Of a stretch of DNA of 64,000 bases, positions 1 to 64,000 are shown piece after piece. Within the stretch, counting starts at the first letter, position 1. Every line of letters begins with the position of its first letter. The translations under genes were made by a program, and so were the position numbers. Source of the stretch: a virus (Duplodnaviria > Caudoviricetes); IMG/VR virus record IMGVR_UViG_2871003000_000003, positions 64,001 to 128,000 of that record; one strand, 5' to 3'. Below the pieces are notes generated by a model. That model saw only the letters and a list, made by a program, of their open reading frames with translations, searched no databases and had not been told where the DNA came from.

Positions 1-276
1 ATTATCACATAAACTGTGCTGCACAATTTTGTCTTTAAAACTTCCTGCTTCTATAATTCTCTCTTTCGGTTCATATACTTTAAATCTGTTATATCTATCT
101 ACTTCATATTGCTTTGATTCTAAAAGTTTCTTAATTTGATAAATTCCATCAAGAGCAGATAATTCAAATTTAATTCTACTTTTCGTAAAACCTTTGCCAC
201 TTTTTGAATCTCTGTATGCTTTATATAAATTTTCAAAATCAATAATCTTATCAAAAACTGTGCTATCTTTTATCAT
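1..276 (-). CDS. DGR reverse transcriptase, N-terminal 92 aa (runs off the window)
   Basis: Manual translation from ATG at 276: MIKDSTVFDKIIDFENLYKAYRDSKSGK...FKVYEPKERIIEAGSFKDKIVQHSLCDN. ENLYKAY, YEPKER and D.IVQH are typical DGR-RT N-terminal motifs. Lies directly downstream of TR and avd. Not in the ORF track. Confidence 0.9.
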   Translation of the reverse strand, partial: MIKDSTVFDKIIDFENLYKAYRDSKSGKGFTKSRIKFELSALDGIYQIKKLLESKQYEVDRYNRFKVYEPKERIIEAGSFKDKIVQHSLCDN

Positions 277-395
277 GATATATTTTACCTTTGTATTTAT
301 CCTGTCTAGTAAAAGACAGGAAAGGTTGTTTGCTCTTTTGATATCGGGACTCTAATTTCAGCGTTTCTCTTACTTTATTTCGTCTTCCGACCCAG

Positions 396-477
396 AACGG
401 ACGAACTCCATAATCGTTCCAATTGCAATCGTTGTAGTTCACGTTACCATTACTGTTAACAATCTGAACATAGGAAG
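396..477 (-). repeat. DGR template repeat (TR)
   Basis: 82 bp that align without gaps to 985-1066 and 16998-17079. AAY-codon rich (VNSNGNVNYNDCNWNDYGVRPF); mismatches fall almost only at TR adenines. Confidence 0.95.
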
Positions 478-502
478 TCATATAGCAAACAACCGTTAAG
501 AA

Positions 503-856
503 TCATCTTGTTTTATCTTTGTTTCTCCAGGCTATTGTCATATATTTAATATCACATATCTTCTTCTGCCAATGTTCAACTGTATCAGATCCTATAAGAT
601 TTAGATTCATTGACAATTCAACATAACAAGATAATTTATCACATGAAGAAATAGATCTAGTTTGCAAATCTAATCTCTTCTGTTTTTCTGCATTTATTTG
701 TATTCTATTTGCGCTCATCAGGAAATCATATATATTCATACATTCATTCTGAATTCTTTCTATAAGCGTTTTGTATTTTGCCGGATATCTCTTTTTATTC
801 GCTGTCACGGAATATGTATATTGCATTAAGTCGATAGCTTTTGTAATAACTTCCAT
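503..856 (-). CDS. avd: DGR accessory variability determinant (Avd-like four-helix bundle)
   Basis: 117-aa basic helical protein (KKRYPAKYK..LIERIQN; W...I..IKYM..AW) between target gene and TR. ATG at 856 follows a GGAGTGA RBS. Confidence 0.85.
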   Translation of the reverse strand: MEVITKAIDLMQYTYSVTANKKRYPAKYKTLIERIQNECMNIYDFLMSANRIQINAEKQKRLDLQTRSISSCDKLSCYVELSMNLNLIGSDTVEHWQKKICDIKYMTIAWRNKDKTR

Positions 857-965
857 ATAAATCACTCCAATCTTGCTGAGTTTTGCTCTTCGAATACTTA
901 CGAACAACGCTTACGCATTGTTCTGTCTTCATCTCCACAAAACGTTATCGACAAGATAAACAGAT

Positions 966-1730
966 TTAAGATTCGGTGATAAAAAACGGACGAACCCCAC
1001 AAACGTCCCAAAGGCAACCGTCGCAGTTCACGTCACCATCACCGTCAACACGCCGAACATAGGAAGAATCTTTTCTTGATTTCGTCTGATTTGGAGTTGA
1101 CAGCCAGTGTGGATAATTGATTAGTGGAAGTTTTTCACCACATTTTCTGAATAAATCAAAAGTCGGAATAGACAATACATCATCTTTTACAACACCATAA
1201 TCATTAAATCCATCCATACTAAGCAAGTTATTTTCAACTGGAGTAATACTATTTCCATATTTACATTTAATGTCTTTTGCAAGCTTGCACTCTTTAAGAT
1301 ATTTTCTTACAGAAGATTCTGCGTAATTATTATTGCTGCCAAAACTCATCCTCGTAAGAACTCCATACATAAAATGATATATCTTTCCATCCATTCGAAT
1401 GTTTGTCCAATAATATCCAAATTCCTCTTTAAAGTGCTTGTTCATAAAATCTTTAACGGATTCTCTAAATTCATCTTCATATCTCTCTGGATCGTTACTA
1501 TACCATTCTGGTACAATATCCTGATCGACTTTATAAGTCCACTTTGAAATATCAGAAGTGATAACATATTTCTCTGGCGGAATTAATTCTGCTCTCACAA
1601 ATTTCTTAGAAGCATTAAATTCATTATCTTCTATATCCAATTTTTCAAGCAAACTTGAATGACTTTCATTCTCTAAGGGTGCAAGTTCCACCCTATTCTT
1701 AAAAATAATTCCACTTTTAAACTCACACAT
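966..1730 (-). CDS. DGR target protein 1 (DUF6273-like, C-terminal variable region)
   Basis: C-terminus contains VR1 ending GVRPF. Shares LLSMDG..YG and WL.TP motifs with target 2. Confidence 0.9.
   Translation of the reverse strand: MCEFKSGIIFKNRVELAPLENESHSSLLEKLDIEDNEFNASKKFVRAELIPPEKYVITSDISKWTYKVDQDIVPEWYSNDPERYEDEFRESVKDFMNKHFKEEFGYYWTNIRMDGKIYHFMYGVLTRMSFGSNNNYAESSVRKYLKECKLAKDIKCKYGNSITPVENNLLSMDGFNDYGVVKDDVLSIPTFDLFRKCGEKLPLINYPHWLSTPNQTKSRKDSSYVRRVDGDGDVNCDGCLWDVCGVRPFFITES
985..1066 (-). repeat. DGR variable repeat VR1
   Basis: 16 mismatches to TR, 15 at TR adenines. Confidence 0.95.
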
Positions 1731-1753
1731 AATTTATTTCTCCTTTTCCTTAT

Positions 1754-2344
1754 TTAGACAATTTCAATTTCTTCTCCAATCAGTTCTTCTAACTTTTCGC
1801 GCATCTCTTCTACGGTCATTTTCTTTAGTTTTTTTCGCTCCCAGATGAGTTCGAGGTTGTCATCATGCATGATACTGCTAATTTTTTCCATGCATTTAAT
1901 CTTATATACCCTAACTATTTCTAAACCGCTTGCCACATTTTTTAAGTTTTCGTTATAGTCTCCCAAATCCGAATATCCATCTTCGCCAATCAAAAAGCCG
2001 CCTATAACAAGTCTTTTCCCGAAATAGTTATCATTATATTCGACCACCATTCCGCTTTTTAAATCTGACTTTGTAAATTCTTTCTGCATGTAATCACTCC
2101 ATTCCAGGATCTCGTATCCTTCGCTATTGTAGTACCGATACGATGAGAACATTCCGAATCTTATATAGCACGTTTCTCCTTTGTACTCTTCATAATTTGT
2201 CTTTTCCATGTAGCTTTTACCTGTGCACCACTTCATCCCATGCTCATGCATTCTCTTGCAAAAGTCTATTGCTTCTTCCTCGGTCTTGCAATGCACCGCA
2301 ATCTTATTGTCTTTATTTTTAAATTCGTCCCAGTTAAATCTCAT
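1754..2344 (-). CDS. phage hypothetical protein
   Basis: 196-aa ORF with RBS, in operon. Confidence 0.7.
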   Translation of the reverse strand: MRFNWDEFKNKDNKIAVHCKTEEEAIDFCKRMHEHGMKWCTGKSYMEKTNYEEYKGETCYIRFGMFSSYRYYNSEGYEILEWSDYMQKEFTKSDLKSGMVVEYNDNYFGKRLVIGGFLIGEDGYSDLGDYNENLKNVASGLEIVRVYKIKCMEKISSIMHDDNLELIWERKKLKKMTVEEMREKLEELIGEEIEIV

Positions 2345-2353
2345 CTTTTTACC

Positions 2354-2518
2354 TCATTCTTCCTCTCCCATATATTTTGCAGCGAACATCAATGCTCCGA
2401 CACCGAGAATAAAACCATAGAAAAATGAATCTTCTCCAATTTCATATAATCTAACACCGGCTAAACACGATGTAATTAATCCACCGATTGACATTATGTT
2501 CCAAAATGTTTTATCCAT
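2354..2518 (-). CDS. small two-TM membrane protein (54 aa)
   Basis: Manual translation MDKTFWNIMSIGGLITSCLAG...FFYGFILGVGALMFAAKY; GGAGGTG RBS. Confidence 0.6.
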   Translation of the reverse strand: MDKTFWNIMSIGGLITSCLAGVRLYEIGEDSFFYGFILGVGALMFAAKYMGEEE

Positions 2519-2535
2519 ATATTATTCACCTCCAT

Positions 2536-3999
2536 TTATCCAGCAAGTTCATATTTATGTCTCAAGAATTCACCAATATCATTTACCATGTATGTATAAT
2601 TTTCTTTTTGATCTTTAATATATGTAGAATTTCTGTTAAAGAAACTTACCATCCACTCCGGAATTTCTAAATCTATGTTTGTTTCAAAGCTGTACGCAAC
2701 AACAGCAAGTAAAGAATTCATGTTTTCAGGTTCAAGAAGTTTCGATGAGTTATCAACCTCTACTGTCCAGTCATCTAACTGAATTTTATATAATTCGATG
2801 TCTTCATCAATCACATCTTCTTTAACATTTTCTTTGATAAATTCAAGAGCGTTCTGGTCTGAAGAAGCATTATCTATTACATTATTCTCTCCCACTTCGA
2901 CAAGACATTCTTCATCTTCTTTAATATGTAAATACTCTTTCATGAGAGCAGTTAAGATGTTAATTTTCTCTTTTAAAATAGCCTTACCTTTTGTATGACG
3001 ATCCTCATTTAATTTGTCAAATGTTACTCCATTTACATCTTTTTTATATAAAGACTTTTCAAATTCTTCTACAAAATCCTTAAACTTAATATCATCTAAT
3101 CCAAATTTAGCAAACTCTTTAAACACAGGGATCCAAACAATAACATTTTTTGGCACAAACACTTCTGTGAAATTATCTTTGCACACAGATTCAATCCTGC
3201 TAAAATATTCATTTACAGTATCAAAGTGTTCTTCCGTTGCGTTCTCATTTAGATATTTGCTCATGTTCTTTATTGCACTTTTCCAGTTATCAAAGAAAAA
3301 CGTTGTCATGACAGATTCACATACAAGTCTTTCTCTAATACCTTTCGATTGCTGCTTACCGGAACAAGACATACAATTTTTAAAGAATTTATTTTTCTCA
3401 GATATTGTCCTTATTTTTCTTGCATGTAAATCAATATAAGTAAATGCTTTCTGAGATGTATTCATTCCCAAATGATTGTTGTATCTTCTCACCAATTTAC
3501 TAATCTGTGACATCGTACAATGCTGATGTATTGTAATGTCAATCTGATAATCATCAAACATTTTTTTCAATTCTGGCGGTAACATTTCATATGTTTTTCT
3601 TCTCAAATCATATTCAACAGATTCCCAAATAACTTTTCCGTATTCATCTTTACAGATTTTATTATTTTCATCTTTCTTTTTTCTCTGATATTGGATAATC
3701 GGATCTTCTAAAGTAGCTGTAATTTTATAGTTTTCATGCTTAAATTTAACCAACGCAGAACTTCTTTGCATTCCATCAACAATGTATTGCTGCACAACGT
3801 CTTCGTCCAAATCTTCTTCTCCTAAGATAATTGGTGGAATATAATCATCAGTTAATACAGTTTTGATTAACTCATTCACCATTCCATTTTCCCAACAAAA
3901 CAGTCTTTGAACGTCCTGGTTATCACTGATATCCTCTTCTACTATTTCCTCCAGGTATGATTCCAGAGATAAAGTCTTTTTTCTGATTTTCTTTGCCAT
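2536..3999 (-). CDS. DUF262/ParB-like NTPase domain protein
   Basis: VQR..W, IPPIIL, IVDGMQR and RRYN motifs. Confidence 0.75.
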   Translation of the reverse strand: MAKKIRKKTLSLESYLEEIVEEDISDNQDVQRLFCWENGMVNELIKTVLTDDYIPPIILGEEDLDEDVVQQYIVDGMQRSSALVKFKHENYKITATLEDPIIQYQRKKKDENNKICKDEYGKVIWESVEYDLRRKTYEMLPPELKKMFDDYQIDITIHQHCTMSQISKLVRRYNNHLGMNTSQKAFTYIDLHARKIRTISEKNKFFKNCMSCSGKQQSKGIRERLVCESVMTTFFFDNWKSAIKNMSKYLNENATEEHFDTVNEYFSRIESVCKDNFTEVFVPKNVIVWIPVFKEFAKFGLDDIKFKDFVEEFEKSLYKKDVNGVTFDKLNEDRHTKGKAILKEKINILTALMKEYLHIKEDEECLVEVGENNVIDNASSDQNALEFIKENVKEDVIDEDIELYKIQLDDWTVEVDNSSKLLEPENMNSLLAVVAYSFETNIDLEIPEWMVSFFNRNSTYIKDQKENYTYMVNDIGEFLRHKYELAG

Positions 4000-4019
4000 G
4001 ATTATATTCCTCCAATTTT

Positions 4020-4664
4020 TTACTTACGTAGCAATATTTTTACATTTTCATAACGCTGCATAGATCCGAGTATCTTATCTCTATATTCTCTCTCTGTCAT
4101 ATGCAATTCTTTAAGAATCTCCTCCTGAGAATATCCAGAACAAATAAGATCAACCGCTTTTTGTTGTTTGTAAGATAAATTACTCTTGTACATTTCAATC
4201 CTATCTGTAGTAGGACAAATATTATTCTCTACTTCATCCTCCAAATTAAACCCCGAAGAGATGCTTTCTTCCAATGTATAATCTTCATCTGGGTCAACTT
4301 TCATATGTATAGAAATGTCTGTAATAATTACAGGATTTCCTTTATTATCTCTTTTAATTTTCCCTTTTTTGTCTGTTTCAAGATTACACCGCTTAAACCT
4401 GAAATTATCTCTTTTCCACGTTTCTCTTCGTCTTATAAGGTTCCCATAATAATATGTATTGAATTTACACTTTTTTGATTTATCGTATGTTTTTATGCTC
4501 TCCACGAGAATTTCTACCGCTTTTCCATAGTAGTCATCCAAATACCCTTTTGGTATATTTGTACTAGAAAAAATCTTGTCACAAATTCTTCTGATTTCCT
4601 TCATGTTGTTTCCTACATAAAATCTACATATATCGTCTATTTCTTTTTCGTCCAGTCTACTCAT
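4020..4664 (-). CDS. phage sigma70-family-like factor
   Basis: Region-2-like SIKTYD.SK.CKFNTY and region-4-like C-terminal HTH (LSYKQQKAVDL..GYSQEEI). Confidence 0.65.
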   Translation of the reverse strand: MSRLDEKEIDDICRFYVGNNMKEIRRICDKIFSSTNIPKGYLDDYYGKAVEILVESIKTYDKSKKCKFNTYYYGNLIRRRETWKRDNFRFKRCNLETDKKGKIKRDNKGNPVIITDISIHMKVDPDEDYTLEESISSGFNLEDEVENNICPTTDRIEMYKSNLSYKQQKAVDLICSGYSQEEILKELHMTEREYRDKILGSMQRYENVKILLRK

Positions 4665-5332
4665 TTTAATGTGCCTCCTTCAGATTGTAATTCATCAAAG
4701 AAATCATCGTCTTCCACAATTCTTACTTCAAACCGCCTAGTTCCTAGCCGATTGAATGTCTTTTCAATATTCTTAATTACAACAGAACATTTCGTGTTGT
4801 CCAGAACAGATTGAATGATTATCAACTCATCTTTAATCTGTCTTCTCTTTTCTAAGATTTCTTTTTCTCTCTTGTAAAGTTTGTATCCATCGCAACCAGA
4901 TTTCCATTTTTCTAGTTCTATCTGATGCATACAGTTTGACAATTCACGATCAATATTTGCCAATTTTTTATGTAATACTGTTCTTCTTCTCGTAGCCTCT
5001 TCCACAAATTCACTGCACTGTTTTGATTTTTCAATCCACTGTACAACCTCATCACAAGGAATGTATGAGTCTTTTTTTATGTACTTCTTCTGTTCTGTTT
5101 GTACACTATCTGAATCCGTTTTGTTCTGAATAACCTCCTGATCAGACTTTGAAATAGTTTTTACTCTAAAATGAAAATTCTTCAATACTTTTGGAAGATT
5201 TTTCTGTATGTTCTCAGCTTTATCTTTTTCAAAAACCTGAGCATTACTTTTAGAACAAGTAACAGGAGACCCTTCAGAGTTTAACCTGATGTACAATTTG
5301 TCGTTAGTCACGACACAATTCATTTTAATCAC
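4661..5332 (-). CDS. coiled-coil hypothetical protein
   Basis: 223-aa ORF overlapping the start of the next gene. Confidence 0.7.
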   Translation of the reverse strand: MIKMNCVVTNDKLYIRLNSEGSPVTCSKSNAQVFEKDKAENIQKNLPKVLKNFHFRVKTISKSDQEVIQNKTDSDSVQTEQKKYIKKDSYIPCDEVVQWIEKSKQCSEFVEEATRRRTVLHKKLANIDRELSNCMHQIELEKWKSGCDGYKLYKREKEILEKRRQIKDELIIIQSVLDNTKCSVVIKNIEKTFNRLGTRRFEVRIVEDDDFFDELQSEGGTLK

Positions 5333-5662
5333 CCTTTCCTTTTTTTACTTTTCATTACGTTATTCTCTACATTTGACATGATTTTCTAAAAAATTGCATC
5401 AGAAATAAACGTTTAGAAACTTGTCCACACGAATAAAAAGTAAATTTCAATATTCAGTTTTCCAATATTTGGAATTTTTAGCTGATACGCTTGACTACTT
5501 TGAAAAAAATATGTATTATACTAGTAGGGATAGCGCAAGCTGTTCTTAGCACTCCCATTTTTGGGAAATGCGTTTTTTGGTTTTAGAAGAGCCGGAACCG
5601 GAGGTGTTGGCGCACCTGTGATGGTTTTCCGTCTCTTCTTTTTTATTATGTTTACAAAAAGT

Positions 5663-5713
5663 ATATTAACACGAACACTTGTTCTTGTCAATAGTTGACA
5701 GAACGTTTGTTCG
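5663..5713 (-). promoter_or_regulatory. sigmaA promoter with two LexA (SOS) boxes
   Basis: Minus strand TTGACA(5691-5686)-17 bp-TAATAT with extended TG. CGAACACTTGTTCT (5672-5685) lies in the spacer and AGAACGTTTGTTCG (5700-5713) upstream; both match the Firmicutes GAAC-N4-GTTC box. Confidence 0.75.
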
Positions 5714-6022
5714 ATTTTTTGTTCTTTTCTGTTCTTCTGTATCCGGGAAAGGATCATGAACTAATATTGTACTCATAGTTCCGATAGGTTTTATGTTCAT
5801 CAAATCTAATTGTTTTTCAGAAAACACTCTTAGCTGGTTTAAAAAGTCATCACAAATTTTTGCTATTGTTTCAGATCGCTCGATAATATCCTTGCATTCC
5901 TGAAAAGTTTTTCTTTCAAAACCTACCACCTCATTATTTTCAAGGTCTTGTTCTGCAACTAAAACTTTTTTCCCTTTACAGTGCTTAACAGCTTCTTCAA
6001 TGTCCATCAATACATATCTCAT
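5666..6022 (-). CDS. hypothetical protein coupled to mazF (possible antitoxin)
   Basis: ATGA overlap with the mazF stop. Confidence 0.55.
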   Translation of the reverse strand: MRYVLMDIEEAVKHCKGKKVLVAEQDLENNEVVGFERKTFQECKDIIERSETIAKICDDFLNQLRVFSEKQLDLMNIKPIGTMSTILVHDPFPDTEEQKRTKNRTNVLSTIDKNKCSC

Positions 6023-6390
6023 GCCACATCATCTCCCCACATAAAATTTGCGTCACATGCAATCTTTATTGCACGTTTATCGTCCATAGATGTTATCTTT
6101 CCAAGGTATTTTTCTATTCTTAATTCTGAAATATTTCTTATGCATTCGCACAAAACAATAGAATCTTTTACCAACCCTGTACCTCTTCCCTTTTTGATAA
6201 GAGTATGCGTAGGTTGGTTTATCTTTTTTAATTTTGTACTAAATGGTATAACGATGGTTGTTGCAGCGAAATGATTTCCTATATCATTCTGTACAATAAT
6301 TGCTGGTCTTTTCCCGCCTTGTTCACTTCCTATAGTGTTATCTCCAAAGTCAACCATTACAATATCAAATTTTTCAAATTTAATTTTCAT
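6019..6390 (-). CDS. PemK/MazF family endoribonuclease
   Basis: GSEQGGKRPAIIVQNDIGN, DSIVLCE.IR.IS..RI motifs. Confidence 0.9.
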   Translation of the reverse strand: MKIKFEKFDIVMVDFGDNTIGSEQGGKRPAIIVQNDIGNHFAATTIVIPFSTKLKKINQPTHTLIKKGRGTGLVKDSIVLCECIRNISELRIEKYLGKITSMDDKRAIKIACDANFMWGDDVA

Positions 6391-6563
6391 AATTACGCAT
6401 CCTCCTTTCTCCTAATCTATGTACTTCTCTCTTTCGATATCATAAGTATATACTCTTTACAGTATATTGTCAAGAGTATATTCAATAAAATATATTTATT
6501 TTTTAAAGAATATATGCTAAACTATATACTGTAAACAATATATAACGAACAGGTGGTGAATAC

Positions 6564-6830
6564 ATGCGCTTAGATATTAAAGATCTGGTAGATAAAAAAT
6601 TTCAGAATAAAAATCAATTTGCAAAAGCGATCGGGGTCGGGTATCCTGCGGCATGTAAACTTTACGATGGAGATACAAGCAAAATAAATTTTGACACACT
6701 AGAAAGAATATGTATCGCACTAGAATGTACTCCAACTGATTTATTCAAATCTGAGGATCCAGCGTTAAATAGACTTCTTTTATATTATTGCAAGTTACAT
6801 GAATCCAATGAAAAAGACGATACAGAATAA
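6564..6830 (+). CDS. Cro/CI-type HTH regulator
   Basis: FAKAIGVGYPAACKLY, INFDTLERICIALECTPTDL; divergent from mazF. Confidence 0.85.
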   Translation: MRLDIKDLVDKKFQNKNQFAKAIGVGYPAACKLYDGDTSKINFDTLERICIALECTPTDLFKSEDPALNRLLLYYCKLHESNEKDDTE

Positions 6831-7255
6831 GTATCGTCTTACATATATTTATTACATCTTTATTATTTCTTTAGCTTTTCTAGCTGCTATATCCCAGTTT
6901 ACTTCTATCCCGGAATCAATGCTATACCATGTATCTTGGCTTTCACTGTACTGCAACACATTCCAACACCATAAGTTTGACTTTTCTTTGTGCGGTTCTA
7001 AAACTACTTTTCTCATAACATTTACACCTCCCAGATGAAAGTTAAATTCTATTTATATTTATATGTTGATAATTTCGACATCCTCCTTTGGAACGGTATG
7101 CCAATCGTCATAGAAGTAAATATATAATAAATCTGGATTAGGATGTACTCTATACGCAACATATTTATTTACTTCTAAAATCCCAAATCTTTTAAGTAAA
7201 CATTTCTTTACCATACAAAATCACCAACCTTTTTATATTTTTAAATAATTTTTAT

Positions 7256-7606
7256 CTAACATTCTTCCATATATGGATTATCTTTTAACCTATAATCACA
7301 TCCTTTTGCTAACAAAAATTGTTCCCATTTCAATTTATCTTCGCTTGTTAAAGAAAAATCCACTTCCAAACCACAATCATAAACTGTTGGCATCTTTAAA
7401 GTGATTATATCCTCTATCTCAAATTCTCCACCTTCGCCATCATCCCAACCACCAGTTGTCATTTCTACTGTGATTTTATTCCATTCTTTGTCTCTTTCAA
7501 TGTTTACAATCTTAGTAGGATTGAACATTTCAGTAAGAATAAATTTAATTTCTTCATCTGTTAAACTAAGAAATTCTCTGTATTGTAACATATAATTACA
7601 CCTCAC
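7256..7606 (-). CDS. hypothetical protein
   Basis: ORF track; RBS GAGGTG. Confidence 0.65.
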   Translation of the reverse strand: MRCNYMLQYREFLSLTDEEIKFILTEMFNPTKIVNIERDKEWNKITVEMTTGGWDDGEGGEFEIEDIITLKMPTVYDCGLEVDFSLTSEDKLKWEQFLLAKGCDYRLKDNPYMEEC

Positions 7607-7611
7607 GGATT

Positions 7612-8025
7612 TTAATCTTTTGAATAATATGGTTTATTTATAACATAAGAACCACATGGAACATATGTATTTTTGCAAACTTTACATACATTAACAGAGC
7701 ATTTACCGTTTTCGTCCATATAAGCACACTCATGACTAACTACTTCTTGTACAGCTCTTATAATATCTTTATCTTCTTCTTTTTCTCCCAAAGAATACCA
7801 ATCAATGCCGGAAATAGATTTTTTATCCAATTTCCATTCATTACCAATAAGTTCTACTGTCGCAGTATAAAAACCACAACCACAATCATTGTCTTCATAC
7901 TGTTCATTATCATAAAATCCAAACAATATAATTCTCTTTATGCTTGTATTCGGATATTTTAATACATCGTTGATATAATACCATTTACCATTCACTTTAA
8001 ATCCTGAACCATTAACCGATAACAA
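7612..8025 (-). CDS. hypothetical protein, Cys-rich C-terminus
   Basis: TTG start after GAGGAGG. Confidence 0.65.
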   Translation of the reverse strand: MLSVNGSGFKVNGKWYYINDVLKYPNTSIKRIILFGFYDNEQYEDNDCGCGFYTATVELIGNEWKLDKKSISGIDWYSLGEKEEDKDIIRAVQEVVSHECAYMDENGKCSVNVCKVCKNTYVPCGSYVINKPYYSKD

Positions 8026-8060
8026 TATATTACCTCCTCATTTGATATAAAACTTAGAAT

Positions 8061-8309
8061 CTATCTAGAAAAATCTATTAAACTTCCACGATCTTTAATA
8101 GGTTCTCCATTAGCTGCTAAAACAGGCTCTATGCTATCTGCTAAATCAAGCCAACTGACGCTTACATGTTTCTGTTCTACATATCCATCTTCTTCCTCAA
8201 ATTCAACATCACACTCATCATCAGATTCCCACGCATAACCAATAAATTTCCCATACTGTTTTAAATTTCTATGATAAACTCTATCTCCTGTTTTAAATTT
8301 CTTTTCCAT
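8061..8309 (-). CDS. hypothetical SH3-like small protein
   Basis: FKTGDRVYH motif; RBS. Confidence 0.6.
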   Translation of the reverse strand: MEKKFKTGDRVYHRNLKQYGKFIGYAWESDDECDVEFEEEDGYVEQKHVSVSWLDLADSIEPVLAANGEPIKDRGSLIDFSR

Positions 8310-8313
8310 AATA

Positions 8314-8583
8314 TCACCTCATATCATCTATTAAAACGCCTAATCTATCATATGCTTTAAAATATCTATGTGCAATTTCATTAAACATATCAGACTGACA
8401 TATTGCAATAGCAGCCTTTTCTCCAACTTCTGTTTCATATTCTATTGCTAACTCAGAAAATAGTTCCTTTTTCTCTTCTCGTTTGCATTGCACTCTTTTA
8501 TAACTTTCATAGCATTCCTTCAATTTATCGTTAGGAATGCCAATAAATAAATTTCTTCTCATAAAACGCTCCAATCTGACCAA
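8314..8583 (-). CDS. hypothetical protein
   Basis: ORF in tandem array. Confidence 0.55.
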   Translation of the reverse strand: MVRLERFMRRNLFIGIPNDKLKECYESYKRVQCKREEKKELFSELAIEYETEVGEKAAIAICQSDMFNEIAHRYFKAYDRLGVLIDDMR

Positions 8584-8585
8584 CT

Positions 8586-8837
8586 TTAGTCATTTAATTT
8601 GTCCCAATATTTATCAGAAGTTATGTCTTCATCAATCAATAACATATTTCCATTGTTATCAAAATGATTACACATTAATATATCATTTAATATATGAAGC
8701 ACACTAATTTCCCAATTTTTCCCGTTATCAAATTTATCAAGTTCTAATTTATGTGCGTATTGTTCAAATACTTCTTTTATATCTTTATCGGACATTTGTG
8801 ACAATTGATTTCCAATATGTTTATTTGTAGTATCCAA
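8586..8837 (-). CDS. hypothetical protein
   Basis: TTG start after GAGGTG. Confidence 0.55.
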   Translation of the reverse strand: MDTTNKHIGNQLSQMSDKDIKEVFEQYAHKLELDKFDNGKNWEISVLHILNDILMCNHFDNNGNMLLIDEDITSDKYWDKLND

Positions 8838-8865
8838 TTATAACACCTCTCAATCCAAATAAAAC

Positions 8866-9102
8866 CTACATTTCTTTTACTTTAATAAACATCTTTTTCG
8901 GGAGTATTTTATTACAGTTTATACACCTTCGTCTTCTACTACAAAATTCTGTAATATCTTCAGACGCTCCACATGGCTCATTATTGTAATTAAAAAACAA
9001 ATCTCTAATTACTCTTTCTGTTATATAGTATCCCTTTTCTGAACCACAAAACGGGCATATTTTTTGTTCCTTCATAATTCCCCTTCGCTTGAAATCAATC
9101 AT
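8866..9102 (-). CDS. zinc-ribbon small protein
   Basis: CPFCG...CINC motifs. Confidence 0.6.
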   Translation of the reverse strand: MIDFKRRGIMKEQKICPFCGSEKGYYITERVIRDLFFNYNNEPCGASEDITEFCSRRRRCINCNKILPKKMFIKVKEM

Positions 9103-10189
9103 TTATTCTCTTCAAAATTCCATACCGTTTCTTGAACATCCCAACATATTCTGGAAAATATTCAAACCAATCATAATTCACTTCTTTGATTTGATTCAAT
9201 CCAATTTTTCTTACAGCTTCTAATGCAGCGTCTTTCTGGTTGATTCTTTTCCCAAAGCAAGTCTGGCAATTAGAACCTTCTATTGTTTCATACGAGTTAA
9301 ATGTCTTATTGAAATCCATCAATGGATGAAGAGATACTGGTTTATTATTCACATTATTTACCAGAACTCCCCAGTTTCCCCAGTGACGATCAGTGTTTCC
9401 CACAAGGTAATCAATAATGTTCATCATGTAGTAATCATGCTTATCAAGTGCTAAAATATATTTTCGGATATTTCGGTCATGATTTTGCGAATACACTTCA
9501 AATGCTTCCATAGACACAATGGAAAAGTCCTTTGATGTGATATTTTCACTTATAGTTACCGGTTCTTCAGCAAATACACTTCTGTTGTATATGACCTGCT
9601 TTACATCAAAACACTGACAAATTTTACTTGATAGAAGTTCCTTCTCAACAACTTCTATTCCTCCGTCTTTCAACAGAGAAAATCCTTTTTCTGTCCGTTT
9701 CCAGGCTTTTGGGAAAACACCATTTGTAGACAAATCTTTTGCCAGATCTTCATTATTGACTGTATATTGTTTTCCACGTAGGGCAATATCAATAAATATG
9801 TTTTCCAAGTGGTTGTCATACAAATTCACTTCAGAAAATGTTATCTTTTCACCTTTATTTCTTACCCAGAAAACATCTGTCAATGATGTACACCTATATG
9901 ATAACGCCACTTTTGCTCTATCCTTGTCCGTTACAGCCTGATTCATTCCTATACTGTTCAAAATTTCTTTAGCGTATTTTCTATCCAATGTGAGAACTCT
10001 TGTTGCACACCAATAATTGAAATTTGTAATATTATTAACAAGAGTATCAACATCTTCTTCTTCTTCAAGATATAGGTTATACGGCATAAAACTTTTGTAA
10101 TACACCTTACATCTTCCAGAAGAATCAATTCTTGCAACTCTTCTATCTTTATGCATAATTTCAAAAATATCGCTGTTCATATTATACAT
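9095..10189 (-). CDS. HipA/CtkA-like Ser/Thr kinase
   Basis: STNGVFPKAW, LLK, IDYLVGNTDRHWGNWG and DFN motifs. Confidence 0.8.
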   Translation of the reverse strand: MYNMNSDIFEIMHKDRRVARIDSSGRCKVYYKSFMPYNLYLEEEEDVDTLVNNITNFNYWCATRVLTLDRKYAKEILNSIGMNQAVTDKDRAKVALSYRCTSLTDVFWVRNKGEKITFSEVNLYDNHLENIFIDIALRGKQYTVNNEDLAKDLSTNGVFPKAWKRTEKGFSLLKDGGIEVVEKELLSSKICQCFDVKQVIYNRSVFAEEPVTISENITSKDFSIVSMEAFEVYSQNHDRNIRKYILALDKHDYYMMNIIDYLVGNTDRHWGNWGVLVNNVNNKPVSLHPLMDFNKTFNSYETIEGSNCQTCFGKRINQKDAALEAVRKIGLNQIKEVNYDWFEYFPEYVGMFKKRYGILKRIND

Positions 10190-10579
10190 TCCTTTTCAAA
10201 ATTTCCGTTACCTGCTGCGTAGTAATTCCATATATTTTTGCAACTTTTTTCTTGTCTTTGTATTTTTCATATTCTTCTATAATGTCATTCTCTGTCCAGT
10301 TCTGGTGAACTACCCACGAGCTAAAGCTAATGGGATTGCGAGCCTAATTAATTCAACCGGCTCATTCATAAAGTTTTCCATCATGGTTTCTCCAATTTTC
10401 CAATTTTCCAAAATACTCTCTACGGAATCATACGGACAAAACAACTTCCCGCTTCTCAACATAATTACATCAACCTTTTTCTTATCTCTGTAGATTTTCG
10501 TAAGTTCTGTGCTTATCTCATATGTTTGTCCTGTGCGAAACCCCATACTTCCGTCTCTACCAATATATTTTCCTCTCAA
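10182..10579 (-). pseudogene. gene interrupted by a 47-bp mini-IS; restored product ends in an HTH-like segment
   Basis: Removing 10305-10351 joins ...EPVE to QNWTENDIIEEYEKYKDKKKVAKIYGITTQQVTEILKRNV* in frame. Confidence 0.7.
10305..10351 (-). mobile_element. 47-bp non-autonomous IS200/IS605-type mini-element, copy 1
   Basis: 45 bp identical to 27895-27939; internal hairpin; preceded by TTGAA and ends TTCAC on the minus strand. Confidence 0.75.
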
Positions 10580-10614
10580 TATCGTACCTCCATTACATAT
10601 TATTTTAACACATA

Positions 10615-11610
10615 TTACAAATCAAGTACAGCATCTGCTATAGTAGATTCATCCATGTGTACATAGTATCTTGCTGCTGTTTCCAAATTCTTGTGCCTTA
10701 ATTGTCTTTGAACAAGAACAATATCTTTTGTTTCTTCATACAATTTACTTCCAACCCAATGTCTTAACATATGTGGGTAAATTTCACCTTCCGAATATAA
10801 ATTAAAAAACCCTGTAATTGCACCTTTACTTAATCTGTTATTTTCATTTGATAAAAACAATGCATTATCTTTAATTTTTCTCTCTGTTACGAAAAAAGTT
10901 CTAATTTTCAAATACTCCTCAATATTCATTCTAGCCTGTTCAGACATATAAACTTTATCATATTCTTGTATATTTCCCTTTCCAAGAATCATCATATACG
11001 GTCTTTTTTCTTCGTGTAGATGTAAATCGGAAATATCCATATTTATTAGTTCTTCTGAACGAATACCACTTCCCTTTATAAGTTGAACGATGGCAATATT
11101 TCTAATAATATTAAATTCATTTTTATTTCCATCTGTGATATTTACTAAGAATTTTTCCACTTGCTCATCTGTTGGGATTTCTACTTCTTTATATCTTTTT
11201 TCAGATTTATATAGATTGCCAGGTATATGTGAAATCACATTATCATCGACATATTTATTTTGTCGTAAATAATTCCAAAAAGCACTGAATACATTCTTCT
11301 TTGTATTGATAGAATCCAGTGAATTTGTTCTTCCTAAAAATCCATTTTTTAATTCGTTAAGATATTTAATAAGATTATTACTAGTAATAATCTGTATATC
11401 TGTTTCATTGATTTCTGCTATGCTTTGTTTATTTATATATTTATTATTGATCATCCAATTAAGCATATCTCTAATATATATCCAATTAACTCTCTTTGTA
11501 GCCGCTGATTTATATCTATCAAAAAAATCTGATATAAAATCAGGAATATCTTTTAATTCTTTTGCAAGTTTTTGTTCTATTTTTCTTTGTTTTTCAATTT
11601 TATAACACAT
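10615..11610 (-). CDS. tyrosine recombinase
   Basis: SGIRSEEL, GKGN, PHMLRH, LRH and YYVH catalytic motifs. Confidence 0.92.
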   Translation of the reverse strand: MCYKIEKQRKIEQKLAKELKDIPDFISDFFDRYKSAATKRVNWIYIRDMLNWMINNKYINKQSIAEINETDIQIITSNNLIKYLNELKNGFLGRTNSLDSINTKKNVFSAFWNYLRQNKYVDDNVISHIPGNLYKSEKRYKEVEIPTDEQVEKFLVNITDGNKNEFNIIRNIAIVQLIKGSGIRSEELINMDISDLHLHEEKRPYMMILGKGNIQEYDKVYMSEQARMNIEEYLKIRTFFVTERKIKDNALFLSNENNRLSKGAITGFFNLYSEGEIYPHMLRHWVGSKLYEETKDIVLVQRQLRHKNLETAARYYVHMDESTIADAVLDL

Positions 11611-11621
11611 ATAATATTCTC

Positions 11622-11867
11622 CTAAAATCCCAATGCTTCTGCAATATCTATTTTCTTTTGTAAATATTCTAATGCAGACAATCGTTCTGCAAATTCTTTT
11701 GATTCTTTTCCATGAAAATAACTAATCTCCCACAATTCTCCATCATCTGTTCTATAATATTTCTGTTCTTGTGGCTTATTATTCCGAGTAAGGTATTCAT
11801 ATACATTTCGACAATACAATTTTTCATATTCTCCTAATAGAATATCTTCTCTTTTAATCTCCTTCAC
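11622..11867 (-). CDS. hypothetical protein
   Basis: ORF with RBS. Confidence 0.55.
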   Translation of the reverse strand: MKEIKREDILLGEYEKLYCRNVYEYLTRNNKPQEQKYYRTDDGELWEISYFHGKESKEFAERLSALEYLQKKIDIAEALGF

Positions 11868-12452
11868 ATTTAATACCTTCTTTCTTTAAAATCGTGTTCC
11901 ATGTAATAAACCTTCGGCTTTCATTTCTGTAGCGAATTCAAAATCAACGTTGCAAATGTTGTAACTGTTATACATGGAGTTCTCCATATTCTTTATTCCC
12001 CTTTTTACTCTTTTACTGTGTTCTTTGAACAAATATTCCATGCTATCCTTTTCTCTTCTCATAATATTCCTCCTGTTTTTGCAATAAAAAAACAATCAGA
12101 TATCCCCGATTGTTTTAATTGATTAGCTTTCTTTTCTTATATACACTACAAAAGTCACCAGGACAATTTCTGATGACTTCTAACTATACATACACTATCT
12201 TCCTTTTTTTGCTTTCTTCCATTCATATTCCCATCGTTCATCTTCTGACATTTTACTTGTCTTATGATCTTCCGCCAATGTAAACAAACCTCCAATAACA
12301 AGAACAATCAACCCAAAAATAATTCCACCCATAATGTTTACCTCCAAATATTTTTTACTTTAAACTATCACTGAGATTTTCCAAAAACGCACATAGCATC
12401 AATAAAAATATTCCTCCAATTAACGCTCCCATATGCATATCCCCACCCTTCA

Positions 12453-13004
12453 TTATCCATTATATATGTAAGCACACTTATGTGCAACACCACTCTGCGT
12501 TCTTCCTAACTCTTTTGCAACTTCTCTATAAGACATTCCTCTACGCAACATGGATTTTGCATAGTTTATTTCCATATCTGTCCAGTATTTTCCTTTGTTT
12601 GGTCTGTCATATGAGAATTTTTCACACCTTACCCACGCCGGTTCCAAAGCCAATGTCATACAATTATACCTAGACCAGTTGATAATATCCTTATGCTGTT
12701 CAGCCCATTTCCAAAAATTTTCAAGATCAATCATATATTTTGTGCAGCACGAACATTTAAATTTCCGACATGGAAGATCATATTGATTTATCCACTTCAT
12801 GACTACCTTATGAGTAACATTGAAACACTCAGCAAGTTTATTCACGCTTAAAACATCATGCACCTTGCTCAAGCCCATATCCAAAGCCTTTTTTACAACT
12901 GCACGTTCTGTTCTATTAAGTCTTTTTGCTGTAATTGACACAGCCTGATTCAAATATTTCGATTCCAAATACCTAATCTCTCTGTCTGTCCATCTTTGAG
13001 CCAT
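12453..13004 (-). CDS. multi-HTH DNA-binding protein
   Basis: Two WT..EI..L / A..L.RT repeats flanking a central HTH. Confidence 0.7.
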   Translation of the reverse strand: MAQRWTDREIRYLESKYLNQAVSITAKRLNRTERAVVKKALDMGLSKVHDVLSVNKLAECFNVTHKVVMKWINQYDLPCRKFKCSCCTKYMIDLENFWKWAEQHKDIINWSRYNCMTLALEPAWVRCEKFSYDRPNKGKYWTDMEINYAKSMLRRGMSYREVAKELGRTQSGVAHKCAYIYNG

Positions 13005-13006
13005 AT

Positions 13007-13315
13007 TTACACAATCTCCCTAGGAATATAATCTGCAAGGTAATCTTCTTGTCTCTCTTTGAAACGTATTTTTAAATATCCAACATAGTGGAATTTAATT
13101 CCATTCTCTTCGAGCAATCCCTTAAAAATATCTCCAATAGGTTCACATACATCTGTACATGAATTAAACTTTCTAGTTGCTTCTCCGGCAAGATTCTCCA
13201 CCTCTCTCTGTCTATCTAATGGAATCTGATATACTTCTGGTCTTGCTCCGTAACCTTCTTTGTATTCATTGTTATAGGTTCCATCAAAATCCAATACAAA
13301 TAATGTCCACATCAT
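13007..13315 (-). CDS. hypothetical protein
   Basis: ORF with AAGGAG RBS. Confidence 0.6.
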   Translation of the reverse strand: MMWTLFVLDFDGTYNNEYKEGYGARPEVYQIPLDRQREVENLAGEATRKFNSCTDVCEPIGDIFKGLLEENGIKFHYVGYLKIRFKERQEDYLADYIPREIV

Positions 13316-13603
13316 AATTTCTTACTCCTTTATTTCCTGCTGCCAATTCTTTTAATATTGTCATTTCTCTCTCAAAAGAAATGTGAATTTCATTACTACT
13401 CATTGTTCTTTTCTATCATGGGGAATATCCAGCCTGTTTTATTATTGGGAAACAAAACGTCATAATTGATTTTATGTAATTGAAACTCTGTTCCACATCT
13501 TTCACAGGCAAAAATTTTTCCGTCATACATTCCAATAATCCCACCACATTTGCAATTAATGTGACTATATCTTTTCATGTTTACCTCAATTATCATTCTG
13601 GGT

Positions 13604-13903
13604 CTATCCAATATTTACATACCACCATCCAGTATATCTATCCACTTCATTATTTCTTTCGTCTTCTTCCGGATCGTAATATCCTGTATTTATTTCGACT
13701 TCTTCACCTTGTGTTCTATATAATGTCGTAAGCATATCTGCAACTGTGTTTGCTGCACTCTCTGTTCTTACTAGAATTTCAGAACCTCCATCTGTCCAAA
13801 TTTCTCCTTCAGAATAATCTCTTAGTCTTTCTGTAATTAGATCAATCCAATTCAATTTATCCATACCTTCCCATCCTTTCCACACAAGAAATGCGACTTT
13901 CAT
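13604..13903 (-). CDS. hypothetical protein (true start likely MDKLNW)
   Basis: ORF track; internal RBS. Confidence 0.55.
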   Translation of the reverse strand: MKVAFLVWKGWEGMDKLNWIDLITERLRDYSEGEIWTDGGSEILVRTESAANTVADMLTTLYRTQGEEVEINTGYYDPEEDERNNEVDRYTGWWYVNIG

Positions 13904-14253
13904 TGTGTCATTCGTTTAATCTTTTGCCAATCAATCTGTTCAAATAATGTCTGATTGAACTCCGTCAATTCTTCTGCTCTTTCGCATTGCTCACAGTAAT
14001 CATCAATATTATCAAAATAATTATCTTCTGTTTCCAAATACCAATCTTCATAGTCTGCAATCTCTGGATTGTAAACTTGCAAACCACCAGTATTGCAATA
14101 ATCTGGTTTAATATTATTCTGCAACTGGAAAGCGTCATATGCAGCAAGAATATCCATTACTTTCTTTCCTTCTTCTACACTCTTTACCGGAATGTAAAAT
14201 GCGTCACTTAATCCTACTTGCGGAATCCACCACACTCTTAATTTTTCTTTCAT
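13900..14253 (-). CDS. P22 gp17-like anti-exclusion protein
   Basis: KLRVWWIPQV...SVEEG..MD.LA.YDAFQ..NNIKPDYCN..GL matches the recalled P22 gp17 family pattern. Confidence 0.7.
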   Translation of the reverse strand: MKEKLRVWWIPQVGLSDAFYIPVKSVEEGKKVMDILAAYDAFQLQNNIKPDYCNTGGLQVYNPEIADYEDWYLETEDNYFDNIDDYCEQCERAEELTEFNQTLFEQIDWQKIKRMTQ

Positions 14254-14270
14254 AGTTTTTATTTCCTTTC

Positions 14271-14570
14271 CTACGCTTCATAATCAAATTCTTCAAACCC
14301 ACCATTATCTTCCACATAAACCTTGTACCCACTTATCCATGGGTCTTTACAATCTCTAAAATTGTTTGGATGATATGTGTTATTTTTATCATCTTCTATC
14401 TCACATTCATAGTGTGCAAATATCATATTAATAAGATTTTCCATTGATGTTTTTGGTTCATATCCATGTTCTCTGATCCACGCTGCCATTGTGTCATAAT
14501 CACACCATTTTTCTTCTGGATATGTAGAATAATCTTCTTCCTCATGCCATCTTCCATATGTATCTACCAT
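14271..14570 (-). CDS. hypothetical acidic protein
   Basis: ORF with GAGGTG RBS. Confidence 0.6.
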   Translation of the reverse strand: MVDTYGRWHEEEDYSTYPEEKWCDYDTMAAWIREHGYEPKTSMENLINMIFAHYECEIEDDKNNTYHPNNFRDCKDPWISGYKVYVEDNGGFEEFDYEA

Positions 14571-14819
14571 AGTTATTTACACCTCTTTCCATAAGAAATA
14601 CGAGTTTCAAAGAAAATCCATCAACTGATTTTCTAACATTTCTTCCAATTCATCATCTACACTACAATTATGGTCACATTCTGGATTGCAGCAAACACAC
14701 CGTACTTCTGGATAATGTTTGCATTGTCCTGTTTTATTAATATTCTTTCTATAACTTTTTCCATCTTTTTCGATTATTTGAAAAGCCATATTAAAACCAC
14801 CTTAGATAAATTTCCGATT

Positions 14820-15107
14820 CTATTCTTCTATAATCAATTTCTTTCCGCATATCGGACAAAATTTTACTTTATACATATCAATTCCAAAATCATATCCACA
14901 ACATGTAGCCACTCCATCAATCAAGTATGACTCATTTATTTCTTCTACTTCACACCATGAATCCGTACAATTATATGGTGACTCCCTACGTCCTTTCATA
15001 ATATCATCTTTTACAATTTCTTCCGCTTCTTCTTTACTATTTGCTTCTACTTCATATGTTTTGCCATATGTTTCATAATAATCTACAATATATTTTGCCA
15101 TAATCAT
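14820..15107 (-). CDS. DpnD/PcfM-like protein with C-terminal zinc ribbon
   Basis: KY.V...ET...YEVEANSKEEAEE; FCPICG. Confidence 0.6.
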   Translation of the reverse strand: MIMAKYIVDYYETYGKTYEVEANSKEEAEEIVKDDIMKGRRESPYNCTDSWCEVEEINESYLIDGVATCCGYDFGIDMYKVKFCPICGKKLIIEE

Positions 15108-15113
15108 TTTCTC

Positions 15114-15509
15114 CTACAATCCCATCAAATCTTTTACAACACTTACACCATAACTTTCCTCAAACCAATCACAGATTGACGTTCTATGCCATCCTGCTGC
15201 GAATCCATTCCACTCTTCCTCAATACATTCTGTATTAGGGTTCATCGGAACATTGCCAAAATCTAACCATAAATCCTTAATATATTGTGCGCGTCTATAC
15301 TCATAACTATCATTCATACCACGATCAACAATACATGCTAAATCATCATCTGTGATCAAGAATTTCCGTTCTGTGCAATAGTCCATTATCGCATTGTATT
15401 CCTTGTCACAAAATTCTGTATCATCTTCAATTTGATCAATTTTCAGTTCTTTTAGATATTCTCTTAATGACATACTATTTTCCCTCTTTCCAATGTTCCA
15501 TATCTTCAT
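15114..15509 (-). CDS. hypothetical protein
   Basis: ORF in array. Confidence 0.55.
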   Translation of the reverse strand: MKIWNIGKRENSMSLREYLKELKIDQIEDDTEFCDKEYNAIMDYCTERKFLITDDDLACIVDRGMNDSYEYRRAQYIKDLWLDFGNVPMNPNTECIEEEWNGFAAGWHRTSICDWFEESYGVSVVKDLMGL

Positions 15510-15726
15510 TTTTCAATGCGATCATTTCCAACATTTGCAGCGTACTGAAACATTCATTTTGTTTTAAAATTTCCAGTTCTTCTGTGATACACTTTACTTC
15601 TTCATCTTTGTATTCTAAAGAGTCCGCATAATCCATATCTAAAGACAGATTATATAATATTTTCGCAATTTTCTGTAAATCCATAATATACCATCCTTCC
15701 TCTTATGAAAGCATTCTTTCGTTCTG

Positions 15727-16023
15727 TTAAATAAATTCAATTTCCCATATAGCATTTTCACGAAAATACTGTTTGCAAAGTCCGTTTTCAAATTTCCAGT
15801 CGGATGCTTTTCCATATTTAATCCAACTTCCTTTCCCATTGTTGGCTAATGTAATTTTGCTATCTGGTTTTTCATCTTCGATACTGTAAAACCCGTTTGT
15901 CTGTACTACATTCGGCTTTCTAATCTGCCCCTCATATTCTGATCTGATATAGTGTTTTCTAATAATAAATTTACGTCCCTCTTTGATTACTCTTTTTAAC
16001 TGTGCTAAATTTTTAATTTCCAT
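15727..16023 (-). CDS. hypothetical protein
   Basis: ORF with GGAGG RBS. Confidence 0.6.
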   Translation of the reverse strand: MEIKNLAQLKRVIKEGRKFIIRKHYIRSEYEGQIRKPNVVQTNGFYSIEDEKPDSKITLANNGKGSWIKYGKASDWKFENGLCKQYFRENAIWEIEFI

Positions 16024-16278
16024 GTTTATTTCCTCCCAATAACTAATCCCTGTTACAATAATCTAAAAAAGCGCCTATTGTTTCTTCTGCTTCGCACCTA
16101 GTCAAATATCTTCGCTTTTTACTTTTCTTTCTATGTAATGGTAATCCACACATCTTGCGTTCATTATTTCTTAATAACATTTTGTCCGTTTTTTGTTTCT
16201 TCCTGGTATTTATGTTCATACTCATTTCACCTCTTAAAATCGTGCTTTCATATGCTCTCTATATAATAGATATATTAT

Positions 16279-16584
16279 TTATAAAATTTCAAAATGCATT
16301 CCCTCGAAAAGTAAAACACATCCATTTTCATCGTTTGTCATCCATGTTTTTGTTCTTCCATCTTTATTACTTACACCTGTGTACTGTTCTTTTTTCCACT
16401 CTTCTTTTCTGAAAATATAATACTTGTGAATTCCTGTTTCACATTCTGGGTATTTTCCCTCTAAATGTAAGGCAGCTTTTTTTGCTTCTATTTCTGTTTC
16501 ATGTATGGATTCTTCAATCCTTTTCCATCCACATTCTTTATCTTTCATACAGGCATATGCCTTAAATTTAATAATCATATTCAA
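16279..16584 (-). CDS. hypothetical protein
   Basis: TTG start after GAGGAGG. Confidence 0.55.
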   Translation of the reverse strand: MNMIIKFKAYACMKDKECGWKRIEESIHETEIEAKKAALHLEGKYPECETGIHKYYIFRKEEWKKEQYTGVSNKDGRTKTWMTNDENGCVLLFEGMHFEIL

Positions 16585-16615
16585 AACCTCCTCTTGAAAT
16601 TATCTTTTCATGTAA

Positions 16616-16870
16616 TTATTTTAAAGAAATTTTCCACCCTATTCCCTTTTCTTCAATCTTAAATCCATGTTTTTCAAAGATATTCTTGACATCACCACAA
16701 ATTGATACTGTGCTATGTGTAATATCTCTAATAATAGAGTTGTAACAATGTACTAATTCTTCTGCCGAATATGGTACGAGATTATATTTTTTTAATTTCC
16801 CATTGTCATAAACTTCTTCCAATATTCTTCTTATTTTTAATAATTTATTCTGTTCTGTTTTAGTAAACAT
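16616..16870 (-). CDS. hypothetical protein
   Basis: ORF with GGAGG RBS. Confidence 0.6.
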   Translation of the reverse strand: MFTKTEQNKLLKIRRILEEVYDNGKLKKYNLVPYSAEELVHCYNSIIRDITHSTVSICGDVKNIFEKHGFKIEEKGIGWKISLK

Positions 16871-16915
16871 AACTATTTCCTCCCGATAAAATCATTATTT
16901 GTTTCCATAACATAC

Positions 16916-16936
16916 GGAACAGCAAAAAGCTGTTCC
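16916..16936. other. perfect 8-bp hairpin downstream of VR2 (candidate DGR homing hairpin)
   Basis: GGAACAGC-AAAAA-GCTGTTCC, 21 bp past the target-2 stop. Confidence 0.55.
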
Positions 16937-16957
16937 TGACTGTTCCAAAGTTCTACG

Positions 16958-17611
16958 TTATTCAACTGATACACAGATTGAAGAGTCTAAAGAGCAAAAC
17001 GGACGAACCCCATAAACGCCCCAACCGCAACCGCCGCAGCGCACGAAACCACGACTGCCAACAAACTGAACACAGGAAGCCGAGCATCCTTCATTTGTAC
17101 TGTCTGGTGTATCTAACCAAAACGGTTTTTCATTTTCTGTCCTAAACATACCATTCTTCCTGGCTTTTCTGTAATCATCAAAAGTTCCTAAATGCACCTT
17201 ACAATCACATGTTCCGTAAGTGTGCAACCCATCCATAGATAGTAAATCAACTGTATCAATCAATACATTTTCTTTTCCAAACCCTTTATAGATATCAGTC
17301 AGAATATCCCCATTTTCATCATTCAACACATTCTTGATTTCAGAAGTTCTAAAATCATTTAATTCACTGTCGAATCTATAAGTTTTTTCAAGAAGTTCTT
17401 TTTTCCAAACTTTGGTTCTATTGTTCTCAATATCCTGTTCCACCACATACCATTCATTTCCAATGTCGTCTACAATCACGTTTCCAACCTTGCATTCATA
17501 AAGTGGTTTGCTCTGTCTTATTCCTAAAGACTTCCTTAGTTCTTCTGTTAATTCGATCACCAGGTTATTTCCTTCTACTTTTACATTTGTCTTATTTACT
17601 TCGATATTCAT
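16958..17611 (-). CDS. DGR target protein 2 (distal; DUF6273-like paralog)
   Basis: Contains VR2; LLSMDG..YG, FWLDTP and GVRPF shared with target 1. Confidence 0.9.
   Translation of the reverse strand: MNIEVNKTNVKVEGNNLVIELTEELRKSLGIRQSKPLYECKVGNVIVDDIGNEWYVVEQDIENNRTKVWKKELLEKTYRFDSELNDFRTSEIKNVLNDENGDILTDIYKGFGKENVLIDTVDLLSMDGLHTYGTCDCKVHLGTFDDYRKARKNGMFRTENEKPFWLDTPDSTNEGCSASCVQFVGSRGFVRCGGCGWGVYGVRPFCSLDSSICVSVE
16998..17079 (-). repeat. DGR variable repeat VR2
   Basis: 20 mismatches to TR, all at TR adenines. Confidence 0.95.
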
Positions 17612-17643
17612 AATATTTTCCTCTACTTTCTTTCTAATAATTC

Positions 17644-17892
17644 TTACTTACAAAATGGTTTCCAGTACACGATCAGCGCCACACCTAATACAGTAATATA
17701 TACTTTTGCATCCGTTTCTGTCATAAACAACGCGATAAGAAGAAAAATCAATCCAGAGAACTTTTGAAAGTTCAGTCTGCGCTTCCACCGTTTAAACTTC
17801 TGGCTCGTAGCAGCTATAACATATCCTTCTAACCATTCTTTATTATGTTTCTTCCATTCTTTTTCCGTCATAACTGTTTCAATCACATTCAT
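17644..17892 (-). CDS. small membrane protein
   Basis: Two hydrophobic C-terminal segments. Confidence 0.6.
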   Translation of the reverse strand: MNVIETVMTEKEWKKHNKEWLEGYVIAATSQKFKRWKRRLNFQKFSGLIFLLIALFMTETDAKVYITVLGVALIVYWKPFCK

Positions 17893-18132
17893 TTCTTATT
17901 TCCTCCATTCCTCATATATTGTTCACTACGTTGTTATACTCCCATTTTTCCACCACTGATACACCGCCTTTTGTTCTTACAGTGCAATACTTCTTTCCGC
18001 AAATTGTAAATTCGCTCAAAATCTCCATTGTATTATTCTCCTTTGTTGTTGTGTTTATTTGTTGTATTTTTTATTTCCCTGAAATCATTCTGCAAGCTGT
18101 GACACTCACAGAACGTAATATGTAAGTTTTTC

Positions 18133-19077
18133 TTATGCAGTCTTTGCTACTGCTTTTCTTGATGTTCTTTTTCGTGTTGTCTTAGACTCAATTCCCGGAA
18201 TATCAATATTCCTTTCGATCACACCGGAAAGGAAATCAAATAATGAATCTTGCCACTTCTCTGATAAATTATCATTAAAATATTTACTTCCTTTACAGTT
18301 ATTCAACAGAACCCTTTCCATGTCTGTCTCTCTTCCTGCATAATAAGAATATAATTTTCTAAATACTCTTAATACTTTCGCGCTAAATGCCTTTCCTTCT
18401 CTATAACTTTTCCCACCGTTCCATTGTAGTTTTACGATAAGTTGTAAAATTCTGTCTAATAAATCCGGACAAACTCTCGACATCTTTGCACCGTCAGAGA
18501 CAGAAGTTAAAATACCAATAGGATTTTTTACTGGGTTCCTGTCTCCCTTAACAGCAATGTGGTTTCTGTCACAGATAGATTTTAATGTAACATATTCTTC
18601 TTTTTTAGCTACAAGCGCCGCACTGTAGATATCGACAGGAGCCATGGTTTTTCGATCGTCTTGCTGTGACAAGAATAAGTCAACCGCTTCTGCTTCTGTA
18701 ATTCCGATCAATACTTCAACCTGAATCAATTTCATGTTTCCAAAATAAGCGCCAATGATTCTGTGCATACCGTCAACAACATAAAATTTATCATTCTTGC
18801 ACATAATCTTAGGCAAATCCCACTTATAAGAGCTAAATTCAGATCCGATTTTCTTTGCAATAGATACCCTTAATTCTCTTTGCCAATCTGGAACATGAAT
18901 AAGCAATGGATTAATGCTGATAATTGCCTTTTCTCTTCCATCATGTTTCGATCTTGCTTCTTCCATCTTGTCAGATACGATCATTCTTTCTCCAACTTCA
19001 ATGATATTGTTTAGCATTCTTGCTTCATTCATCATTGTTTCCACTTCCATAGGTTCAAGTTTTCCGTTTCTACTCAT
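18133..19077 (-). CDS. ParB-like (DUF6551-type) protein
   Basis: WQR, VVDGMHR and EAEAVDLF motifs; ATG at 19077 after AAGGAG. Confidence 0.7.
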   Translation of the reverse strand: MSRNGKLEPMEVETMMNEARMLNNIIEVGERMIVSDKMEEARSKHDGREKAIISINPLLIHVPDWQRELRVSIAKKIGSEFSSYKWDLPKIMCKNDKFYVVDGMHRIIGAYFGNMKLIQVEVLIGITEAEAVDLFLSQQDDRKTMAPVDIYSAALVAKKEEYVTLKSICDRNHIAVKGDRNPVKNPIGILTSVSDGAKMSRVCPDLLDRILQLIVKLQWNGGKSYREGKAFSAKVLRVFRKLYSYYAGRETDMERVLLNNCKGSKYFNDNLSEKWQDSLFDFLSGVIERNIDIPGIESKTTRKRTSRKAVAKTA

Positions 19078-19145
19078 TTTTCTAATCTCCTTTAATATGT
19101 AAAGTTTTCTATAATAAAAAGCACCTGTATAATTACAAGTGCTTT

Positions 19146-19406
19146 CTATACGTATACATCTATGTTGCATTGTCGTTCTTCATTTTCGATATGAACATCT
19201 ATCCATGTTCTACCGCGTCTGTATGAACTGCTTCCCAAAATATCCAGTGTTACGAGAGGATTCTCACGAATCTGCTCACACTCTTCATTCGTTAGTATAT
19301 TCTTATCCAAGGCTTCCAATTCCTCAAACGTATAATCTGCTAAAGATTTTCCTACTGTTATCATAATCATGACTCCTTTCCTTTTGCTTCGTTCCACTTC
19401 TTTCAA
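19146..19406 (-). CDS. hypothetical protein
   Basis: ORF; internal AAAGGAG RBS. Confidence 0.5.
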   Translation of the reverse strand: MKEVERSKRKGVMIMITVGKSLADYTFEELEALDKNILTNEECEQIRENPLVTLDILGSSSYRRGRTWIDVHIENEERQCNIDVYV

Positions 19407-19496
19407 CCGAGATCAGCTCAATCTGGCGTTTCCTCTGTGTGATATTAATTAACTGTATCTGATGTTTGTTATAAAAATTTTCCATCATGTCTCTTC

Positions 19497-19874
19497 CTAT
19501 TCCATTCTTTCCGCTTTTGTATTTGTTGTATATGGTTCTTTGCTGATTACCCAATCACCTACAGATAGATATACTTTTTCATTATCGTTCCAGGTTTCCC
19601 AACCTTTTATATCATTTACATTGATATATCCGCTATCCGGTGTAACGTCTGTTTCGATATAATAGCCAGTTCCGTCCGAAAAATTTAACTCAAACCCCTC
19701 TGTTCCAATAGTAACGCTTTCGATTTCTTCTGTGTCAATATATGTTTCCGGCATTTCTGCGACTGTTTCCTGAGCTTGTTTCGGTGTGTTTTCAACCGAG
19801 TTTCTTCCTATTATAAATGTTGTAAAAGAAATAATTGCAACAGCACCGATATATAATATTTTCCGCTTCATCAT
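19497..19874 (-). CDS. membrane-anchored/secreted protein
   Basis: N-terminal KRK plus hydrophobic helix. Confidence 0.65.
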   Translation of the reverse strand: MMKRKILYIGAVAIISFTTFIIGRNSVENTPKQAQETVAEMPETYIDTEEIESVTIGTEGFELNFSDGTGYYIETDVTPDSGYINVNDIKGWETWNDNEKVYLSVGDWVISKEPYTTNTKAERME

Positions 19875-20076
19875 TCAAACCTCTTTCTATAAATCCCTTA
19901 CGTTTCCGACTACTTCCCAATCTGTTAAAGCATATGTTGTATTTAGCTTTTCCAGTGGTAAACGTTCAATATTTCCATTTCCTGTATTGTATATGTATCT
20001 GTGCATCTTTGTATCAACGATCGATTCAGTGATAACACGTTTTAAAAACTGTTTTGTCATGGTTTATTTCTCCTTA

Positions 20077-20709
20077 CTATGCGTAAATTTTACCATTTAC
20101 ACCTGTTTTATAATTCTTAAAGATAACAACTGGATTTTTAAAACAGTTCTCTAAATCATCAATATACCTACTGTCAAAGCAGCCATATTTTGATTTTGTA
20201 ATTTTTACATTTTTATTATCTTCAAGAGTTTCTTTTATTTCCTCTTCTTTTAAATCCTGCCAACCTTCAAAAATCATCATAGAACAGTTATAGAAGAGTT
20301 TTCTATATTGTGTTCTTTTTCGGTATGGTGTAAAAATCATTTCCATAACATCACTATACTGTGCATATGTTTTTGCTTTCATGGAATGGAAAGTAATTTT
20401 TTGAGCTACTGGAAAACCGAATTCGTTCAGATATACAAGTGTATATCTTTTTCCTTCCTGTAATTTGTTATAAAGTGCTTTCTGTAATGGTTCCGCGTAT
20501 TTCATAAACAGATCATCAAATACTTTGATAGCTTCGATTTCCGTTGTTGCAGTCTTACTTTCTAACTCCTCGCCATCTTCGTACATTGCCATAACTTCAA
20601 ATTCTCCGAAAATCTCACAGGCATCAATGATTATTTTCTTTCCCATTGTATAACCGCCTTTTAATTCTTCATGTCTTATTGTTCTTGCTAACATTGTATT
20701 TTCCTCCAT
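20077..20709 (-). CDS. hypothetical protein
   Basis: 210-aa ORF. Confidence 0.65.
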   Translation of the reverse strand: MEENTMLARTIRHEELKGGYTMGKKIIIDACEIFGEFEVMAMYEDGEELESKTATTEIEAIKVFDDLFMKYAEPLQKALYNKLQEGKRYTLVYLNEFGFPVAQKITFHSMKAKTYAQYSDVMEMIFTPYRKRTQYRKLFYNCSMMIFEGWQDLKEEEIKETLEDNKNVKITKSKYGCFDSRYIDDLENCFKNPVVIFKNYKTGVNGKIYA

Positions 20710-20715
20710 AATATA

Positions 20716-21105
20716 CTATAATTCAACGTACATATCTATGTTGTGATTGATTCTGAAAAACTGTTCAATATCTTTATAACGTTTCGCTTTGTAATTATCC
20801 GCAAGTATTTTCCCACATTGTACTGATTCATAAAAAATTTCCATCGAAAGCTCTTTATATTCATAACCTTCTTTTAAAGTTGCACATCCTGAACCGTTTC
20901 CCCTACTTGGGATATATTCAAATATCGTTTTGAGACCTTCCCCATATGTTGAATACTGAACATAAATAATATTTTTTCCGTCTGTCATAAGTCCATAAGC
21001 ATAATAATCAGATTTACTTATGAAAACTCTTAATCCATCCGATTTCAATTTATTTAATTCATTTCTCAATTTTTCTTTCTTCTCTGTTAATGTCATAATT
21101 TCCAC
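20716..21105 (-). CDS. hypothetical protein
   Basis: 129-aa ORF with RBS. Confidence 0.6.
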   Translation of the reverse strand: MEIMTLTEKKEKLRNELNKLKSDGLRVFISKSDYYAYGLMTDGKNIIYVQYSTYGEGLKTIFEYIPSRGNGSGCATLKEGYEYKELSMEIFYESVQCGKILADNYKAKRYKDIEQFFRINHNIDMYVEL

Positions 21106-21495
21106 CTTTTAACCTTTCTTTATATATGTTTTCTTATTCTCTTCTAGTTTCGCTCTTGCTCGTCAGTATCGGACTTATACCGATAGACTAGATCGCCGTT
21201 ATCGTTCCTGTGGCTTTCCGCTTTATTCGCTAAGTTCTTCCACGTTTTTCTTTCAAGTTTGCCCTTGTACCACTACGCACTCGTTATCTGGAGCAGATCT
21301 GAAATATCCTTCACGGCTTTTCATATGAAGTTATCAATGTGCTTTAAGATTAAGTTTATCCGTTTATATTGTAGGATTTCCTTCATCTTTGTGCTTTTAA
21401 TATAACACCTTCTAGCAAAGGTGTCAACAGCTTTTTCTATATTTTTGTAGGTTTTTCTACATTTTATTTCTAAAGAAAAAAGCAGATATATCTGC

Positions 21496-21717
21496 TTAAA
21501 TTTCTTTACCATCTTTAAATCGGAATACTGAAATATATTCCGCATCCAAAATAGAAGCAATTTTTTGAAGTTCTTCTTTCGTGAATTTACCCGTTTTTAG
21601 CCTTTGACCGAAAGCTGACGGAGTAACATTCATTTTTTCAGCAATTTCTTTTTTTGTAACGCTTCCAGAATATGCAATTGCCATTTCTATTTGTTGTTGT
21701 AATGTCACTTTAACCAC
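21496..21717 (-). CDS. XRE HTH regulator
   Basis: KKEIAEKMNVTPSAFGQRLKTGKFT.EEL.KIA. Confidence 0.85.
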   Translation of the reverse strand: MVKVTLQQQIEMAIAYSGSVTKKEIAEKMNVTPSAFGQRLKTGKFTKEELQKIASILDAEYISVFRFKDGKEI

Positions 21718-21759
21718 TTCCTTTCCTTATTATTATAAAGGATTTCCTGTTTTTAGACA

Positions 21760-21884
21760 ATAAAAAACATAGATATTTTTGGCTGGGCGGTGTATCCAGC
21801 ATCTCAGGTACTCTTTTCAGAGTGTGTCGGGAACCTTTTCCGACCTCAAAAACATCTATGTTACTACCAATTATATCAGTTTGT
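21760..21884 (-). ncRNA. candidate stand-alone structured sRNA downstream of the PBECR nuclease gene
   Basis: Own promoter TTGACA(21919-21914)-17-TATATT; 16-bp closing stem 21766-21781/21847-21862; three inner hairpins; terminal U-tract. Confidence 0.6.
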
Positions 21885-21924
21885 ACATATAATATACCAT
21901 ATTACAAAAAATATGTCAATGTTT

Positions 21925-22320
21925 TTACAAAAAACTTTTTAATCTTCCACTATGTAAACGTCTATCTATTTTACTTTGATGTATGTCCATCATCGTAGAA
22001 ACATAAAGATAATTTTTTCTTTCATCATATTTAATCCCAATCATTACATTGTCTTTGTATACCTTTATCAGCTCTAATGATTTTCCTTCTTCATTCGGAT
22101 TAATCCCAACATAGTCAGGACTATTTATAATTTCAGATATATTGTTAATATATTTTAGCGCCTTGAAATGTTTTCTTTTTATCATGTGCGTTTTAAGTCC
22201 ATTTGATCTATATATTTCCAATTCAGGCAGATTGATTCCTAGAATATTATTAAATTTTGTATTGTATTTTCCAACGATTACAAGTTCATCCGTATCACTC
22301 AATGTTATATTCTCCTTCAA
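21925..22320 (-). CDS. PBECR (Barnase-EndoU-ColicinE5/D-RelE-like) nuclease domain protein
   Basis: H..KR.H, I.EII.SPDYVG.NP, LELIK and YLYVST pattern. Confidence 0.65.
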   Translation of the reverse strand: MKENITLSDTDELVIVGKYNTKFNNILGINLPELEIYRSNGLKTHMIKRKHFKALKYINNISEIINSPDYVGINPNEEGKSLELIKVYKDNVMIGIKYDERKNYLYVSTMMDIHQSKIDRRLHSGRLKSFL

Positions 22321-24110
22321 TTTTAATAATTATAACATATTTGTTCTTATTCATCAAATACAATACATTAATTTTTCTTGACAGTGCCGGAAGGTGTCCG
22401 GCTTATTCAATTACTTCCTCTATCCTGTAAACTCTAACTACTTAAAAGTATACAATTCGTGGTATGCCATAGGTATTTTCATAATGTTCACTCTTTCTTA
22501 ATATCCAAAAGCCAACCAGTAACCAACCATTCCGACCGTAAAGACAATCGGCATTAACAGCGTTGTAACTTCGAGGATTTTTGTTTTCATGTTTCTTTTC
22601 TTACTTCTCATTTTGATTACCTCTCTCATTCTTATTTGATTGTTTATTCTCTCTTTTATTCTCAGCTACGCAAGCCATGTGTGAAAACATTAGAAGTAAA
22701 GTTGTTTCTACTACTCACTGCTACAAGTCTTACGCTTTTGCCCGAAACATATCTTTCTTTGCTTGTTTTCTATGCCTTGCATAGTCAAAATAAAAATGAG
22801 AGTTGCGCTTTCATCGGGTTAGTTGGCGCTCCCACTGCTCCGGCTCTCTCGTTCCGGCTTATTTGTTTTCAGTACTCTTTATAATACTTTAGGAAGTTAC
22901 CGGCTTTTTAACACTCCTTAAAGTGAACCGGTTTCGCTCATTATGTTTGCTCCCTGCCTGCATTTTCTACCCCGTTCTACGTAGACTGACGGCTTTTAAC
23001 TTTTTCGGTTGTTCTCATACCGTGTATAATCTGTTTTAAAAAAGGAGATATACAAGCTCCTTCATGTCAGCACAACTATGAGGCATTGCTGATCTTGAGC
23101 CTTTCGGAAGTATTAGCCGTTCCGATGCTTTTGCAATTCCTAGTTATTTTTGTGTGTACTCCTTGCCACCGGCACACGTCTTTCACATTGTTTTTCTTCC
23201 TGGAAAATCTTAATACGGAAGTATTGCACTTGATAGGACTTATTCTTGTCGTGCCTATACAAGGTTTTATTTTTTGTTATTCCGTATTATTATTTAAAGG
23301 ACTTGCCGACTTGACAAGTCCTGATTTACAAGTTACAATAATTTATGAGTTGTCGTGTATATATTCTTTTGCTTCTTGTTCCGTTGGACACTTTACAAGT
23401 TGCTTATGATCGGAATTGTACACGACTGTTTCATTGTCGTATGTTATATAGTACATACGTTTTCACCTCCTTTCTTTTGGAAGTGAAAAATTATTTTTTA
23501 ATTTGTTTATTTCTAAAGTCATTATGACTTTCTGCGGATGTATCACTTTCTTTCCATTATGTGATGTTTAAGCCGTTCCGCAGTACGCTGTTCCTTTGCT
23601 GGATTCTCTCAGCGGGGAGTATATAAACTGCACAATCAAACAATAATAAATTTTATTCCTGTCTGTATCTACAATATATACCCTTATCAACTACCCCAGC
23701 CACCTCTTTCTGGCAGGCAACCTTGAAACTAATCATATCTAAAATACTTTTGTTTAACCTATATTCTTTACTCGTAGTTACTCCCTACCCTCTTAGCTCA
23801 TGTCCTCGCTGTTCCGAAAATATCTATTGCAGAATATTTCAGAAAACAGTTACCCGAATTACTCTCAGGAGTCTTGCTTTCAATCTTATAAAATAATTTT
23901 TAAAAGGAATTTTTCACAAGAATTTGTGAAACACGACTTGAAAAGTGAATACTAAAATGTTAGAATATATATAATCACTTTGCAAGAAGTGTGTTTTGTT
24001 GAGCAGTTGTTTTGGTTGGTAGCCTTGTGACAACTGCTCTTTTGTTTTCCTTTTGTGATTATATAATATCATATGTTTTTATGTTTGTCAATCGTTTTTT
24101 GATTATTTTA

Positions 24111-24323
24111 TTAATCTTTTTCGATTATTATTTTTGCTTTATATCCTAATGGGTTTATGATGTCGTTTGTTTCGTCTAAAGATAAATTTTTTTTATTTAT
24201 TTTTCGATTCAAATTTTGATTTACAATACCCATTTTTTCAGCAAGCACTATTTTTTTTATGCCTGACTCTTTAATTAAATTATTGATTTTATTGGATAAC
24301 TCAGCATTATTATTTATATCCAC
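24111..24323 (-). CDS. XRE HTH regulator
   Basis: LAEKMGIVNQNLNRKINK. Confidence 0.8.
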   Translation of the reverse strand: MDINNNAELSNKINNLIKESGIKKIVLAEKMGIVNQNLNRKINKKNLSLDETNDIINPLGYKAKIIIEKD

Positions 24324-24436
24324 TATATCACCTCCTGTTAGGCTATATTATACAATATACTATGATAAAAAACAAATGTTCTGAATGGTATATTTTGTCA
24401 ATTTATGTTACCATAAAAGAAAAAGGATTTTATATC

Positions 24437-24991
24437 ATGGGCAATTATAGAATACAGACACAAGATTTTTATTTCGGCGCTTGTATGTTTTCTTTTTTTA
24501 AACATAATTCTGATACAACACCTTCTATAATAGAAAGTACCGATGAAATTCAGGTTATCAAAATGACAACTAATACAAGCGAAGGCTTTTATATTATAAT
24601 GAAATACACGAAAAACTGTCAAAATAGGAAAACCATTTATAAAAGTTGGACTTTCCCAATCACAGACAAAGACAGAGAAATGATAAAAAAATATCATGAT
24701 ATTTGTGAAAATATATATTTCTTTTTTGTCTGTGGTGAATCGTCAATTTCAGGCAAACCTAAAAAATTAGAAAACGGCGATTTTTATGTTGAAGAAATAA
24801 AATCCGGTGAAATTGCTATATATCGCTATTGCGACTACTTAAAAGTAAAAAATAAAACAAATATAACAATAAACATATATAAAAGCCGAGAACATTATTT
24901 TAGTTTACACACTGAAAAATCTCGTGACAACATTATAAAATCAAAACGTAATAACATCGAAAAGAAAATCTCAGACATTGTTATTATATGA
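24437..24991 (+). CDS. hypothetical protein
   Basis: ATG at 24437 after AAAGGA. Confidence 0.6.
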   Translation: MGNYRIQTQDFYFGACMFSFFKHNSDTTPSIIESTDEIQVIKMTTNTSEGFYIIMKYTKNCQNRKTIYKSWTFPITDKDREMIKKYHDICENIYFFFVCGESSISGKPKKLENGDFYVEEIKSGEIAIYRYCDYLKVKNKTNITINIYKSREHYFSLHTEKSRDNIIKSKRNNIEKKISDIVII

Positions 24992-25384
24992 TCTAACATT
25001 TCACTATTCACTTTTCAAAGTGCAAATTCCTTTTGTAGTTGGGTATCGCTCAGCCAGAATTGACTTTGCTTTTCAGATATGCTACACTTTAGATGCTTAA
25101 ATTATTATGTATCGTGCAGTAAATCTGTACACCCTATGCAAGTTTTACGGCTGACACTTTGTTTGCAATCTCATTTGTTATCTGTGTATCTGTCGTTTAA
25201 CTTGATTATATCTTATCACTTTTATTTATGTTTGTAAATAGTTTTATTTATATATTTATTGTTTTAGTACATATTTATAATCAAACACGCTATTGTATTG
25301 CTTTATTTTAGTAAATATGTATAATTATATTTATAAACAAAATATGGTATAATAAAAGACTTTAAAAGAAATGAGGTATAATCC

Positions 25385-25594
25385 ATGTTAGAATATAAAA
25401 ATACAGAACAGTTTTTAAGTGATTATAGAAGTTATTTGATCGAAAAGGGAATCACTAATACTCACGTTGCGCGGAAAATAGGAATATCTCCTCAGCAATT
25501 ACAAAATGTTTTTAAAAAAAAGGAATTAACTGTCAGTGATGTAATAAAGCTATGTAATGCGATTGATTATAATTGTAAAATTATGATTGAGTAA
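25385..25594 (+). CDS. XRE HTH regulator
   Basis: VARKIGISPQQLQNVFKK. Confidence 0.8.
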   Translation: MLEYKNTEQFLSDYRSYLIEKGITNTHVARKIGISPQQLQNVFKKKELTVSDVIKLCNAIDYNCKIMIE

Positions 25595-25727
25595 GTAATG
25601 TTAGATGTATAAAGTTTTTTGACCGCATATAATAAGTAGTAACACGGTTTATGAGTGTGTAGCTTTTATTTGATTGTGATCTATGGTATAATTATCTGTA
25701 ATAATAAGTAAAGGATTTATAGATAGT

Positions 25728-25955
25728 ATGTTTAGATATAAAATAGATATATTAAAAGCACTCGCAGATCGTGGATATAATGCTACTAAAATACGCAAAG
25801 ATAAAATTATGAGTCAGGCTACTATGCAAAACATACGACAGGGTAAAGGTATTACTACTGATACAATCAATACGATCTGTCTTATTTTAAGATGTCAACC
25901 GTCGGATATAATCGAGATTGTACCGACGACAGAAGAAAAGATAAAATACTTTTGA
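25728..25955 (+). CDS. Cro/CI-type HTH regulator
   Basis: SQATMQNIRQGK, TINTIC.IL.CQPSDII. Confidence 0.85.
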   Translation: MFRYKIDILKALADRGYNATKIRKDKIMSQATMQNIRQGKGITTDTINTICLILRCQPSDIIEIVPTTEEKIKYF

Positions 25956-26040
25956 CACTGATTTTAGTGCTTGACTTTGCACTGTTTTTAGTGTTATTAT
26001 AATTATAGTCAGTAATGGCAACAATATTGAGAAAGGATGA

Positions 26041-26358
26041 TTGTATTTGATTGATATCGAAGTTTTGAAAAGGTTAAATGTGCCTAATAAGATAGTTTTA
26101 ACAAGACATGCGAAAGAAAGACTAATAGAAAGAAATATTACTATCACGGACATTATAAATGGTATTGAGACAGGAGAAGTCATAAAACAGTATGAAGATG
26201 ACAAACCTTTGCCCAGTTGTTTGATACTAGGATTTTCGGTAAATAATAAATATATTCATATTGTGGTTAGTCACGATTGTGATTACATTTATTTGATAAC
26301 AGCATACTATCCTAATACAGATCAGTGGGAAAGTGATTTTAAGACCAGAAAGGTGTGA
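26041..26358 (+). CDS. DUF4258 family putative RNase toxin
   Basis: TRHAKERL.ER.I, GEVI.QY.DD.P.PSCLILG, IHIVVS and ITAY.P motifs. Confidence 0.85.
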   Translation: MYLIDIEVLKRLNVPNKIVLTRHAKERLIERNITITDIINGIETGEVIKQYEDDKPLPSCLILGFSVNNKYIHIVVSHDCDYIYLITAYYPNTDQWESDFKTRKV

Positions 26359-26364
26359 TATTAT

Positions 26365-26601
26365 ATGTTATGTATTGAATGCGGCGCAGTCGCTGAAAAG
26401 GGATATACAACAGACGTTACGGATTTAGGAAACTGTCTTGTTATTATCAGAAATGTACCATGTTATAAATGTACAGAATGCAATGAGATTATTTATACCG
26501 GTGACGTTGTACAGGAAATAGAAAAGATTGTTAATATGGCTAAACAATGTTTACAAGAGGTGTCAATTATCGATTATAACAATTATAAACAAGTAGCATA
26601 A
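26365..26601 (+). CDS. YgiT-type (MqsA-like) zinc-finger antitoxin
   Basis: CIECG...IIRNVP...CTECNE; follows DUF4258; terminator at 26607-26638. Confidence 0.85.
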   Translation: MLCIECGAVAEKGYTTDVTDLGNCLVIIRNVPCYKCTECNEIIYTGDVVQEIEKIVNMAKQCLQEVSIIDYNNYKQVA

Positions 26602-26863
26602 GTATGATAGCGGTGCTGATATGGCGTCGCTATTTTTTGTATGTTATCGTGTCAGTGTGTATGTTAGTGTATATTAACTTGTGTTATGACTGTATAGTTA
26701 TAGTATGTTATATGATACACATGTAATACTTGTGTAATAATAGTGAGTATAGTTGTGTGTTTGTGTGGACTGCATCACGTTGTTGTGTAGGATGTTTAGG
26801 TAAACTAGGAATTATTACTATTATTAGTGTAGTATTGTTTTGATGTATTTTTTTGATGTATAT

Positions 26864-27098
26864 TTATACACAAATTATTGCATAGTTATACACATGATGT
26901 GGATAAGTTTGATTTTAAAAAATGGTATAAAAGTGGTGATGTGGTACTCATTTGTAGGTTATTTTGGATTGCAAGTGGGGAATATGTGTTGGTTTTTGTT
27001 TAATTTTGTGTGTCTGGTGGGAAATTTTGTTTTGAGGTAAGTTTTAAGGCAAAAAGTTATCCACATATTATTTTGAGTTATCAACAGAATGTGGATAA
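26864..27098. promoter_or_regulatory. DnaA-box cluster
   Basis: TTATACACA at 26864 and 26886; TGTGGATAA at 26898 and 27090; TTATCCACA at 27057; TTATCAACA at 27078. Confidence 0.75.
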
Positions 27099-27894
27099 CT
27101 TTTTATTATTAAAAATTTTCACCAAAAATCCGAACTTGTCCAGAAATCCATGAATTTGAGTCTAAAATCCCACCTGATGCAATGTTTCATTGCTACGTAA
27201 AAGACACACACAAAAATCAACAGATTGTCCATAAAATCTCTATATACCGCCCCCTGTTTTCAGATCTTTACAATCAAAACTTTTGCACTTTTCATCAATG
27301 TGCCAAAAGTCCCCAAAGCAACATAATAGTGTAGTATTATGCCACTCCATAATAGGGGCGGTATTAAACATTTTTGACGTATGTTATGCATCAAATATAG
27401 CAGGTATGGGTTCTATCCACACCTCACTACCAAAATTTCGACCTCCGATTTCAACACCAAAATTTTCATCTTCCACTTCAAAAATCCAAAAAATTACCTA
27501 AAAATACTTCGGGAACTCTCTCGACCAACAAAGCATAAACACTGCATTTCTACCATTCTAAACAGTCCAAAAATAACCAAAATCCACCACAATATCCATT
27601 CAAACCCCAAACAAACTCTTACCGTTACTGCATTTTCCCGAACTCAACTTATATTCCAAAAAATTACATATAAAACACACTATCAAAATCCAGAAAACCA
27701 CGTCACCTTACCCCTAAGTGTACCCACATAAATACTGGCATCCCCCGGTATAAAAACATCACACAAAATTACCTCTCTACCGAAGTACCTTATTTTCAAA
27801 ATTACTGACACAAAAAATAAGCAGCCAATTCCTAAGATAAGTCCTTAAGAACCAACTGCTATTATTTATAATCACCCTATAATCATCCAATACC

Positions 27895-27941
27895 GTGAAC
27901 TACCCACGAGCTAAAGCTAATGGGATTGCGAGCCTAATTTT
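27895..27941 (-). mobile_element. 47-bp IS200/IS605-type mini-element, copy 2
   Basis: Same core as copy 1; inserted after TTGAA at the yolD stop. Confidence 0.75.
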
Positions 27942-27942
27942 T

Positions 27943-28371
27943 TCAATAATATTTATTAAATATATCCCCATCTATATAACTAATATCATGAACCGGTACC
28001 TCAGTTCCATTTTCAAATATTACAACATTTCTGTATTCGTGTACCTTCTTCACTCTCCCACTCATTGTAATATACTTTCCACCATCTTTCTTTAAATCTT
28101 TTTCAAAATATGTGATTCTGATATCCGGATCAACATCACCGTCATCTAAGCATTTTCTTAAAATATTCAATCTCTCATTCAGCCTATCCAAAACATCCTC
28201 ATCAAATTCAATCCTTTTATCTGTCAATCTTGCAGTCTCTTTAATTTCTGCATCATAACCTGTCAATGCAGCAAATGGAGAAAATTGAGCAGCTCTATCT
28301 CGCATACTCATTTGAGGATATTTTTTAGAGACAAAATGTGGCAGATCAATAATATCATCGTATTTACCCAT
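27943..28371 (-). CDS. YolD-like protein
   Basis: YDDII.LPH.VS...P.MS..DRAAQFSPFAALTG; downstream of a Y-family polymerase. Confidence 0.85.
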   Translation of the reverse strand: MGKYDDIIDLPHFVSKKYPQMSMRDRAAQFSPFAALTGYDAEIKETARLTDKRIEFDEDVLDRLNERLNILRKCLDDGDVDPDIRITYFEKDLKKDGGKYITMSGRVKKVHEYRNVVIFENGTEVPVHDISYIDGDIFNKYY

Positions 28372-28380
28372 AACACACCC

Positions 28381-29904
28381 CTATGCTTTATGTCCACCAA
28401 TTTGATTATTCCTATCTATTGCAGTAGCTCCTTCTTGTAAACTCATACCTTTTAAAATTGCATTTTTCCCAAATTTTTTCTTGATATCCAAGATAGCTTT
28501 CTGAATATCTTTTTCTTTTTTAAGTTGTTCCTGGTCTACTGCATCTTCCTTTTCAGAAATCATATCAAATAAATTAAGCTGTTCATATCTATCCTGTTTC
28601 GCTTCCTTTTCGCTGATCACATGATTTGCAGACATATTGATTCTTCTGACAAGTAAATTTTCGTCTACAATTCTACTGAATAAATCAAGCACAGCTCTTA
28701 CAATCACGCTAGTAGAAGACGTATAACTATCTAAATTTACTGTTCCATGAGCATGTTTTGGAATTTTTCTCCCATATTGATCAAAAGAGAACTCTCCCTT
28801 ATACTTACTCATTCTGGAAGAATCTAATAGATTTTCTCTATCGTAGCCAATCGTTAATACAATCTGATCCGTTACAAGATTCTTACTAACCAAATCTAAG
28901 ACCAGCATCTCAGTCATTTCACGCACAATAATTTTCGTTTTATCAAAATCAGTTCCACAGTGTAAAACCTGTCCGCTTCCAATACTATTGCTCTCCGGCT
29001 TATATGCTTTTATATCTGAAATTGTAACCGGTTCATAACCCCATGCATGGTCAATCAAAAGCTCTGTATTTTTACCAAACATTCTACGCAGCAAGTCTTC
29101 ATTATAATAATCTGACTCTTTTCCAAGAGAACATCTTGCGATATCGCCCATTGTATATAGTCCTACAGATTCTAATTTTTTAATATACCCTCTACCTACT
29201 CGCCAAAAATCAGTCAATGGTTTATGTTCCCATAGCTTCTCTCGATATGACTTTTCATCCAATTCTGCAATTCTCACACCATTTTCATCTGCAGGTATAT
29301 GTTTGGCAACAATATCCATTGCTATTTTACAAAGATACAAATTAGTTCCTATTCCTGCGGTTGCAGTAATTCCAGTTGTATTCAAGACATCCAATATCAT
29401 CTTCTGTGCAAGTTCTTTTGCGGATAATCCATACGTATTCAAATAAGAAGTCACATCCATAAATACTTCATCAATAGAATATACATGGATATCTTCAGGA
29501 GCAACATATTTCAAATAGATATTATAAATCCTTGTGCTATATTTCATATAAAAAGCCATACGTGGTGGAGCCACAATATAATCAACTTTTAAATCCGGAT
29601 TTGTATCAAGAATTTTTTTACTATATGACTGTCCGGGAAACTCATTCTTTTTCAATCGATATAATCTTGTTGCATTAATTTCTTGCACCCGCTGCACAAC
29701 CTCAAATAATCTTGGTCTTCCAGATATACCATATGATTTCAAAGACGGCGTTACTGCAAGACAAATTGTTTTCTCTGTACGACTGTTGTCTGCAACAACT
29801 AAATTCGTATCCATTGGATCCAAGCCACGTTCTATACACTCCACTGACGCGTAAAAACTTTTTAGATCAATCGCAATATATGACTTATTATTCATGCAGC
29901 ACAC
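28381..29904 (-). CDS. Y-family DNA polymerase (UmuC/UvrX-like)
   Basis: IDLKSFYASVE, YSIDE and C-terminal IGGH motifs. Confidence 0.95.
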   Translation of the reverse strand: MCCMNNKSYIAIDLKSFYASVECIERGLDPMDTNLVVADNSRTEKTICLAVTPSLKSYGISGRPRLFEVVQRVQEINATRLYRLKKNEFPGQSYSKKILDTNPDLKVDYIVAPPRMAFYMKYSTRIYNIYLKYVAPEDIHVYSIDEVFMDVTSYLNTYGLSAKELAQKMILDVLNTTGITATAGIGTNLYLCKIAMDIVAKHIPADENGVRIAELDEKSYREKLWEHKPLTDFWRVGRGYIKKLESVGLYTMGDIARCSLGKESDYYNEDLLRRMFGKNTELLIDHAWGYEPVTISDIKAYKPESNSIGSGQVLHCGTDFDKTKIIVREMTEMLVLDLVSKNLVTDQIVLTIGYDRENLLDSSRMSKYKGEFSFDQYGRKIPKHAHGTVNLDSYTSSTSVIVRAVLDLFSRIVDENLLVRRINMSANHVISEKEAKQDRYEQLNLFDMISEKEDAVDQEQLKKEKDIQKAILDIKKKFGKNAILKGMSLQEGATAIDRNNQIGGHKA

Positions 29905-29955
29905 CTCCTACTATATGTATCATAACAAAAAATTTAAAATTTATCCATATAAAAT

Positions 29956-29969
29956 CGAAAGTATGTTTG
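29956..29969. promoter_or_regulatory. probable LexA box upstream of umuC-like gene
   Basis: CGAAAGTATGTTTG, a degenerate SOS box. Confidence 0.5.
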
Positions 29970-30221
29970 CTTTGTTATGTGTCTGTATCAAATAAAACAA
30001 AAAGAGCAGATTAGAATTCTAATGAACTCTTCTGCTCTTTCTGTTTTTAGCAACTATAAAATAAATTATAATTACTATTTATTACTACTCTAAAACACCT
30101 ACAATTTACAATTATAATACTATACTTTCATATTTTTATCAAGATATTTTTACATATTTCGACAAAATCCCCTTTTTTTCTAAAAACACATCAAATTAAT
30201 TAGAATGTACTACCGCTATAT

Positions 30222-30719
30222 TTAAAACTCAATTCTACAATGCAACATTATCTTTAATGGTTTATACATTTTTGAATGAAAAATTTGCGGATCAGGAAGA
30301 TCAAATTCTTGATCCACTCCTAAATCTGTTTCTCTAAGTACAGTCCCTACAACCTTCATTGACATTCCATTTTCTTCAGCTAATTTATTTATATGATGAA
30401 CATAGCCATCATAATATCCGATTCCTTCAAATTTAAATTGTACTTTTGTTTCTATCATTCTGTTTTCAGAAAATGACAAATCCTCTACAATAGGACGAGA
30501 AAATTTATTTAAATAACATTCCTCATAGAAAGAAATAATCCTTTTGCCATCTTCTGTAATATACTTACCCTCTTTTGCCTTTTCTTTTATATCGCTTTTA
30601 ACTTCCATGAAATCATATTCAGCAAACTTCATACCATATTGATAATCATCTTGATACTTTTCTGTAGCAGCTTCCTCCGGTGTTTTTGATATTTCATTTA
30701 ATTCATCCAAAAAACTCAT
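30222..30719 (-). CDS. hypothetical protein
   Basis: 165-aa ORF with RBS. Confidence 0.65.
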   Translation of the reverse strand: MSFLDELNEISKTPEEAATEKYQDDYQYGMKFAEYDFMEVKSDIKEKAKEGKYITEDGKRIISFYEECYLNKFSRPIVEDLSFSENRMIETKVQFKFEGIGYYDGYVHHINKLAEENGMSMKVVGTVLRETDLGVDQEFDLPDPQIFHSKMYKPLKIMLHCRIEF

Positions 30720-31276
30720 AGTACTACTCTCCTATTCCTTTTGATATTTACATAGTAGCACAATACTATGAATTTTTATAGAAATTTTTAAATCGTTAAG
30801 AGAATTAAAGTATGAAACAAAGAAACCGTTCAAATATTTTTAATAATAAAGGGAGAAATGATATGAGCAAATTGTAAATAATGATTTAAGAAAATAAGGA
30901 TTTAATGAAGAAGCATAAAAGAAATTATAAAAAATTTTTCTATTTCAATTTAAATTGTATCTTTGCGTCAGCAAAGACTTTGCGAAGCAAAGTGAAACGG
31001 AGACACGAAGAAAGGGTCGCTTGCGGCTCTTTCTGAAGTGGATCCAACATTACCTAGATCTCTCTATATATAAGGAATTACGAATTTATATCAAAAAAAT
31101 TATTTATAAAGAGAGAATTATTAACTGGGGGAAGGAAGACCAAATTCATAAGTCTTACTACGCACCTTGTTCGCCAAGGCTCACAATCTGCTAGTGCGAC
31201 TAAATGAATTATGCTCTTTTTTGCACTTCCCCCAGACCCCCTTCGCGCACTATAAAATGGATAAAAAATTCAATTA

Positions 31277-31406
31277 AAATCTCTCTAAACCCTTATAAAC
31301 ACTGGGTTTTTGACGAAAAACATCCTTTAAAGTCTCCCTATATTATATATATATTAGGGAGAAATGAAAGGATGCGAAATCTCTCTAAACCCTTATAAAC
31401 ACTGGG
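31277..31406. repeat. two 30-bp direct repeats 100 bp apart flanking a palindrome
   Basis: AAATCTCTCTAAACCCTTATAAACACTGGG at 31277 and 31377; TCTCCCTA-(AT)14-TAGGGAGA at 31333-31362. Confidence 0.9.
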
Positions 31407-31464
31407 AAAATTGGCATTTTAGGTGTGCAAAAAACGATAAAAAACTAATTTAAGGAGAAAACAC

Positions 31465-32568
31465 GTGAACAAATTAAATATCAAAAAAGGGAAAATTACA
31501 GAAAAAAAATTAGTAGAGCTATATGGGAGTGATGCGCAGAAAAAATCATATAAAGAAAATGGACGTTTTATAAGTAACTATAAAAAGACTTTACTTACAA
31601 AAATGTCTCGATATTGTAACATTGAAGATTTAGGTGGCAGAACATATAGAATCAAAAAAGTATATGACTATCCTCTTCCATCAAATTTCAATAAGATGAC
31701 AAAATCATTATATCAATATATTGTTCCTCTTCTACTTACTAACTTAATTAATGGTCACGACGAAAATAACAAAATAGATATAACAGTTGGAAAATGGGCG
31801 AGAGAAATTAATATGGTAAATAAAAATTATAATCTTGTTAAATACAACAGAGAAGATACGAGTAAAGAAACGCAGTGTTCTTTAGATACTATAAATGAAT
31901 TTTATGACAAAGCTGATGACATGATTGAATGGTACATAACAAATGCACTTGATTATTTAAAATCTGCAGGATTAGTTATCTGGAGAGAGGTTTATAGAGT
32001 AAACGAAGAAATATCAAGCGGCAAAAATATTATTGATGAAAACGGGAATATACACGTTGATATTTCTATTGATAGTCATCAAGCATCTGAAGATGAAATG
32101 AACTACTACTCTCATTGTGTTTCAATTGCTGATAAAGCAGCAAAAATAGAAAATGCTGGAGAACGATATTATAGTAAAAAATCAAAATTATTTGGAGAAG
32201 TATTAAAGAAAGAACTATATAAAAAGAAAATCAAATGTGTTTTCAAAACATATGAAGCATATTATGTAGATCTTGACAAATGCAATTTTATATTAAAACA
32301 GTTTGGTAAATTCAAAATGAATAATTTAATAAGTGAATTCAATAAAGAGTTTACAGATTTATTGGTTGGAAATGCGGGAAAAAGGTTTGATAAAAATCCG
32401 GATAAATATTTTTCTTATGCAGAAAAGGATGATTACAGCTTATGTTTTCAAAATTTATGCGAAATAACAATTGATAAAAATACAGAATATCTTGGAAACA
32501 GAATAAGAGAAAAAACAATTAATGATGATTATACTCTAAAAATCACATCATCAAGGAAAGGAAAATAG
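31465..32568 (+). CDS. hypothetical protein, possibly replication-related
   Basis: 367-aa ORF between the repeats and a helicase; function inferred from context only. Confidence 0.55.
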   Translation: MNKLNIKKGKITEKKLVELYGSDAQKKSYKENGRFISNYKKTLLTKMSRYCNIEDLGGRTYRIKKVYDYPLPSNFNKMTKSLYQYIVPLLLTNLINGHDENNKIDITVGKWAREINMVNKNYNLVKYNREDTSKETQCSLDTINEFYDKADDMIEWYITNALDYLKSAGLVIWREVYRVNEEISSGKNIIDENGNIHVDISIDSHQASEDEMNYYSHCVSIADKAAKIENAGERYYSKKSKLFGEVLKKELYKKKIKCVFKTYEAYYVDLDKCNFILKQFGKFKMNNLISEFNKEFTDLLVGNAGKRFDKNPDKYFSYAEKDDYSLCFQNLCEITIDKNTEYLGNRIREKTINDDYTLKITSSRKGK

Positions 32569-32572
32569 ACAT

Positions 32573-34450
32573 ATGAATTTTAATAAACAACAAGAAGAAA
32601 CTATTAATACAATAGAAGGAAACGTGGCGGTTATTGCCACAGCAGGTTCCGGTAAAACAACTGTTCTTACCCATAGAATTAAAAAAATGGTTGAAGAACA
32701 TAATATATTACCATCTTCTATCCTGGCAATTACTTTTAGCAAAAAAGCAAAAGAAAATATAAACGAAAAACTAATGGAACTTAATATATCGAATGTATCT
32801 GTAGAGACTTTTCATTCATTTGCTTTGAAGATTATCTCCTCTGTGTATGGAATCAAAAAATTTAAAATATGGACAACACCATGGGAAAAAGAAAAAACAA
32901 TAAAATGGATTTGTAGTGACTCTTTATTACTTTGCGATTCTGATAATGTCCCATACAACGAAATTACATCGTTTATTGCGTTGCAGAAAAATAACATGAA
33001 AACCCCAAATGATGATTTAATTTACACTCCGGATCCCCCATTTAAAGAAGAGGATATGAAACAAATATATAAAACTTATGAAGAGTATAAAGAAATCAAT
33101 TCACTTATTGAGTTTGATGATTTTTTGAACATGGCAAATAAAATTTTTGATACTGATTATTATACTTTAGAAAAGTATCGAAATATTTTTCAGTATATAT
33201 TAGTTGATGAATTTCAGGATATTTCAATTTCTCAAGCATTACTTTTAAGAAAATTAAACACAAAAAACACAATGATCGTCGGAGATCCTCTTCAGGCTAT
33301 TTATTCATTTAGAGGTGGTGATAGCAGATTTATTCTAAATTTTGATACTGATTATAAAGATGTAAAAGTTATTAATCTAAATACAAATTATAGATGTAGC
33401 AAAGATATTGTATTTACAGCAAATAAACTTGCGTTAAGTATTCCTGATTCTCAACACAAAAATTATGTAGAGAGTATTTCAAATAAAGAAAATTTTCAAA
33501 TTCCTGAGTTAAGACATTTCCCTGATGATTATGAAGAATGTTTATGGGTTGCATCAAAAATAGGAGAATTAAAATTTAAAGGATACGATTACAACGACAT
33601 TGCCATCCTCGCCAGAACAAATGCTCAATTACAAAAACTAGAGTCAACGCTGCATGATGAAGATATAGCATTTGAAATTGTTGATGGTAAAACTTTTACA
33701 GAATTACCAGAGATCAAATTGATAATTTCTTACTTTAAACTTGCGTTAAACACAAATGATAATGAATCGTTTTCTTATCTATACAATAAACCAAATCGAT
33801 GGTTAGATAAAAAATTTTTAAAAGAAGTAACAGATAACAGTTTTAAAAGAAATATATCATTATACAATTCAATGTTCACGATTGACAGGAGAAATTGGAG
33901 ATTCAAAAAAGGTATCGATGAAATCATTGAAGTAATAAATTATTTACAAAACAATCAGAATTCCAACATTTCAGATTTGGTAAGATTTTTGAGAAACAGA
34001 TTAGACATTGATAAATTTGTTACAAAAGGAAAGCAATCAGATGATGGAAGTTATATTGAACAAATCGACAACCTTAACAGTTTTGAAAATATTTGTTCCA
34101 AATACTCTTCCATTAAAGAATTTGTTTCATACATAGATGAGTTAAATACAGAAATGGAGAATAAAGATAATGATAAAGTCAAATTACTTACAATTCATAA
34201 GTCAAAAGGTATGGAATATCCTGTCGTGTTTATCATTGGATGCAATGAAGAAATCCTGCCACACTATAAGAATGAAAATGTTGATGATGAACGTAGGTTA
34301 TTCTATGTCGCAATTACAAGAGCCGAAAAAGAATTATATCTATCATATGTTGATTTATATAATGGTCAAACAAAATTGATAAGCTCTTTTATTAAAGATG
34401 TTGAAAATACAATTAAAATTATAAAAAACGAAAAAATAAGTGGTGAATAA
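32573..34450 (+). CDS. UvrD/PcrA-like SF1 helicase
   Basis: AGSGKT, DEFQD, GDPLQAIY.FRG, NYR, TIHKSKGME and ERRLFYVAITRA motifs. Confidence 0.97.
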   Translation: MNFNKQQEETINTIEGNVAVIATAGSGKTTVLTHRIKKMVEEHNILPSSILAITFSKKAKENINEKLMELNISNVSVETFHSFALKIISSVYGIKKFKIWTTPWEKEKTIKWICSDSLLLCDSDNVPYNEITSFIALQKNNMKTPNDDLIYTPDPPFKEEDMKQIYKTYEEYKEINSLIEFDDFLNMANKIFDTDYYTLEKYRNIFQYILVDEFQDISISQALLLRKLNTKNTMIVGDPLQAIYSFRGGDSRFILNFDTDYKDVKVINLNTNYRCSKDIVFTANKLALSIPDSQHKNYVESISNKENFQIPELRHFPDDYEECLWVASKIGELKFKGYDYNDIAILARTNAQLQKLESTLHDEDIAFEIVDGKTFTELPEIKLIISYFKLALNTNDNESFSYLYNKPNRWLDKKFLKEVTDNSFKRNISLYNSMFTIDRRNWRFKKGIDEIIEVINYLQNNQNSNISDLVRFLRNRLDIDKFVTKGKQSDDGSYIEQIDNLNSFENICSKYSSIKEFVSYIDELNTEMENKDNDKVKLLTIHKSKGMEYPVVFIIGCNEEILPHYKNENVDDERRLFYVAITRAEKELYLSYVDLYNGQTKLISSFIKDVENTIKIIKNEKISGE

Positions 34451-34877
34451 TAAGTAATCCTACTTTATGTATTTTGTTTCTAAATGGTGAATTAAAATAT
34501 GTCCCACATTCAATAAACATCATTTAGGAATTTGTAACTTGAAAATCAAATTTCATTTCATTTAAAGAAAGGAGTTATATGAATGAAAACATAATTATAT
34601 TTTCTATCACATTAGAATTGCAGCGAAGATATCCCTAGAAAATATCTTCCATCGCACAAGTTTTTGTGGATGTTTCATCCACGGTTGGTTTGGATTATTG
34701 CGGTAAGTCAGAATCTAACGTTCCAAACTGCTGCTCTGATCCAAAAGAAATGATGCAATTAGTTAATAGTCAAATTTAAATAAAGAGAATAAATATATGA
34801 AACTTATAGTCATCACTCAATTAAAGGAGCGAGTCCAATGACAAACAAAAATTATGAAAACAGAGGAGATTTAATTT

Positions 34878-35105
34878 ATGAAAACAAGTACATATGTAAC
34901 ACCAGGAAGCCATAATCTTCAGATTCCAAATCGGAGCGAATTTCACAAGTATCTAATTGAAAACATTACAGTTGGTGATTTTAGTACAGGTGGTTGTGCA
35001 GATGGTGGAACAAAAATTAAGAAAATTGCACACGCAATCAATTGGTCAAAGGCTATGCATAATAAATACTATATTAAGAAATTTTCAGAAGAAAATAAAA
35101 AATAA
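34878..35105 (+). CDS. hypothetical protein
   Basis: ORF with GAGGAG RBS. Confidence 0.5.
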   Translation: MKTSTYVTPGSHNLQIPNRSEFHKYLIENITVGDFSTGGCADGGTKIKKIAHAINWSKAMHNKYYIKKFSEENKK

Positions 35106-35126
35106 GTTTAACTACATAAGAATGAG

Positions 35127-37898
35127 GTGAGTAAAATTAGTAAATACGGAATTAAGATTAAAAATATAAAAGCAGGTATGATTTATGATGTAAATATTGG
35201 AGTGAGAGACTATTTCACTTACACTGAAGCGATGTTAAATAATAGCTTGTTTAGCTATCACCTTAAGAAAAATGGTATAAAAATTTATAAAAAACCAAAG
35301 TCTGATAAAGAATCTACGCGTGATATAATATGTTTAGACTTTGATTTTGGAAGTCGTTCTTACGAAGAAGAGAAAAAAAGACTCGAAAAATTAGAAAACA
35401 ATGCAACGACAATAGATGATAAAAATAAAATAAAATATTTACTAAAAGAAATAGGGAAAAAAGAAAAACTATACAATGGTAAAAATAGAGATAAAATCAG
35501 AGAAGATTTTTATCAGAATGGAGTAGATATTTCATATAGACACACCGATAAAAAAACAAAAAAAGAAGTTGTTGAAACAATACATTATCTTATGCTATTT
35601 AGAACGAGTGCAAAAGCTAAAGTTGGACAAGTTATTTTTATAAATGAAAACTTATATGATGATGCATACGATTGGCTTACAATCGGATTAGGAAAAAAAA
35701 TGTCTTATGATAACGCAAAAATAGTTGAGATGTCTGCTTATGCACCACTTACCACATCTACTATTGTTGGAACATTAAAAATTCCGGTAGAAGACATTTT
35801 AATATTAAAAGATCAGGATTCATTTTTTTCTACATTTACGAGTGTAGTAAAAGCTGAAGAGTATATTGATAGTTCTGGAAACAAAAAGAAAAAATGTATT
35901 GTTGAATCAGAAGAAAGAGAAGTTAAAAACACACTATGGGATGGTATGGGTATTATTGAATCATCAATTTTGCCGGGATGGATAAATGGGATGGCTTTAT
36001 TACGAAATCATTTATTTAAGATGTGCGGTTTTAAAGGACATGTACAATTATTCTTTAAAGATTGGTGCAAAAAAAATAATCATGACTATAATACATATCA
36101 AGTTGAAGATATGTTTGGATGTAAACATTATTTAAAAGACATCAAGATTATCACAACAGATAATTCTATAAAGTGGAAAAAATTTATTGATATTATGGGC
36201 GGAACATTATCTTCTGCTTATGAATATTGGTGTGATAAAATTCGCGAAGATGGCAACATATGGGGAGTTGTAAAAACAGATCATCAAAGTAAATTTGAAA
36301 ACTCGCAGCAGTTAAGTTATCAAATGATAAACACTCTTCCGTGCACTAAAGAAGACGTGTATGACATCGCATCAGATACAGTTAAATATATCGAAACATT
36401 GAAAACAGATAATGTTGAATTTGAAAAGTTTTTACGAAAATATGCAAATGAAATAAACCATTATCAAATGTTGGCTGATTTATACAGACATAATCCTGAT
36501 TTCGCCAATTGTGGATGGTTCAGAAATGAAAAGAAAAAAATTATTTTTGAATATGTTAACAGAATGAGAAAAGGCAAAATATTAGTAAATGGAGATAATT
36601 TGACTGTCTGTGGAAATCCTTATGCTCTTCTACTCTATTCAGTAGGTGAAAATTGGGAAGAAGATCCTACATTTTCAAAAGAAGAAAATAGTATTCAATG
36701 TTATACAAGAAGATTTAGTAACGATGAATATCTATGCGGTTTTAGGAATCCACATAATTCACCGAATAATGTATGTCACTTTCATAATGTATATAGTCAG
36801 GAAATGTCTAGATATTTTGATTTTAGCAAAAATATTATGGCTGTAAATTGTATAGGAACTGATGTCCAAGATAGAATGAACGGGGAAGATTTCGATTCAG
36901 ATTTTAATCTAGTCACTAATAATCCAGTGATGGTTAAATATGCCGAAATTTGTTATAGAGATTTTCCAACCATTGTTAATGATCTCAAAGAAAGCGGAAT
37001 CACATACAAGAATACATTATTAGAATATGCACGTATGGATAATAAATTTTCTAAATCCAGAATTGGCATTGGCTATTCCAGTAATCTTGCACAATTAGCC
37101 TTGACTTATTATTGGACAGAGTTGCAAAAGGATAATCCTAATGAAGAACGATTGCATGAGTTATATGATAATTTTGTGATTTTATCTGTTCTTGCTCAAG
37201 TTATAATTGATGGATGTAAAAGGGAATACGAAATTGATGGAATGAAAGAAATCGACAGAATCAGCAAAATGCCATGTATGAAATTAACAAAGCAAGTAGT
37301 TGATGAAAACGGTAGAATTAAAAGTGTTAAATTTGATTTTCCGAAGTTTATGAAATATACAAGAGCTATAAAAACAACAAAAAACGGGAAAGAAATTCCA
37401 CAAAAGGAAATACACGAAAAAAAAGTGAAATTGAAAAATAGAATCAACCCATCTCTTGTTTGCCCTATGAATTGGTTAGAGGAATGCTTAGACACTATCA
37501 AACCTGCGGCAAATTCACACTCAACCCCTATTAGTGATTTTTTTATAAAAATGCCTGGCAAACCTAATAACAGACAAATGACAAAAATTAGGAGTCTTAT
37601 TGAAGAATATGACTTATTTGTTAAAAATTTACATATAACAAATGACGATGACGATATAATAATCGAAGAAATGATTTCTAAATCCGAAAAATTATTAGAC
37701 AGCCTATGCAAAATTAAAGTTGGAAATATAGTAACTATAAATAGAATGATAGAGGTGGCTCTAGGTCTCGATAAAGGAATCGGAAATGGATCCAAAACGA
37801 AGAACATAAACTTAAAATATTCAAGAAAAATTTTAAATTATTTACACAAAATGGACAAAGATAAATTTTTATTGAATTTTAAACCAAAACAAATTTAG
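35127..37898 (+). CDS. YonO-like single-chain two-barrel RNA polymerase
   Basis: 923 aa; WDGMG, RNPH and NGEDFDSD (DxDxD metal motif); upstream of late genes as in SPbeta. Confidence 0.8.
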   Translation: MSKISKYGIKIKNIKAGMIYDVNIGVRDYFTYTEAMLNNSLFSYHLKKNGIKIYKKPKSDKESTRDIICLDFDFGSRSYEEEKKRLEKLENNATTIDDKNKIKYLLKEIGKKEKLYNGKNRDKIREDFYQNGVDISYRHTDKKTKKEVVETIHYLMLFRTSAKAKVGQVIFINENLYDDAYDWLTIGLGKKMSYDNAKIVEMSAYAPLTTSTIVGTLKIPVEDILILKDQDSFFSTFTSVVKAEEYIDSSGNKKKKCIVESEEREVKNTLWDGMGIIESSILPGWINGMALLRNHLFKMCGFKGHVQLFFKDWCKKNNHDYNTYQVEDMFGCKHYLKDIKIITTDNSIKWKKFIDIMGGTLSSAYEYWCDKIREDGNIWGVVKTDHQSKFENSQQLSYQMINTLPCTKEDVYDIASDTVKYIETLKTDNVEFEKFLRKYANEINHYQMLADLYRHNPDFANCGWFRNEKKKIIFEYVNRMRKGKILVNGDNLTVCGNPYALLLYSVGENWEEDPTFSKEENSIQCYTRRFSNDEYLCGFRNPHNSPNNVCHFHNVYSQEMSRYFDFSKNIMAVNCIGTDVQDRMNGEDFDSDFNLVTNNPVMVKYAEICYRDFPTIVNDLKESGITYKNTLLEYARMDNKFSKSRIGIGYSSNLAQLALTYYWTELQKDNPNEERLHELYDNFVILSVLAQVIIDGCKREYEIDGMKEIDRISKMPCMKLTKQVVDENGRIKSVKFDFPKFMKYTRAIKTTKNGKEIPQKEIHEKKVKLKNRINPSLVCPMNWLEECLDTIKPAANSHSTPISDFFIKMPGKPNNRQMTKIRSLIEEYDLFVKNLHITNDDDDIIIEEMISKSEKLLDSLCKIKVGNIVTINRMIEVALGLDKGIGNGSKTKNINLKYSRKILNYLHKMDKDKFLLNFKPKQI

Positions 37899-38169
37899 TG
37901 TTTATGCACAAAAATTGCCGAATTATTTTGTCAAAAGTTACTAAACCCCTTGTAAATAGTGGGTTTTCAAGAAATCAACTTCGTCCGTAATATGGAAGGA
38001 TGAGAGTTTTGCTTATATTCAAAATTCTTGAGATGAAATCAAGACTCTTAAGACGACAAACGCTATTGCCAAAGCGTTTAATAAATATGGAGATATATCT
38101 ATAATAAAGCCCCTATTGAAAGGGGCTTGGGCTTTGCCCAATATAAGCACTTGCTTATAAATACAAATA

Positions 38170-38715
38170 ACTCAGTGCAGATTGGCTTGTCACCATGCTG
38201 AGAATATATGAATAGTGAGTTGCGGTATAATACGATAGTTTTATACTGCAGCTTCTGGAATGATGTGAATCATAAACAGAAAGACGGAAACCGTCAAAAC
38301 TAAATATATGTACAATAATATATTGCCGTAAAACGCAATTGCCAGATCGCTGACATAATAGACGACTCCAGTGGAGTAATAATCGTGATGCCTGTATCGG
38401 TGGAATGTTACAGAGAGATAAGTAGCGAAAATCCAAATAAGTCAGTTGCGTCGTTGATCGGAAGAAATTCCAGTATAAGATCTGTCGAATGTACGAGTAG
38501 CCCAAAGTGACGTGAGATTAATACATAAAGAACAAAAAAATTAAATCTTATTATGAATTTTCTTAATACGCTGAATGACATGGGTGAAAGTTTCTCGTAA
38601 TCAGTCGAGGCTACAATTGCTGTTTATCAGATGTAAAGGAAGTCTAAGGGTAGCTCCCTTATTCTCAGCCCTTTACAAGTAGTGGCGGAATATTATGACG
38701 ATATATTTGAGTAGG
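38170..38715 (+). ncRNA. large structured ncRNA candidate (ROOL/GOLLD-class by size and context)
   Basis: About 550 nt with no plus-strand ORF; multiple stems (TGCGGTATAA/TTATACTGCA, GACGG/CCGTC, TAAGGG/CCCTTA, GTAAAGG/CCTTTAC); next to tRNAs. Confidence 0.5.
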
Positions 38716-38841
38716 AAGAAGTTCCATTTGTATTTATAATCAAGTGCTTATGCGCGCACTTGACGATTTCTAATCTCCTTTTCAGTTAGTAATAGCATTG
38801 CTGTTCTGGTAGTGCTGTTGCTAACATCTTAGGAGTATTTT

Positions 38842-38913
38842 AGCCCCATCGCCAAGCGGTAAGGCACAGGACTTTGACTCCTGCATTCAGTAGTTCGAAT
38901 CTACTTGGGGCTG
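38842..38913 (+). tRNA. tRNA-Gln(TTG)
   Basis: AGCCCCA/TGGGGCT acceptor; CAGGA-CTTTGAC-TCCTG; TTCGAAT T-loop. Confidence 0.92.
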
Positions 38914-39097
38914 CTATCATCCGAAGTGTTGCGCTGACCGTCAATCAGTGGCGCATAAAAACCTATCCCAGTATAAATCCAGGTGACACTGGCTTATATG
39001 AAGATACGCTCTAGGTTTACTACGTTTTATATAACTATTCACATAACAATTATTTTGTCGTCCTTGTGGATGGGTGTTTTGGACGAGCAAACAATAA

Positions 39098-39188
39098 GCT
39101 GCATTAATCCTCTGTGGTAAGGGGTCGATCTTGAAAAATCGATAGTAGCCGCTTATGCGGTGTCTAAGTTCAAATCTTAGGTGCAGCG
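39098..39188 (+). tRNA. tRNA-Ser(TGA), 8-nt anticodon loop
   Basis: GCTGCAT/GTGCAGC acceptor; TCGAT-CTTGAAAA-ATCGA; long variable arm. Confidence 0.75.
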
Positions 39189-39193
39189 TTATA

Positions 39194-39268
39194 TGCAGGC
39201 GAGTGGAACGGATTACTACGTCAGACCCATAATCTGAAAATACTGGGTTCGACTCCCAGGCTCTGCAA
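39194..39268 (+). tRNA. tRNA-CAT (Met or Ile2), atypical
   Basis: TCAGA-CCCATAA-TCTGA; CTGGG-TTCGACT-CCCAG; bulged acceptor stem. Confidence 0.75.
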
Positions 39269-39314
39269 TACTCTCCCACTGTGGAGAAATATACAACGAA
39301 AGGAATGTTTTATC

Positions 39315-39509
39315 ATAGTTCTTATTACAGACAAAGAATGTAAATTTTTGTTAAGCAAAGGATGGAAATGGAGAGATCATATTCATCGCACTGTATCCGG
39401 AGCAAACAAAAAATATGCAACAGAAAATTATCGATTGATGCAAGATTTAGAAAATTTTAGATCACAGTCGATTAAAGAAACAATTCAGATTAAAAAACGT
39501 AAAAAATAA
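39315..39509 (+). CDS. small basic protein with non-AUG start
   Basis: Open frame IVLITDKECKFLLSKGWKW...KKRKK* after GAAAGGA; no ATG/GTG/TTG near the start. Confidence 0.5.
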   Translation: MVLITDKECKFLLSKGWKWRDHIHRTVSGANKKYATENYRLMQDLENFRSQSIKETIQIKKRKK

Positions 39510-39544
39510 CTAGAATTAAACTAGAGGAAAGGTGGTTCACCTTA

Positions 39545-40792
39545 TTGGAATGCACATTATTCCTTGATACGAATGCATTACTTAGTCTCGGCGAAAATGC
39601 ATTTAAAGAAAAATTTATTATTGCACAAAAGACACTTGAAGAGATCGAGAATATCAAAGTGTCTAATTCTAAAGATGGAGAAGTAAAATACAAAGCCAGA
39701 CAAATTTCAAGACTATTGGATAAACATGATGGCGAATATGATGTGGTTTTATACTCTCCAAAAATTAAAGAAATAATTGATAGTTATTTCTTATCTGAAA
39801 CGCCAGACAACATTATCTTGGCTTCTGCTTATTATTACAATTCAAATGTATCGGAAGTACTTGTATGTTCTGATGATTTAAATTGCAAATTCATATCTCG
39901 TAATATTTTTGGACTTCCTACAAAGGGAGTTTCGGATATTAACCTTGTCAAAAATCTTGACGAATATCTTGGATATAAAGAATTAACATTGTCTGATGAA
40001 GAAATGAGTTACTTCTATTGTCATACAAATGAAAACATTTATGATTGTATTTTGAACGAATATCTCATTATTAAAAAATCAGACGGAGAAGTTGTTGATT
40101 ATAGAAAATGGGATGGAAATGAATATAGGGCTGTATGTGAAAAAACAGTTCGCTCTACTATTTTTGGAGATAAAATTAGACCAAAAGATTCATATCAAGC
40201 CTGTGCCATTGATTCAATTTTTTCAAATACAATGACAGCTATTACCGGACATGCAGGTAGCGGAAAATCATTGATATCTTTAATATCTATGATGAGCCTT
40301 ATTGAAAATGGCGAGTATGATAGAGTGATTATTATGTTTAACCCTAATAAAGCAAAGGGTGCTGCAGATATGGGTTTCTATTGTGGTAATGCTACTGAAA
40401 AGGCACTTCAAAATTCTATAGGTTCCATGTTAACTACAAAATTTGGTGATAGATTTGCTGTTGAAATGTTGTTGCAGCAAGATAAAATTCGATTAGTATC
40501 TATGGCAGATGTACGAGGAATGGAAGTAAGGGATAATGAAATTTTATACATTAGTGAAGCGCAGAATACATCAATCGAATTATTAAAGTTGTGTTTATCA
40601 AGAGCAAGTAGCGGATGTAAAATTGTTATCGAAGGTGATTATGATAGCCAGGTTGATTCTTATTTATTTGAAGGAAATTCAAATGGTTTTAAACGCGCAA
40701 TTGATGTGCTTCAAGGTGAATCAGAATTTGGATATGTACATCTTCCGAATGTTTGGAGAAGTAAAATTGCAATGTTAGTGGATAAATTATAG
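39545..40792 (+). CDS. phoH: PIN-PhoH protein
   Basis: FLDTNAL and PDNIIL (PIN); GHAGSGKS, RG, SEAQN and EGD..Q.D (PhoH ATPase). Confidence 0.9.
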   Translation: MECTLFLDTNALLSLGENAFKEKFIIAQKTLEEIENIKVSNSKDGEVKYKARQISRLLDKHDGEYDVVLYSPKIKEIIDSYFLSETPDNIILASAYYYNSNVSEVLVCSDDLNCKFISRNIFGLPTKGVSDINLVKNLDEYLGYKELTLSDEEMSYFYCHTNENIYDCILNEYLIIKKSDGEVVDYRKWDGNEYRAVCEKTVRSTIFGDKIRPKDSYQACAIDSIFSNTMTAITGHAGSGKSLISLISMMSLIENGEYDRVIIMFNPNKAKGAADMGFYCGNATEKALQNSIGSMLTTKFGDRFAVEMLLQQDKIRLVSMADVRGMEVRDNEILYISEAQNTSIELLKLCLSRASSGCKIVIEGDYDSQVDSYLFEGNSNGFKRAIDVLQGESEFGYVHLPNVWRSKIAMLVDKL

Positions 40793-40797
40793 AGAGG

Positions 40798-41013
40798 ATG
40801 TTTGTTATAAAAGCTAAACCTATTTTTAATAGTTTTAATATAAATAACAAAACATTAAACCTTGGAACGTTTGCTAAAATTGAAGATGCAATTGAAGCGA
40901 GAAAATCAGCAGAAGTAAAATATTTTGGTGAATTTAGATTTGATATGTCCAACAAAGATATTATAAATGAAGCTAATCTGGAAGATCATTTAATTTATAA
41001 AAAATGCAGTTAA
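40798..41013 (+). pseudogene. isolated AP2 domain, likely HNH-AP2 endonuclease remnant
   Basis: LGTF..IEDAI.AR..AE.KYFGEF motif with no nuclease domain. Confidence 0.55.
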
Positions 41014-41373
41014 TTGCAAATTCGAGTCTAAAAATTACAATTTAAATTTTATATTGCAGGTAACGCATATGAAAAAAATAAAACATTATTATCATATATA
41101 TTAGGTGCATGTACAATCGTAATATTTCTTCCAATTGTAGAAGAAATAGTTAATGTAATTCTGTCTTGGATTGAATATCTGAAAATTCTTCCGGGAAAAC
41201 TTGTTATAAAAGGCAATGCAGAATTACAAGAGTTGCAGTCGGATTTTGAGGTTGAATCGACAGATACATGCGCTATCGGGTTTCATTATGAACCAGAAAC
41301 TGAAGAATATTATGACGAGGAAGAGTAGTCTAATACTGCTCTTCTATTTTTAGTTTAAAGGAGATAATTAGAA

Positions 41374-41577
41374 ATGATTAAAATTACAAAAACAAAAGAA
41401 AAATTAACGCCGGCAAAACAGAATATCCAATTAGATGGTATTTATGTAAAAGATCTAAAATTTGTAGATGAAACAGGTGATATTACACAGCAAGTTATTG
41501 AAGCTCTTCCGGAAGGAACGGAACAGGTTGGATTTAAAATCACTGTGGAATTACCACTGGACTCTGAAGAAGAATAG
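41374..41577 (+). CDS. small hypothetical protein
   Basis: AAGGAG RBS. Confidence 0.6.
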   Translation: MIKITKTKEKLTPAKQNIQLDGIYVKDLKFVDETGDITQQVIEALPEGTEQVGFKITVELPLDSEEE

Positions 41578-41584
41578 AGAGTAG

Positions 41585-42784
41585 GTGGACGATATAGTAC
41601 ATAACTATAAAAGATTTGATGGTGAAAGTGATGATGAACTCATCCTGAGAATCTGTAATGATAAAGAAAATATCGGTACATGGAATGATGTTGCTGCAGT
41701 TCTAAACTCTCTTCTTGACTGTAACTACACTGAATCGGCATATAGAAAGAAAGTACAGTATTTCCGAAAGGTTCTTGATGCTAATCAGTCTAAATTCACA
41801 GACGGTGCAGCACAATTAAAAGAACTAAAGGAAGAGCGTATTCTTTTAGAGAAAGAACGTGTCAAAACTCGTGATGAACGAAATGAGTATCGTAGATTGA
41901 TTCGTGAAGAAGCACGTAAGGAATCTTATAAAGAACAGATTTTAAGATCCATTTCAGAATATCACGGACAACCATTAGATTATGATAAAAGAAAACAGTT
42001 TAATGGAATTTTAAAATCAGATAATGATTTAGTAATTTCTGTAACAGATATTCATGCAGGAATTGAAATTGATAACTGGTTTAATAAATACAATACAGAA
42101 GTTATGTATGATAGATTTAGACAGTACCTGGATAAAATTTTTGAAGTCTATTTACGGCACGGTTCTGAAAATATCTATGTAATTATAAGTGAGTTGGTCT
42201 CAGGATTGATTCACAACTCACTTCGGATTGAAAGTAATCAAAATCTAATTGAGCAATTCTTATCCGTATCGGATTGTATTTCACAATTTTTATCTGAACT
42301 TAGTTATAAATTTAATGAAGTTCATGTTTATGTTTGTCCTGGAAATCATTCTAGGTTACATGCAAAAAAGGAAGAATCTTTAAAAGGTGAAAATATGGAC
42401 TGTCTTGCTATTCCATTTTTGCAAGCCAAATTGCAGAACTTTAAGAATATCGAATTTCACGAAAATAAAATTGATGAATCAATTGCAATGTTTTCTGTTA
42501 GAGGAACAAAAATTTTTGGAGTCCATGGAGACAAAGATGACCCTAAAACGGTTGTGCAGAAACTATCGCTTATGACACAAATACGTCCAAATATTTTATA
42601 TATGGGTCATCGTCATGTAAATGCGATGTCTACTGTTTATAATGTGAAAATTTTACAATCAGGTTGTATTTCTGGAACAGATAACTATTGCTTGGATAAC
42701 CGATTGCAAAATAAACCAGAACAATTAATTTCAGTTATTAATAATGATGGATTAGATTGTGTGTACGATGTTAGGTTTCACTAG
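41585..42784 (+). CDS. calcineurin-like metallophosphoesterase
   Basis: DIH, GNH, HGD and GHRH motifs. Confidence 0.85.
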   Translation: MDDIVHNYKRFDGESDDELILRICNDKENIGTWNDVAAVLNSLLDCNYTESAYRKKVQYFRKVLDANQSKFTDGAAQLKELKEERILLEKERVKTRDERNEYRRLIREEARKESYKEQILRSISEYHGQPLDYDKRKQFNGILKSDNDLVISVTDIHAGIEIDNWFNKYNTEVMYDRFRQYLDKIFEVYLRHGSENIYVIISELVSGLIHNSLRIESNQNLIEQFLSVSDCISQFLSELSYKFNEVHVYVCPGNHSRLHAKKEESLKGENMDCLAIPFLQAKLQNFKNIEFHENKIDESIAMFSVRGTKIFGVHGDKDDPKTVVQKLSLMTQIRPNILYMGHRHVNAMSTVYNVKILQSGCISGTDNYCLDNRLQNKPEQLISVINNDGLDCVYDVRFH

Positions 42785-42795
42785 AGGAGATTGTT

Positions 42796-42939
42796 ATGGA
42801 ATATAAAGACGGATTACCAGTATTAAACTTTGAAGAACTGGTTTCTTATATCATGGAGGAAAGTCAATATCCCAAAACAGATATTGAGAGAATTCTGGAT
42901 TTAGAAACAGAATATATGGAAAAAATTGGAATTATTTAG
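42796..42939 (+). CDS. small acidic protein (47 aa)
   Basis: MEYKDGLPVLNFEELVSYI...; GAGGAG RBS. Confidence 0.55.
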   Translation: MEYKDGLPVLNFEELVSYIMEESQYPKTDIERILDLETEYMEKIGII

Positions 42940-42944
42940 AAAGA

Positions 42945-43193
42945 AGGATATCGGCTATCTGAAGTGTAGAAAGAACTTTTAACGAGAGAGTTCAATCCGC
43001 GGCTCAGGATAAGCAGATTTACAGATTACCTATGTGGCAATCTACGCCAGTGCTCACGTACATGTTCCCACTTATTAAAGCGGAATCTGTCGTATGCACT
43101 AACATGTACAGGAGTTTCTATAGAATAAAAACTTGCCATACGTATCACCTGCCTTCCAAAATAAACTGCATCATCTTGGAGAACCGATATCCT
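42945..43193 (+). ncRNA. candidate 16S rRNA core-mimic RNA
   Basis: 10-bp perfect closing stem enclosing 16S h1-like, central-pseudoknot-like and anti-SD-like segments (see findings). Confidence 0.65.
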
Positions 43194-43267
43194 AGAATGT
43201 GGAGAAATCCACGAAATAAATTATAAAAATTTACAAATTAGTTGATAGAAAAGGAGACATTTTAAAA

Positions 43268-43546
43268 ATGACAAGATCAGATTTAATTAAAACAATTGCA
43301 GAAAAAGTAGACGGAGTAACACAGGAAAAAGCAAAAGAGATTGTTGCTGTAACTCTTGATTCAATTGCAGATGCGCTTACCGCTGGAGATAAAGTACAGT
43401 TCGTCGGATTTGGAAGTTTTGAAGTAAGAGAAAGAGCTGGAAGAACTGGACGAAATCCACAGGATGGAAGCGAAATTTATATTGAGCCATCTAAAAATGT
43501 AAAATTCAAAGCAGGAAAAGAATTAAAAGATAAAGTAAACGCTTAA
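43268..43546 (+). CDS. hup: HU family DNA-binding protein
   Basis: GDKVQFVGFGSFEVRERAGRTGRNPQ...FKAGK.LKD. Confidence 0.97.
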   Translation: MTRSDLIKTIAEKVDGVTQEKAKEIVAVTLDSIADALTAGDKVQFVGFGSFEVRERAGRTGRNPQDGSEIYIEPSKNVKFKAGKELKDKVNA

Positions 43547-43564
43547 GATTGGCGGTGTGTCTAT

Positions 43565-44188
43565 TTGAAAAAAGAAATGATTAAGAAAACATATGATAAT
43601 ATCTATGAATTATGTGAAGATGTTGTGGATACATATGACGTACTAGAATCAAATTATGACAATAATATTGTTTCTATTATTGCTAAATACGATGAGGCAA
43701 GTCTCATTGTTTCGGAATTATGTACAATGGACTTCTCCATTTTTTCATGCGAATTACACGATCCGGAGTTTGCTGGATATACTGATGAATATTTGATTGA
43801 GATTATTGAAGATAAAATCTTTTGTGAGCCAGCAAAACGTAACGGTGATTACATTGGTTCTGGCAGTTCTATTGTATATGTATTAGACGACTGCAATTCG
43901 AAAGTCATCTCTAAATTTGAAGCAGACTATGCATATGAAGTACATTTGTATGATGAGAATGATGAAGATAATATGGAATATGATTGTGATGGATGTATCT
44001 TCTGTGATGAGTGCGACGAGTATGATGAGTATGGTTTTTTGTTGGATGATTGTGTAGATAACAAAGACATGCATGGATTTTCTGCCAGCAAGAGTGATGA
44101 TTATGGTTATCACTCCGTATCATTTTATTCAACAGAGCGAGTTAATCATGATGATATGATGGATTTACTTCGTATTTTTGGATTATAA
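43565..44188 (+). CDS. acidic hypothetical protein
   Basis: 207 aa, D/E rich. Confidence 0.7.
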   Translation: MKKEMIKKTYDNIYELCEDVVDTYDVLESNYDNNIVSIIAKYDEASLIVSELCTMDFSIFSCELHDPEFAGYTDEYLIEIIEDKIFCEPAKRNGDYIGSGSSIVYVLDDCNSKVISKFEADYAYEVHLYDENDEDNMEYDCDGCIFCDECDEYDEYGFLLDDCVDNKDMHGFSASKSDDYGYHSVSFYSTERVNHDDMMDLLRIFGL

Positions 44189-44215
44189 ATTTTCTGTTAT
44201 ATATGTACATTTCAA

Positions 44216-44251
44216 AGATCCGTAGGTGTCAAAACTTACGGGTCTATTTTT
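44216..44251 (+). terminator. intrinsic terminator
   Basis: AGATCCGTAGG/CTTACGGGTCT followed by a T-run. Confidence 0.7.
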
Positions 44252-44281
44252 GTGTTCTCAGTTAGGAGAATAAGAATTAGA

Positions 44282-44415
44282 AACATCAGCGAAAGGAATG
44301 TGTCGGGTAAGCTCCGACCGCGCTGCATGTTCCAATGCAACATTGGATTTTCAGGAGAGATACGGTGGATTAGCTACCTACCGGATAAGTGTAACCTCAT
44401 TCGCACTTCTCTCCT
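44282..44415 (+). ncRNA. structured intergenic RNA with 23S H70/H71-like hairpin
   Basis: Nested stems; TGTCGGGTAAGCTCCGACC at 44301-44319. Confidence 0.55.
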
Positions 44416-44459
44416 ATTTCTATGGAGTGAGGAGAAATAAAATATTTGAATAAAAGGAA

Positions 44460-45494
44460 GTGAGATTATTGAGTGAAGAAATTGCAAAGCGTTCAGAGGA
44501 CATAACTGATGAGATTTGGAATCAGGTTAATGAATTCAATAGAGAAATGGTTCAGGATTATCTTGATAATCAAACTGACCTTTCACTAAAGACTCGTCCG
44601 GCGTATCGCTCTGGATTAAGAGTCTTTTTTGTATATGTAAAAGATCACTTGAACAATAAAGATTTTACACAAATAAAGAAAAAAGAATTTCAAAAATATC
44701 TTAATTGGTTGACTAATAGAGGTTTATCTGATTCAGCAATTAAATTTAAAAAATCATGTGTAAGTGCATTTTGTAATTATATAATGTTAATGTATGAAGA
44801 AGAATATCCTACATTCAGAAATTTTACTGTTGGATTAAAAGTAGTACAAACAGGATATGTTCATGAGAAAAACCCGCTGACACCGGAAGAATATTTAATG
44901 CTATGTAAAGAATTAGAAAAACGTGAAGAATGGCAAAAATTAGCATATTTAGTTTTTTCTTATAGCACAGGATGTAGACGAGCTGAGGCACGTCAACTTT
45001 TGAAAGAAGTTGTTGAGTATAAACCAAAAGAGAAAGAAACAAAAATTAAAGGTGAAGATGGTGTAGAGCATGTTGCAATTTCTCGCCAATACTTAACACA
45101 TACAATTAGATGTAAAGGCGCATCGTTGGTTGGAAAACAACGTAAACTAAAATTCGGAGAAGATGCTATGTATTGGTTAAAAAAATGGATTGAAGCGCGA
45201 GGAGAAGATGAATGTCCTTATATGTTTGTTGTAAAACAAAGAAATGGAGAAACTCGTCAAGTTGGCGAGAATACGTTTAATGATTGGTGTAGTGGACTAT
45301 TTACAGAAATAGTAGGTAGACGCGTACATCCGCACCTGTTTCGAGAAAGTCGCGCAACTAATCTAGTAGTTTACGAAAATAAATCTCCAGAAGTTGCTCA
45401 AAAACTTTTAGGACATAACGATGTTAGTACAACTACAAATCATTACATAATCAGAAATGATGATTTTGACGAGTCTGATGAAGCATTCATCTAA
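44460..45494 (+). CDS. tyrosine recombinase (second)
   Basis: TGCRRAE, KG, HPHLFR, LLGH and HY motifs. Confidence 0.92.
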   Translation: MRLLSEEIAKRSEDITDEIWNQVNEFNREMVQDYLDNQTDLSLKTRPAYRSGLRVFFVYVKDHLNNKDFTQIKKKEFQKYLNWLTNRGLSDSAIKFKKSCVSAFCNYIMLMYEEEYPTFRNFTVGLKVVQTGYVHEKNPLTPEEYLMLCKELEKREEWQKLAYLVFSYSTGCRRAEARQLLKEVVEYKPKEKETKIKGEDGVEHVAISRQYLTHTIRCKGASLVGKQRKLKFGEDAMYWLKKWIEARGEDECPYMFVVKQRNGETRQVGENTFNDWCSGLFTEIVGRRVHPHLFRESRATNLVVYENKSPEVAQKLLGHNDVSTTTNHYIIRNDDFDESDEAFI

Positions 45495-45585
45495 CCATCT
45501 TTAATTTCCCATAATTTACCAGATCAATACTCTTCTATTCTGTGTTATACTGTTTCCGAGAATCATAGCACCGGAGGTTTATAGA

Positions 45586-45936
45586 ATGGAAAGACTGGTA
45601 AAAACAGGATACGTCAAAATGATTGCAATTGATGTTCATGATTTGGAGTCAAAAATCTTAGATGAACGGAATACAAATTTTCTGTGTGATATAGAAAATT
45701 TTCAGAATAAGTATTCTAATATATCTACAGTAAAATGTGTGTACATACATATGGACGATAATTATGATATCACTTTCTTAGATTATAAGAAAGTCCATCC
45801 ACATATACATCCATTTGATTATATGAGAGACATCGTCAAAAAGCATGATGGAAAGTTAATCAAGGGAAGTGATTATTTGCGGATCACACACGAAGATGAT
45901 TATGTAGAATTAATCGAAATAGATTTGAGAGATTAA
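45586..45936 (+). CDS. hypothetical protein (moron-like)
   Basis: GGAGG RBS; upstream TGnTATACT. Confidence 0.6.
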   Translation: MERLVKTGYVKMIAIDVHDLESKILDERNTNFLCDIENFQNKYSNISTVKCVYIHMDDNYDITFLDYKKVHPHIHPFDYMRDIVKKHDGKLIKGSDYLRITHEDDYVELIEIDLRD

Positions 45937-45970
45937 TGGAGAGCTGTGCTGCTCTCCTATTTTTGTATTT

Positions 45971-46042
45971 GGCTCCATGGTCAAGAGGCTAAGACATCGC
46001 CCCTTCACGGAGGTAACACTGGTTCAATTCCAGTTGGAGTCA
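45971..46042 (+). tRNA. tRNA-Glu(TTC), atypical
   Basis: GGCTCCA/TGGAGTC acceptor; loop CCTTCAC; one anticodon-stem mismatch. Confidence 0.75.
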
Positions 46043-46119
46043 TTATTATATTCCGGCTTTCAAAAGAAATGCCGGTTTCATATCGGCAGAAAATAGAAAA
46101 AAGAAAGCGAGGAAAAATA

Positions 46120-47037
46120 ATGGTAACATTACAGAAAATTGGTGGTGACATGAATCGTAATGTATTAGAGATTACTGGATTATCTACAGACGAAAAACCT
46201 GTTGAATTTATCGAAACAACATACATTACCAATGGAAGCACATATGAAGAAATTGATACCGGTACAGTGTATAAATATAACGAATCTGGCAAGAAATGGA
46301 TAGAGCAACCTGCAATTGGTGGTTCAGGCGGAAATATTTCTCTTGATTATACTGCATTAACAAATAAGCCACAAATTTCCGGAATTGAATTAACTGGAAA
46401 TAAAACCTTGGATGATCTTGGTATTCAGAAAAAAGGTGCTTATATTACAAAAGAAACTGATCCAACTGTACCGGCATGGGCAAAAGCAGAAACAAAACCT
46501 ACTTATACCGCAGACGAAGTTGGAGCCTTACCAAAAACTACGACTACACTTCCAAATCCTAAAAAGATTAAATTTACAGGTGCAGTTGTTGGTGAATATG
46601 ATGGTTCCGTTGAGAGAACATTTAATATTCCGACAGGAAGTTCTTATACTCTTCCACAGGCAACTGACAAAATTCTTGGAGGAGTTAAAGCAAAAGCAAA
46701 GACAAACGAAACCGTAGAAGTTGCAATTGATACTACAACAGGTAAATTATTCGTTCCGGCTTATCCAACTGGTGCAGGAACTGAACTTGACAAAACACTT
46801 GCTGTGGAAGGAAAAGCTGCGGATGCAAAAGCTGTTGGAGATGCACTGAAAACTAAGATTGGATCTGATGCTCTTACTGCATATATGAAGACAGTTGATG
46901 CAGATAAGAAATATGCAACAAAAACTGAATTGCCAAAAAAAGGCGTTGCAGTTGCAGACGCAGGAGATGCAGATGTAAAAGATAAACTTAATGCTTTGTT
47001 GGCAAGTCTCAGAACTGCTGGGATTATTGCTCAGTAA
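46120..47037 (+). CDS. head-fibre/decoration-like protein
   Basis: ATG at 46120 after GAGG; ETDPTVP.WAK, YTLP.AT...LGGVK and KLNALLASLR.AG motifs. Confidence 0.65.
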   Translation: MVTLQKIGGDMNRNVLEITGLSTDEKPVEFIETTYITNGSTYEEIDTGTVYKYNESGKKWIEQPAIGGSGGNISLDYTALTNKPQISGIELTGNKTLDDLGIQKKGAYITKETDPTVPAWAKAETKPTYTADEVGALPKTTTTLPNPKKIKFTGAVVGEYDGSVERTFNIPTGSSYTLPQATDKILGGVKAKAKTNETVEVAIDTTTGKLFVPAYPTGAGTELDKTLAVEGKAADAKAVGDALKTKIGSDALTAYMKTVDADKKYATKTELPKKGVAVADAGDADVKDKLNALLASLRTAGIIAQ

Positions 47038-47080
47038 ATATGTATAAAACAGGACGGTGCTACTGCCGTCCTATTATTAT

Positions 47081-47151
47081 GCTTGGATAGTTTAAAGGTA
47101 AAACGATTGACTTGTAATCAATTGTTCCCAGTTCAAATCTTGGTCTGAGCT
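47081..47151 (+). tRNA. tRNA-Thr(TGT)
   Basis: ATTGA-CTTGTAA-TCAAT; GCTTGGA/TCTGAGC acceptor. Confidence 0.8.
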
Positions 47152-47199
47152 TTCAGAAAATAAAAGTAATACTTTGGTTAAGTTAATGGAGGTGTAATT

Positions 47200-48303
47200 A
47201 TAGCTACAAAAAAAGAAATAAAGAAAAAACATTGTTCTTGCTGTGGAAAAGAAAAGCCATTATCTGATTTTTATATGAGTAAATCACCATTACATGCTCT
47301 TGATAAAAAAACTCCGATTTGTAAAGATTGCATTATTAAATCAAGTATAGATGAAAATACTAACGAAGTCAGCGAAGAAAAATTCAAAAATATCCTTAGA
47401 CAAATTGATAAACCATTTTATAAAGACTTATTACAAAGTGCTTTTAATCAATTTAAAAAGGAACATTCTTTTATGTCTGAAGAAGAAGTGCATCATTGCG
47501 GAGATTCTATAATACGTCTATATATGAAGAATATTGCTTCTTTAAGACAAGTTTCTTCAAAAAGTTATGAAGAATCTGAAAAAGAAAATTTTATACAAAA
47601 ACACAGTACCGTCATTCAGAAAACTGAGCGTAGTAAATACAAAAAAGATTTACAAAGTAAAAAAAATGATGAAATAATTATTTCTGAATCTGATGATTTT
47701 GAAGTGACACCAGACATGATTGAAATGTTTGGCGAAGGGTTTACAAGGCTAGAATACAAAAAGATGTGCAAAAAATATGACGATATGACTAAAACATATG
47801 TCATACAGACAAATCTTCATAAAGAGGCATTGCTTACATATGTACGTTTTAAAGTAAAAGAAGAAATGGCTACATCAAGAGGAGATGTACAAGAGGCACA
47901 GAAATGGTATTCTGCTGCACAGGACGCTGCTGAAAAAGCAAAATTGACACCAAGACAGTTGTCCAAGGAAGATTTACAAGGTGGAATCGTAAATTTTAGT
48001 GATATATTTTCTGCCGTCGAAGGAGCGAAAGAAAGGATTTCTATATTCCCAGAATTTAAATATCAACCCAAAGATGCTGCCGATTTCATTATATGGTGTT
48101 ATGTGAACTATGAAAGAAATTTAAACAACATGCCAGAAGTTGAATATAAAGATATTTACGAATTCTATGACAGAAAGAAAACAGAATATATTGAAATGTA
48201 TGGAGACCCGTATGGTATTTTTTCTGACGATACAACTGAATTAAATAGAGAAACTATTGAAAAATTTATCACTATACCTGCAGATTTTAAGGACGGTGAT
48301 TAA
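47200..48303 (+). CDS. zinc-finger protein, probable terminase small subunit
   Basis: ATA start after GGAGGTG completes the CSCC...CKDC finger; abuts terL. Confidence 0.6.
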   Translation: MATKKEIKKKHCSCCGKEKPLSDFYMSKSPLHALDKKTPICKDCIIKSSIDENTNEVSEEKFKNILRQIDKPFYKDLLQSAFNQFKKEHSFMSEEEVHHCGDSIIRLYMKNIASLRQVSSKSYEESEKENFIQKHSTVIQKTERSKYKKDLQSKKNDEIIISESDDFEVTPDMIEMFGEGFTRLEYKKMCKKYDDMTKTYVIQTNLHKEALLTYVRFKVKEEMATSRGDVQEAQKWYSAAQDAAEKAKLTPRQLSKEDLQGGIVNFSDIFSAVEGAKERISIFPEFKYQPKDAADFIIWCYVNYERNLNNMPEVEYKDIYEFYDRKKTEYIEMYGDPYGIFSDDTTELNRETIEKFITIPADFKDGD

Positions 48304-49926
48304 ATGGATGATTACGGATTTAATATCGATAATTGGGAATATTTTTGTAGTTATTCAAGATGGTTCCCTGATTCATTCTTAGATTTAACAAAACCGCCCA
48401 AAGGCGGATTAAATTTACATTTAGATCAGCGTATTTATCTAAGAGTAATGTTAAGATTCACGTCTTTTTATGGAGTATTTCCGCGAGGTTATGGAAAAAC
48501 ATTTGACGAAGTGCTTGCGTCCATGTTAGCTTGTATATTTTTTCCAGAAATTTCTATTTCGTTATCTGCTCAAACAAAAGAAAATGCTGCAGATCTTTTA
48601 AAAGATAAGTATAATGAAATACTTAGATTTTATCCATTGCTAAAAAATGAAATAGATAAAGCTAATTTTGCTAAAGGAGACGCACTCGTTGTATTCAAAA
48701 ATGGATCAAGACTGGATAACTTAGCAAACTCACAAACATCGAAGGGGCAACGTAGAAAACGTATTAATATGGAGGAGTCTGCATTAATTGATAATGATAC
48801 ATTTTTGGATGCGCTATTGCCAATTGTTGAAGTGCCTAGAGTTTGTGTTGGAAAATACTCAATAGTTGATCCAGAAGAATTGAATCAGCAAATTAACTTT
48901 TTCACTACTGCTGGATTCAAAGGGTCTGATGAATATCAACGGTCTGTTGATATGGTAAAAGATATGATAAATCTTAACGGTAAAATAGTTCTTGGTTCAA
49001 GTTTTTGGCTCCCTTGTTGGTATGGAAGAGGCTCAACAAAGAGTCAGATTTTTCAAAAAAAACGTGATATGACAATGATATCATTTGCACAAAACTATGA
49101 ATCAAAATGGGTTGGAGCTGCTTCAGGGGCGTTAGTGAATATTAATAAACTTATGAATTGTAGGTCTTTGACATCTCCTGTTCTATCATCAAAAAACAAA
49201 GAAGATGAATTTTATATTGGCGTAGATGTTGCAAGAAGCCAAAATACAAGCAATAATCAATCATTCATTTCTGTAATAAAAGTCAATAGAACAAAAGACA
49301 AGACAAAAATTGTATCAATGGATCTTGTCAATCTTATAAATATTCCAAATATTATGAATTTCACTGCACAAGCATGTGTTATTAAGAAATACAAAAAACT
49401 TTATAATGCAAAAAATGTAATTGTTGATGGGAACGGTCTTGGAGCCGGATTGATCGACGAATTGCTTAAAGAAAGTTTCGATCCAATAACCAAAGAATCT
49501 TTAGGATGTTGGGACACTATTAATGATGATAATATGCCAGAAGTCCCAGAAATTGCAGAAAAAATTTTATATAATCTAAAAGCACAATCTGCGCAAAGTA
49601 AAATTGTTACTAATTTTATTGATGTTGTTGACAGTGGAAAATTTAGAATGTTGGAAAGCAAACAACAATCTGAATTTACAGAAAAGGAATATGACGACTT
49701 TGATAATTGTATAGCTCCTTATCTTCAAACCGATTGTTTATTTGAAGAAATTGCAAATCTCAAATTAAAACATTTGTCAAATGGTGGGGTGACTATTGAA
49801 AAGGTCGTAAACAAATTAGACAAAGACCGTGTATCTGCAACAATATATGTATTATGGTACATAAATGAATTTTGTCGAGATATATATGCAGTTTCCGATT
49901 ATGAATTTACGTGTCTTATAAATTAA
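48304..49926 (+). CDS. terminase large subunit
   Basis: PRGYGKT, Walker-B-like NMEES, GVDVAR, VDGNGLG and KDRVSA motifs. Confidence 0.9.
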   Translation: MDDYGFNIDNWEYFCSYSRWFPDSFLDLTKPPKGGLNLHLDQRIYLRVMLRFTSFYGVFPRGYGKTFDEVLASMLACIFFPEISISLSAQTKENAADLLKDKYNEILRFYPLLKNEIDKANFAKGDALVVFKNGSRLDNLANSQTSKGQRRKRINMEESALIDNDTFLDALLPIVEVPRVCVGKYSIVDPEELNQQINFFTTAGFKGSDEYQRSVDMVKDMINLNGKIVLGSSFWLPCWYGRGSTKSQIFQKKRDMTMISFAQNYESKWVGAASGALVNINKLMNCRSLTSPVLSSKNKEDEFYIGVDVARSQNTSNNQSFISVIKVNRTKDKTKIVSMDLVNLINIPNIMNFTAQACVIKKYKKLYNAKNVIVDGNGLGAGLIDELLKESFDPITKESLGCWDTINDDNMPEVPEIAEKILYNLKAQSAQSKIVTNFIDVVDSGKFRMLESKQQSEFTEKEYDDFDNCIAPYLQTDCLFEEIANLKLKHLSNGGVTIEKVVNKLDKDRVSATIYVLWYINEFCRDIYAVSDYEFTCLIN

Positions 49927-49942
49927 CAGAAAGGAGGAGGAC

Positions 49943-51556
49943 ATGTCAGAAATTAATAAAGAGCAATCGGTAGAGATTCAAAACGAGTCCTCTCCTACTG
50001 CTGATGAAAATATATATGAATTTAATAGTTATATATCGCCTGTAGATATGTCCAGTTTATTATTCTCATGCGGTATTTATGATTATTTTTCTAAGGAAGA
50101 AATCGATTCTATTTTGCGTGACCCTATTGGGAATCACGATGCAGCAATTCGCTTATCTAATTTTGTATATACCAAAAATGGAATCGTGTCTAACTCAGTC
50201 GATTATATGACTGCGCTTCCTTGTCTTGATCGTATCTTAATAAGTAAAAATAGGAAAAATACGAAGACCGTTCAGGCAAACAAAGCCTTGATGAAATCCA
50301 CTCTTGAAAAAATTGACGATAAGCAGTTTGTTAGAAACGCACTGTTTACATGTATGTTGGATGGAATTGCATTCTTCTATTTCGAAACGAAAAAGAAGAA
50401 TTATGATAAGTCTAAATTCATGACGGACTATGATGTTGAAAATATTGTAGAAATCAATGAAGTTGGAATCAATGCATCTATTATAACACTTCCATGGAGA
50501 TATACAAAAATAGTTGGAAAGAAAAATGGCAGATATGTTCTTGCATTTAATTTGAGATATTTTGATGACTACACTGGAGACAAGATTGAAAGAAAATTAA
50601 GAAAATATCCAGAAGAAATTGTAAAAGCATACAATAGTCGAAAAAATGGTACAACTGGCGGAGACTGGGTTGTACTTGATAACAATCATACAATGTGCAG
50701 AAAAATTAAGTGTAAAGATTCTGAACCTTGGGGTCGAAGTTTAATTATCGCTGCACTTGCAGATGTATTATATAAAGATTATTTCACTGACACAAAGAGA
50801 AACGTGTTAGATGAAATTAACAATAAAATTATCTATCAAACGTTTCCAGAAGGTAAGGACAAAGGGACAAGTTCGCTTACAAATAAACAACAGGAGCAAC
50901 AACATGCTACCGTTCGTCAGGCAGTTATGAATAAAAATTCTCGTGGCGGAATTTCATTCTTTAGTGTTGCCGCAGGAACAAAACTTGATTCTATTGATGT
51001 GTCTACAGATATTTTTGATAGTAAAAACGAATCTGATTTAAATGACCAGATTTCGCTTGATCTTGGAATATCTTCTGCTTTAATTGGCGCAATGACTACA
51101 GGTAATTATGGCGCATCACAAAGTAACTTAGAAATGATTACAGCTCAATTATATACATGGGTATATGAATGGCAGAATGAATTAAATTATGTAATCAATA
51201 AAAATATTATCCAAAATGATAAAAATAAGATTGAGATTTACTACTTTCCTACTTCATTCGTAAATAGGAAGAACTTCTTTGAAATGATGTCGAAGTTGTA
51301 TACGGATTCCGGAGGATCTATGAGTTTTCTCGTTGCTAGTACAGGTGTGGATCCTGACGCATATTTTTCAGTTTTAGATGAAGAAATTGAAAGTGGAGTG
51401 TTTGAAAAATATAAACCACATCAAACATCTTGGACAATGAACGGATCTAATTCTGATAATGCTAAAAAACCAGAAACAGATAATCCCACAGAAAATACAA
51501 TCAAAAGTAGAGAAAGTGGTGGAAACTTAAACCCAAGTCCAAGTGATAATAAATAG
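49943..51556 (+). CDS. portal protein
   Basis: 537 aa directly after terL; synteny. Confidence 0.75.
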   Translation: MSEINKEQSVEIQNESSPTADENIYEFNSYISPVDMSSLLFSCGIYDYFSKEEIDSILRDPIGNHDAAIRLSNFVYTKNGIVSNSVDYMTALPCLDRILISKNRKNTKTVQANKALMKSTLEKIDDKQFVRNALFTCMLDGIAFFYFETKKKNYDKSKFMTDYDVENIVEINEVGINASIITLPWRYTKIVGKKNGRYVLAFNLRYFDDYTGDKIERKLRKYPEEIVKAYNSRKNGTTGGDWVVLDNNHTMCRKIKCKDSEPWGRSLIIAALADVLYKDYFTDTKRNVLDEINNKIIYQTFPEGKDKGTSSLTNKQQEQQHATVRQAVMNKNSRGGISFFSVAAGTKLDSIDVSTDIFDSKNESDLNDQISLDLGISSALIGAMTTGNYGASQSNLEMITAQLYTWVYEWQNELNYVINKNIIQNDKNKIEIYYFPTSFVNRKNFFEMMSKLYTDSGGSMSFLVASTGVDPDAYFSVLDEEIESGVFEKYKPHQTSWTMNGSNSDNAKKPETDNPTENTIKSRESGGNLNPSPSDNK

Positions 51557-51578
51557 TTAAAAGGAAAATTAGTTTTAT

Positions 51579-51624
51579 AGAGATATGTCGAGAACACATG
51601 TGACTTTAGTCATGAGAGGTTCAA
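51579..51624 (+). mobile_element. candidate 46-bp IS200/IS605-type mini-element, different sequence family
   Basis: Follows TTTAT; TGACT-TT-AGTCA hairpin; ends GGTTCAA; single copy. Confidence 0.45.
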
Positions 51625-51717
51625 GTTAAAGATGAAAAATTAAATAAATTGTTAAACGAGTGGTCTGCTAATAAGTAGATCACTTTTATTTTATGTAAAC
51701 AAAGGAGGATAAATCTT

Positions 51718-52944
51718 ATGTTAAATAATATCCTCGAAATTTCTCAGCGATCTAATAAAAACGGACGTGTTCCAATCAAAATTGCCCTTCTTAAAATTCA
51801 TGACGATCCAAATGAAACTAACAAAAATGGTATCCATTGGAAAAAGGAATATGTATTAAACGCAATTGATTCAGTTAAAGGAATGCCATTGTGTTGTGAG
51901 TTTGCATCAGAAGATAAATCATGCCCTCTCGGACATGGGTTAACAGGAGAAGTTGTGGATTCAAATGGGGTTCATGAACCAGTATTTGAAAACTCTGAAG
52001 TCGTCGGAACTTTTGAGAAAGCAGAAATCGAAACAATTAAAGATATCAATGGAGATGAAATAGAGGCTTTGTGTGGGTACGGGTATCTATATTATCAGAG
52101 ATATCCTAAATTGGTTGATTGGGTGCGAAAGGGATTTGCAGTAGGTGAAGTGTGTACTTCTATTGAAATTATGGGACTAAAAGAAAATGATAACAAAATC
52201 ATATATGAAGATGGATATAACGAAAATATGAGATCACCCATGATTTATTCATTTTCGGGGTGTGCGCTCTTAAGCATTTCTCCAAGTGACGATGCGGCTG
52301 TGGTACTTGAGATTTCGCAGAGAAAAACTACAAACAAGGAGGAAAAGAAAAACATGGAATTCGATAAGAAAGAATTTGAGGAAGTTCTCAAATCTACTCT
52401 TGCAGAAATTAACAGTGAAAAGAAATCACACGATGATGAAGTTTCTGAGCTGAACAACAAAATCACAGAACTGAATTCACAGATTGAAGCAAAAGATGTT
52501 GATATTGCTGCTAGAGACACACAGATTGCAGAACTGAATGCAAAAGTTGAGCAGATGGAAAAAGACATGAAGAAGAAAGATGATGAAAAAGAGGATCTCG
52601 AAAAAGAGGTAACAAAAGCAAAAGCATCTGAAAAACTTTCTGAGGTCGAGGCTGCTCTGAAAGACTTTAGCGATGAAGAAAAAGAAGTTGCTAAAGAGGA
52701 CATTAAAAAATTAAAAGATGAAATTAATGCATGTAAAAAGAAATCAGAGTTAAATAATGTCACATCTGAAATCAATTCTATTAAATCTAAAATCTGCATG
52801 GAAATTGTTGCAAAACAGAAACAGGCAGAATCTGAAGCTCGTATTTCTGAGCAGAATTCAGAAGAAGTAAAAATTGAAGATATTTTCTCAGAAGTATGCA
52901 GCGAGAAATATGTCGATGATGACGAAGAAGTAAACATTTTTTAA
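51718..52944 (+). CDS. prohead protease/scaffold
   Basis: N-terminal H...SIEI protease-like domain plus long coiled coil; synteny. Confidence 0.7.
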   Translation: MLNNILEISQRSNKNGRVPIKIALLKIHDDPNETNKNGIHWKKEYVLNAIDSVKGMPLCCEFASEDKSCPLGHGLTGEVVDSNGVHEPVFENSEVVGTFEKAEIETIKDINGDEIEALCGYGYLYYQRYPKLVDWVRKGFAVGEVCTSIEIMGLKENDNKIIYEDGYNENMRSPMIYSFSGCALLSISPSDDAAVVLEISQRKTTNKEEKKNMEFDKKEFEEVLKSTLAEINSEKKSHDDEVSELNNKITELNSQIEAKDVDIAARDTQIAELNAKVEQMEKDMKKKDDEKEDLEKEVTKAKASEKLSEVEAALKDFSDEEKEVAKEDIKKLKDEINACKKKSELNNVTSEINSIKSKICMEIVAKQKQAESEARISEQNSEEVKIEDIFSEVCSEKYVDDDEEVNIF

Positions 52945-52960
52945 GAGGAGGACGAATTAG

Positions 52961-53380
52961 ATGATTAAATTCAGAAGAATTTCTCAGATCGAGAAATTAT
53001 ACCCATTTATGGATGCAGTTATTGATAAAGATGCACTGAATGGAGATTTTGGTGCAGTCACATCTGGAAAGTTTGCTCCAAAAGCAGACGCAAAACAGGC
53101 GATTATGCAGGTCGAAGTTGGTGATGATATGGACATGCCAGAATATAAAATTCCTGCTGGATCTCATGTAAGAGTCGTAGACTTTGAAAAACTTGAGGGA
53201 CAGGAAATCGAAGTATACGGCGCTCAGTTACCAGCAACTTTTGCAAAAGGAAATAAACTGAAATCTGATGCAACAGGAAAATTAATTACAGGTGCTAGTG
53301 TAGCTCCTTATTTTGAAGTAACTGAGATTATTGGAAACAAAATTGGTCTTGTTGCCAAAGTTGTTACAAAACAAGGCTAA
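52961..53380 (+). CDS. capsid decoration protein
   Basis: 139 aa between scaffold and major capsid genes. Confidence 0.55.
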   Translation: MIKFRRISQIEKLYPFMDAVIDKDALNGDFGAVTSGKFAPKADAKQAIMQVEVGDDMDMPEYKIPAGSHVRVVDFEKLEGQEIEVYGAQLPATFAKGNKLKSDATGKLITGASVAPYFEVTEIIGNKIGLVAKVVTKQG

Positions 53381-53398
53381 TTGAAGGAGGGTATATAA

Positions 53399-54499
53399 AT
53401 GAGTTATACATTTGAGTTAAATAACGAACGTAGAGATGCTTCTTTTGTAAGTGGAAAAATTAATGCCAATTCTCCAGTTGTAGAAGTATTCTCTGCTATG
53501 ACAGATGGTAAAGAATTAGCAAAGTTTGGTAAAAAGGGAGATGCTGCAGCTAAATATATTAAAGAATTGAACAGCAGAGCTGCGACAAATGATCAAGTAG
53601 CAATTTCTGAAATCAATGAACTGAGACGTTTCAAAATGCAGCCAGTACTTATGCAGGAAATCAAACTGCTTGGAATTTATGGAAATTACAAACCAATCGG
53701 ATACAATGAATCTTGTGAAGTAGAAATCACAGAGTATGTAAATACTGGTGCTGAAATTCAGGCTGCTGGTCAGGATGTAAAATTCCCAGCAATCAGAAAA
53801 AGACGTGTACCGATTGCAACAACTACTATTTCTGGTGGTTATGCAGTTGACTACAGAAAAGCAGCACTTGGAGATATGAGTGATGAGAATGAACTTCAGG
53901 AACAGGTTCGTGTAGACATCCGAAATAAAGCTGCTAAATATGTAATCGACACTACATATAAAGCAATTAAAGATGCAAAAGGTGTGAAATATTTCTTTGA
54001 AGGAGCAGGACTTACAAAGACAGGTGTCGATGGAGTTATTGCAAATGTAAGACGTTTTGGTAAACCAACAATCTCTGGTGACTATGCTATGATTGCACAG
54101 TTTAATGGATTCGCTGGATATGAGGGAACAACACCGACTGTAAACGGAATCTCTCGTACAATCATGGATGAGATTCATAATACAGGACTGATGGGCGTAT
54201 ACAATGGAGCCACTCTTGCAGAGATTCCAAATCCGTATGATCTGACAACTCTGAATAAAGATGGTACAAACTTTGAGACAATGTTACCGGCTGGACTTGC
54301 ATTTGTAATTCCGCAGGGTGGACAGTCTCCAATTCATACTGTAACAAGAGGTGGACTAACATCATTCTCTGGAAACGATGTTACAACAGGAATGCAATTA
54401 TCCAGATTTGACATGGAGTTTGGTTGTCTTGTAGTACCTGGAAGAGAATATGAAGTGGGTATGCTTCATGATCAGAACCTTGATTCTCTTGGAAAATAA
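53399..54499 (+). CDS. major capsid protein
   Basis: 366 aa, strong RBS, synteny, terminator near 54513-54558. Confidence 0.75.
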   Translation: MSYTFELNNERRDASFVSGKINANSPVVEVFSAMTDGKELAKFGKKGDAAAKYIKELNSRAATNDQVAISEINELRRFKMQPVLMQEIKLLGIYGNYKPIGYNESCEVEITEYVNTGAEIQAAGQDVKFPAIRKRRVPIATTTISGGYAVDYRKAALGDMSDENELQEQVRVDIRNKAAKYVIDTTYKAIKDAKGVKYFFEGAGLTKTGVDGVIANVRRFGKPTISGDYAMIAQFNGFAGYEGTTPTVNGISRTIMDEIHNTGLMGVYNGATLAEIPNPYDLTTLNKDGTNFETMLPAGLAFVIPQGGQSPIHTVTRGGLTSFSGNDVTTGMQLSRFDMEFGCLVVPGREYEVGMLHDQNLDSLGK

Positions 54500-54583
54500 T
54501 TTCAAGTAAATCTAAGATAGTTTTCGCATTATTTTAAATGTGGAAACTATCTTATTTTAGTTTAAAGGAGAAAACAATTAAAT

Positions 54584-54763
54584 ATGAATGAATATTTCTA
54601 TTGTTATTCAAAAAAATTATCATACTTTATTATGGCATATGATATTCCATATGTTTCAAAATCTGTAAACAAGAAAAATGGTATGCCATATCATACATTC
54701 AAGAAGTCAGAACGACTGGATAAAGTAATTGCATTATATAAAGAAATTATACATACTGTTTAA
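54584..54763 (+). CDS. small hypothetical protein (59 aa)
   Basis: MNEYFYCYSKKLSYFI...; AAGGAG RBS. Confidence 0.55.
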   Translation: MNEYFYCYSKKLSYFIMAYDIPYVSKSVNKKNGMPYHTFKKSERLDKVIALYKEIIHTV

Positions 54764-54812
54764 AAATAATTAGTTGATAAAATTACATTAATTGCTATGG
54801 AGGAAACAGAAA

Positions 54813-55298
54813 ATGATTGAAGACAAAAACACAGTACAGGAATTAAATCTTGAGCAGAAAGTAACTATTAAAAGTATCGCAAATTGGACAACAGGTTTCA
54901 AGAGAATTGAAACAAATGGCGATGTAACAATTCCTGCAAATGGGACAGTTCGCTTACAAAGAAGTGAAATTATTACACAGATTCAGAACGGTAATAGATT
55001 ATTGACAGGAATAGACGACAGAGGTTCTCATGCAACACTTTATGTTGATGATAAGCCAACAAGAATTGAAGTTGATTTTGAGAGTGAAGATGGAAAACAG
55101 GTGCAAAATATTCTTACAGTAGATGCTGTCAAGAAATTGTTTGAATACAAAACCTTAAAGACATTCGAAGAGAAACTGAAGGATCTTGTCGTTACACGCG
55201 CCGAAAAATTTGCAATTTTAGAAATTATTAAAAGAGAAAAACTTAACGATTTTGAAAAAATTAGAATCGTAGAAAATTACGTAGAACATAAGATTTAG
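54813..55298 (+). CDS. virion-module hypothetical protein
   Basis: ATG at 54813 after GGAGG. Confidence 0.6.
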   Translation: MIEDKNTVQELNLEQKVTIKSIANWTTGFKRIETNGDVTIPANGTVRLQRSEIITQIQNGNRLLTGIDDRGSHATLYVDDKPTRIEVDFESEDGKQVQNILTVDAVKKLFEYKTLKTFEEKLKDLVVTRAEKFAILEIIKREKLNDFEKIRIVENYVEHKI

Positions 55299-55309
55299 GA
55301 GTGATTTGA

Positions 55310-55702
55310 ATGGGTAATACAACAGCTAACGAAGTGATACAATCATTTGAGTCTTCTTTTGCAGATAAAACAGTATTGCCTTTATCACTAGAAATGGAAT
55401 GGTTTAAGAAGGCAATTGGAAGGTATTCTGCAGAATTAAGTGATTTACATTTTGACGTGGAATTAAATCAATTTGATTCTGAATTGGATAGATATGTTAT
55501 TGATACTTTGGCAGAATTTATGAAACAATCATATCAAGAACGTCAGTATTCTAAAGTCAATAAACGAATCAGCATAACCGGAAAAGATATTGGAATTGAT
55601 GGGTCTAACGGATCTAAAACTGCAACAAAAGCGGAACTTGATTACGTCGCAGAAAAGGCAAATACGATGGTTGGAAACCAGAAAGTAACTGCTTTTATTT
55701 AG
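55310..55702 (+). CDS. putative head-tail adaptor
   Basis: Size and synteny. Confidence 0.5.
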   Translation: MGNTTANEVIQSFESSFADKTVLPLSLEMEWFKKAIGRYSAELSDLHFDVELNQFDSELDRYVIDTLAEFMKQSYQERQYSKVNKRISITGKDIGIDGSNGSKTATKAELDYVAEKANTMVGNQKVTAFI

Positions 55703-55713
55703 GAGGACGCGAT

Positions 55714-56742
55714 ATGCAAGAATGGTATTTATTAAGTCAGAACACTCGTCCAAATGTAACCGGTGGATTTGAGAATGACATGTTTGTAGAAAACAAGGAT
55801 GATGCTTTTGCGGAATCGTTAGAAACTGATATTGCGGTTTCTGTTATTCTTTATAATAGCGATTTGAGCAAAGGTAAAAACATTCGTTGCATCGTACAAG
55901 GAAATACAGCAGATACACAATTGAAGTCACTGGAAAGAACAGTACTTTTTTCTATAGGAACTGTAAAAGCTGGAATGTATGTATTTTTTGAAAATAGGTA
56001 TTGGCTGATAAATGGCTATCCGGGAAATAACGGAATATACGAAAAAGCTACAATGGTATTGTGTCAATATTTACTGCGATGGCAAAATTCTGAAGGAAAG
56101 ATTATTGAGCGTTGGTGCAACGCTGTTTCAGCCAGTAAATATGATGTAGGTGAAAATGGGAATTATACGATTACGCTTTCATCTAATACATATACGATTC
56201 TCACACCGGGAGATTCTGAATGTCTAAACTTGGATAGAAAAAGAGTATTTATTGACAAAAGAAAAATAAATCCGGAAAAAGTGTTTAAAATGACGAGAAC
56301 AGACGATATCTTATATGATTATGGAGATGAATATCATGGGAGTGTTTTAAGTTTTATTGCAGATAAGACAGAATTAAATCTTAAAACAGACAGTCAGGAA
56401 CTTGGCATTTGTGACTATATAGATATTGATCATTCAGAACATGACAATGATAAAGGAACTGTTTTTGCTAAAATTATCGGAAGTGATTCTATAAAGATTA
56501 ATAGAAAAAGAACATATTATGTTAAATTTTACAGCGACGAGAGTTGTACTGAAGAAATTGAATGTACTAATTATACTTGGCATGTATCTGATGATATCCA
56601 GGTAAAAAAAACAATCTACGAAAATTCAATTGAAATACTAATATCTGATGAACAGTATATCGGAAAAATTTTATCTCTGAAAATCATTTCTAACTCACAT
56701 CCAATTTCTGAAAAGAAAATCGAAATTAGTAATTTATTTTAA
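55714..56742 (+). CDS. putative head-closure protein
   Basis: Synteny; beta-rich C-terminus. Confidence 0.5.
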   Translation: MQEWYLLSQNTRPNVTGGFENDMFVENKDDAFAESLETDIAVSVILYNSDLSKGKNIRCIVQGNTADTQLKSLERTVLFSIGTVKAGMYVFFENRYWLINGYPGNNGIYEKATMVLCQYLLRWQNSEGKIIERWCNAVSASKYDVGENGNYTITLSSNTYTILTPGDSECLNLDRKRVFIDKRKINPEKVFKMTRTDDILYDYGDEYHGSVLSFIADKTELNLKTDSQELGICDYIDIDHSEHDNDKGTVFAKIIGSDSIKINRKRTYYVKFYSDESCTEEIECTNYTWHVSDDIQVKKTIYENSIEILISDEQYIGKILSLKIISNSHPISEKKIEISNLF

Positions 56743-56752
56743 GGAAGACATT

Positions 56753-57232
56753 ATGAATAAAACAGTATTAAAAGATATTGGAATTTTTAAATCAAAGCTT
56801 CTTTTATCATTTTTAGATTCGTCTGATATTTGTGAATTACTATTAGGTGATAATTATATGCCAGATGATGTTGACGATCTGGTGTATTCTCAAATCTTTC
56901 CTTATTTATATATAGAAGATACTCAAACAGAGGTTAAACCATATCTTTGTTTTGAAGTAAATTTCAAACAACAGACAAGGACTATGAAAACTCTTCAGAT
57001 TATTGTCTATGCGTACTGTCATAAGGATTGCATGAAATATCACAAAGACGGATATTCTGGAACAAGAGCTGACATTTTAGCTGATATGGTTGAGCGTCAA
57101 TTACATGAAACAAATAAATATGGTATAGGAGAATTGAATTTGGAATCTGTAAATTACTACTTTCCAAATAGTAAATATTACGGAAGACAATTGGTTTTTA
57201 CAACATCAGATTTTAAATTCAAAAATATTTAG
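56753..57232 (+). CDS. putative tail terminator/neck protein
   Basis: Synteny. Confidence 0.5.
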   Translation: MNKTVLKDIGIFKSKLLLSFLDSSDICELLLGDNYMPDDVDDLVYSQIFPYLYIEDTQTEVKPYLCFEVNFKQQTRTMKTLQIIVYAYCHKDCMKYHKDGYSGTRADILADMVERQLHETNKYGIGELNLESVNYYFPNSKYYGRQLVFTTSDFKFKNI

Positions 57233-57238
57233 CGAATT

Positions 57239-58018
57239 ATGAAATTAGATTATTTTGATCTAATCTCCCCTCTCCCACTTGATCTTGTTGGAATTGGAAG
57301 AATTAAATCTCCAAAGCTCATTGAGATTGCTGACATATCTTATTACGTCTATGCACAATATGTGTCGTGTCTAAGAATGACTCCAAGTGATTATATTGAA
57401 GATTTTAAAATAGAAGATCCAGATATTAATTTGTATACAAAATTTGACCTTATTTTGTATGATTCAAATTTTAGAAATATGATTAAAAATGCTCTCAATT
57501 TTTTCTTTGTAGAGGATTTCGAATGGTTTGATGAATATAAATCATTTCTATACACAGAGGAAATTGTTAGAGAAAATGGCGATACTGAACTTCTAGCAAA
57601 AGGAATTATAAATTCTAAAAATTATTATGATGTGTTGGATATAATTCTTCAACGAGTGCATATTACACCGGACAATACAGAAGTGACTGATATTACAAAG
57701 ATCAAAAATAAACGTGGATTAAAAATATACAAGAGGTTGCAAAAGGTAAAACGTGAATTCAAAAAAAGTTCTGGCGGAAATCCAGATTTGTCTTTACCTA
57801 ACATCATATCGTCCGTTGCTGTAAGAAGCCTGTCATTAAACTGGATAAATATATGGGATATTACAATTTATCAATTATTCAATGAATTTGAAAGGCTTCA
57901 GATAATTGATCAATATGACATTGCTTCTACACAGGTGTCTGTATGGGGAGATAAAGAAAAGAAATTCAAGTTTGGTGCTTGGAGTTCAAATATATATAAC
58001 AAAAATGACGCTGAGTAA
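57239..58018 (+). CDS. tail-module hypothetical protein
   Basis: 259-aa ORF. Confidence 0.55.
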   Translation: MKLDYFDLISPLPLDLVGIGRIKSPKLIEIADISYYVYAQYVSCLRMTPSDYIEDFKIEDPDINLYTKFDLILYDSNFRNMIKNALNFFFVEDFEWFDEYKSFLYTEEIVRENGDTELLAKGIINSKNYYDVLDIILQRVHITPDNTEVTDITKIKNKRGLKIYKRLQKVKREFKKSSGGNPDLSLPNIISSVAVRSLSLNWINIWDITIYQLFNEFERLQIIDQYDIASTQVSVWGDKEKKFKFGAWSSNIYNKNDAE

Positions 58019-58072
58019 TTCAGTGTCTTTTTTATTGCAAAAAAAACAAATCTTATATAGGAGGAAATTAAA

Positions 58073-58840
58073 ATGGCAAATCAATTTGGAAAACAGATGG
58101 CAAACCGAGAAGTCTGTGACATGGTGTTTGTAGATTATAAAACAAAAGAACCATTTCTTTTCTGTGATTACGCAAATACATCAAGTCAGGAATTGACAGG
58201 TGAAAACGTATTTGCGTACGGCGGGAAAGGTCATCCAAAGAAAATTACATTCTCTGGAGAACGTGCTGGTACTCTTACGATTGAAACGCAGATTCAGACA
58301 CCTAAGCTTTGGGAGCTGATGACTGGAGGTAAGAGTTCTAAAACAGCAGAAATTATGAAGAGAGTCAAGGTAAAAGTTGGCGAAAGCAATAAAGTTAGTA
58401 TTACTGACACAAAAGTTACTCTCACAAAAGAAAATGTATGGGTTTATGACGGAGCAGATTCTAACATGGAAACAAAACTTGGGGTAACTACTGTTTCTGG
58501 TCAGGACATTACATTGAAAGATTCAAAGGCAGAAGGAACAGAAGTTGTTGTATTCTACCTTGCTACTAGAAATGATGTATACAATATCAGTATTAGATCT
58601 ACTGACTTCCCGAAAGCGTTTACTGTTTACGGCGATACATATATGAAAACAACAGATGAGGATGTGCTTCCATATCTGTTCAAGGCATATAAAGTAGTTC
58701 CGCAGGCTAATATGTCTCTGTCTTTTGCAAGTTCCGGAGATCCGGGTACTGTAACACTTACTTGTGACATGATGGTTGACGATGATGGAAACATGCTTGA
58801 CCTGACTCTGTTACCGGACGAGGACGAACCGGGGGAATAG
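58073..58840 (+). CDS. major tail (tube) protein
   Basis: 255 aa, T/G/V rich, strong RBS, synteny. Confidence 0.7.
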   Translation: MANQFGKQMANREVCDMVFVDYKTKEPFLFCDYANTSSQELTGENVFAYGGKGHPKKITFSGERAGTLTIETQIQTPKLWELMTGGKSSKTAEIMKRVKVKVGESNKVSITDTKVTLTKENVWVYDGADSNMETKLGVTTVSGQDITLKDSKAEGTEVVVFYLATRNDVYNISIRSTDFPKAFTVYGDTYMKTTDEDVLPYLFKAYKVVPQANMSLSFASSGDPGTVTLTCDMMVDDDGNMLDLTLLPDEDEPGE

Positions 58841-58928
58841 AACCCCCTGAAGATCTCGCCTTGATAGGCAGGGGGAAAATCGGAAAGGCAAAAGTCGGAA
58901 AATCAGAATGAATAAGGAGTGAGTAAAA

Positions 58929-59336
58929 ATGGCATATACACCAACGACATGGAGCGATGGAGATGTTATTACTGCTGAAAAGATGAACAAGCTGGAGCAA
59001 GGTGTAAAAAATGAACAGGTTGGCGCACCTGGAGCAGCCGCAGGATTCGGAACACCAACTGCAACGGTTGACGCAAATACTGGAGTTCCATCTGTAACTG
59101 TAACAGCAAGTGGAGCAAACACAGCAAAGGTATTTAATTTTGCATTCAAAAATTTAAAAGGAGCAAAAGGAGATCCTGGTGCGACATACACTCTTCCGGC
59201 TGCGAATAAAACAACACTTGGAGGCGTAAAACAGTCTACTTTGGTTCCTGAAGCTGCAGGAGAAAATGTCACAAAGGCTGAGTTCAAAGCTTTGCTGGAC
59301 GCTTTGAAAGCAGCCGGTATTATGGCTACATCTTAA
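58929..59336 (+). CDS. fibre/decoration protein with short collagen-like segments
   Basis: MAYTPTTW..GD.ITAEK.N.LEQG; GAKGDPG; LLDALKAAG. Confidence 0.65.
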   Translation: MAYTPTTWSDGDVITAEKMNKLEQGVKNEQVGAPGAAAGFGTPTATVDANTGVPSVTVTASGANTAKVFNFAFKNLKGAKGDPGATYTLPAANKTTLGGVKQSTLVPEAAGENVTKAEFKALLDALKAAGIMATS

Positions 59337-59369
59337 AATAACGAGTGATAGATATTTAGTGTGAAGAAA

Positions 59370-59408
59370 GGGGTAAATATCTATTATCGGTATTTACCCC
59401 ATTTTTTT
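59370..59408 (+). terminator. intrinsic terminator
   Basis: GGGGTAAATA/TATTTACCCC plus T7. Confidence 0.75.
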
Positions 59409-59424
59409 ACTCTGCTCCGAATAA

Positions 59425-59616
59425 GTGAGGAGTGAACTCGAAATTAGAAAGTTAGACAATGAATACCGTACAGAATCTTCTCACGAAGTCTGTTATTTAT
59501 CAGAATACGGAATTAAATATACATTTGTAAAAAAAGAAGATGGTGTGACGGTATGGAAGTACAAAAAGACTAAAGAACTTGGACTTGCTTTAGCTAAGTT
59601 CTGGGAACAAAAATAA
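59425..59616 (+). CDS. small hypothetical protein
   Basis: YL...GIKYTFVK...WKYKKT.EL pattern. Confidence 0.5.
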   Translation: MRSELEIRKLDNEYRTESSHEVCYLSEYGIKYTFVKKEDGVTVWKYKKTKELGLALAKFWEQK

Positions 59617-59740
59617 AATAGGTTGTTCAAGATGATGAATATAAAGGTGGGTGTCATATTTTTGAGCGTAGTGTCACGCAGTACACAGGCAATAGTATTA
59701 AAGGACTACCACTCTCCTATTTGTATGAAAGGAAAAAATT

Positions 59741-60010
59741 ATGGAATTTTTGAATGAATTTATGATGCCGGTCGTACTTGGCATTTGCCTTTGCGTCGGA
59801 TATATTATCAAGAAATGGATTAAAGATGTCGATAACAAGTACATCCCAACAATCTGTGGAGTATTGGGCATTGTGATAGCTGCATGGATTAATGGTTTTG
59901 CATTTAGCCCAGAAATTGTTTTAAGCGGTTTGATTAGTGGTCTTGCATCTACAGGTTTGCACCAGGCACTTACACAATTTATCGAAAAGAAAGAACAGAA
60001 AACTGAATAA
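59741..60010 (+). CDS. phage holin
   Basis: GICLCVGYIIK, NKYIP and GL.SGLASTGLHQ motifs. Confidence 0.85.
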   Translation: MEFLNEFMMPVVLGICLCVGYIIKKWIKDVDNKYIPTICGVLGIVIAAWINGFAFSPEIVLSGLISGLASTGLHQALTQFIEKKEQKTE

Positions 60011-60012
60011 AT

Positions 60013-60696
60013 ATGGAATATTTAGAAATGTTTTTTGAGCTAGATTTTGTTTCTATTATTCTCGCAATTGTTACCATACTTCTTGCATGGCAATTTTTAG
60101 ACAAATTGCTTGTATGGTTTTGGGAGAAAACAGGGATTGAATTTAGACATATCAGGAAAAGACGAGAAGAACACGAGCTTCTTATGAAAACCGCTGAAAA
60201 TTTATCAAGACTACAAGAACAACATCAAGAAGACGTGGAACGTGTTACTCAAAATGATAGAGAAATGCAACAGGAATTTTCAGAATTTGTTGAAGAGTTA
60301 AAGTCTGCTCTTACTGCTCAACGAGAACAGATGGATATTTATGCTCAAAATCGGATTAACGATAGAGAGAAATCACGAGAAGTTCAGAGAGAATTGAGTG
60401 AATCTATAGATAAGTTAGCAGAAGGGGCAGAAGAAAGAAAAAAACAAATCAAGGCTCTTATGTGTGGAAGTATGGAATTGCTTGGAGATAAAATTGACCA
60501 AAGATTTAGTAAATATGTAGCAATGAATGGTATACCCGAAAATGAAGTTTCAGAATTTGATGGATTATTTTTTGCATATAAACTTTTAAATGGAAATCAT
60601 GGTCGTGAGCAAAAGTATAAATATGTAAAAGAGCATTTACCCGTTCTTCCTGTTGAAATTAACCCCGTTTATGATGAGCAAAATACAGAAAAATAA
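60013..60696 (+). CDS. membrane-anchored coiled-coil protein (lysis module)
   Basis: N-terminal TM, coiled coil, Y..L.GN C-terminal motif. Confidence 0.6.
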   Translation: MEYLEMFFELDFVSIILAIVTILLAWQFLDKLLVWFWEKTGIEFRHIRKRREEHELLMKTAENLSRLQEQHQEDVERVTQNDREMQQEFSEFVEELKSALTAQREQMDIYAQNRINDREKSREVQRELSESIDKLAEGAEERKKQIKALMCGSMELLGDKIDQRFSKYVAMNGIPENEVSEFDGLFFAYKLLNGNHGREQKYKYVKEHLPVLPVEINPVYDEQNTEK

Positions 60697-60849
60697 TAAG
60701 AATGGAAGTTGCTATATGTGATGTGGTGACTTCTCTTCTTATTTAAATATATTTGTTAATCAAAGTTCAGTAGTTTAACAAATATATTTATGAGCAGATG
60801 AGCACATACTGAACCACTACTCTACTGCTCTTAAATATTATATAAGGAA

Positions 60850-61284
60850 GTGACAATTATAAAAATTATTATAGATAATGATGTTGTTAATAGATATAAT
60901 GAATACTATTTTAAGCAGCATCCAAGAGCAAAAAAGAAACAGATTGAAAAGTGTATACATCCATCCATAAATATTTGGAGTATTAAACCAAGAATTCAAA
61001 TGAATGCACTAAAGCAGTCGTGGAAAAATTTTATTATTTGGCTTGTTGATGATTTAGGATATACAAATATGAAACTAAATAATATAGATGTTATTTACGA
61101 CATATACCATCCAACAAAAAGAAGAACCGATCCAGATAACTACAGCCCTAAATTCATCCATGACGGATTTGTTGAATCGGGATTTTGGGAAGATGACGAC
61201 AGGGAACATCTACATAGTCTTATGATAAGATGTCATGTTGACAAAGAACACCCAAGAACAGAAATTGAAATTATAACGCATTAA
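60850..61284 (+). CDS. RusA-like Holliday junction resolvase
   Basis: RRTDPDNY..K...DG.V..G..EDD and PRTEI motifs. Confidence 0.8.
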   Translation: MTIIKIIIDNDVVNRYNEYYFKQHPRAKKKQIEKCIHPSINIWSIKPRIQMNALKQSWKNFIIWLVDDLGYTNMKLNNIDVIYDIYHPTKRRTDPDNYSPKFIHDGFVESGFWEDDDREHLHSLMIRCHVDKEHPRTEIEIITH

Positions 61285-61372
61285 TTTTGTCGGAATCTGC
61301 GTAACAAAATGTCTTTACTACGTTCCTATTCAGTAATATGCTTGTATTATATAATATAAGGAGGTACAAGTC

Positions 61373-61675
61373 ATGGAAGGAAAAAGAAGAGGAAGACGTA
61401 AAAAAGTTGTAGAAAAGAATTACGATGTTTTGATTCAGCAGTGCAACCAAGAAATTTTAACCATCCAAAATAAAATGGATGAATTAAAAGTTCAGATGAA
61501 AGAGAAGAAAATTGAAGTCAAGAAACTTGAAAAAGAAAAGGCTATCTATGATGAGATGAAAGCTGAACAAGAAAAATCTGAACGTATTCGTGAACTCGCG
61601 GAAATGATTGATAAATCAGAATATACTTTGGATGAAATTAAGGAATTATTAAATCATAAAAAATCTGAAGAATAA
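61373..61675 (+). CDS. basic coiled-coil moron protein
   Basis: GGAGG RBS; terminator at 61711-61735. Confidence 0.6.
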   Translation: MEGKRRGRRKKVVEKNYDVLIQQCNQEILTIQNKMDELKVQMKEKKIEVKKLEKEKAIYDEMKAEQEKSERIRELAEMIDKSEYTLDEIKELLNHKKSEE

Positions 61676-61756
61676 GTTTTAAAAATATAAATTAAAAATT
61701 GCCAATTAATAGAGTCGGTCAACCGGCTCTTTTTTGATACAAAAGGAGTATATTGC

Positions 61757-62107
61757 ATGGAAATACAATTACGTGAAAAACCAAGAGGATTTTCTATTTA
61801 TAAAAGAGTTCAATTTCAACGGGATATGTCAAAAGAACTTAATAAATATTTATTTAATATTGGCTTGTGTGTGTTTAATAATAAAGAAGAACCGGAAATA
61901 ATTAATACTCATATTATATGCACTAGAGAACAGGCGAACGATTATTTAAACTGTTTGATTGATAAATGTATTGATGAACTTGGATATAAAAGACATCAAA
62001 TTTTCGACACATGGATCAAGTCATTAACGAAGGTGGACGATTATGACATTATATTACAAAAAGAATTTCAACCTATTATAATCGACCACAGACAATCTAA
62101 CGTTTGA
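61757..62107 (+). CDS. hypothetical protein
   Basis: AAGGAG RBS. Confidence 0.6.
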   Translation: MEIQLREKPRGFSIYKRVQFQRDMSKELNKYLFNIGLCVFNNKEEPEIINTHIICTREQANDYLNCLIDKCIDELGYKRHQIFDTWIKSLTKVDDYDIILQKEFQPIIIDHRQSNV

Positions 62108-62331
62108 TATATAAATTTTCGCTTTCATTTAGAAATGAAAAGAGAATAAAAAAATATCAATCATCATTTCTTTCTGACCTATTCTATAGTCGTGGTGATT
62201 GGTTTGTAGGTTTCTTATATGTAGGAGCGTAACAGCCGTGGTGACGCACACGGCTTCCTGCATATAGATATTATACTACTCATAGAAAATAAAAACATCC
62301 AGAACATTTGTTTTAAAGGAGATAGAAAATC

Positions 62332-63033
62332 ATGAAAAAAGAAAATATGAAAATTAAAGAAATTATTACATTCGAAGATAAAGCAAACGCTATTGAATAT
62401 ATTTGTAACAGTTTATTTGATTTTGGAGAAAATGGTGAAATTACCGACTACTCTCCTTATTATATTGAACCAGCGCAGGTTTGTGCTATTATAAATTACT
62501 TTGTAGAGGGAATTGAATTTGAAGATGGAGAATCTGTTTACGATGTTGCAATTGCAGACAAAGAAATTAATGATATTGTAAATCAGTTTTTCATCAAGAA
62601 TACTACAACAGCAAAAAATACAAAATTAACATATCCACAGGAGATTATGAAATTCGTCATGTCTCATGTTGTAGAAAAAGTTGAATATATGAAACAGAAA
62701 GCTATTCATGCTCCATCATATAGAAAAGATATGGTTGGAGAAGCTCTTGTTGATTTGATCAACGTATTGTCTTCAAAGGCAGAAGAATTAAATGTATCCG
62801 AGGCGAATAAATTTATCGAGAAGTATAACTCACCAGACAAATCTATGGAAGATATTGCGAAGCAGTTTATGAAAGAGGAATTTGAAAAACGTACTGCTGA
62901 ACTCGAAAATGCAAATACACAACCAATTTATAAGCCGGATAATGAAGAAAAGGCTACTAAAAATGAAAAGATGAGAGAGATGCTTAAACGCGCAATGGAG
63001 ATTCATGAAACAGCCGAAAATCTTCCTTATTAG
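62332..63033 (+). CDS. hypothetical protein (possible tail assembly chaperone)
   Basis: 233-aa ORF; position. Confidence 0.5.
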   Translation: MKKENMKIKEIITFEDKANAIEYICNSLFDFGENGEITDYSPYYIEPAQVCAIINYFVEGIEFEDGESVYDVAIADKEINDIVNQFFIKNTTTAKNTKLTYPQEIMKFVMSHVVEKVEYMKQKAIHAPSYRKDMVGEALVDLINVLSSKAEELNVSEANKFIEKYNSPDKSMEDIAKQFMKEEFEKRTAELENANTQPIYKPDNEEKATKNEKMREMLKRAMEIHETAENLPY

Positions 63034-63044
63034 AAGGTGTTGCT

Positions 63045-63446
63045 ATGGCAAAAAAAGTTGTTTCCAGTTTTTTGGAAGTTAAAGGATTGGTTGAAAAAGA
63101 TGTGAGATCTGGAATGAATGCTGCTAGGGATGAAGTGGAGCCAACTTTAGAAGATAATACATTGGGATATTATGGAGCTGGCAATCCAGTAATATATGAT
63201 AGAACAGGCACATTATTGGAATCTCCTAATACCACTCCTGTTTCTGGTGGAGGAAATCATTTTGAATTTAAGGTAGAAATGGAAGAAAATATTTCATATC
63301 ATACAGGAACATTTTCTGGAGCAGAAGTAATTGACGCAACAGAGCAAGGTCATTCAGGAACACTCGGTAACCATGGATATTTTGCAAAGACAGAAGCGGA
63401 AATACCTGAAATCGTGAATAGGAATATGTCGAAGTATCTGAAATGA
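63045..63446 (+). CDS. putative neck/tail-completion protein
   Basis: Y.RTG.L motif resembling the HK97 gp10-like family. Confidence 0.5.
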   Translation: MAKKVVSSFLEVKGLVEKDVRSGMNAARDEVEPTLEDNTLGYYGAGNPVIYDRTGTLLESPNTTPVSGGGNHFEFKVEMEENISYHTGTFSGAEVIDATEQGHSGTLGNHGYFAKTEAEIPEIVNRNMSKYLK

Positions 63447-64000
63447 TACAATAATAACACCCAGGACGATGGTGACATCCTGGGCTTTTAGGAGAAAACT
63501 ATAATGACATATATTCAGATTTAATTAAATGATTTATTATTTTATCATCTACGGTTTTTACGCAATGACAATGAATATTCAAACTTTATATATTTAGAAA
63601 GCTGAATTTTGCATTTTGCGTTTTTTACATCTTTAGAAAATGTATTAAACGTAAAAACAAGAATAATTAAAAGAACTAATGTAATAACAATAAGACTTAA
63701 AATTATAATTGTTGTCATTTTTCACTCCTTTCTGTACTTTGATATACAGAACAGGGAGTGTTTGCGGAAGAAAACCGCAGAGATATGATGTAAAGAAATG
63801 ATACATATAATAACTAATCACCTTTCTGATATATGTACTGTTTTCATTTCGTATACAAAATGTACACTTCCACAGACGCTTCTGCCGGACATATACCCGT
63901 GACACCGGATTGGTTGTGGTAGATCCAATCGATATACATCCAATTTCATTATAACAGAATTTCACTGGAATTAAATATAGATTTTCTCCGTTTCGTATAG

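Follow-up and report, generated by a model that had tools for sequence, protein, structure and literature searches.

A 64,000-nucleotide stretch of a Caudoviricetes phage genome (positions 64,001 to 128,000 of IMG/VR record IMGVR_UViG_2871003000_000003; hereafter the window) raises the question of why 18-base palindromes separate so many of the small genes of this 165.8-kb, 32% G+C genome, and whether these palindromes are connected to the tyrosine recombinase encoded among them. A sequence-only reading of the window had counted about 13 such sites between positions 7035 and 16903 and proposed an integron-like system for the capture and shuffling of accessory genes. The palindromic sites are real and lie at the positions listed for them, while their number in this range comes to about 10, comprising 6 strong sites and another 3-4 with degenerate arms but with centers of classes that are conserved in relatives.

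All genes in this range are on the minus strand, on which the sites read ATGAAA-N6-TTTCWW. The consensus on this coding strand is W-T-GAAA-N6-TTTC-A-W, an 18-bp element with palindromic arms and a 6-base center. Arm variants are symmetric (GAAA/TAAA/AAAA, 255/54/37; TTTC/TTTA/TTTT, 240/76/45), as are the flanks of the site, and no more than 4-6 bp are conserved per arm. The sites are positioned after the upstream stop codon and ahead of the next ribosome-binding site, as was first read from the sequence: in most cases a start codon follows 13-29 nt downstream, and the preceding stop codon, often a TGA or TAA within the 5' arm itself, is at a distance of -2 to +10 nt. Of 242 distinct sites, 197 are intergenic, though just 18% of the DNA is; in one relative, some sites lie within genes or distant from start codons.

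The enrichment of this AT-rich motif, for which statistical testing had been advised, is clear at each scale. GAAA-N6-TTTC is found 13 times in the window vs 4.5 expected (0/100 shuffles reach 13), with 5 of these copies falling in 3.2 kb. The whole genome has 27 copies, compared to 8-17 (about 10) for spacings of 3-5 and 7-9, and GAAA-N6 ranks first in the genome when every palindromic arm of 4 bases is scanned without bias at spacers of 2-11. Related loci hold 291 copies, compared to 28-97 with other spacings, the enrichment being peculiar to spacing 6.

The array begins past a terminator-like hairpin (16916-16936; here and below, all features are on the minus strand). The first site beyond it is degenerate (16886-16903), with two core mismatches and the center TAATGA, a class that precedes the AGATAA class in several relatives. 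The strong sites are ATGAAA-AGATAA-TTTCAA (16594-16611), which is 17 nt upstream of a start codon and has a center found in 19 related loci; ATGAAA-GCACGA-TTTTAA (16234-16251), with a center found in 10 related loci, every time with the TTTT form of the 3' arm; ACGAAA-GAATGC-TTTCAT (15705-15722); TTGAAA-CTCGTA-TTTCTT (14593-14610), which has the upstream stop codon inside its 5' arm and a center that occurs in 13 loci and is followed in them by genes of at least 6 families; ATGAAA-GTCGCA-TTTCTT (13886-13903); and ATGAAA-TTCACA-TTTCTT (13376-13393). A further degenerate site is perhaps present at 14805-14822, where the center matches a class conserved in relatives, and two others lie at 9089-9106 (center GATTGA, a class that comes after the recombinase in relatives) and at 7035-7052 (ATAGAA-TTTAAC-TTTCAT, with the center class TTTAAC in 24 related loci). 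A second terminator-like hairpin (12089-12116) follows, on the downstream side, the stretch where the array is densest. The array is not limited to the range originally delineated, since further sites are present at 29.6-43.9 kb of the genome and along the entire length of one related genome.

The gene at 10615-11610, previously called as a tyrosine recombinase, encodes a 331-aa protein that matches Pfam Phage_integrase (PF00589, E 1e-21). The best NCBIfam model is XerS (E 2e-35) and the best solved structure is XerH (E 7e-11). Aligned to XerH, the protein has the catalytic R..K..HxxR..H..Y (GIRS, GKG, HMLRH, RH, and the RYY tyrosine), which is the complement of residues (R, K, HxxR, H/W, Y) expected of a tyrosine-recombinase catalytic domain. 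Its XerS score is 122 bits for a cutoff of 267, and its XerC, XerD, and XerA scores are also under their cutoffs. Being below the XerS and XerH family cutoffs, it is a relative of those families, not a member. An integron integrase identity was rejected (TIGR02249, 27 bits vs a cutoff of 265, with the match limited to residues 276-319). A conserved block upstream of the recombinase (11622-13315) contains a 183-aa protein with two HTH regions (12453-13004). In many relatives, the recombinase is close to a PemK toxin/HTH pair, a neighborhood that would also fit a role in plasmid-type multimer resolution or genome cyclization.

The recombinase and the sites tend to occur together. In both phage groups, an XerS/XerH-like recombinase is found within or at the end of the array, though the versions are only about 30% identical. 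Two complete relatives without the recombinase have background site counts (11 vs 8 and 5 vs 5), compared to 42 vs 6 and 24 vs 6 in genomes that have it. In one lineage, whose recombinase is 37% identical to that of this phage, the sites are of the form TCAAA-N6-TTTGA (7 found vs 0.09 expected) and again have a stop codon on one side and a ribosome-binding site on the other. Contigs with recombinase homologues at 46%, 43%, 40%, and 33% identity had no such array within the 10 kb or less available on each side. In SPbeta, TAAAA-N6-TTTTA palindromes (12 found vs 0.9 expected in 50 kb) share the format and placement of the sites described here but have T, not G, as the outer arm base; the three tyrosine recombinases of SPbeta have no detectable BLASTP similarity to the recombinase of this phage. 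The papers searched contained no account of these SPbeta-type palindromes.

The 6-bp centers fall into about 25-35 classes across 61 related loci. Each site of one genome has its own center, and related phages keep the same order, with class order conserved over about 45 loci, each class in a fixed place, and center orientation fixed (492 direct vs 13 inverted). The surrounding genes vary: a recurrent class can have as many as 16 gene families on its upstream side and 17 on its downstream side, and the 12-nt leader next to the sites is replaced (55% identity) while the centers stay conserved at each position. Most gene families are tied to a single center class (327/357 downstream and 313/354 upstream). 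One class per gene family and a conserved order would fit exchange restricted to sites with the same spacer; co-linear homologous exchange would yield the same pattern.

The slots between neighboring sites hold unrelated alternative genes, and a single slot can have as many as 16 contents. Slot occupants range from 44 to 266 aa, and no BLASTP match below E 0.01 was found between families of occupants. Similarity between same-class sites stops at -3 to +1 of the core on the left and at -1 to +3 on the right, and in near-identical genomes the replaced segments break at the site arms. The near-identical relative L001 illustrates this. Its homology stops within the 3' arm of the AGATAA site and begins again exactly at the G of GAAA in the GAATGC site, and the slot that here contains three small ORFan genes (15727-16578) contains three unrelated genes in L001. 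Likewise, homology stops after the TTT of the 3' arm of the GTCGCA site and restarts in the 5' arm of the TTCACA site, where two small genes (13396-13864) correspond to one unrelated gene in L001. Between the GAATGC and CTCGTA sites lies a four-gene slot (14607-15684), while the gene at 13900-14253, whose stop is the TGA in the arm of the GTCGCA site, encodes a 117-aa protein of the GP17 superinfection-exclusion family that is found in at least 4 different slots among relatives.

Among genome pairs having the upstream gene in common, the downstream neighbor is unchanged at 10.5% of site junctions vs 40.8% of other junctions, an approximately fourfold difference. Breakpoints of gene gain and loss in relatives thus fall at the sites, the outcome that the sequence-only reading had put forward as a check. 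Site-free junctions are mosaic too (59% differ), and where a gene family is found in different slots, homology begins at the ribosome-binding site rather than the arm. Both observations indicate that general illegitimate or short-homology recombination is also active. These comparisons support the sites as boundaries of units, each with one or several accessory genes, that can be exchanged. That part of the cassette proposal is retained, while capture is not: the pattern fits in-register exchange between co-linear genomes.

We hypothesize that these are dif-like sites with heterospecific centers that serve in-register cassette exchange, a reading to which we assign about an even chance. A minimal dif-like core site would consist of a 6-bp central region between inverted arms of the forms (W)(T)GAAA and TTTC(A)(W), and the sites do have the two arms and a center within the 6-8 bp of an Xer/dif-type core. 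As had been noted, this is the format of a tyrosine recombinase target, and the neighboring enzyme is of the Xer branch, whose known sites have the same arms; binding and cleavage of the phage sites by this enzyme are inferred. The sites look like the target of the adjacent Xer-type recombinase, and so probably form part of a built-in gene-exchange system. The phage's own single XerS/XerH-like recombinase would bind the arms and exchange strands at the edges of the center. Strand exchange by such enzymes needs matching centers, and the same requirement is predicted here. Given that every center in a genome is different and that relatives have the same order, a site would recombine only with its same-position counterpart, located in a co-infecting (or resident) related genome. 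A pair of such crossovers could swap the intervening DNA with no need for flanking homology, and the outcome would be a conserved scaffold of addressed joints between which accessory genes are freely replaceable. Several observations weigh against this reading: the shortness of the conserved arm sequence, the contigs that have a recombinase homologue but no array, the PemK toxin/HTH neighborhood, the mosaicism at site-free junctions and the breaks at ribosome-binding sites, and the like-format sites of SPbeta, whose recombinases are dissimilar.

Other explanations differ in how much of this evidence they accommodate. One, that chance or the base composition of an AT-rich genome produced the motif, can draw on GAAA and TTTC being common words at 32% G+C, with about 40 background copies of GAAA-N6-TTTC in genes, but it is refuted by the spacing specificity, the shuffles, the first rank in the unbiased scan, and the conserved centers and order, and has next to no probability left. 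Integron-like capture, in which an integron-type integrase would successively insert circular cassettes carrying a folded site, is suggested by a tyrosine recombinase adjoining a series of short genes, most of them lacking a promoter, with palindromic sites in between. The integrase score given above, sites of 18 bp rather than folded attC of 57-141 bp, and fixed, ordered addresses with no stacking at attI render it highly improbable, and the analogy drawn in the sequence-only reading is not upheld. Because the sites of one genome differ in center, a cassette would also not be expected to excise simply as a circle. A purely regulatory function, whether as a DNA operator or "stoperator" or as an RNA translational operator or processing site, would attribute the overlap with mosaic breakpoints to both being located at gene boundaries. 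The stereotyped placement between stop codon and ribosome-binding site speaks for such a role, as does the position of the array between two terminators with no good sigma-70 promoter. However, the centers are conserved at each position while their surroundings, leader included, are replaced, and synteny breaks are concentrated at the sites relative to other gene boundaries. RNA folds at the sites are no better than those of shuffles (z between -1.2 and +0.9), and the arm pairs lack covariation beyond column composition and do not tolerate G.U variants. We consider a purely regulatory function improbable. A sigma-70 promoter scan gave 89 matches vs 93 expected, with none strong at the sites; the RNA hairpin, sigma-70 promoter, and integron attC readings of the sites all fail.

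More weight is due to the possibility that the sites are crossover hot spots for general or short-homology recombination, mediated by a phage single-strand annealing protein or host RecA over 12-18 identical bases. The palindromic arms would then serve another purpose (e.g. an operator for a dimeric regulator of early or accessory genes), and the recombinase would merely resolve multimers or cyclize or integrate the genome. Site-free junctions being strongly mosaic, slot changes breaking at the ribosome-binding site, the plasmid-like linkage of the recombinase to a toxin-antitoxin pair, and the missing arrays beside some recombinase homologues are all in keeping with this. The same logic applies to the promoter-early stem-loops (PeSLs) of T4-type phages, which are a precedent for shuffling mediated by regulatory motifs (PMC2839356). 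Yet common arms with slot-specific centers would require two unrelated functions, and 11-14 identical bases are a very short stretch for efficient homologous exchange when slots have up to 16 contents. The geometry and arm letters agree with the sites of the recombinase's own family, and the absence of a sigma-70 promoter or stable hairpin, together with the sites inside genes or far from starts in one relative, also argues against it. We regard this explanation as rather unlikely, though less so than the preceding ones.

Under the preferred reading of heterospecific dif-like sites, several known systems offer partial parallels. In engineered cassette exchange with heterospecific lox or FRT sites, 13-bp arms flank 8-bp spacers. 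As in the phage, arms are identical and spacers differ. Exchange confined to same-spacer partners, which maintains the register of cassettes and guards a genome against internal deletion, would apply in the phage as well; there, spacer dependence is suggested by comparative data, unlike in these man-made sites. The stoperators of cluster A mycobacteriophages are copies of a single 13-bp repressor site, which is asymmetric and always points the same way, whereas the sites described here are symmetric with variable, position-specific centers. Among natural Xer systems, XerH/difH of Helicobacter and Campylobacter and XerS/difSL of streptococci and lactococci share the inner arms of the phage site (TGAAA-N6-TTTCA), which is one A:T pair shorter per arm. 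The difH site is TGAAAA-N6-TTTTCA with a 6-bp center, where G-to-C or A4-to-T4 changes abolish recombination (PMC3325230), and the arm ends of difSL are GAAAA and TTTTC (PMC5357621). Base reading by XerH is limited to the inner 5 bp of each arm, with the center barely touched (PMC5241119), in agreement with the 4-6 conserved arm bases found here. In these systems a chromosome carries a single site, at which dimers are resolved under the control of FtsK, whereas a phage genome has tens of them, located at gene junctions and all differing in their centers.

The dif modules of Acinetobacter plasmids (pdif, XerC/XerD) are similar in that many Xer-type core sites in one replicon bound accessory modules that differ between related replicons (PMC6449649, PMC13141974, PMC7399989, PMC11705084). 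Each pdif site combines one XerC arm with one XerD arm and so is asymmetric; orientations alternate, and the recombinases come from the host. The phage sites, by contrast, have symmetric arms, one orientation, a conserved center order, and a single phage-encoded recombinase. PeSLs likewise are short intergenic repeats that mark, in the plastic regions of large phages, where small genes have been swapped (PMC2839356, PMC4122927), but are mutually similar, carry sigma-70 promoters and terminator hairpins, and recombine by homology, in contrast to promoter- and hairpin-free sites with position-specific centers. Integrons, including the attC clusters reported in phages (PMC9892861), also pair a tyrosine recombinase with an array of small cassette-like genes; the phage array lacks an IntI signature, attC fold, and attI, and its site order is fixed.

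More generally, we tentatively propose, at somewhat under an even chance, that large Firmicutes phages may possess a natural form of recombinase-mediated cassette exchange. A single phage-encoded Xer-type recombinase would act on tens of minimal dif-like sites, with heterospecific 6-bp centers as addresses, so that co-infecting relatives could exchange accessory or anti-defence genes one slot at a time with no need of homology. Arm letters would be lineage-specific, with GAAA in this phage, CAAA in one relative, and TAAAA in SPbeta-like phages. No description of such a gene-exchange system was found in the literature searched. If the proposal is correct, it would represent a widespread, evolvable, and previously undescribed mechanism of phage mosaicism.

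The palindromic 6-6-6 sites claimed in the sequence-only reading are real, as borne out by their enrichment and by the conservation of their centres. In coding-strand form they read (A/T)TGAAA-N6-TTTC(A/T)(A/T), and the window holds 13 copies of the core GAAA-N6-TTTC where 4.5 would be expected (0 of 100 shuffles reach 13), with five copies within 3.2 kb of array. In a scan of all 4-mer palindromic arms with spacers of 2-11, this motif ranks first. Genome-wide, GAAA/TTTC copies number 27 at a spacing of 6 versus 8-17 at other spacings, and 61 related IMG/VR loci hold 291 copies at spacing 6 versus 28-97 at others. The count of about 13 sites originally given for 7035-16903 needs revision: six are strong, and a further three or four have degenerate arms with centres matching conserved classes. 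Among 242 distinct sites, 197 are intergenic, where intergenic sequence makes up 18% of the DNA. Relative to the stop codon before it, which is often the TGA or TAA inside its 5' arm, the site mostly starts at -2 to +10 nt, and its 3' end mostly lies 13-29 nt upstream of a start codon.

The phage record is a single contig of 165,772 bp with a G+C content of about 32%, and the minus strand carries the genes across 1-24,400 of the window. A promoter scan places strong sigma-70 promoters only at 21.4-24.1 kb. Terminator-like hairpins at 16916-16936 and 12089-12116 bracket the 4.7-kb stretch where the array is densest, and no good sigma-70 promoter was found within it. Elsewhere the window encodes a Y-family (ImpB/MucB) DNA polymerase (28381-29904), a UvrD-type helicase (32573-34450) and three tRNAs (Gln-TTG, 38842-38914; Glu-TTC, 45970-46043; Thr-TGT, 47081-47151).

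All sites have the arms in common, but their centres are diverse (94 distinct centres in 238 site contexts) and group into about 25-35 recurrent classes. A single class may be flanked by as many as 16 upstream and 17 downstream gene families, and most families are tied to one class (327 of 357 downstream, 313 of 354 upstream). Class order along the genome is fixed across relatives; one phage group carries about 18 classes in series with the recombinase at the end, and the window's own group carries 8-10 with the recombinase inside the series. Centres are oriented one way in 492 cases and inverted in 13, and repeats of a class within a locus are rare (15 extra copies in 492). One inverted pair, in a related genome (G006, positions 116975 and 117567; 2976-2989 and 3568-3581 of the overlapping locus L068), has reverse-complementary centres 592 bp apart and flanks the 5' part of a DNA methyltransferase-like gene. 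Because its second copy lies inside that gene, we consider the pair probably a product of chance rather than an invertible segment. Two in-gene copies sharing the centre ACAAAT, in direct orientation and 133 kb apart (at 16602 and 149743 of the genome, beyond the window), are also probably coincidental.

Between two given neighbouring classes, an interval that we term a slot, up to 14-16 different contents occur across phages, and single-gene occupants (44-266 aa) show no cross-family BLASTP similarity at E < 0.01. These cargo genes are mostly ORFans; a member of the GP17 superinfection-exclusion family (13900-14253, minus strand) is found in at least four different slots among relatives. When copies of the same class are compared, the left-hand limit of similarity falls -3 to +1 from the core and the right-hand limit -1 to +3 from it, so the conserved island amounts to approximately AAA-N6-TTT plus the outer G/C. 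The window and L001, a relative locus 99% identical to it, differ by two replaced segments (15727-16578 and 13396-13864), and the homology breaks fall inside site arms, in agreement with the earlier proposal that breakpoints between related phages be sought there. In four contigs with an identical recombinase protein, about half of the block ends lie no more than 3 nt from a site. Where two genomes have an upstream gene in common, the downstream neighbour also agrees at 10.5% of site junctions but at 40.8% of other junctions. These sequence comparisons make it highly probable that gene exchange uses the sites as position-specific crossover points, irrespective of the enzyme involved; the pattern of conserved centres and swapped genes itself holds regardless of which enzyme is responsible.

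The gene at 10615-11610 (minus strand), inside the array, does encode a tyrosine recombinase, as the first inspection had it. The best curated model for this 331-aa protein is XerS (E 2e-35, full length, score below cutoff), the integron-integrase model reaches only 27 bits, and the best solved relative is XerH, with catalytic residues aligned. Directly downstream, and conserved within the window's phage group, a gene at 9095-10180 encodes a 361-aa protein with a weak HipA_C (kinase-like) match. In difH a unique 6-bp centre separates two palindromic blocks; the H. pylori site reads ...ATGAAAA-CTGCAC-TTTTCAAA... and the Campylobacter site TTGAAAA-CTATAA-TTTTCAAA, and recombination is abolished by G-to-C or A4-to-T4 changes (PMC3325230). 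The arms of difSL are TTTCCGAAAA and TTTTCTTGAAA (PMC5357621). The XerH-difH structure shows base-specific reading of just the five innermost base pairs in each arm; contacts to the outer arm are made on the backbone, and the centre is scarcely contacted (PMC5241119). Site conservation here follows the same profile, with 4-6 arm bases fixed, the outer flanks free and the centre free with respect to protein. This explicit match of phage junction sites to published XerH and XerS sites adds a new element.

Recombinase and sites also occur together. Both phage groups carry a recombinase of the same family within the array or at its end, the two versions being only about 30% identical. Genomes with the recombinase have site counts of 42 versus 6 and 24 versus 6, whereas in two complete relatives without it the counts are at background (11 versus 8 and 5 versus 5). 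A lineage with a 37%-identical recombinase (L079) has TCAAA-N6-TTTGA sites that follow a stop codon and precede a ribosome-binding site (7 observed versus 0.09 expected), their arms showing a G-to-C change at a position essential in difH; one perfect copy lies within the recombinase gene itself (L079:10137-10152). In the contig DNA examined, no array was found near homologues of 46%, 43%, 40% and 33% identity, and palindromes near distant homologues (CAAT-N6-ATTG, ACAC-N6-GTGT and CTTT-N6-AAAG) were dismissed as noise, being few or within genes. SPbeta is enriched in TAAAA-N6-TTTTA (12 versus 0.9 expected), so that arm types run from TAAAA there to GAAA in the window and CAAA in the 37%-identical lineage. 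BLASTP detects no similarity between the window recombinase and the three tyrosine recombinases of SPbeta, encoded by yomM, yopP and yopR. Two features labelled 'palindrome' in the deposited SPbeta annotation (77856-77871 and 82394-82411; L087:37856-37871 and 42394-42411 in our extract) adjoin the yopP and yopR integrase genes.

We found no close relatives among GenBank phages and, in a scan of species-representative bacterial genomes, no close recombinase homologue; matches among PLSDB plasmids are XerS-annotated only, at about 27% identity. At E <= 1e-10 the recombinase has roughly 700 homologues. In relatives, a PemK-type toxin gene and an HTH gene divergent from it often lie a few kb from the recombinase, as at 6019-6830 of the window and in many distant relatives (L063, L064, L072, L074, L077, L081 and L086), with GmrSD_N-like and DUF6551 genes nearby, surroundings that resemble a plasmid-maintenance or defence neighbourhood. 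Given this PemK/HTH pairing and the occurrence of several relatives as whole-length separate contigs in isolate assemblies, a role for the recombinase in plasmid-type resolution or cyclisation is plausible.

As to mechanism, recombination at addressed sites by the phage-encoded Xer-type enzyme would be the best explanation, one that we hold with about even confidence. The main rival, short-homology exchange at motifs with another primary role, seems to us rather unlikely, though site-free junctions are mosaic too, and genes that moved between slots break at the ribosome-binding site and not at the arm. Other readings of the motif were rejected. For an RNA hairpin or translational operator, outer arm positions pair no more than column composition predicts, single-base variants are barely enriched and G.U-compatible variants not at all, and none of five window sites folds better than shuffles, the minimum-energy fold pairing the two arms in just one. 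Strong sigma-70 matches are absent at the sites. A translation-start element is contradicted by good copies in a related genome that lie far from ribosome-binding sites, within genes and in oppositely transcribed regions. Catabolite-responsive (cre) and other known operators seem unlikely, their spacing being unlike that of the sites.

The sites pass the structural tests of Xer/dif-type core sites, and dif modules on Acinetobacter plasmids form the nearest system; their sites, unlike those here, have XerC/XerD arms that are asymmetric, alternate in orientation and rely on host enzymes. Functionally, the engineered exchange of cassettes between heterospecific lox/FRT sites comes closest, while PeSLs offer an analogy for motif-mediated shuffling with a different anatomy. 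From the original integron-like proposal, cassette exchange at recombinase-type sites survives; integron-like capture does not, the locus failing all three integron features tested. We found no description of such site arrays in the literature.

The precise gene-boundary mosaicism of phage genomes is a long-standing question, usually answered by rare illegitimate joints sieved by selection or by homologous recombination of a relaxed kind. A third route is suggested by this locus, in which a dedicated site-specific system would combine a conserved, ordered site scaffold with freely replaceable cargo. If true, this would give the Xer family a multi-site, phage-borne member and provide ready-made orthogonal site sets for genome engineering. 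It would also account for the hyper-plastic early/accessory regions of phages in a large gut and Bacillus-type group, and set the units by which genes for superinfection exclusion and probable anti-defence genes are passed on.

Follow-up and report, generated by a model that had tools for sequence, protein, structure and literature searches.

Two host factors are complementary to small-subunit rRNA at its 5' end, over the strands of both helix 1 and the central pseudoknot: the eukaryotic U3 snoRNA, which works with box C/D proteins, and the helix of the rrn leader, which acts in cis. Both promote assembly. In bacteria the rrn leader helix reportedly pairs transiently with the 5' end of 16S rRNA, and for both factors this pairing would hold off the formation of helix 1 and of the pseudoknot. 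A second group of RNAs, SR1/SR1P, RNAIII/hld and SgrS/SgrT, comprises short structured transcripts in which a small ORF is combined with a conserved antisense element exposed in a loop; their known targets are mRNAs. The third group of interest here, hok/Sok, bsrG/SR4 and yonT/SR6, comprises structured prophage mRNAs of about 250–300 nt that encode peptides of fewer than 60 aa, are held together by long-range pairing between their 5' and 3' parts and have no complementarity to rRNA. Type I systems with clamped toxin mRNAs are known from SPbeta-type prophages (PMC5848175, PMC3531473).

We analysed an element located at positions 42945–43193 of a 64,000-nt stretch of phage DNA (referred to as the window), which is part of a 166-kb IMG/VR provirus record. 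Standard annotation leaves this region as 'intergenic'. The original prediction had read it, from strings that are indeed all present at the coordinates given, as a non-coding 'mini-16S' decoy transcribed from the plus strand, whereas the strand that is both structured and coding is the minus strand. What had been taken for a mini-16S RNA is the opposite strand of a small phage mRNA that folds tightly and encodes a 37-residue protein. The element forms a self-contained minus-strand gene cassette (a moron), and its clamped mRNA carries in the 3' UTR a conserved complement of the 16S 5' terminus that tracks the host.

The cassette RNA resembles U3 and the rrn leader in what it is complementary to and in the proposed effect of pairing on helix 1 and the pseudoknot. 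Unlike them, it is encoded by a phage, is predicted to act in trans, resides in the 3' UTR of a coding mRNA and tracks the 16S tails of its hosts. With SR1/SR1P, RNAIII/hld and SgrS/SgrT it shares the short structured transcript, the small ORF and the loop-exposed antisense element, but its complementarity is to rRNA termini. It is similar to hok/Sok, bsrG/SR4 and yonT/SR6 in size, in coding capacity and in its long-range 5'–3' pairing, and differs from them in its rRNA complementarity and in a peptide that is not hydrophobic. The peptide, P0001, belongs to the same family as PHROG 21154 and a small ORF of Stx phages (VT2-Sakai, between orf22 and N). These enterobacterial copies are the last genes of immunity operons, with a terminator directly after them, and have neither a clamp nor an anti-16S block. 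The features of the unit, listed in the direction of the mRNA, are the following:

43220..43225, minus strand: −10 box TATAAT, read directly from the sequence and kept in the homologous locus L008
43199..43212, minus strand: 5' stem-loop GUGGA-UUUCU-CCAC, directly after the −10 box
43182..43193, minus strand: 5' arm of the closing stem (the clamp), AGGAUAUCGGUU, outermost helix of the minimum-energy fold, with full covariation between lineages
43144..43155, minus strand: split extended Shine-Dalgarno site AAGG-C-AGGUGAU, about 4 nt (4–5) upstream of the ATG
43026..43139, minus strand: coding sequence, stop included, of the basic 37-aa peptide P0001, a conserved ORF of PHROG 21154
42974..43014, minus strand: 3'-UTR block, complement of the host 16S 5' tail and of about nt 1–30, reading on the plus strand AACTTTTAAC followed by GAGAG..CTCAGGATAAGC
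42978..42989, minus strand: apical loop UCUCUCGUUAAA on the stem GAACU/AGUUC, taken from the fold, complement of the 16S 5' tail and first bases
42945..42956, minus strand: 3' arm of the closing stem, AGCCGAUAUCCU, then UUCUUUCU, from the minimum-energy fold and the cross-lineage clamp test
42939..43212, no strand assigned: extent of the inserted module, roughly 275 nt, that L002 and L007, the closest relatives, lack

The two strands of the element differ strongly in their capacity to fold. The minus-strand RNA folds at −97.4 kcal/mol (z −7.35 to −9.3 against shuffled controls), compared with −67.8 kcal/mol for the plus strand (z −3.44 to −3.5). Under DNA parameters, which do not allow G-T pairs, the energies of the two strands are close; the asymmetry is therefore due to G-U pairs and points to an RNA made from the minus strand. 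The minus strand also folds better in L008, a homolog of 72% identity. Relatives were retrieved through the protein only, which gave 65 loci that were collapsed to 33 lineages; the mRNA sense is the better fold in 32 of these 33 and has the advantage in all seven lineages analysed with shuffle controls. Rfam, named in the original prediction as a check, holds no relevant family for the element: there was no match at the gathering score and, at E up to 10, only chance-level snoRNA and lncRNA rows appeared. The phage nucleotide collection likewise contained no nucleotide match to the element. Loci L025-27, L029, L031 and L034-55, which came from pattern scans of genomes and viruses and were mostly chance matches, were dropped after alignment.

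On the minus strand the promoter of the window has no recognisable −35 box, and a scan of the window found no full sigma-70 site on this strand. Full consensus promoters lie on the mRNA strand in L024 (TTGTAA-17-TATAAT with TG) and in L063 (TTGCAA-16-TATAAT). The hairpin that follows the −10 box may serve as the protective start of an mRNA of about 250 nt, and 5' hairpins of other sequence precede the closing arm in L008, L061, L063, L066 and L067. The one in L063 (L063:2403-2429) also scores as an intrinsic terminator for the opposite strand and could block antisense read-through into the cassette.

The closing duplex that had been proposed for 42945–54/43184–93 is real. It reaches 12 bp with one G-U pair, is the outermost helix of the minimum-energy structure and covaries in relatives, where clamp helices of 8–16 Watson-Crick bp occupy the same position in unrelated sequences (Fisher combined p 6e-9). 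The test counted Watson-Crick pairs only; it replaced single-lineage tests allowing G-U pairs because these are weak in AT-rich sequence. Across five SPbeta-like lineages the 5' arm lies at −54 to −61 relative to the ATG, and the 3' arm at +69 to +83 past the stop codon. The 3' arm is missing in the class formed by L024, L028 and L030, in which homology breaks at 42980. The arm was lost in this class through a recombination break at that position, and a search for a substitute 3' arm in L024 and L030 found none. In L061 a terminator is located just after the clamp and is separate from the hairpin formed by the block.

Between the clamp arms lies a gene. The Shine-Dalgarno site of the minus-strand ORF reads AAGGCAGGUGAU ahead of the ATG, and within the family the duplex between this site and the anti-SD averages −16.1 kcal/mol, compared with −9.1 kcal/mol for 70 ordinary ORFs of the window (p 1e-12). 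The plus-strand string ATCACCTGCCTT, previously taken for the anti-SD-like tail of a 16S mimic, is the reverse complement of this site, and it is explained as the complement of a real Shine-Dalgarno sequence because that sequence sits ahead of the ATG of a 37-codon ORF. Other parts of the proposed 16S-like architecture also turn out to be coding sequence. The segment said to form a covarying h2 pseudoknot falls in codons 18–21 of the gene (the R-F-R codons), and its pairing, judged by eye from the sequences rather than computed, survives in L008 only in a shifted register and appears to be absent in L061, L063 and L067. The h28-like stem CGTATG/CATACG overlaps the start codon and codons 15–17, and the scaffold stem GTACATGTT/AACATGTAC encodes the VHV and EHV of the peptide and is not complementary in L008. 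Comparison with L008 shows codon-level selection on the reading frame of P0001. The two copies have equal length and the same stop position, their 37 differences are distributed as 10/6/21 by codon position, 15 of the codon changes are synonymous and 11 non-synonymous, and the other frames are closed.

P0001 matches PHROG 21154, a phage family of unknown function, at E 7.6e-7 over residues 1–35 of 37, and the L008 ortholog matches it at 3.6e-7. Among 1.8 billion representatives phmmer identified 21 family members of 35–49 aa, and these relatives share the motif V-H-V..A-Y.R-F-R..K-W-E-H-V..H-W-R. The top phmmer match, P0005, is a low-complexity tandem-repeat protein and was rejected as spurious. 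The peptide is basic and aromatic, has no hydrophobic segment and is predicted to be soluble; AlphaFold2 models it as a four-strand beta meander with core pLDDT of 93–96. Searches for a Pfam match, a PDB sequence match, a structural neighbour or a named Atlas cluster of P0001 returned none.

Homologs detected by tblastn in Stx and lambdoid phages, those of E. coli included, extend the family beyond the Lachnospiraceae phages, the Stx-phage ORF being 59% identical over residues 11–37. The enterobacterial homolog has 40–41 aa and lies between orf22 and N (L069:2459-2584 in VT2-Sakai; L070:1962-2087 in Salmonella phage Oslo). It closes the cI immunity operon as the final gene, occupies the position of rexAB and is followed by a terminator. 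Many Stx phage records leave it unannotated; the orf22 of Stx phages has no Pfam domain. The peptide thus belongs to a widespread micro-protein family of unknown function that is common to gut Lachnospiraceae phages and E. coli Stx phages and that, in the latter, sits in an operon expressed in lysogens. In two unrelated lineages NYN-domain (RNase-like) genes adjoin the small gene (L072:2440-3054 and L073:1044-1670); such neighbours occur in these two lineages only, and none was found in SPbeta-like or lambdoid contexts.

As far as the link to 16S rRNA is concerned, the window copy alone proves little and the family settles the question. The two checks of this similarity that had been suggested, a BLASTN search and a comparison with shuffled sequences, diverge on the window copy: the plus strand aligns with the real host 16S at a local score of 28 and so beats the shuffles (19.5 ± 2), whereas in a window-wide blastn against host rRNA the 16S-5' match ranks about 13th with E=10. 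In the family, the block is present in 18 of the 33 protein-selected lineages (z 4–11.6); taken over these 18, the complement of its consensus agrees with the 5' end of host 16S in 28 of 29 positions. The resemblance to this end that was noted in the original prediction is thereby borne out, but not the mimicry, since the strand that functions carries the block in antisense to 16S. The broader idea of a relation to 16S termini that is under selection emerges stronger than it was first put, through the identity of the consensus and through host tracking. While the clamp keeps its structure as its sequence changes, the block keeps its sequence, and it is therefore under sequence-specific constraint.

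Near the 3' end of the mRNA the block folds as the 5' half of a hairpin that is weak and bulged. Its ACUCUC core has an unpaired probability of 0.5–1.0 in 17 of the 18 lineages, and the loop in the window displays this core together with the complement of the 5' tail. Seven of the first eight lineages reach −36 to −48 kcal/mol for the duplex predicted with the first 50 nt of a 16S query that starts 8 nt upstream of AGAGTTTGAT; L057, which is N-masked, gives −26 kcal/mol. Compared with shuffles the duplex reaches z −4 to −8 in seven of the eight, and six of the eight have no better site anywhere in 16S than this one at the 5' end. L058, L065, L072-74, the paralogs L128-135 and the E. coli phage homologs lack the block, and the peptide therefore works without it.

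Over the 18 lineages the substitutions in the block relative to 16S comprise 25 G>A, 12 T>C, 4 C>T, no A>G and 14 transversions, counts that are not independent because the lineages are related; a column-level Fisher test of the asymmetry gives p 0.11. This spectrum fits pairing by the mRNA strand, as the common changes leave G-U wobble pairs. In a sense-strand mimic, helix 1 would equally survive the changes that fall in its region.

Among the rrn operons of Lachnospiraceae the bases directly before GAGAG vary, and 5 of the 18 phage lineages match particular host tail variants over 5–8 nt (P about 1e-4 compared with control 14-mers). From its loop, the window predicted a host tail ending in TTAAC. 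None of the first 11 genomes with a match had this variant, but 21 of 401 Lachnospiraceae genomes proved to carry it, with several occurrences in the multi-copy assemblies. With the TTAAC hosts the window shares an uninterrupted match of 10 nt ahead of GAGAG, and L099 one of 12 nt. On the Shine-Dalgarno side the complementarity ends at about the mature 3' end of 16S; L079 compared with its own host is alone in hinting at more.

The closest relatives of the window, L002 and L007, have HU genes that are 99–100% identical and an integrase that is 99% identical to those of the window, and the small unit is missing from them. The gap between orf47 and HU measures 46 nt in these two and 328 nt in the window. 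The cassette is inserted between the yonJ-like phosphoesterase/orf47 and the HU gene in an SPbeta-like phage of Lachnospiraceae. In the window the flanking genes are on the plus strand, opposite to the cassette, and in distant members the small gene is again opposite in strand to the YonJ-like, HU, YonG-like and YonO-like (RdRP) genes. The unit is a mobile cassette of SPbeta-like phages. One copy, that of L008/L033, is located in Mediterraneibacter hominis NSJ-55, and the hosts are therefore Lachnospiraceae. The phage of the window has a single copy. Contigs of L004, L005, L006, L010 and L024 (L130-L133, L125, L128-L129) carry a paralog of the small gene about 40–50 kb away; these phages have no cassette at the yonJ-HU locus, the paralogs have no anti-16S block, and some phages hold two copies.

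Taken as a whole, these data are, in our judgement and with moderate confidence, best explained by a mobile cassette whose dual-function mRNA would both encode the peptide and pair with immature 16S rRNA. The 5' end of 16S is buried in the mature 30S subunit, and only nascent or immature rRNA could therefore be the target. In such a mechanism the loop would make the first contact, with the free 5' tail of 16S that is still nascent or immature. The duplex would then zip up over about 35–45 nt, displacing the weak cis partner of the block and competing with helix 1 and, in the central pseudoknot, with the 5' strand. By binding pre-30S particles in this way the RNA would slow or mark their maturation, while the Shine-Dalgarno site would hold the 16S 3' end, and the peptide might be made at, or act on, the same pre-30S particle. 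Candidate effects on the cell include modulation of growth, exclusion of other phages and sensing of ribosome synthesis.

A wider interpretation is possible, and we put it forward tentatively. SPbeta-like gut phages may employ a trans-acting RNA that binds the nascent 16S 5' terminus, evolves with the tail of each host and has a role in controlling or sensing 30S biogenesis, with a micro-protein directed at the ribosome encoded in the same transcript; by the same interpretation, and by analogy, this RNA could be regarded as a bacterial-virus counterpart of the U3 snoRNA or of the rrn leader. No phage RNA aimed at an rRNA terminus was found described in the literature, and no precedent was found. 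If the pairing is real, this would be, to our knowledge, the first natural antisense RNA against a bacterial rRNA terminus, and it would represent a new route for a temperate phage into host ribosome assembly. The 12-nt loop and the 40-nt block, with their predictable compensatory partners, provide a testable handle, and the block could serve the study of early folding of the 16S 5' end in Firmicutes.

Among the alternatives to pairing with immature 16S, the one that fares best, although we consider it unlikely, is that capture or gene conversion of the rrn leader/16S junction left the block behind as a by-product, which was then kept as a stabilising or terminating 3' hairpin that does not pair with rRNA. 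Such an origin is consistent with the matches that run into host-specific leader bases in several lineages, as conversion by multicopy rrn would give, with the constant position of the block as one half of a hairpin near the 3' end and with the functioning of the peptide family without the block elsewhere. A structural hairpin, however, should drift like the clamp, whereas here the 16S-complementary half holds 28 of 29 positions and its cis partner is degenerate and bulged. The changes that are tolerated are the wobble-compatible ones. Moreover, the hairpins are weak, at −9 to −18 kcal/mol, and rich in A and U, most of them have no U tract after them, and in L061 the terminator is a separate structure.

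We regard as improbable the decoy of the original prediction, in which a plus-strand transcript, arising for example by read-through from yonJ/orf47 into HU, would form a mini pre-16S with a processing-stalk-like stem, a 5'-end mimic including leader bases and an anti-SD-like 3' end, and this RNA would divert maturation factors or rRNA-directed nucleases. The plus strand does contain 16S-sense sequence, with 10 host-specific tail/leader bases, the closing stem is possible on either strand, and the flanking genes lie on the plus strand; with G19 and G20 changed to A and C21 to T, a sense RNA would retain helix 1, and a conserved, sense-oriented hairpin resembling helix 71 of 23S is located 1.1 kb away. 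Against this stand the poorer fold of the plus strand (z −3.5 versus −9.3, and worse in 32 of 33 lineages) and an interior that is a real minus-strand gene, whose Shine-Dalgarno site accounts for the 'anti-SD' string. The sequences behind segment 2, h2 and the h28-like stem are coding and, by eye, are not conserved as 16S-like. The 12 T>C changes compared with no A>G also speak against a sense RNA, as do the place and orientation of the block, which stay fixed in the 3' UTR of the small gene also in cases such as L061, whose upstream neighbour shares the strand of that gene.

A self-regulated module of the type I toxin–antitoxin kind, with the mRNA held inert by the clamp until processed (as in the hok fold-back), control by an antisense transcript and a 16S likeness of no relevance, would agree with the highly structured mRNA of about 250 nt, its 5'–3' clamp and small ORF, with an orientation opposite to the flanking genes that builds in antisense transcription, with the E. 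coli phage homolog in a lysogen-expressed immunity operon and with the type I systems known from SPbeta-type prophages (PMC5848175, PMC3531473), but it is very doubtful in view of a basic, aromatic peptide with no hydrophobic segment and a predicted soluble beta meander, of a promoter scan that found no conserved promoter for a discrete antisense RNA (plus-strand promoter-like sites are weak, 9-of-12, and at background frequency) and of the host-tracking 16S complementarity that it leaves unexplained.

The hairpin resembling 23S rRNA lies on the plus strand at 44300–44322, within the intergenic region 44189–44459 upstream of the integrase gene, and matches helix 71 of the host 23S at 18 of 19 positions. 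Its core, GTCGGGTAAGTTCCGAC, matches 23S at 17 of 17 positions in L003-L006, L024 and L028. As in 23S, the hairpin has AGCGAAA as its flank, but in place of the TTCCT tract of 23S stands the complement of that tract. For this hairpin it is the plus strand that folds better (z −3.9 versus −2.6). It is the top rRNA match of the window-wide scan, yet its E value is 0.24, and it has no match in Rfam.

No rRNA-related enzyme was found among the larger ORFs of the window. A PIN_4 and PhoH-like fusion protein of 415 aa is encoded upstream of the yonJ-like gene (39545–40792, plus strand), and at the L066 locus a beta-CASP/RMMBL (RNase J-like) gene and ClpP are found near the cassette. The window also contains several structured RNAs that score at or above the Rfam gathering thresholds: a ROOL RNA at 38147–38744 on the plus strand (340.9 bits), a skipping-rope RNA at 21774–21854 on the minus strand (76.6 bits) and four tRNAs at 38842, 39195, 45971 and 47081.
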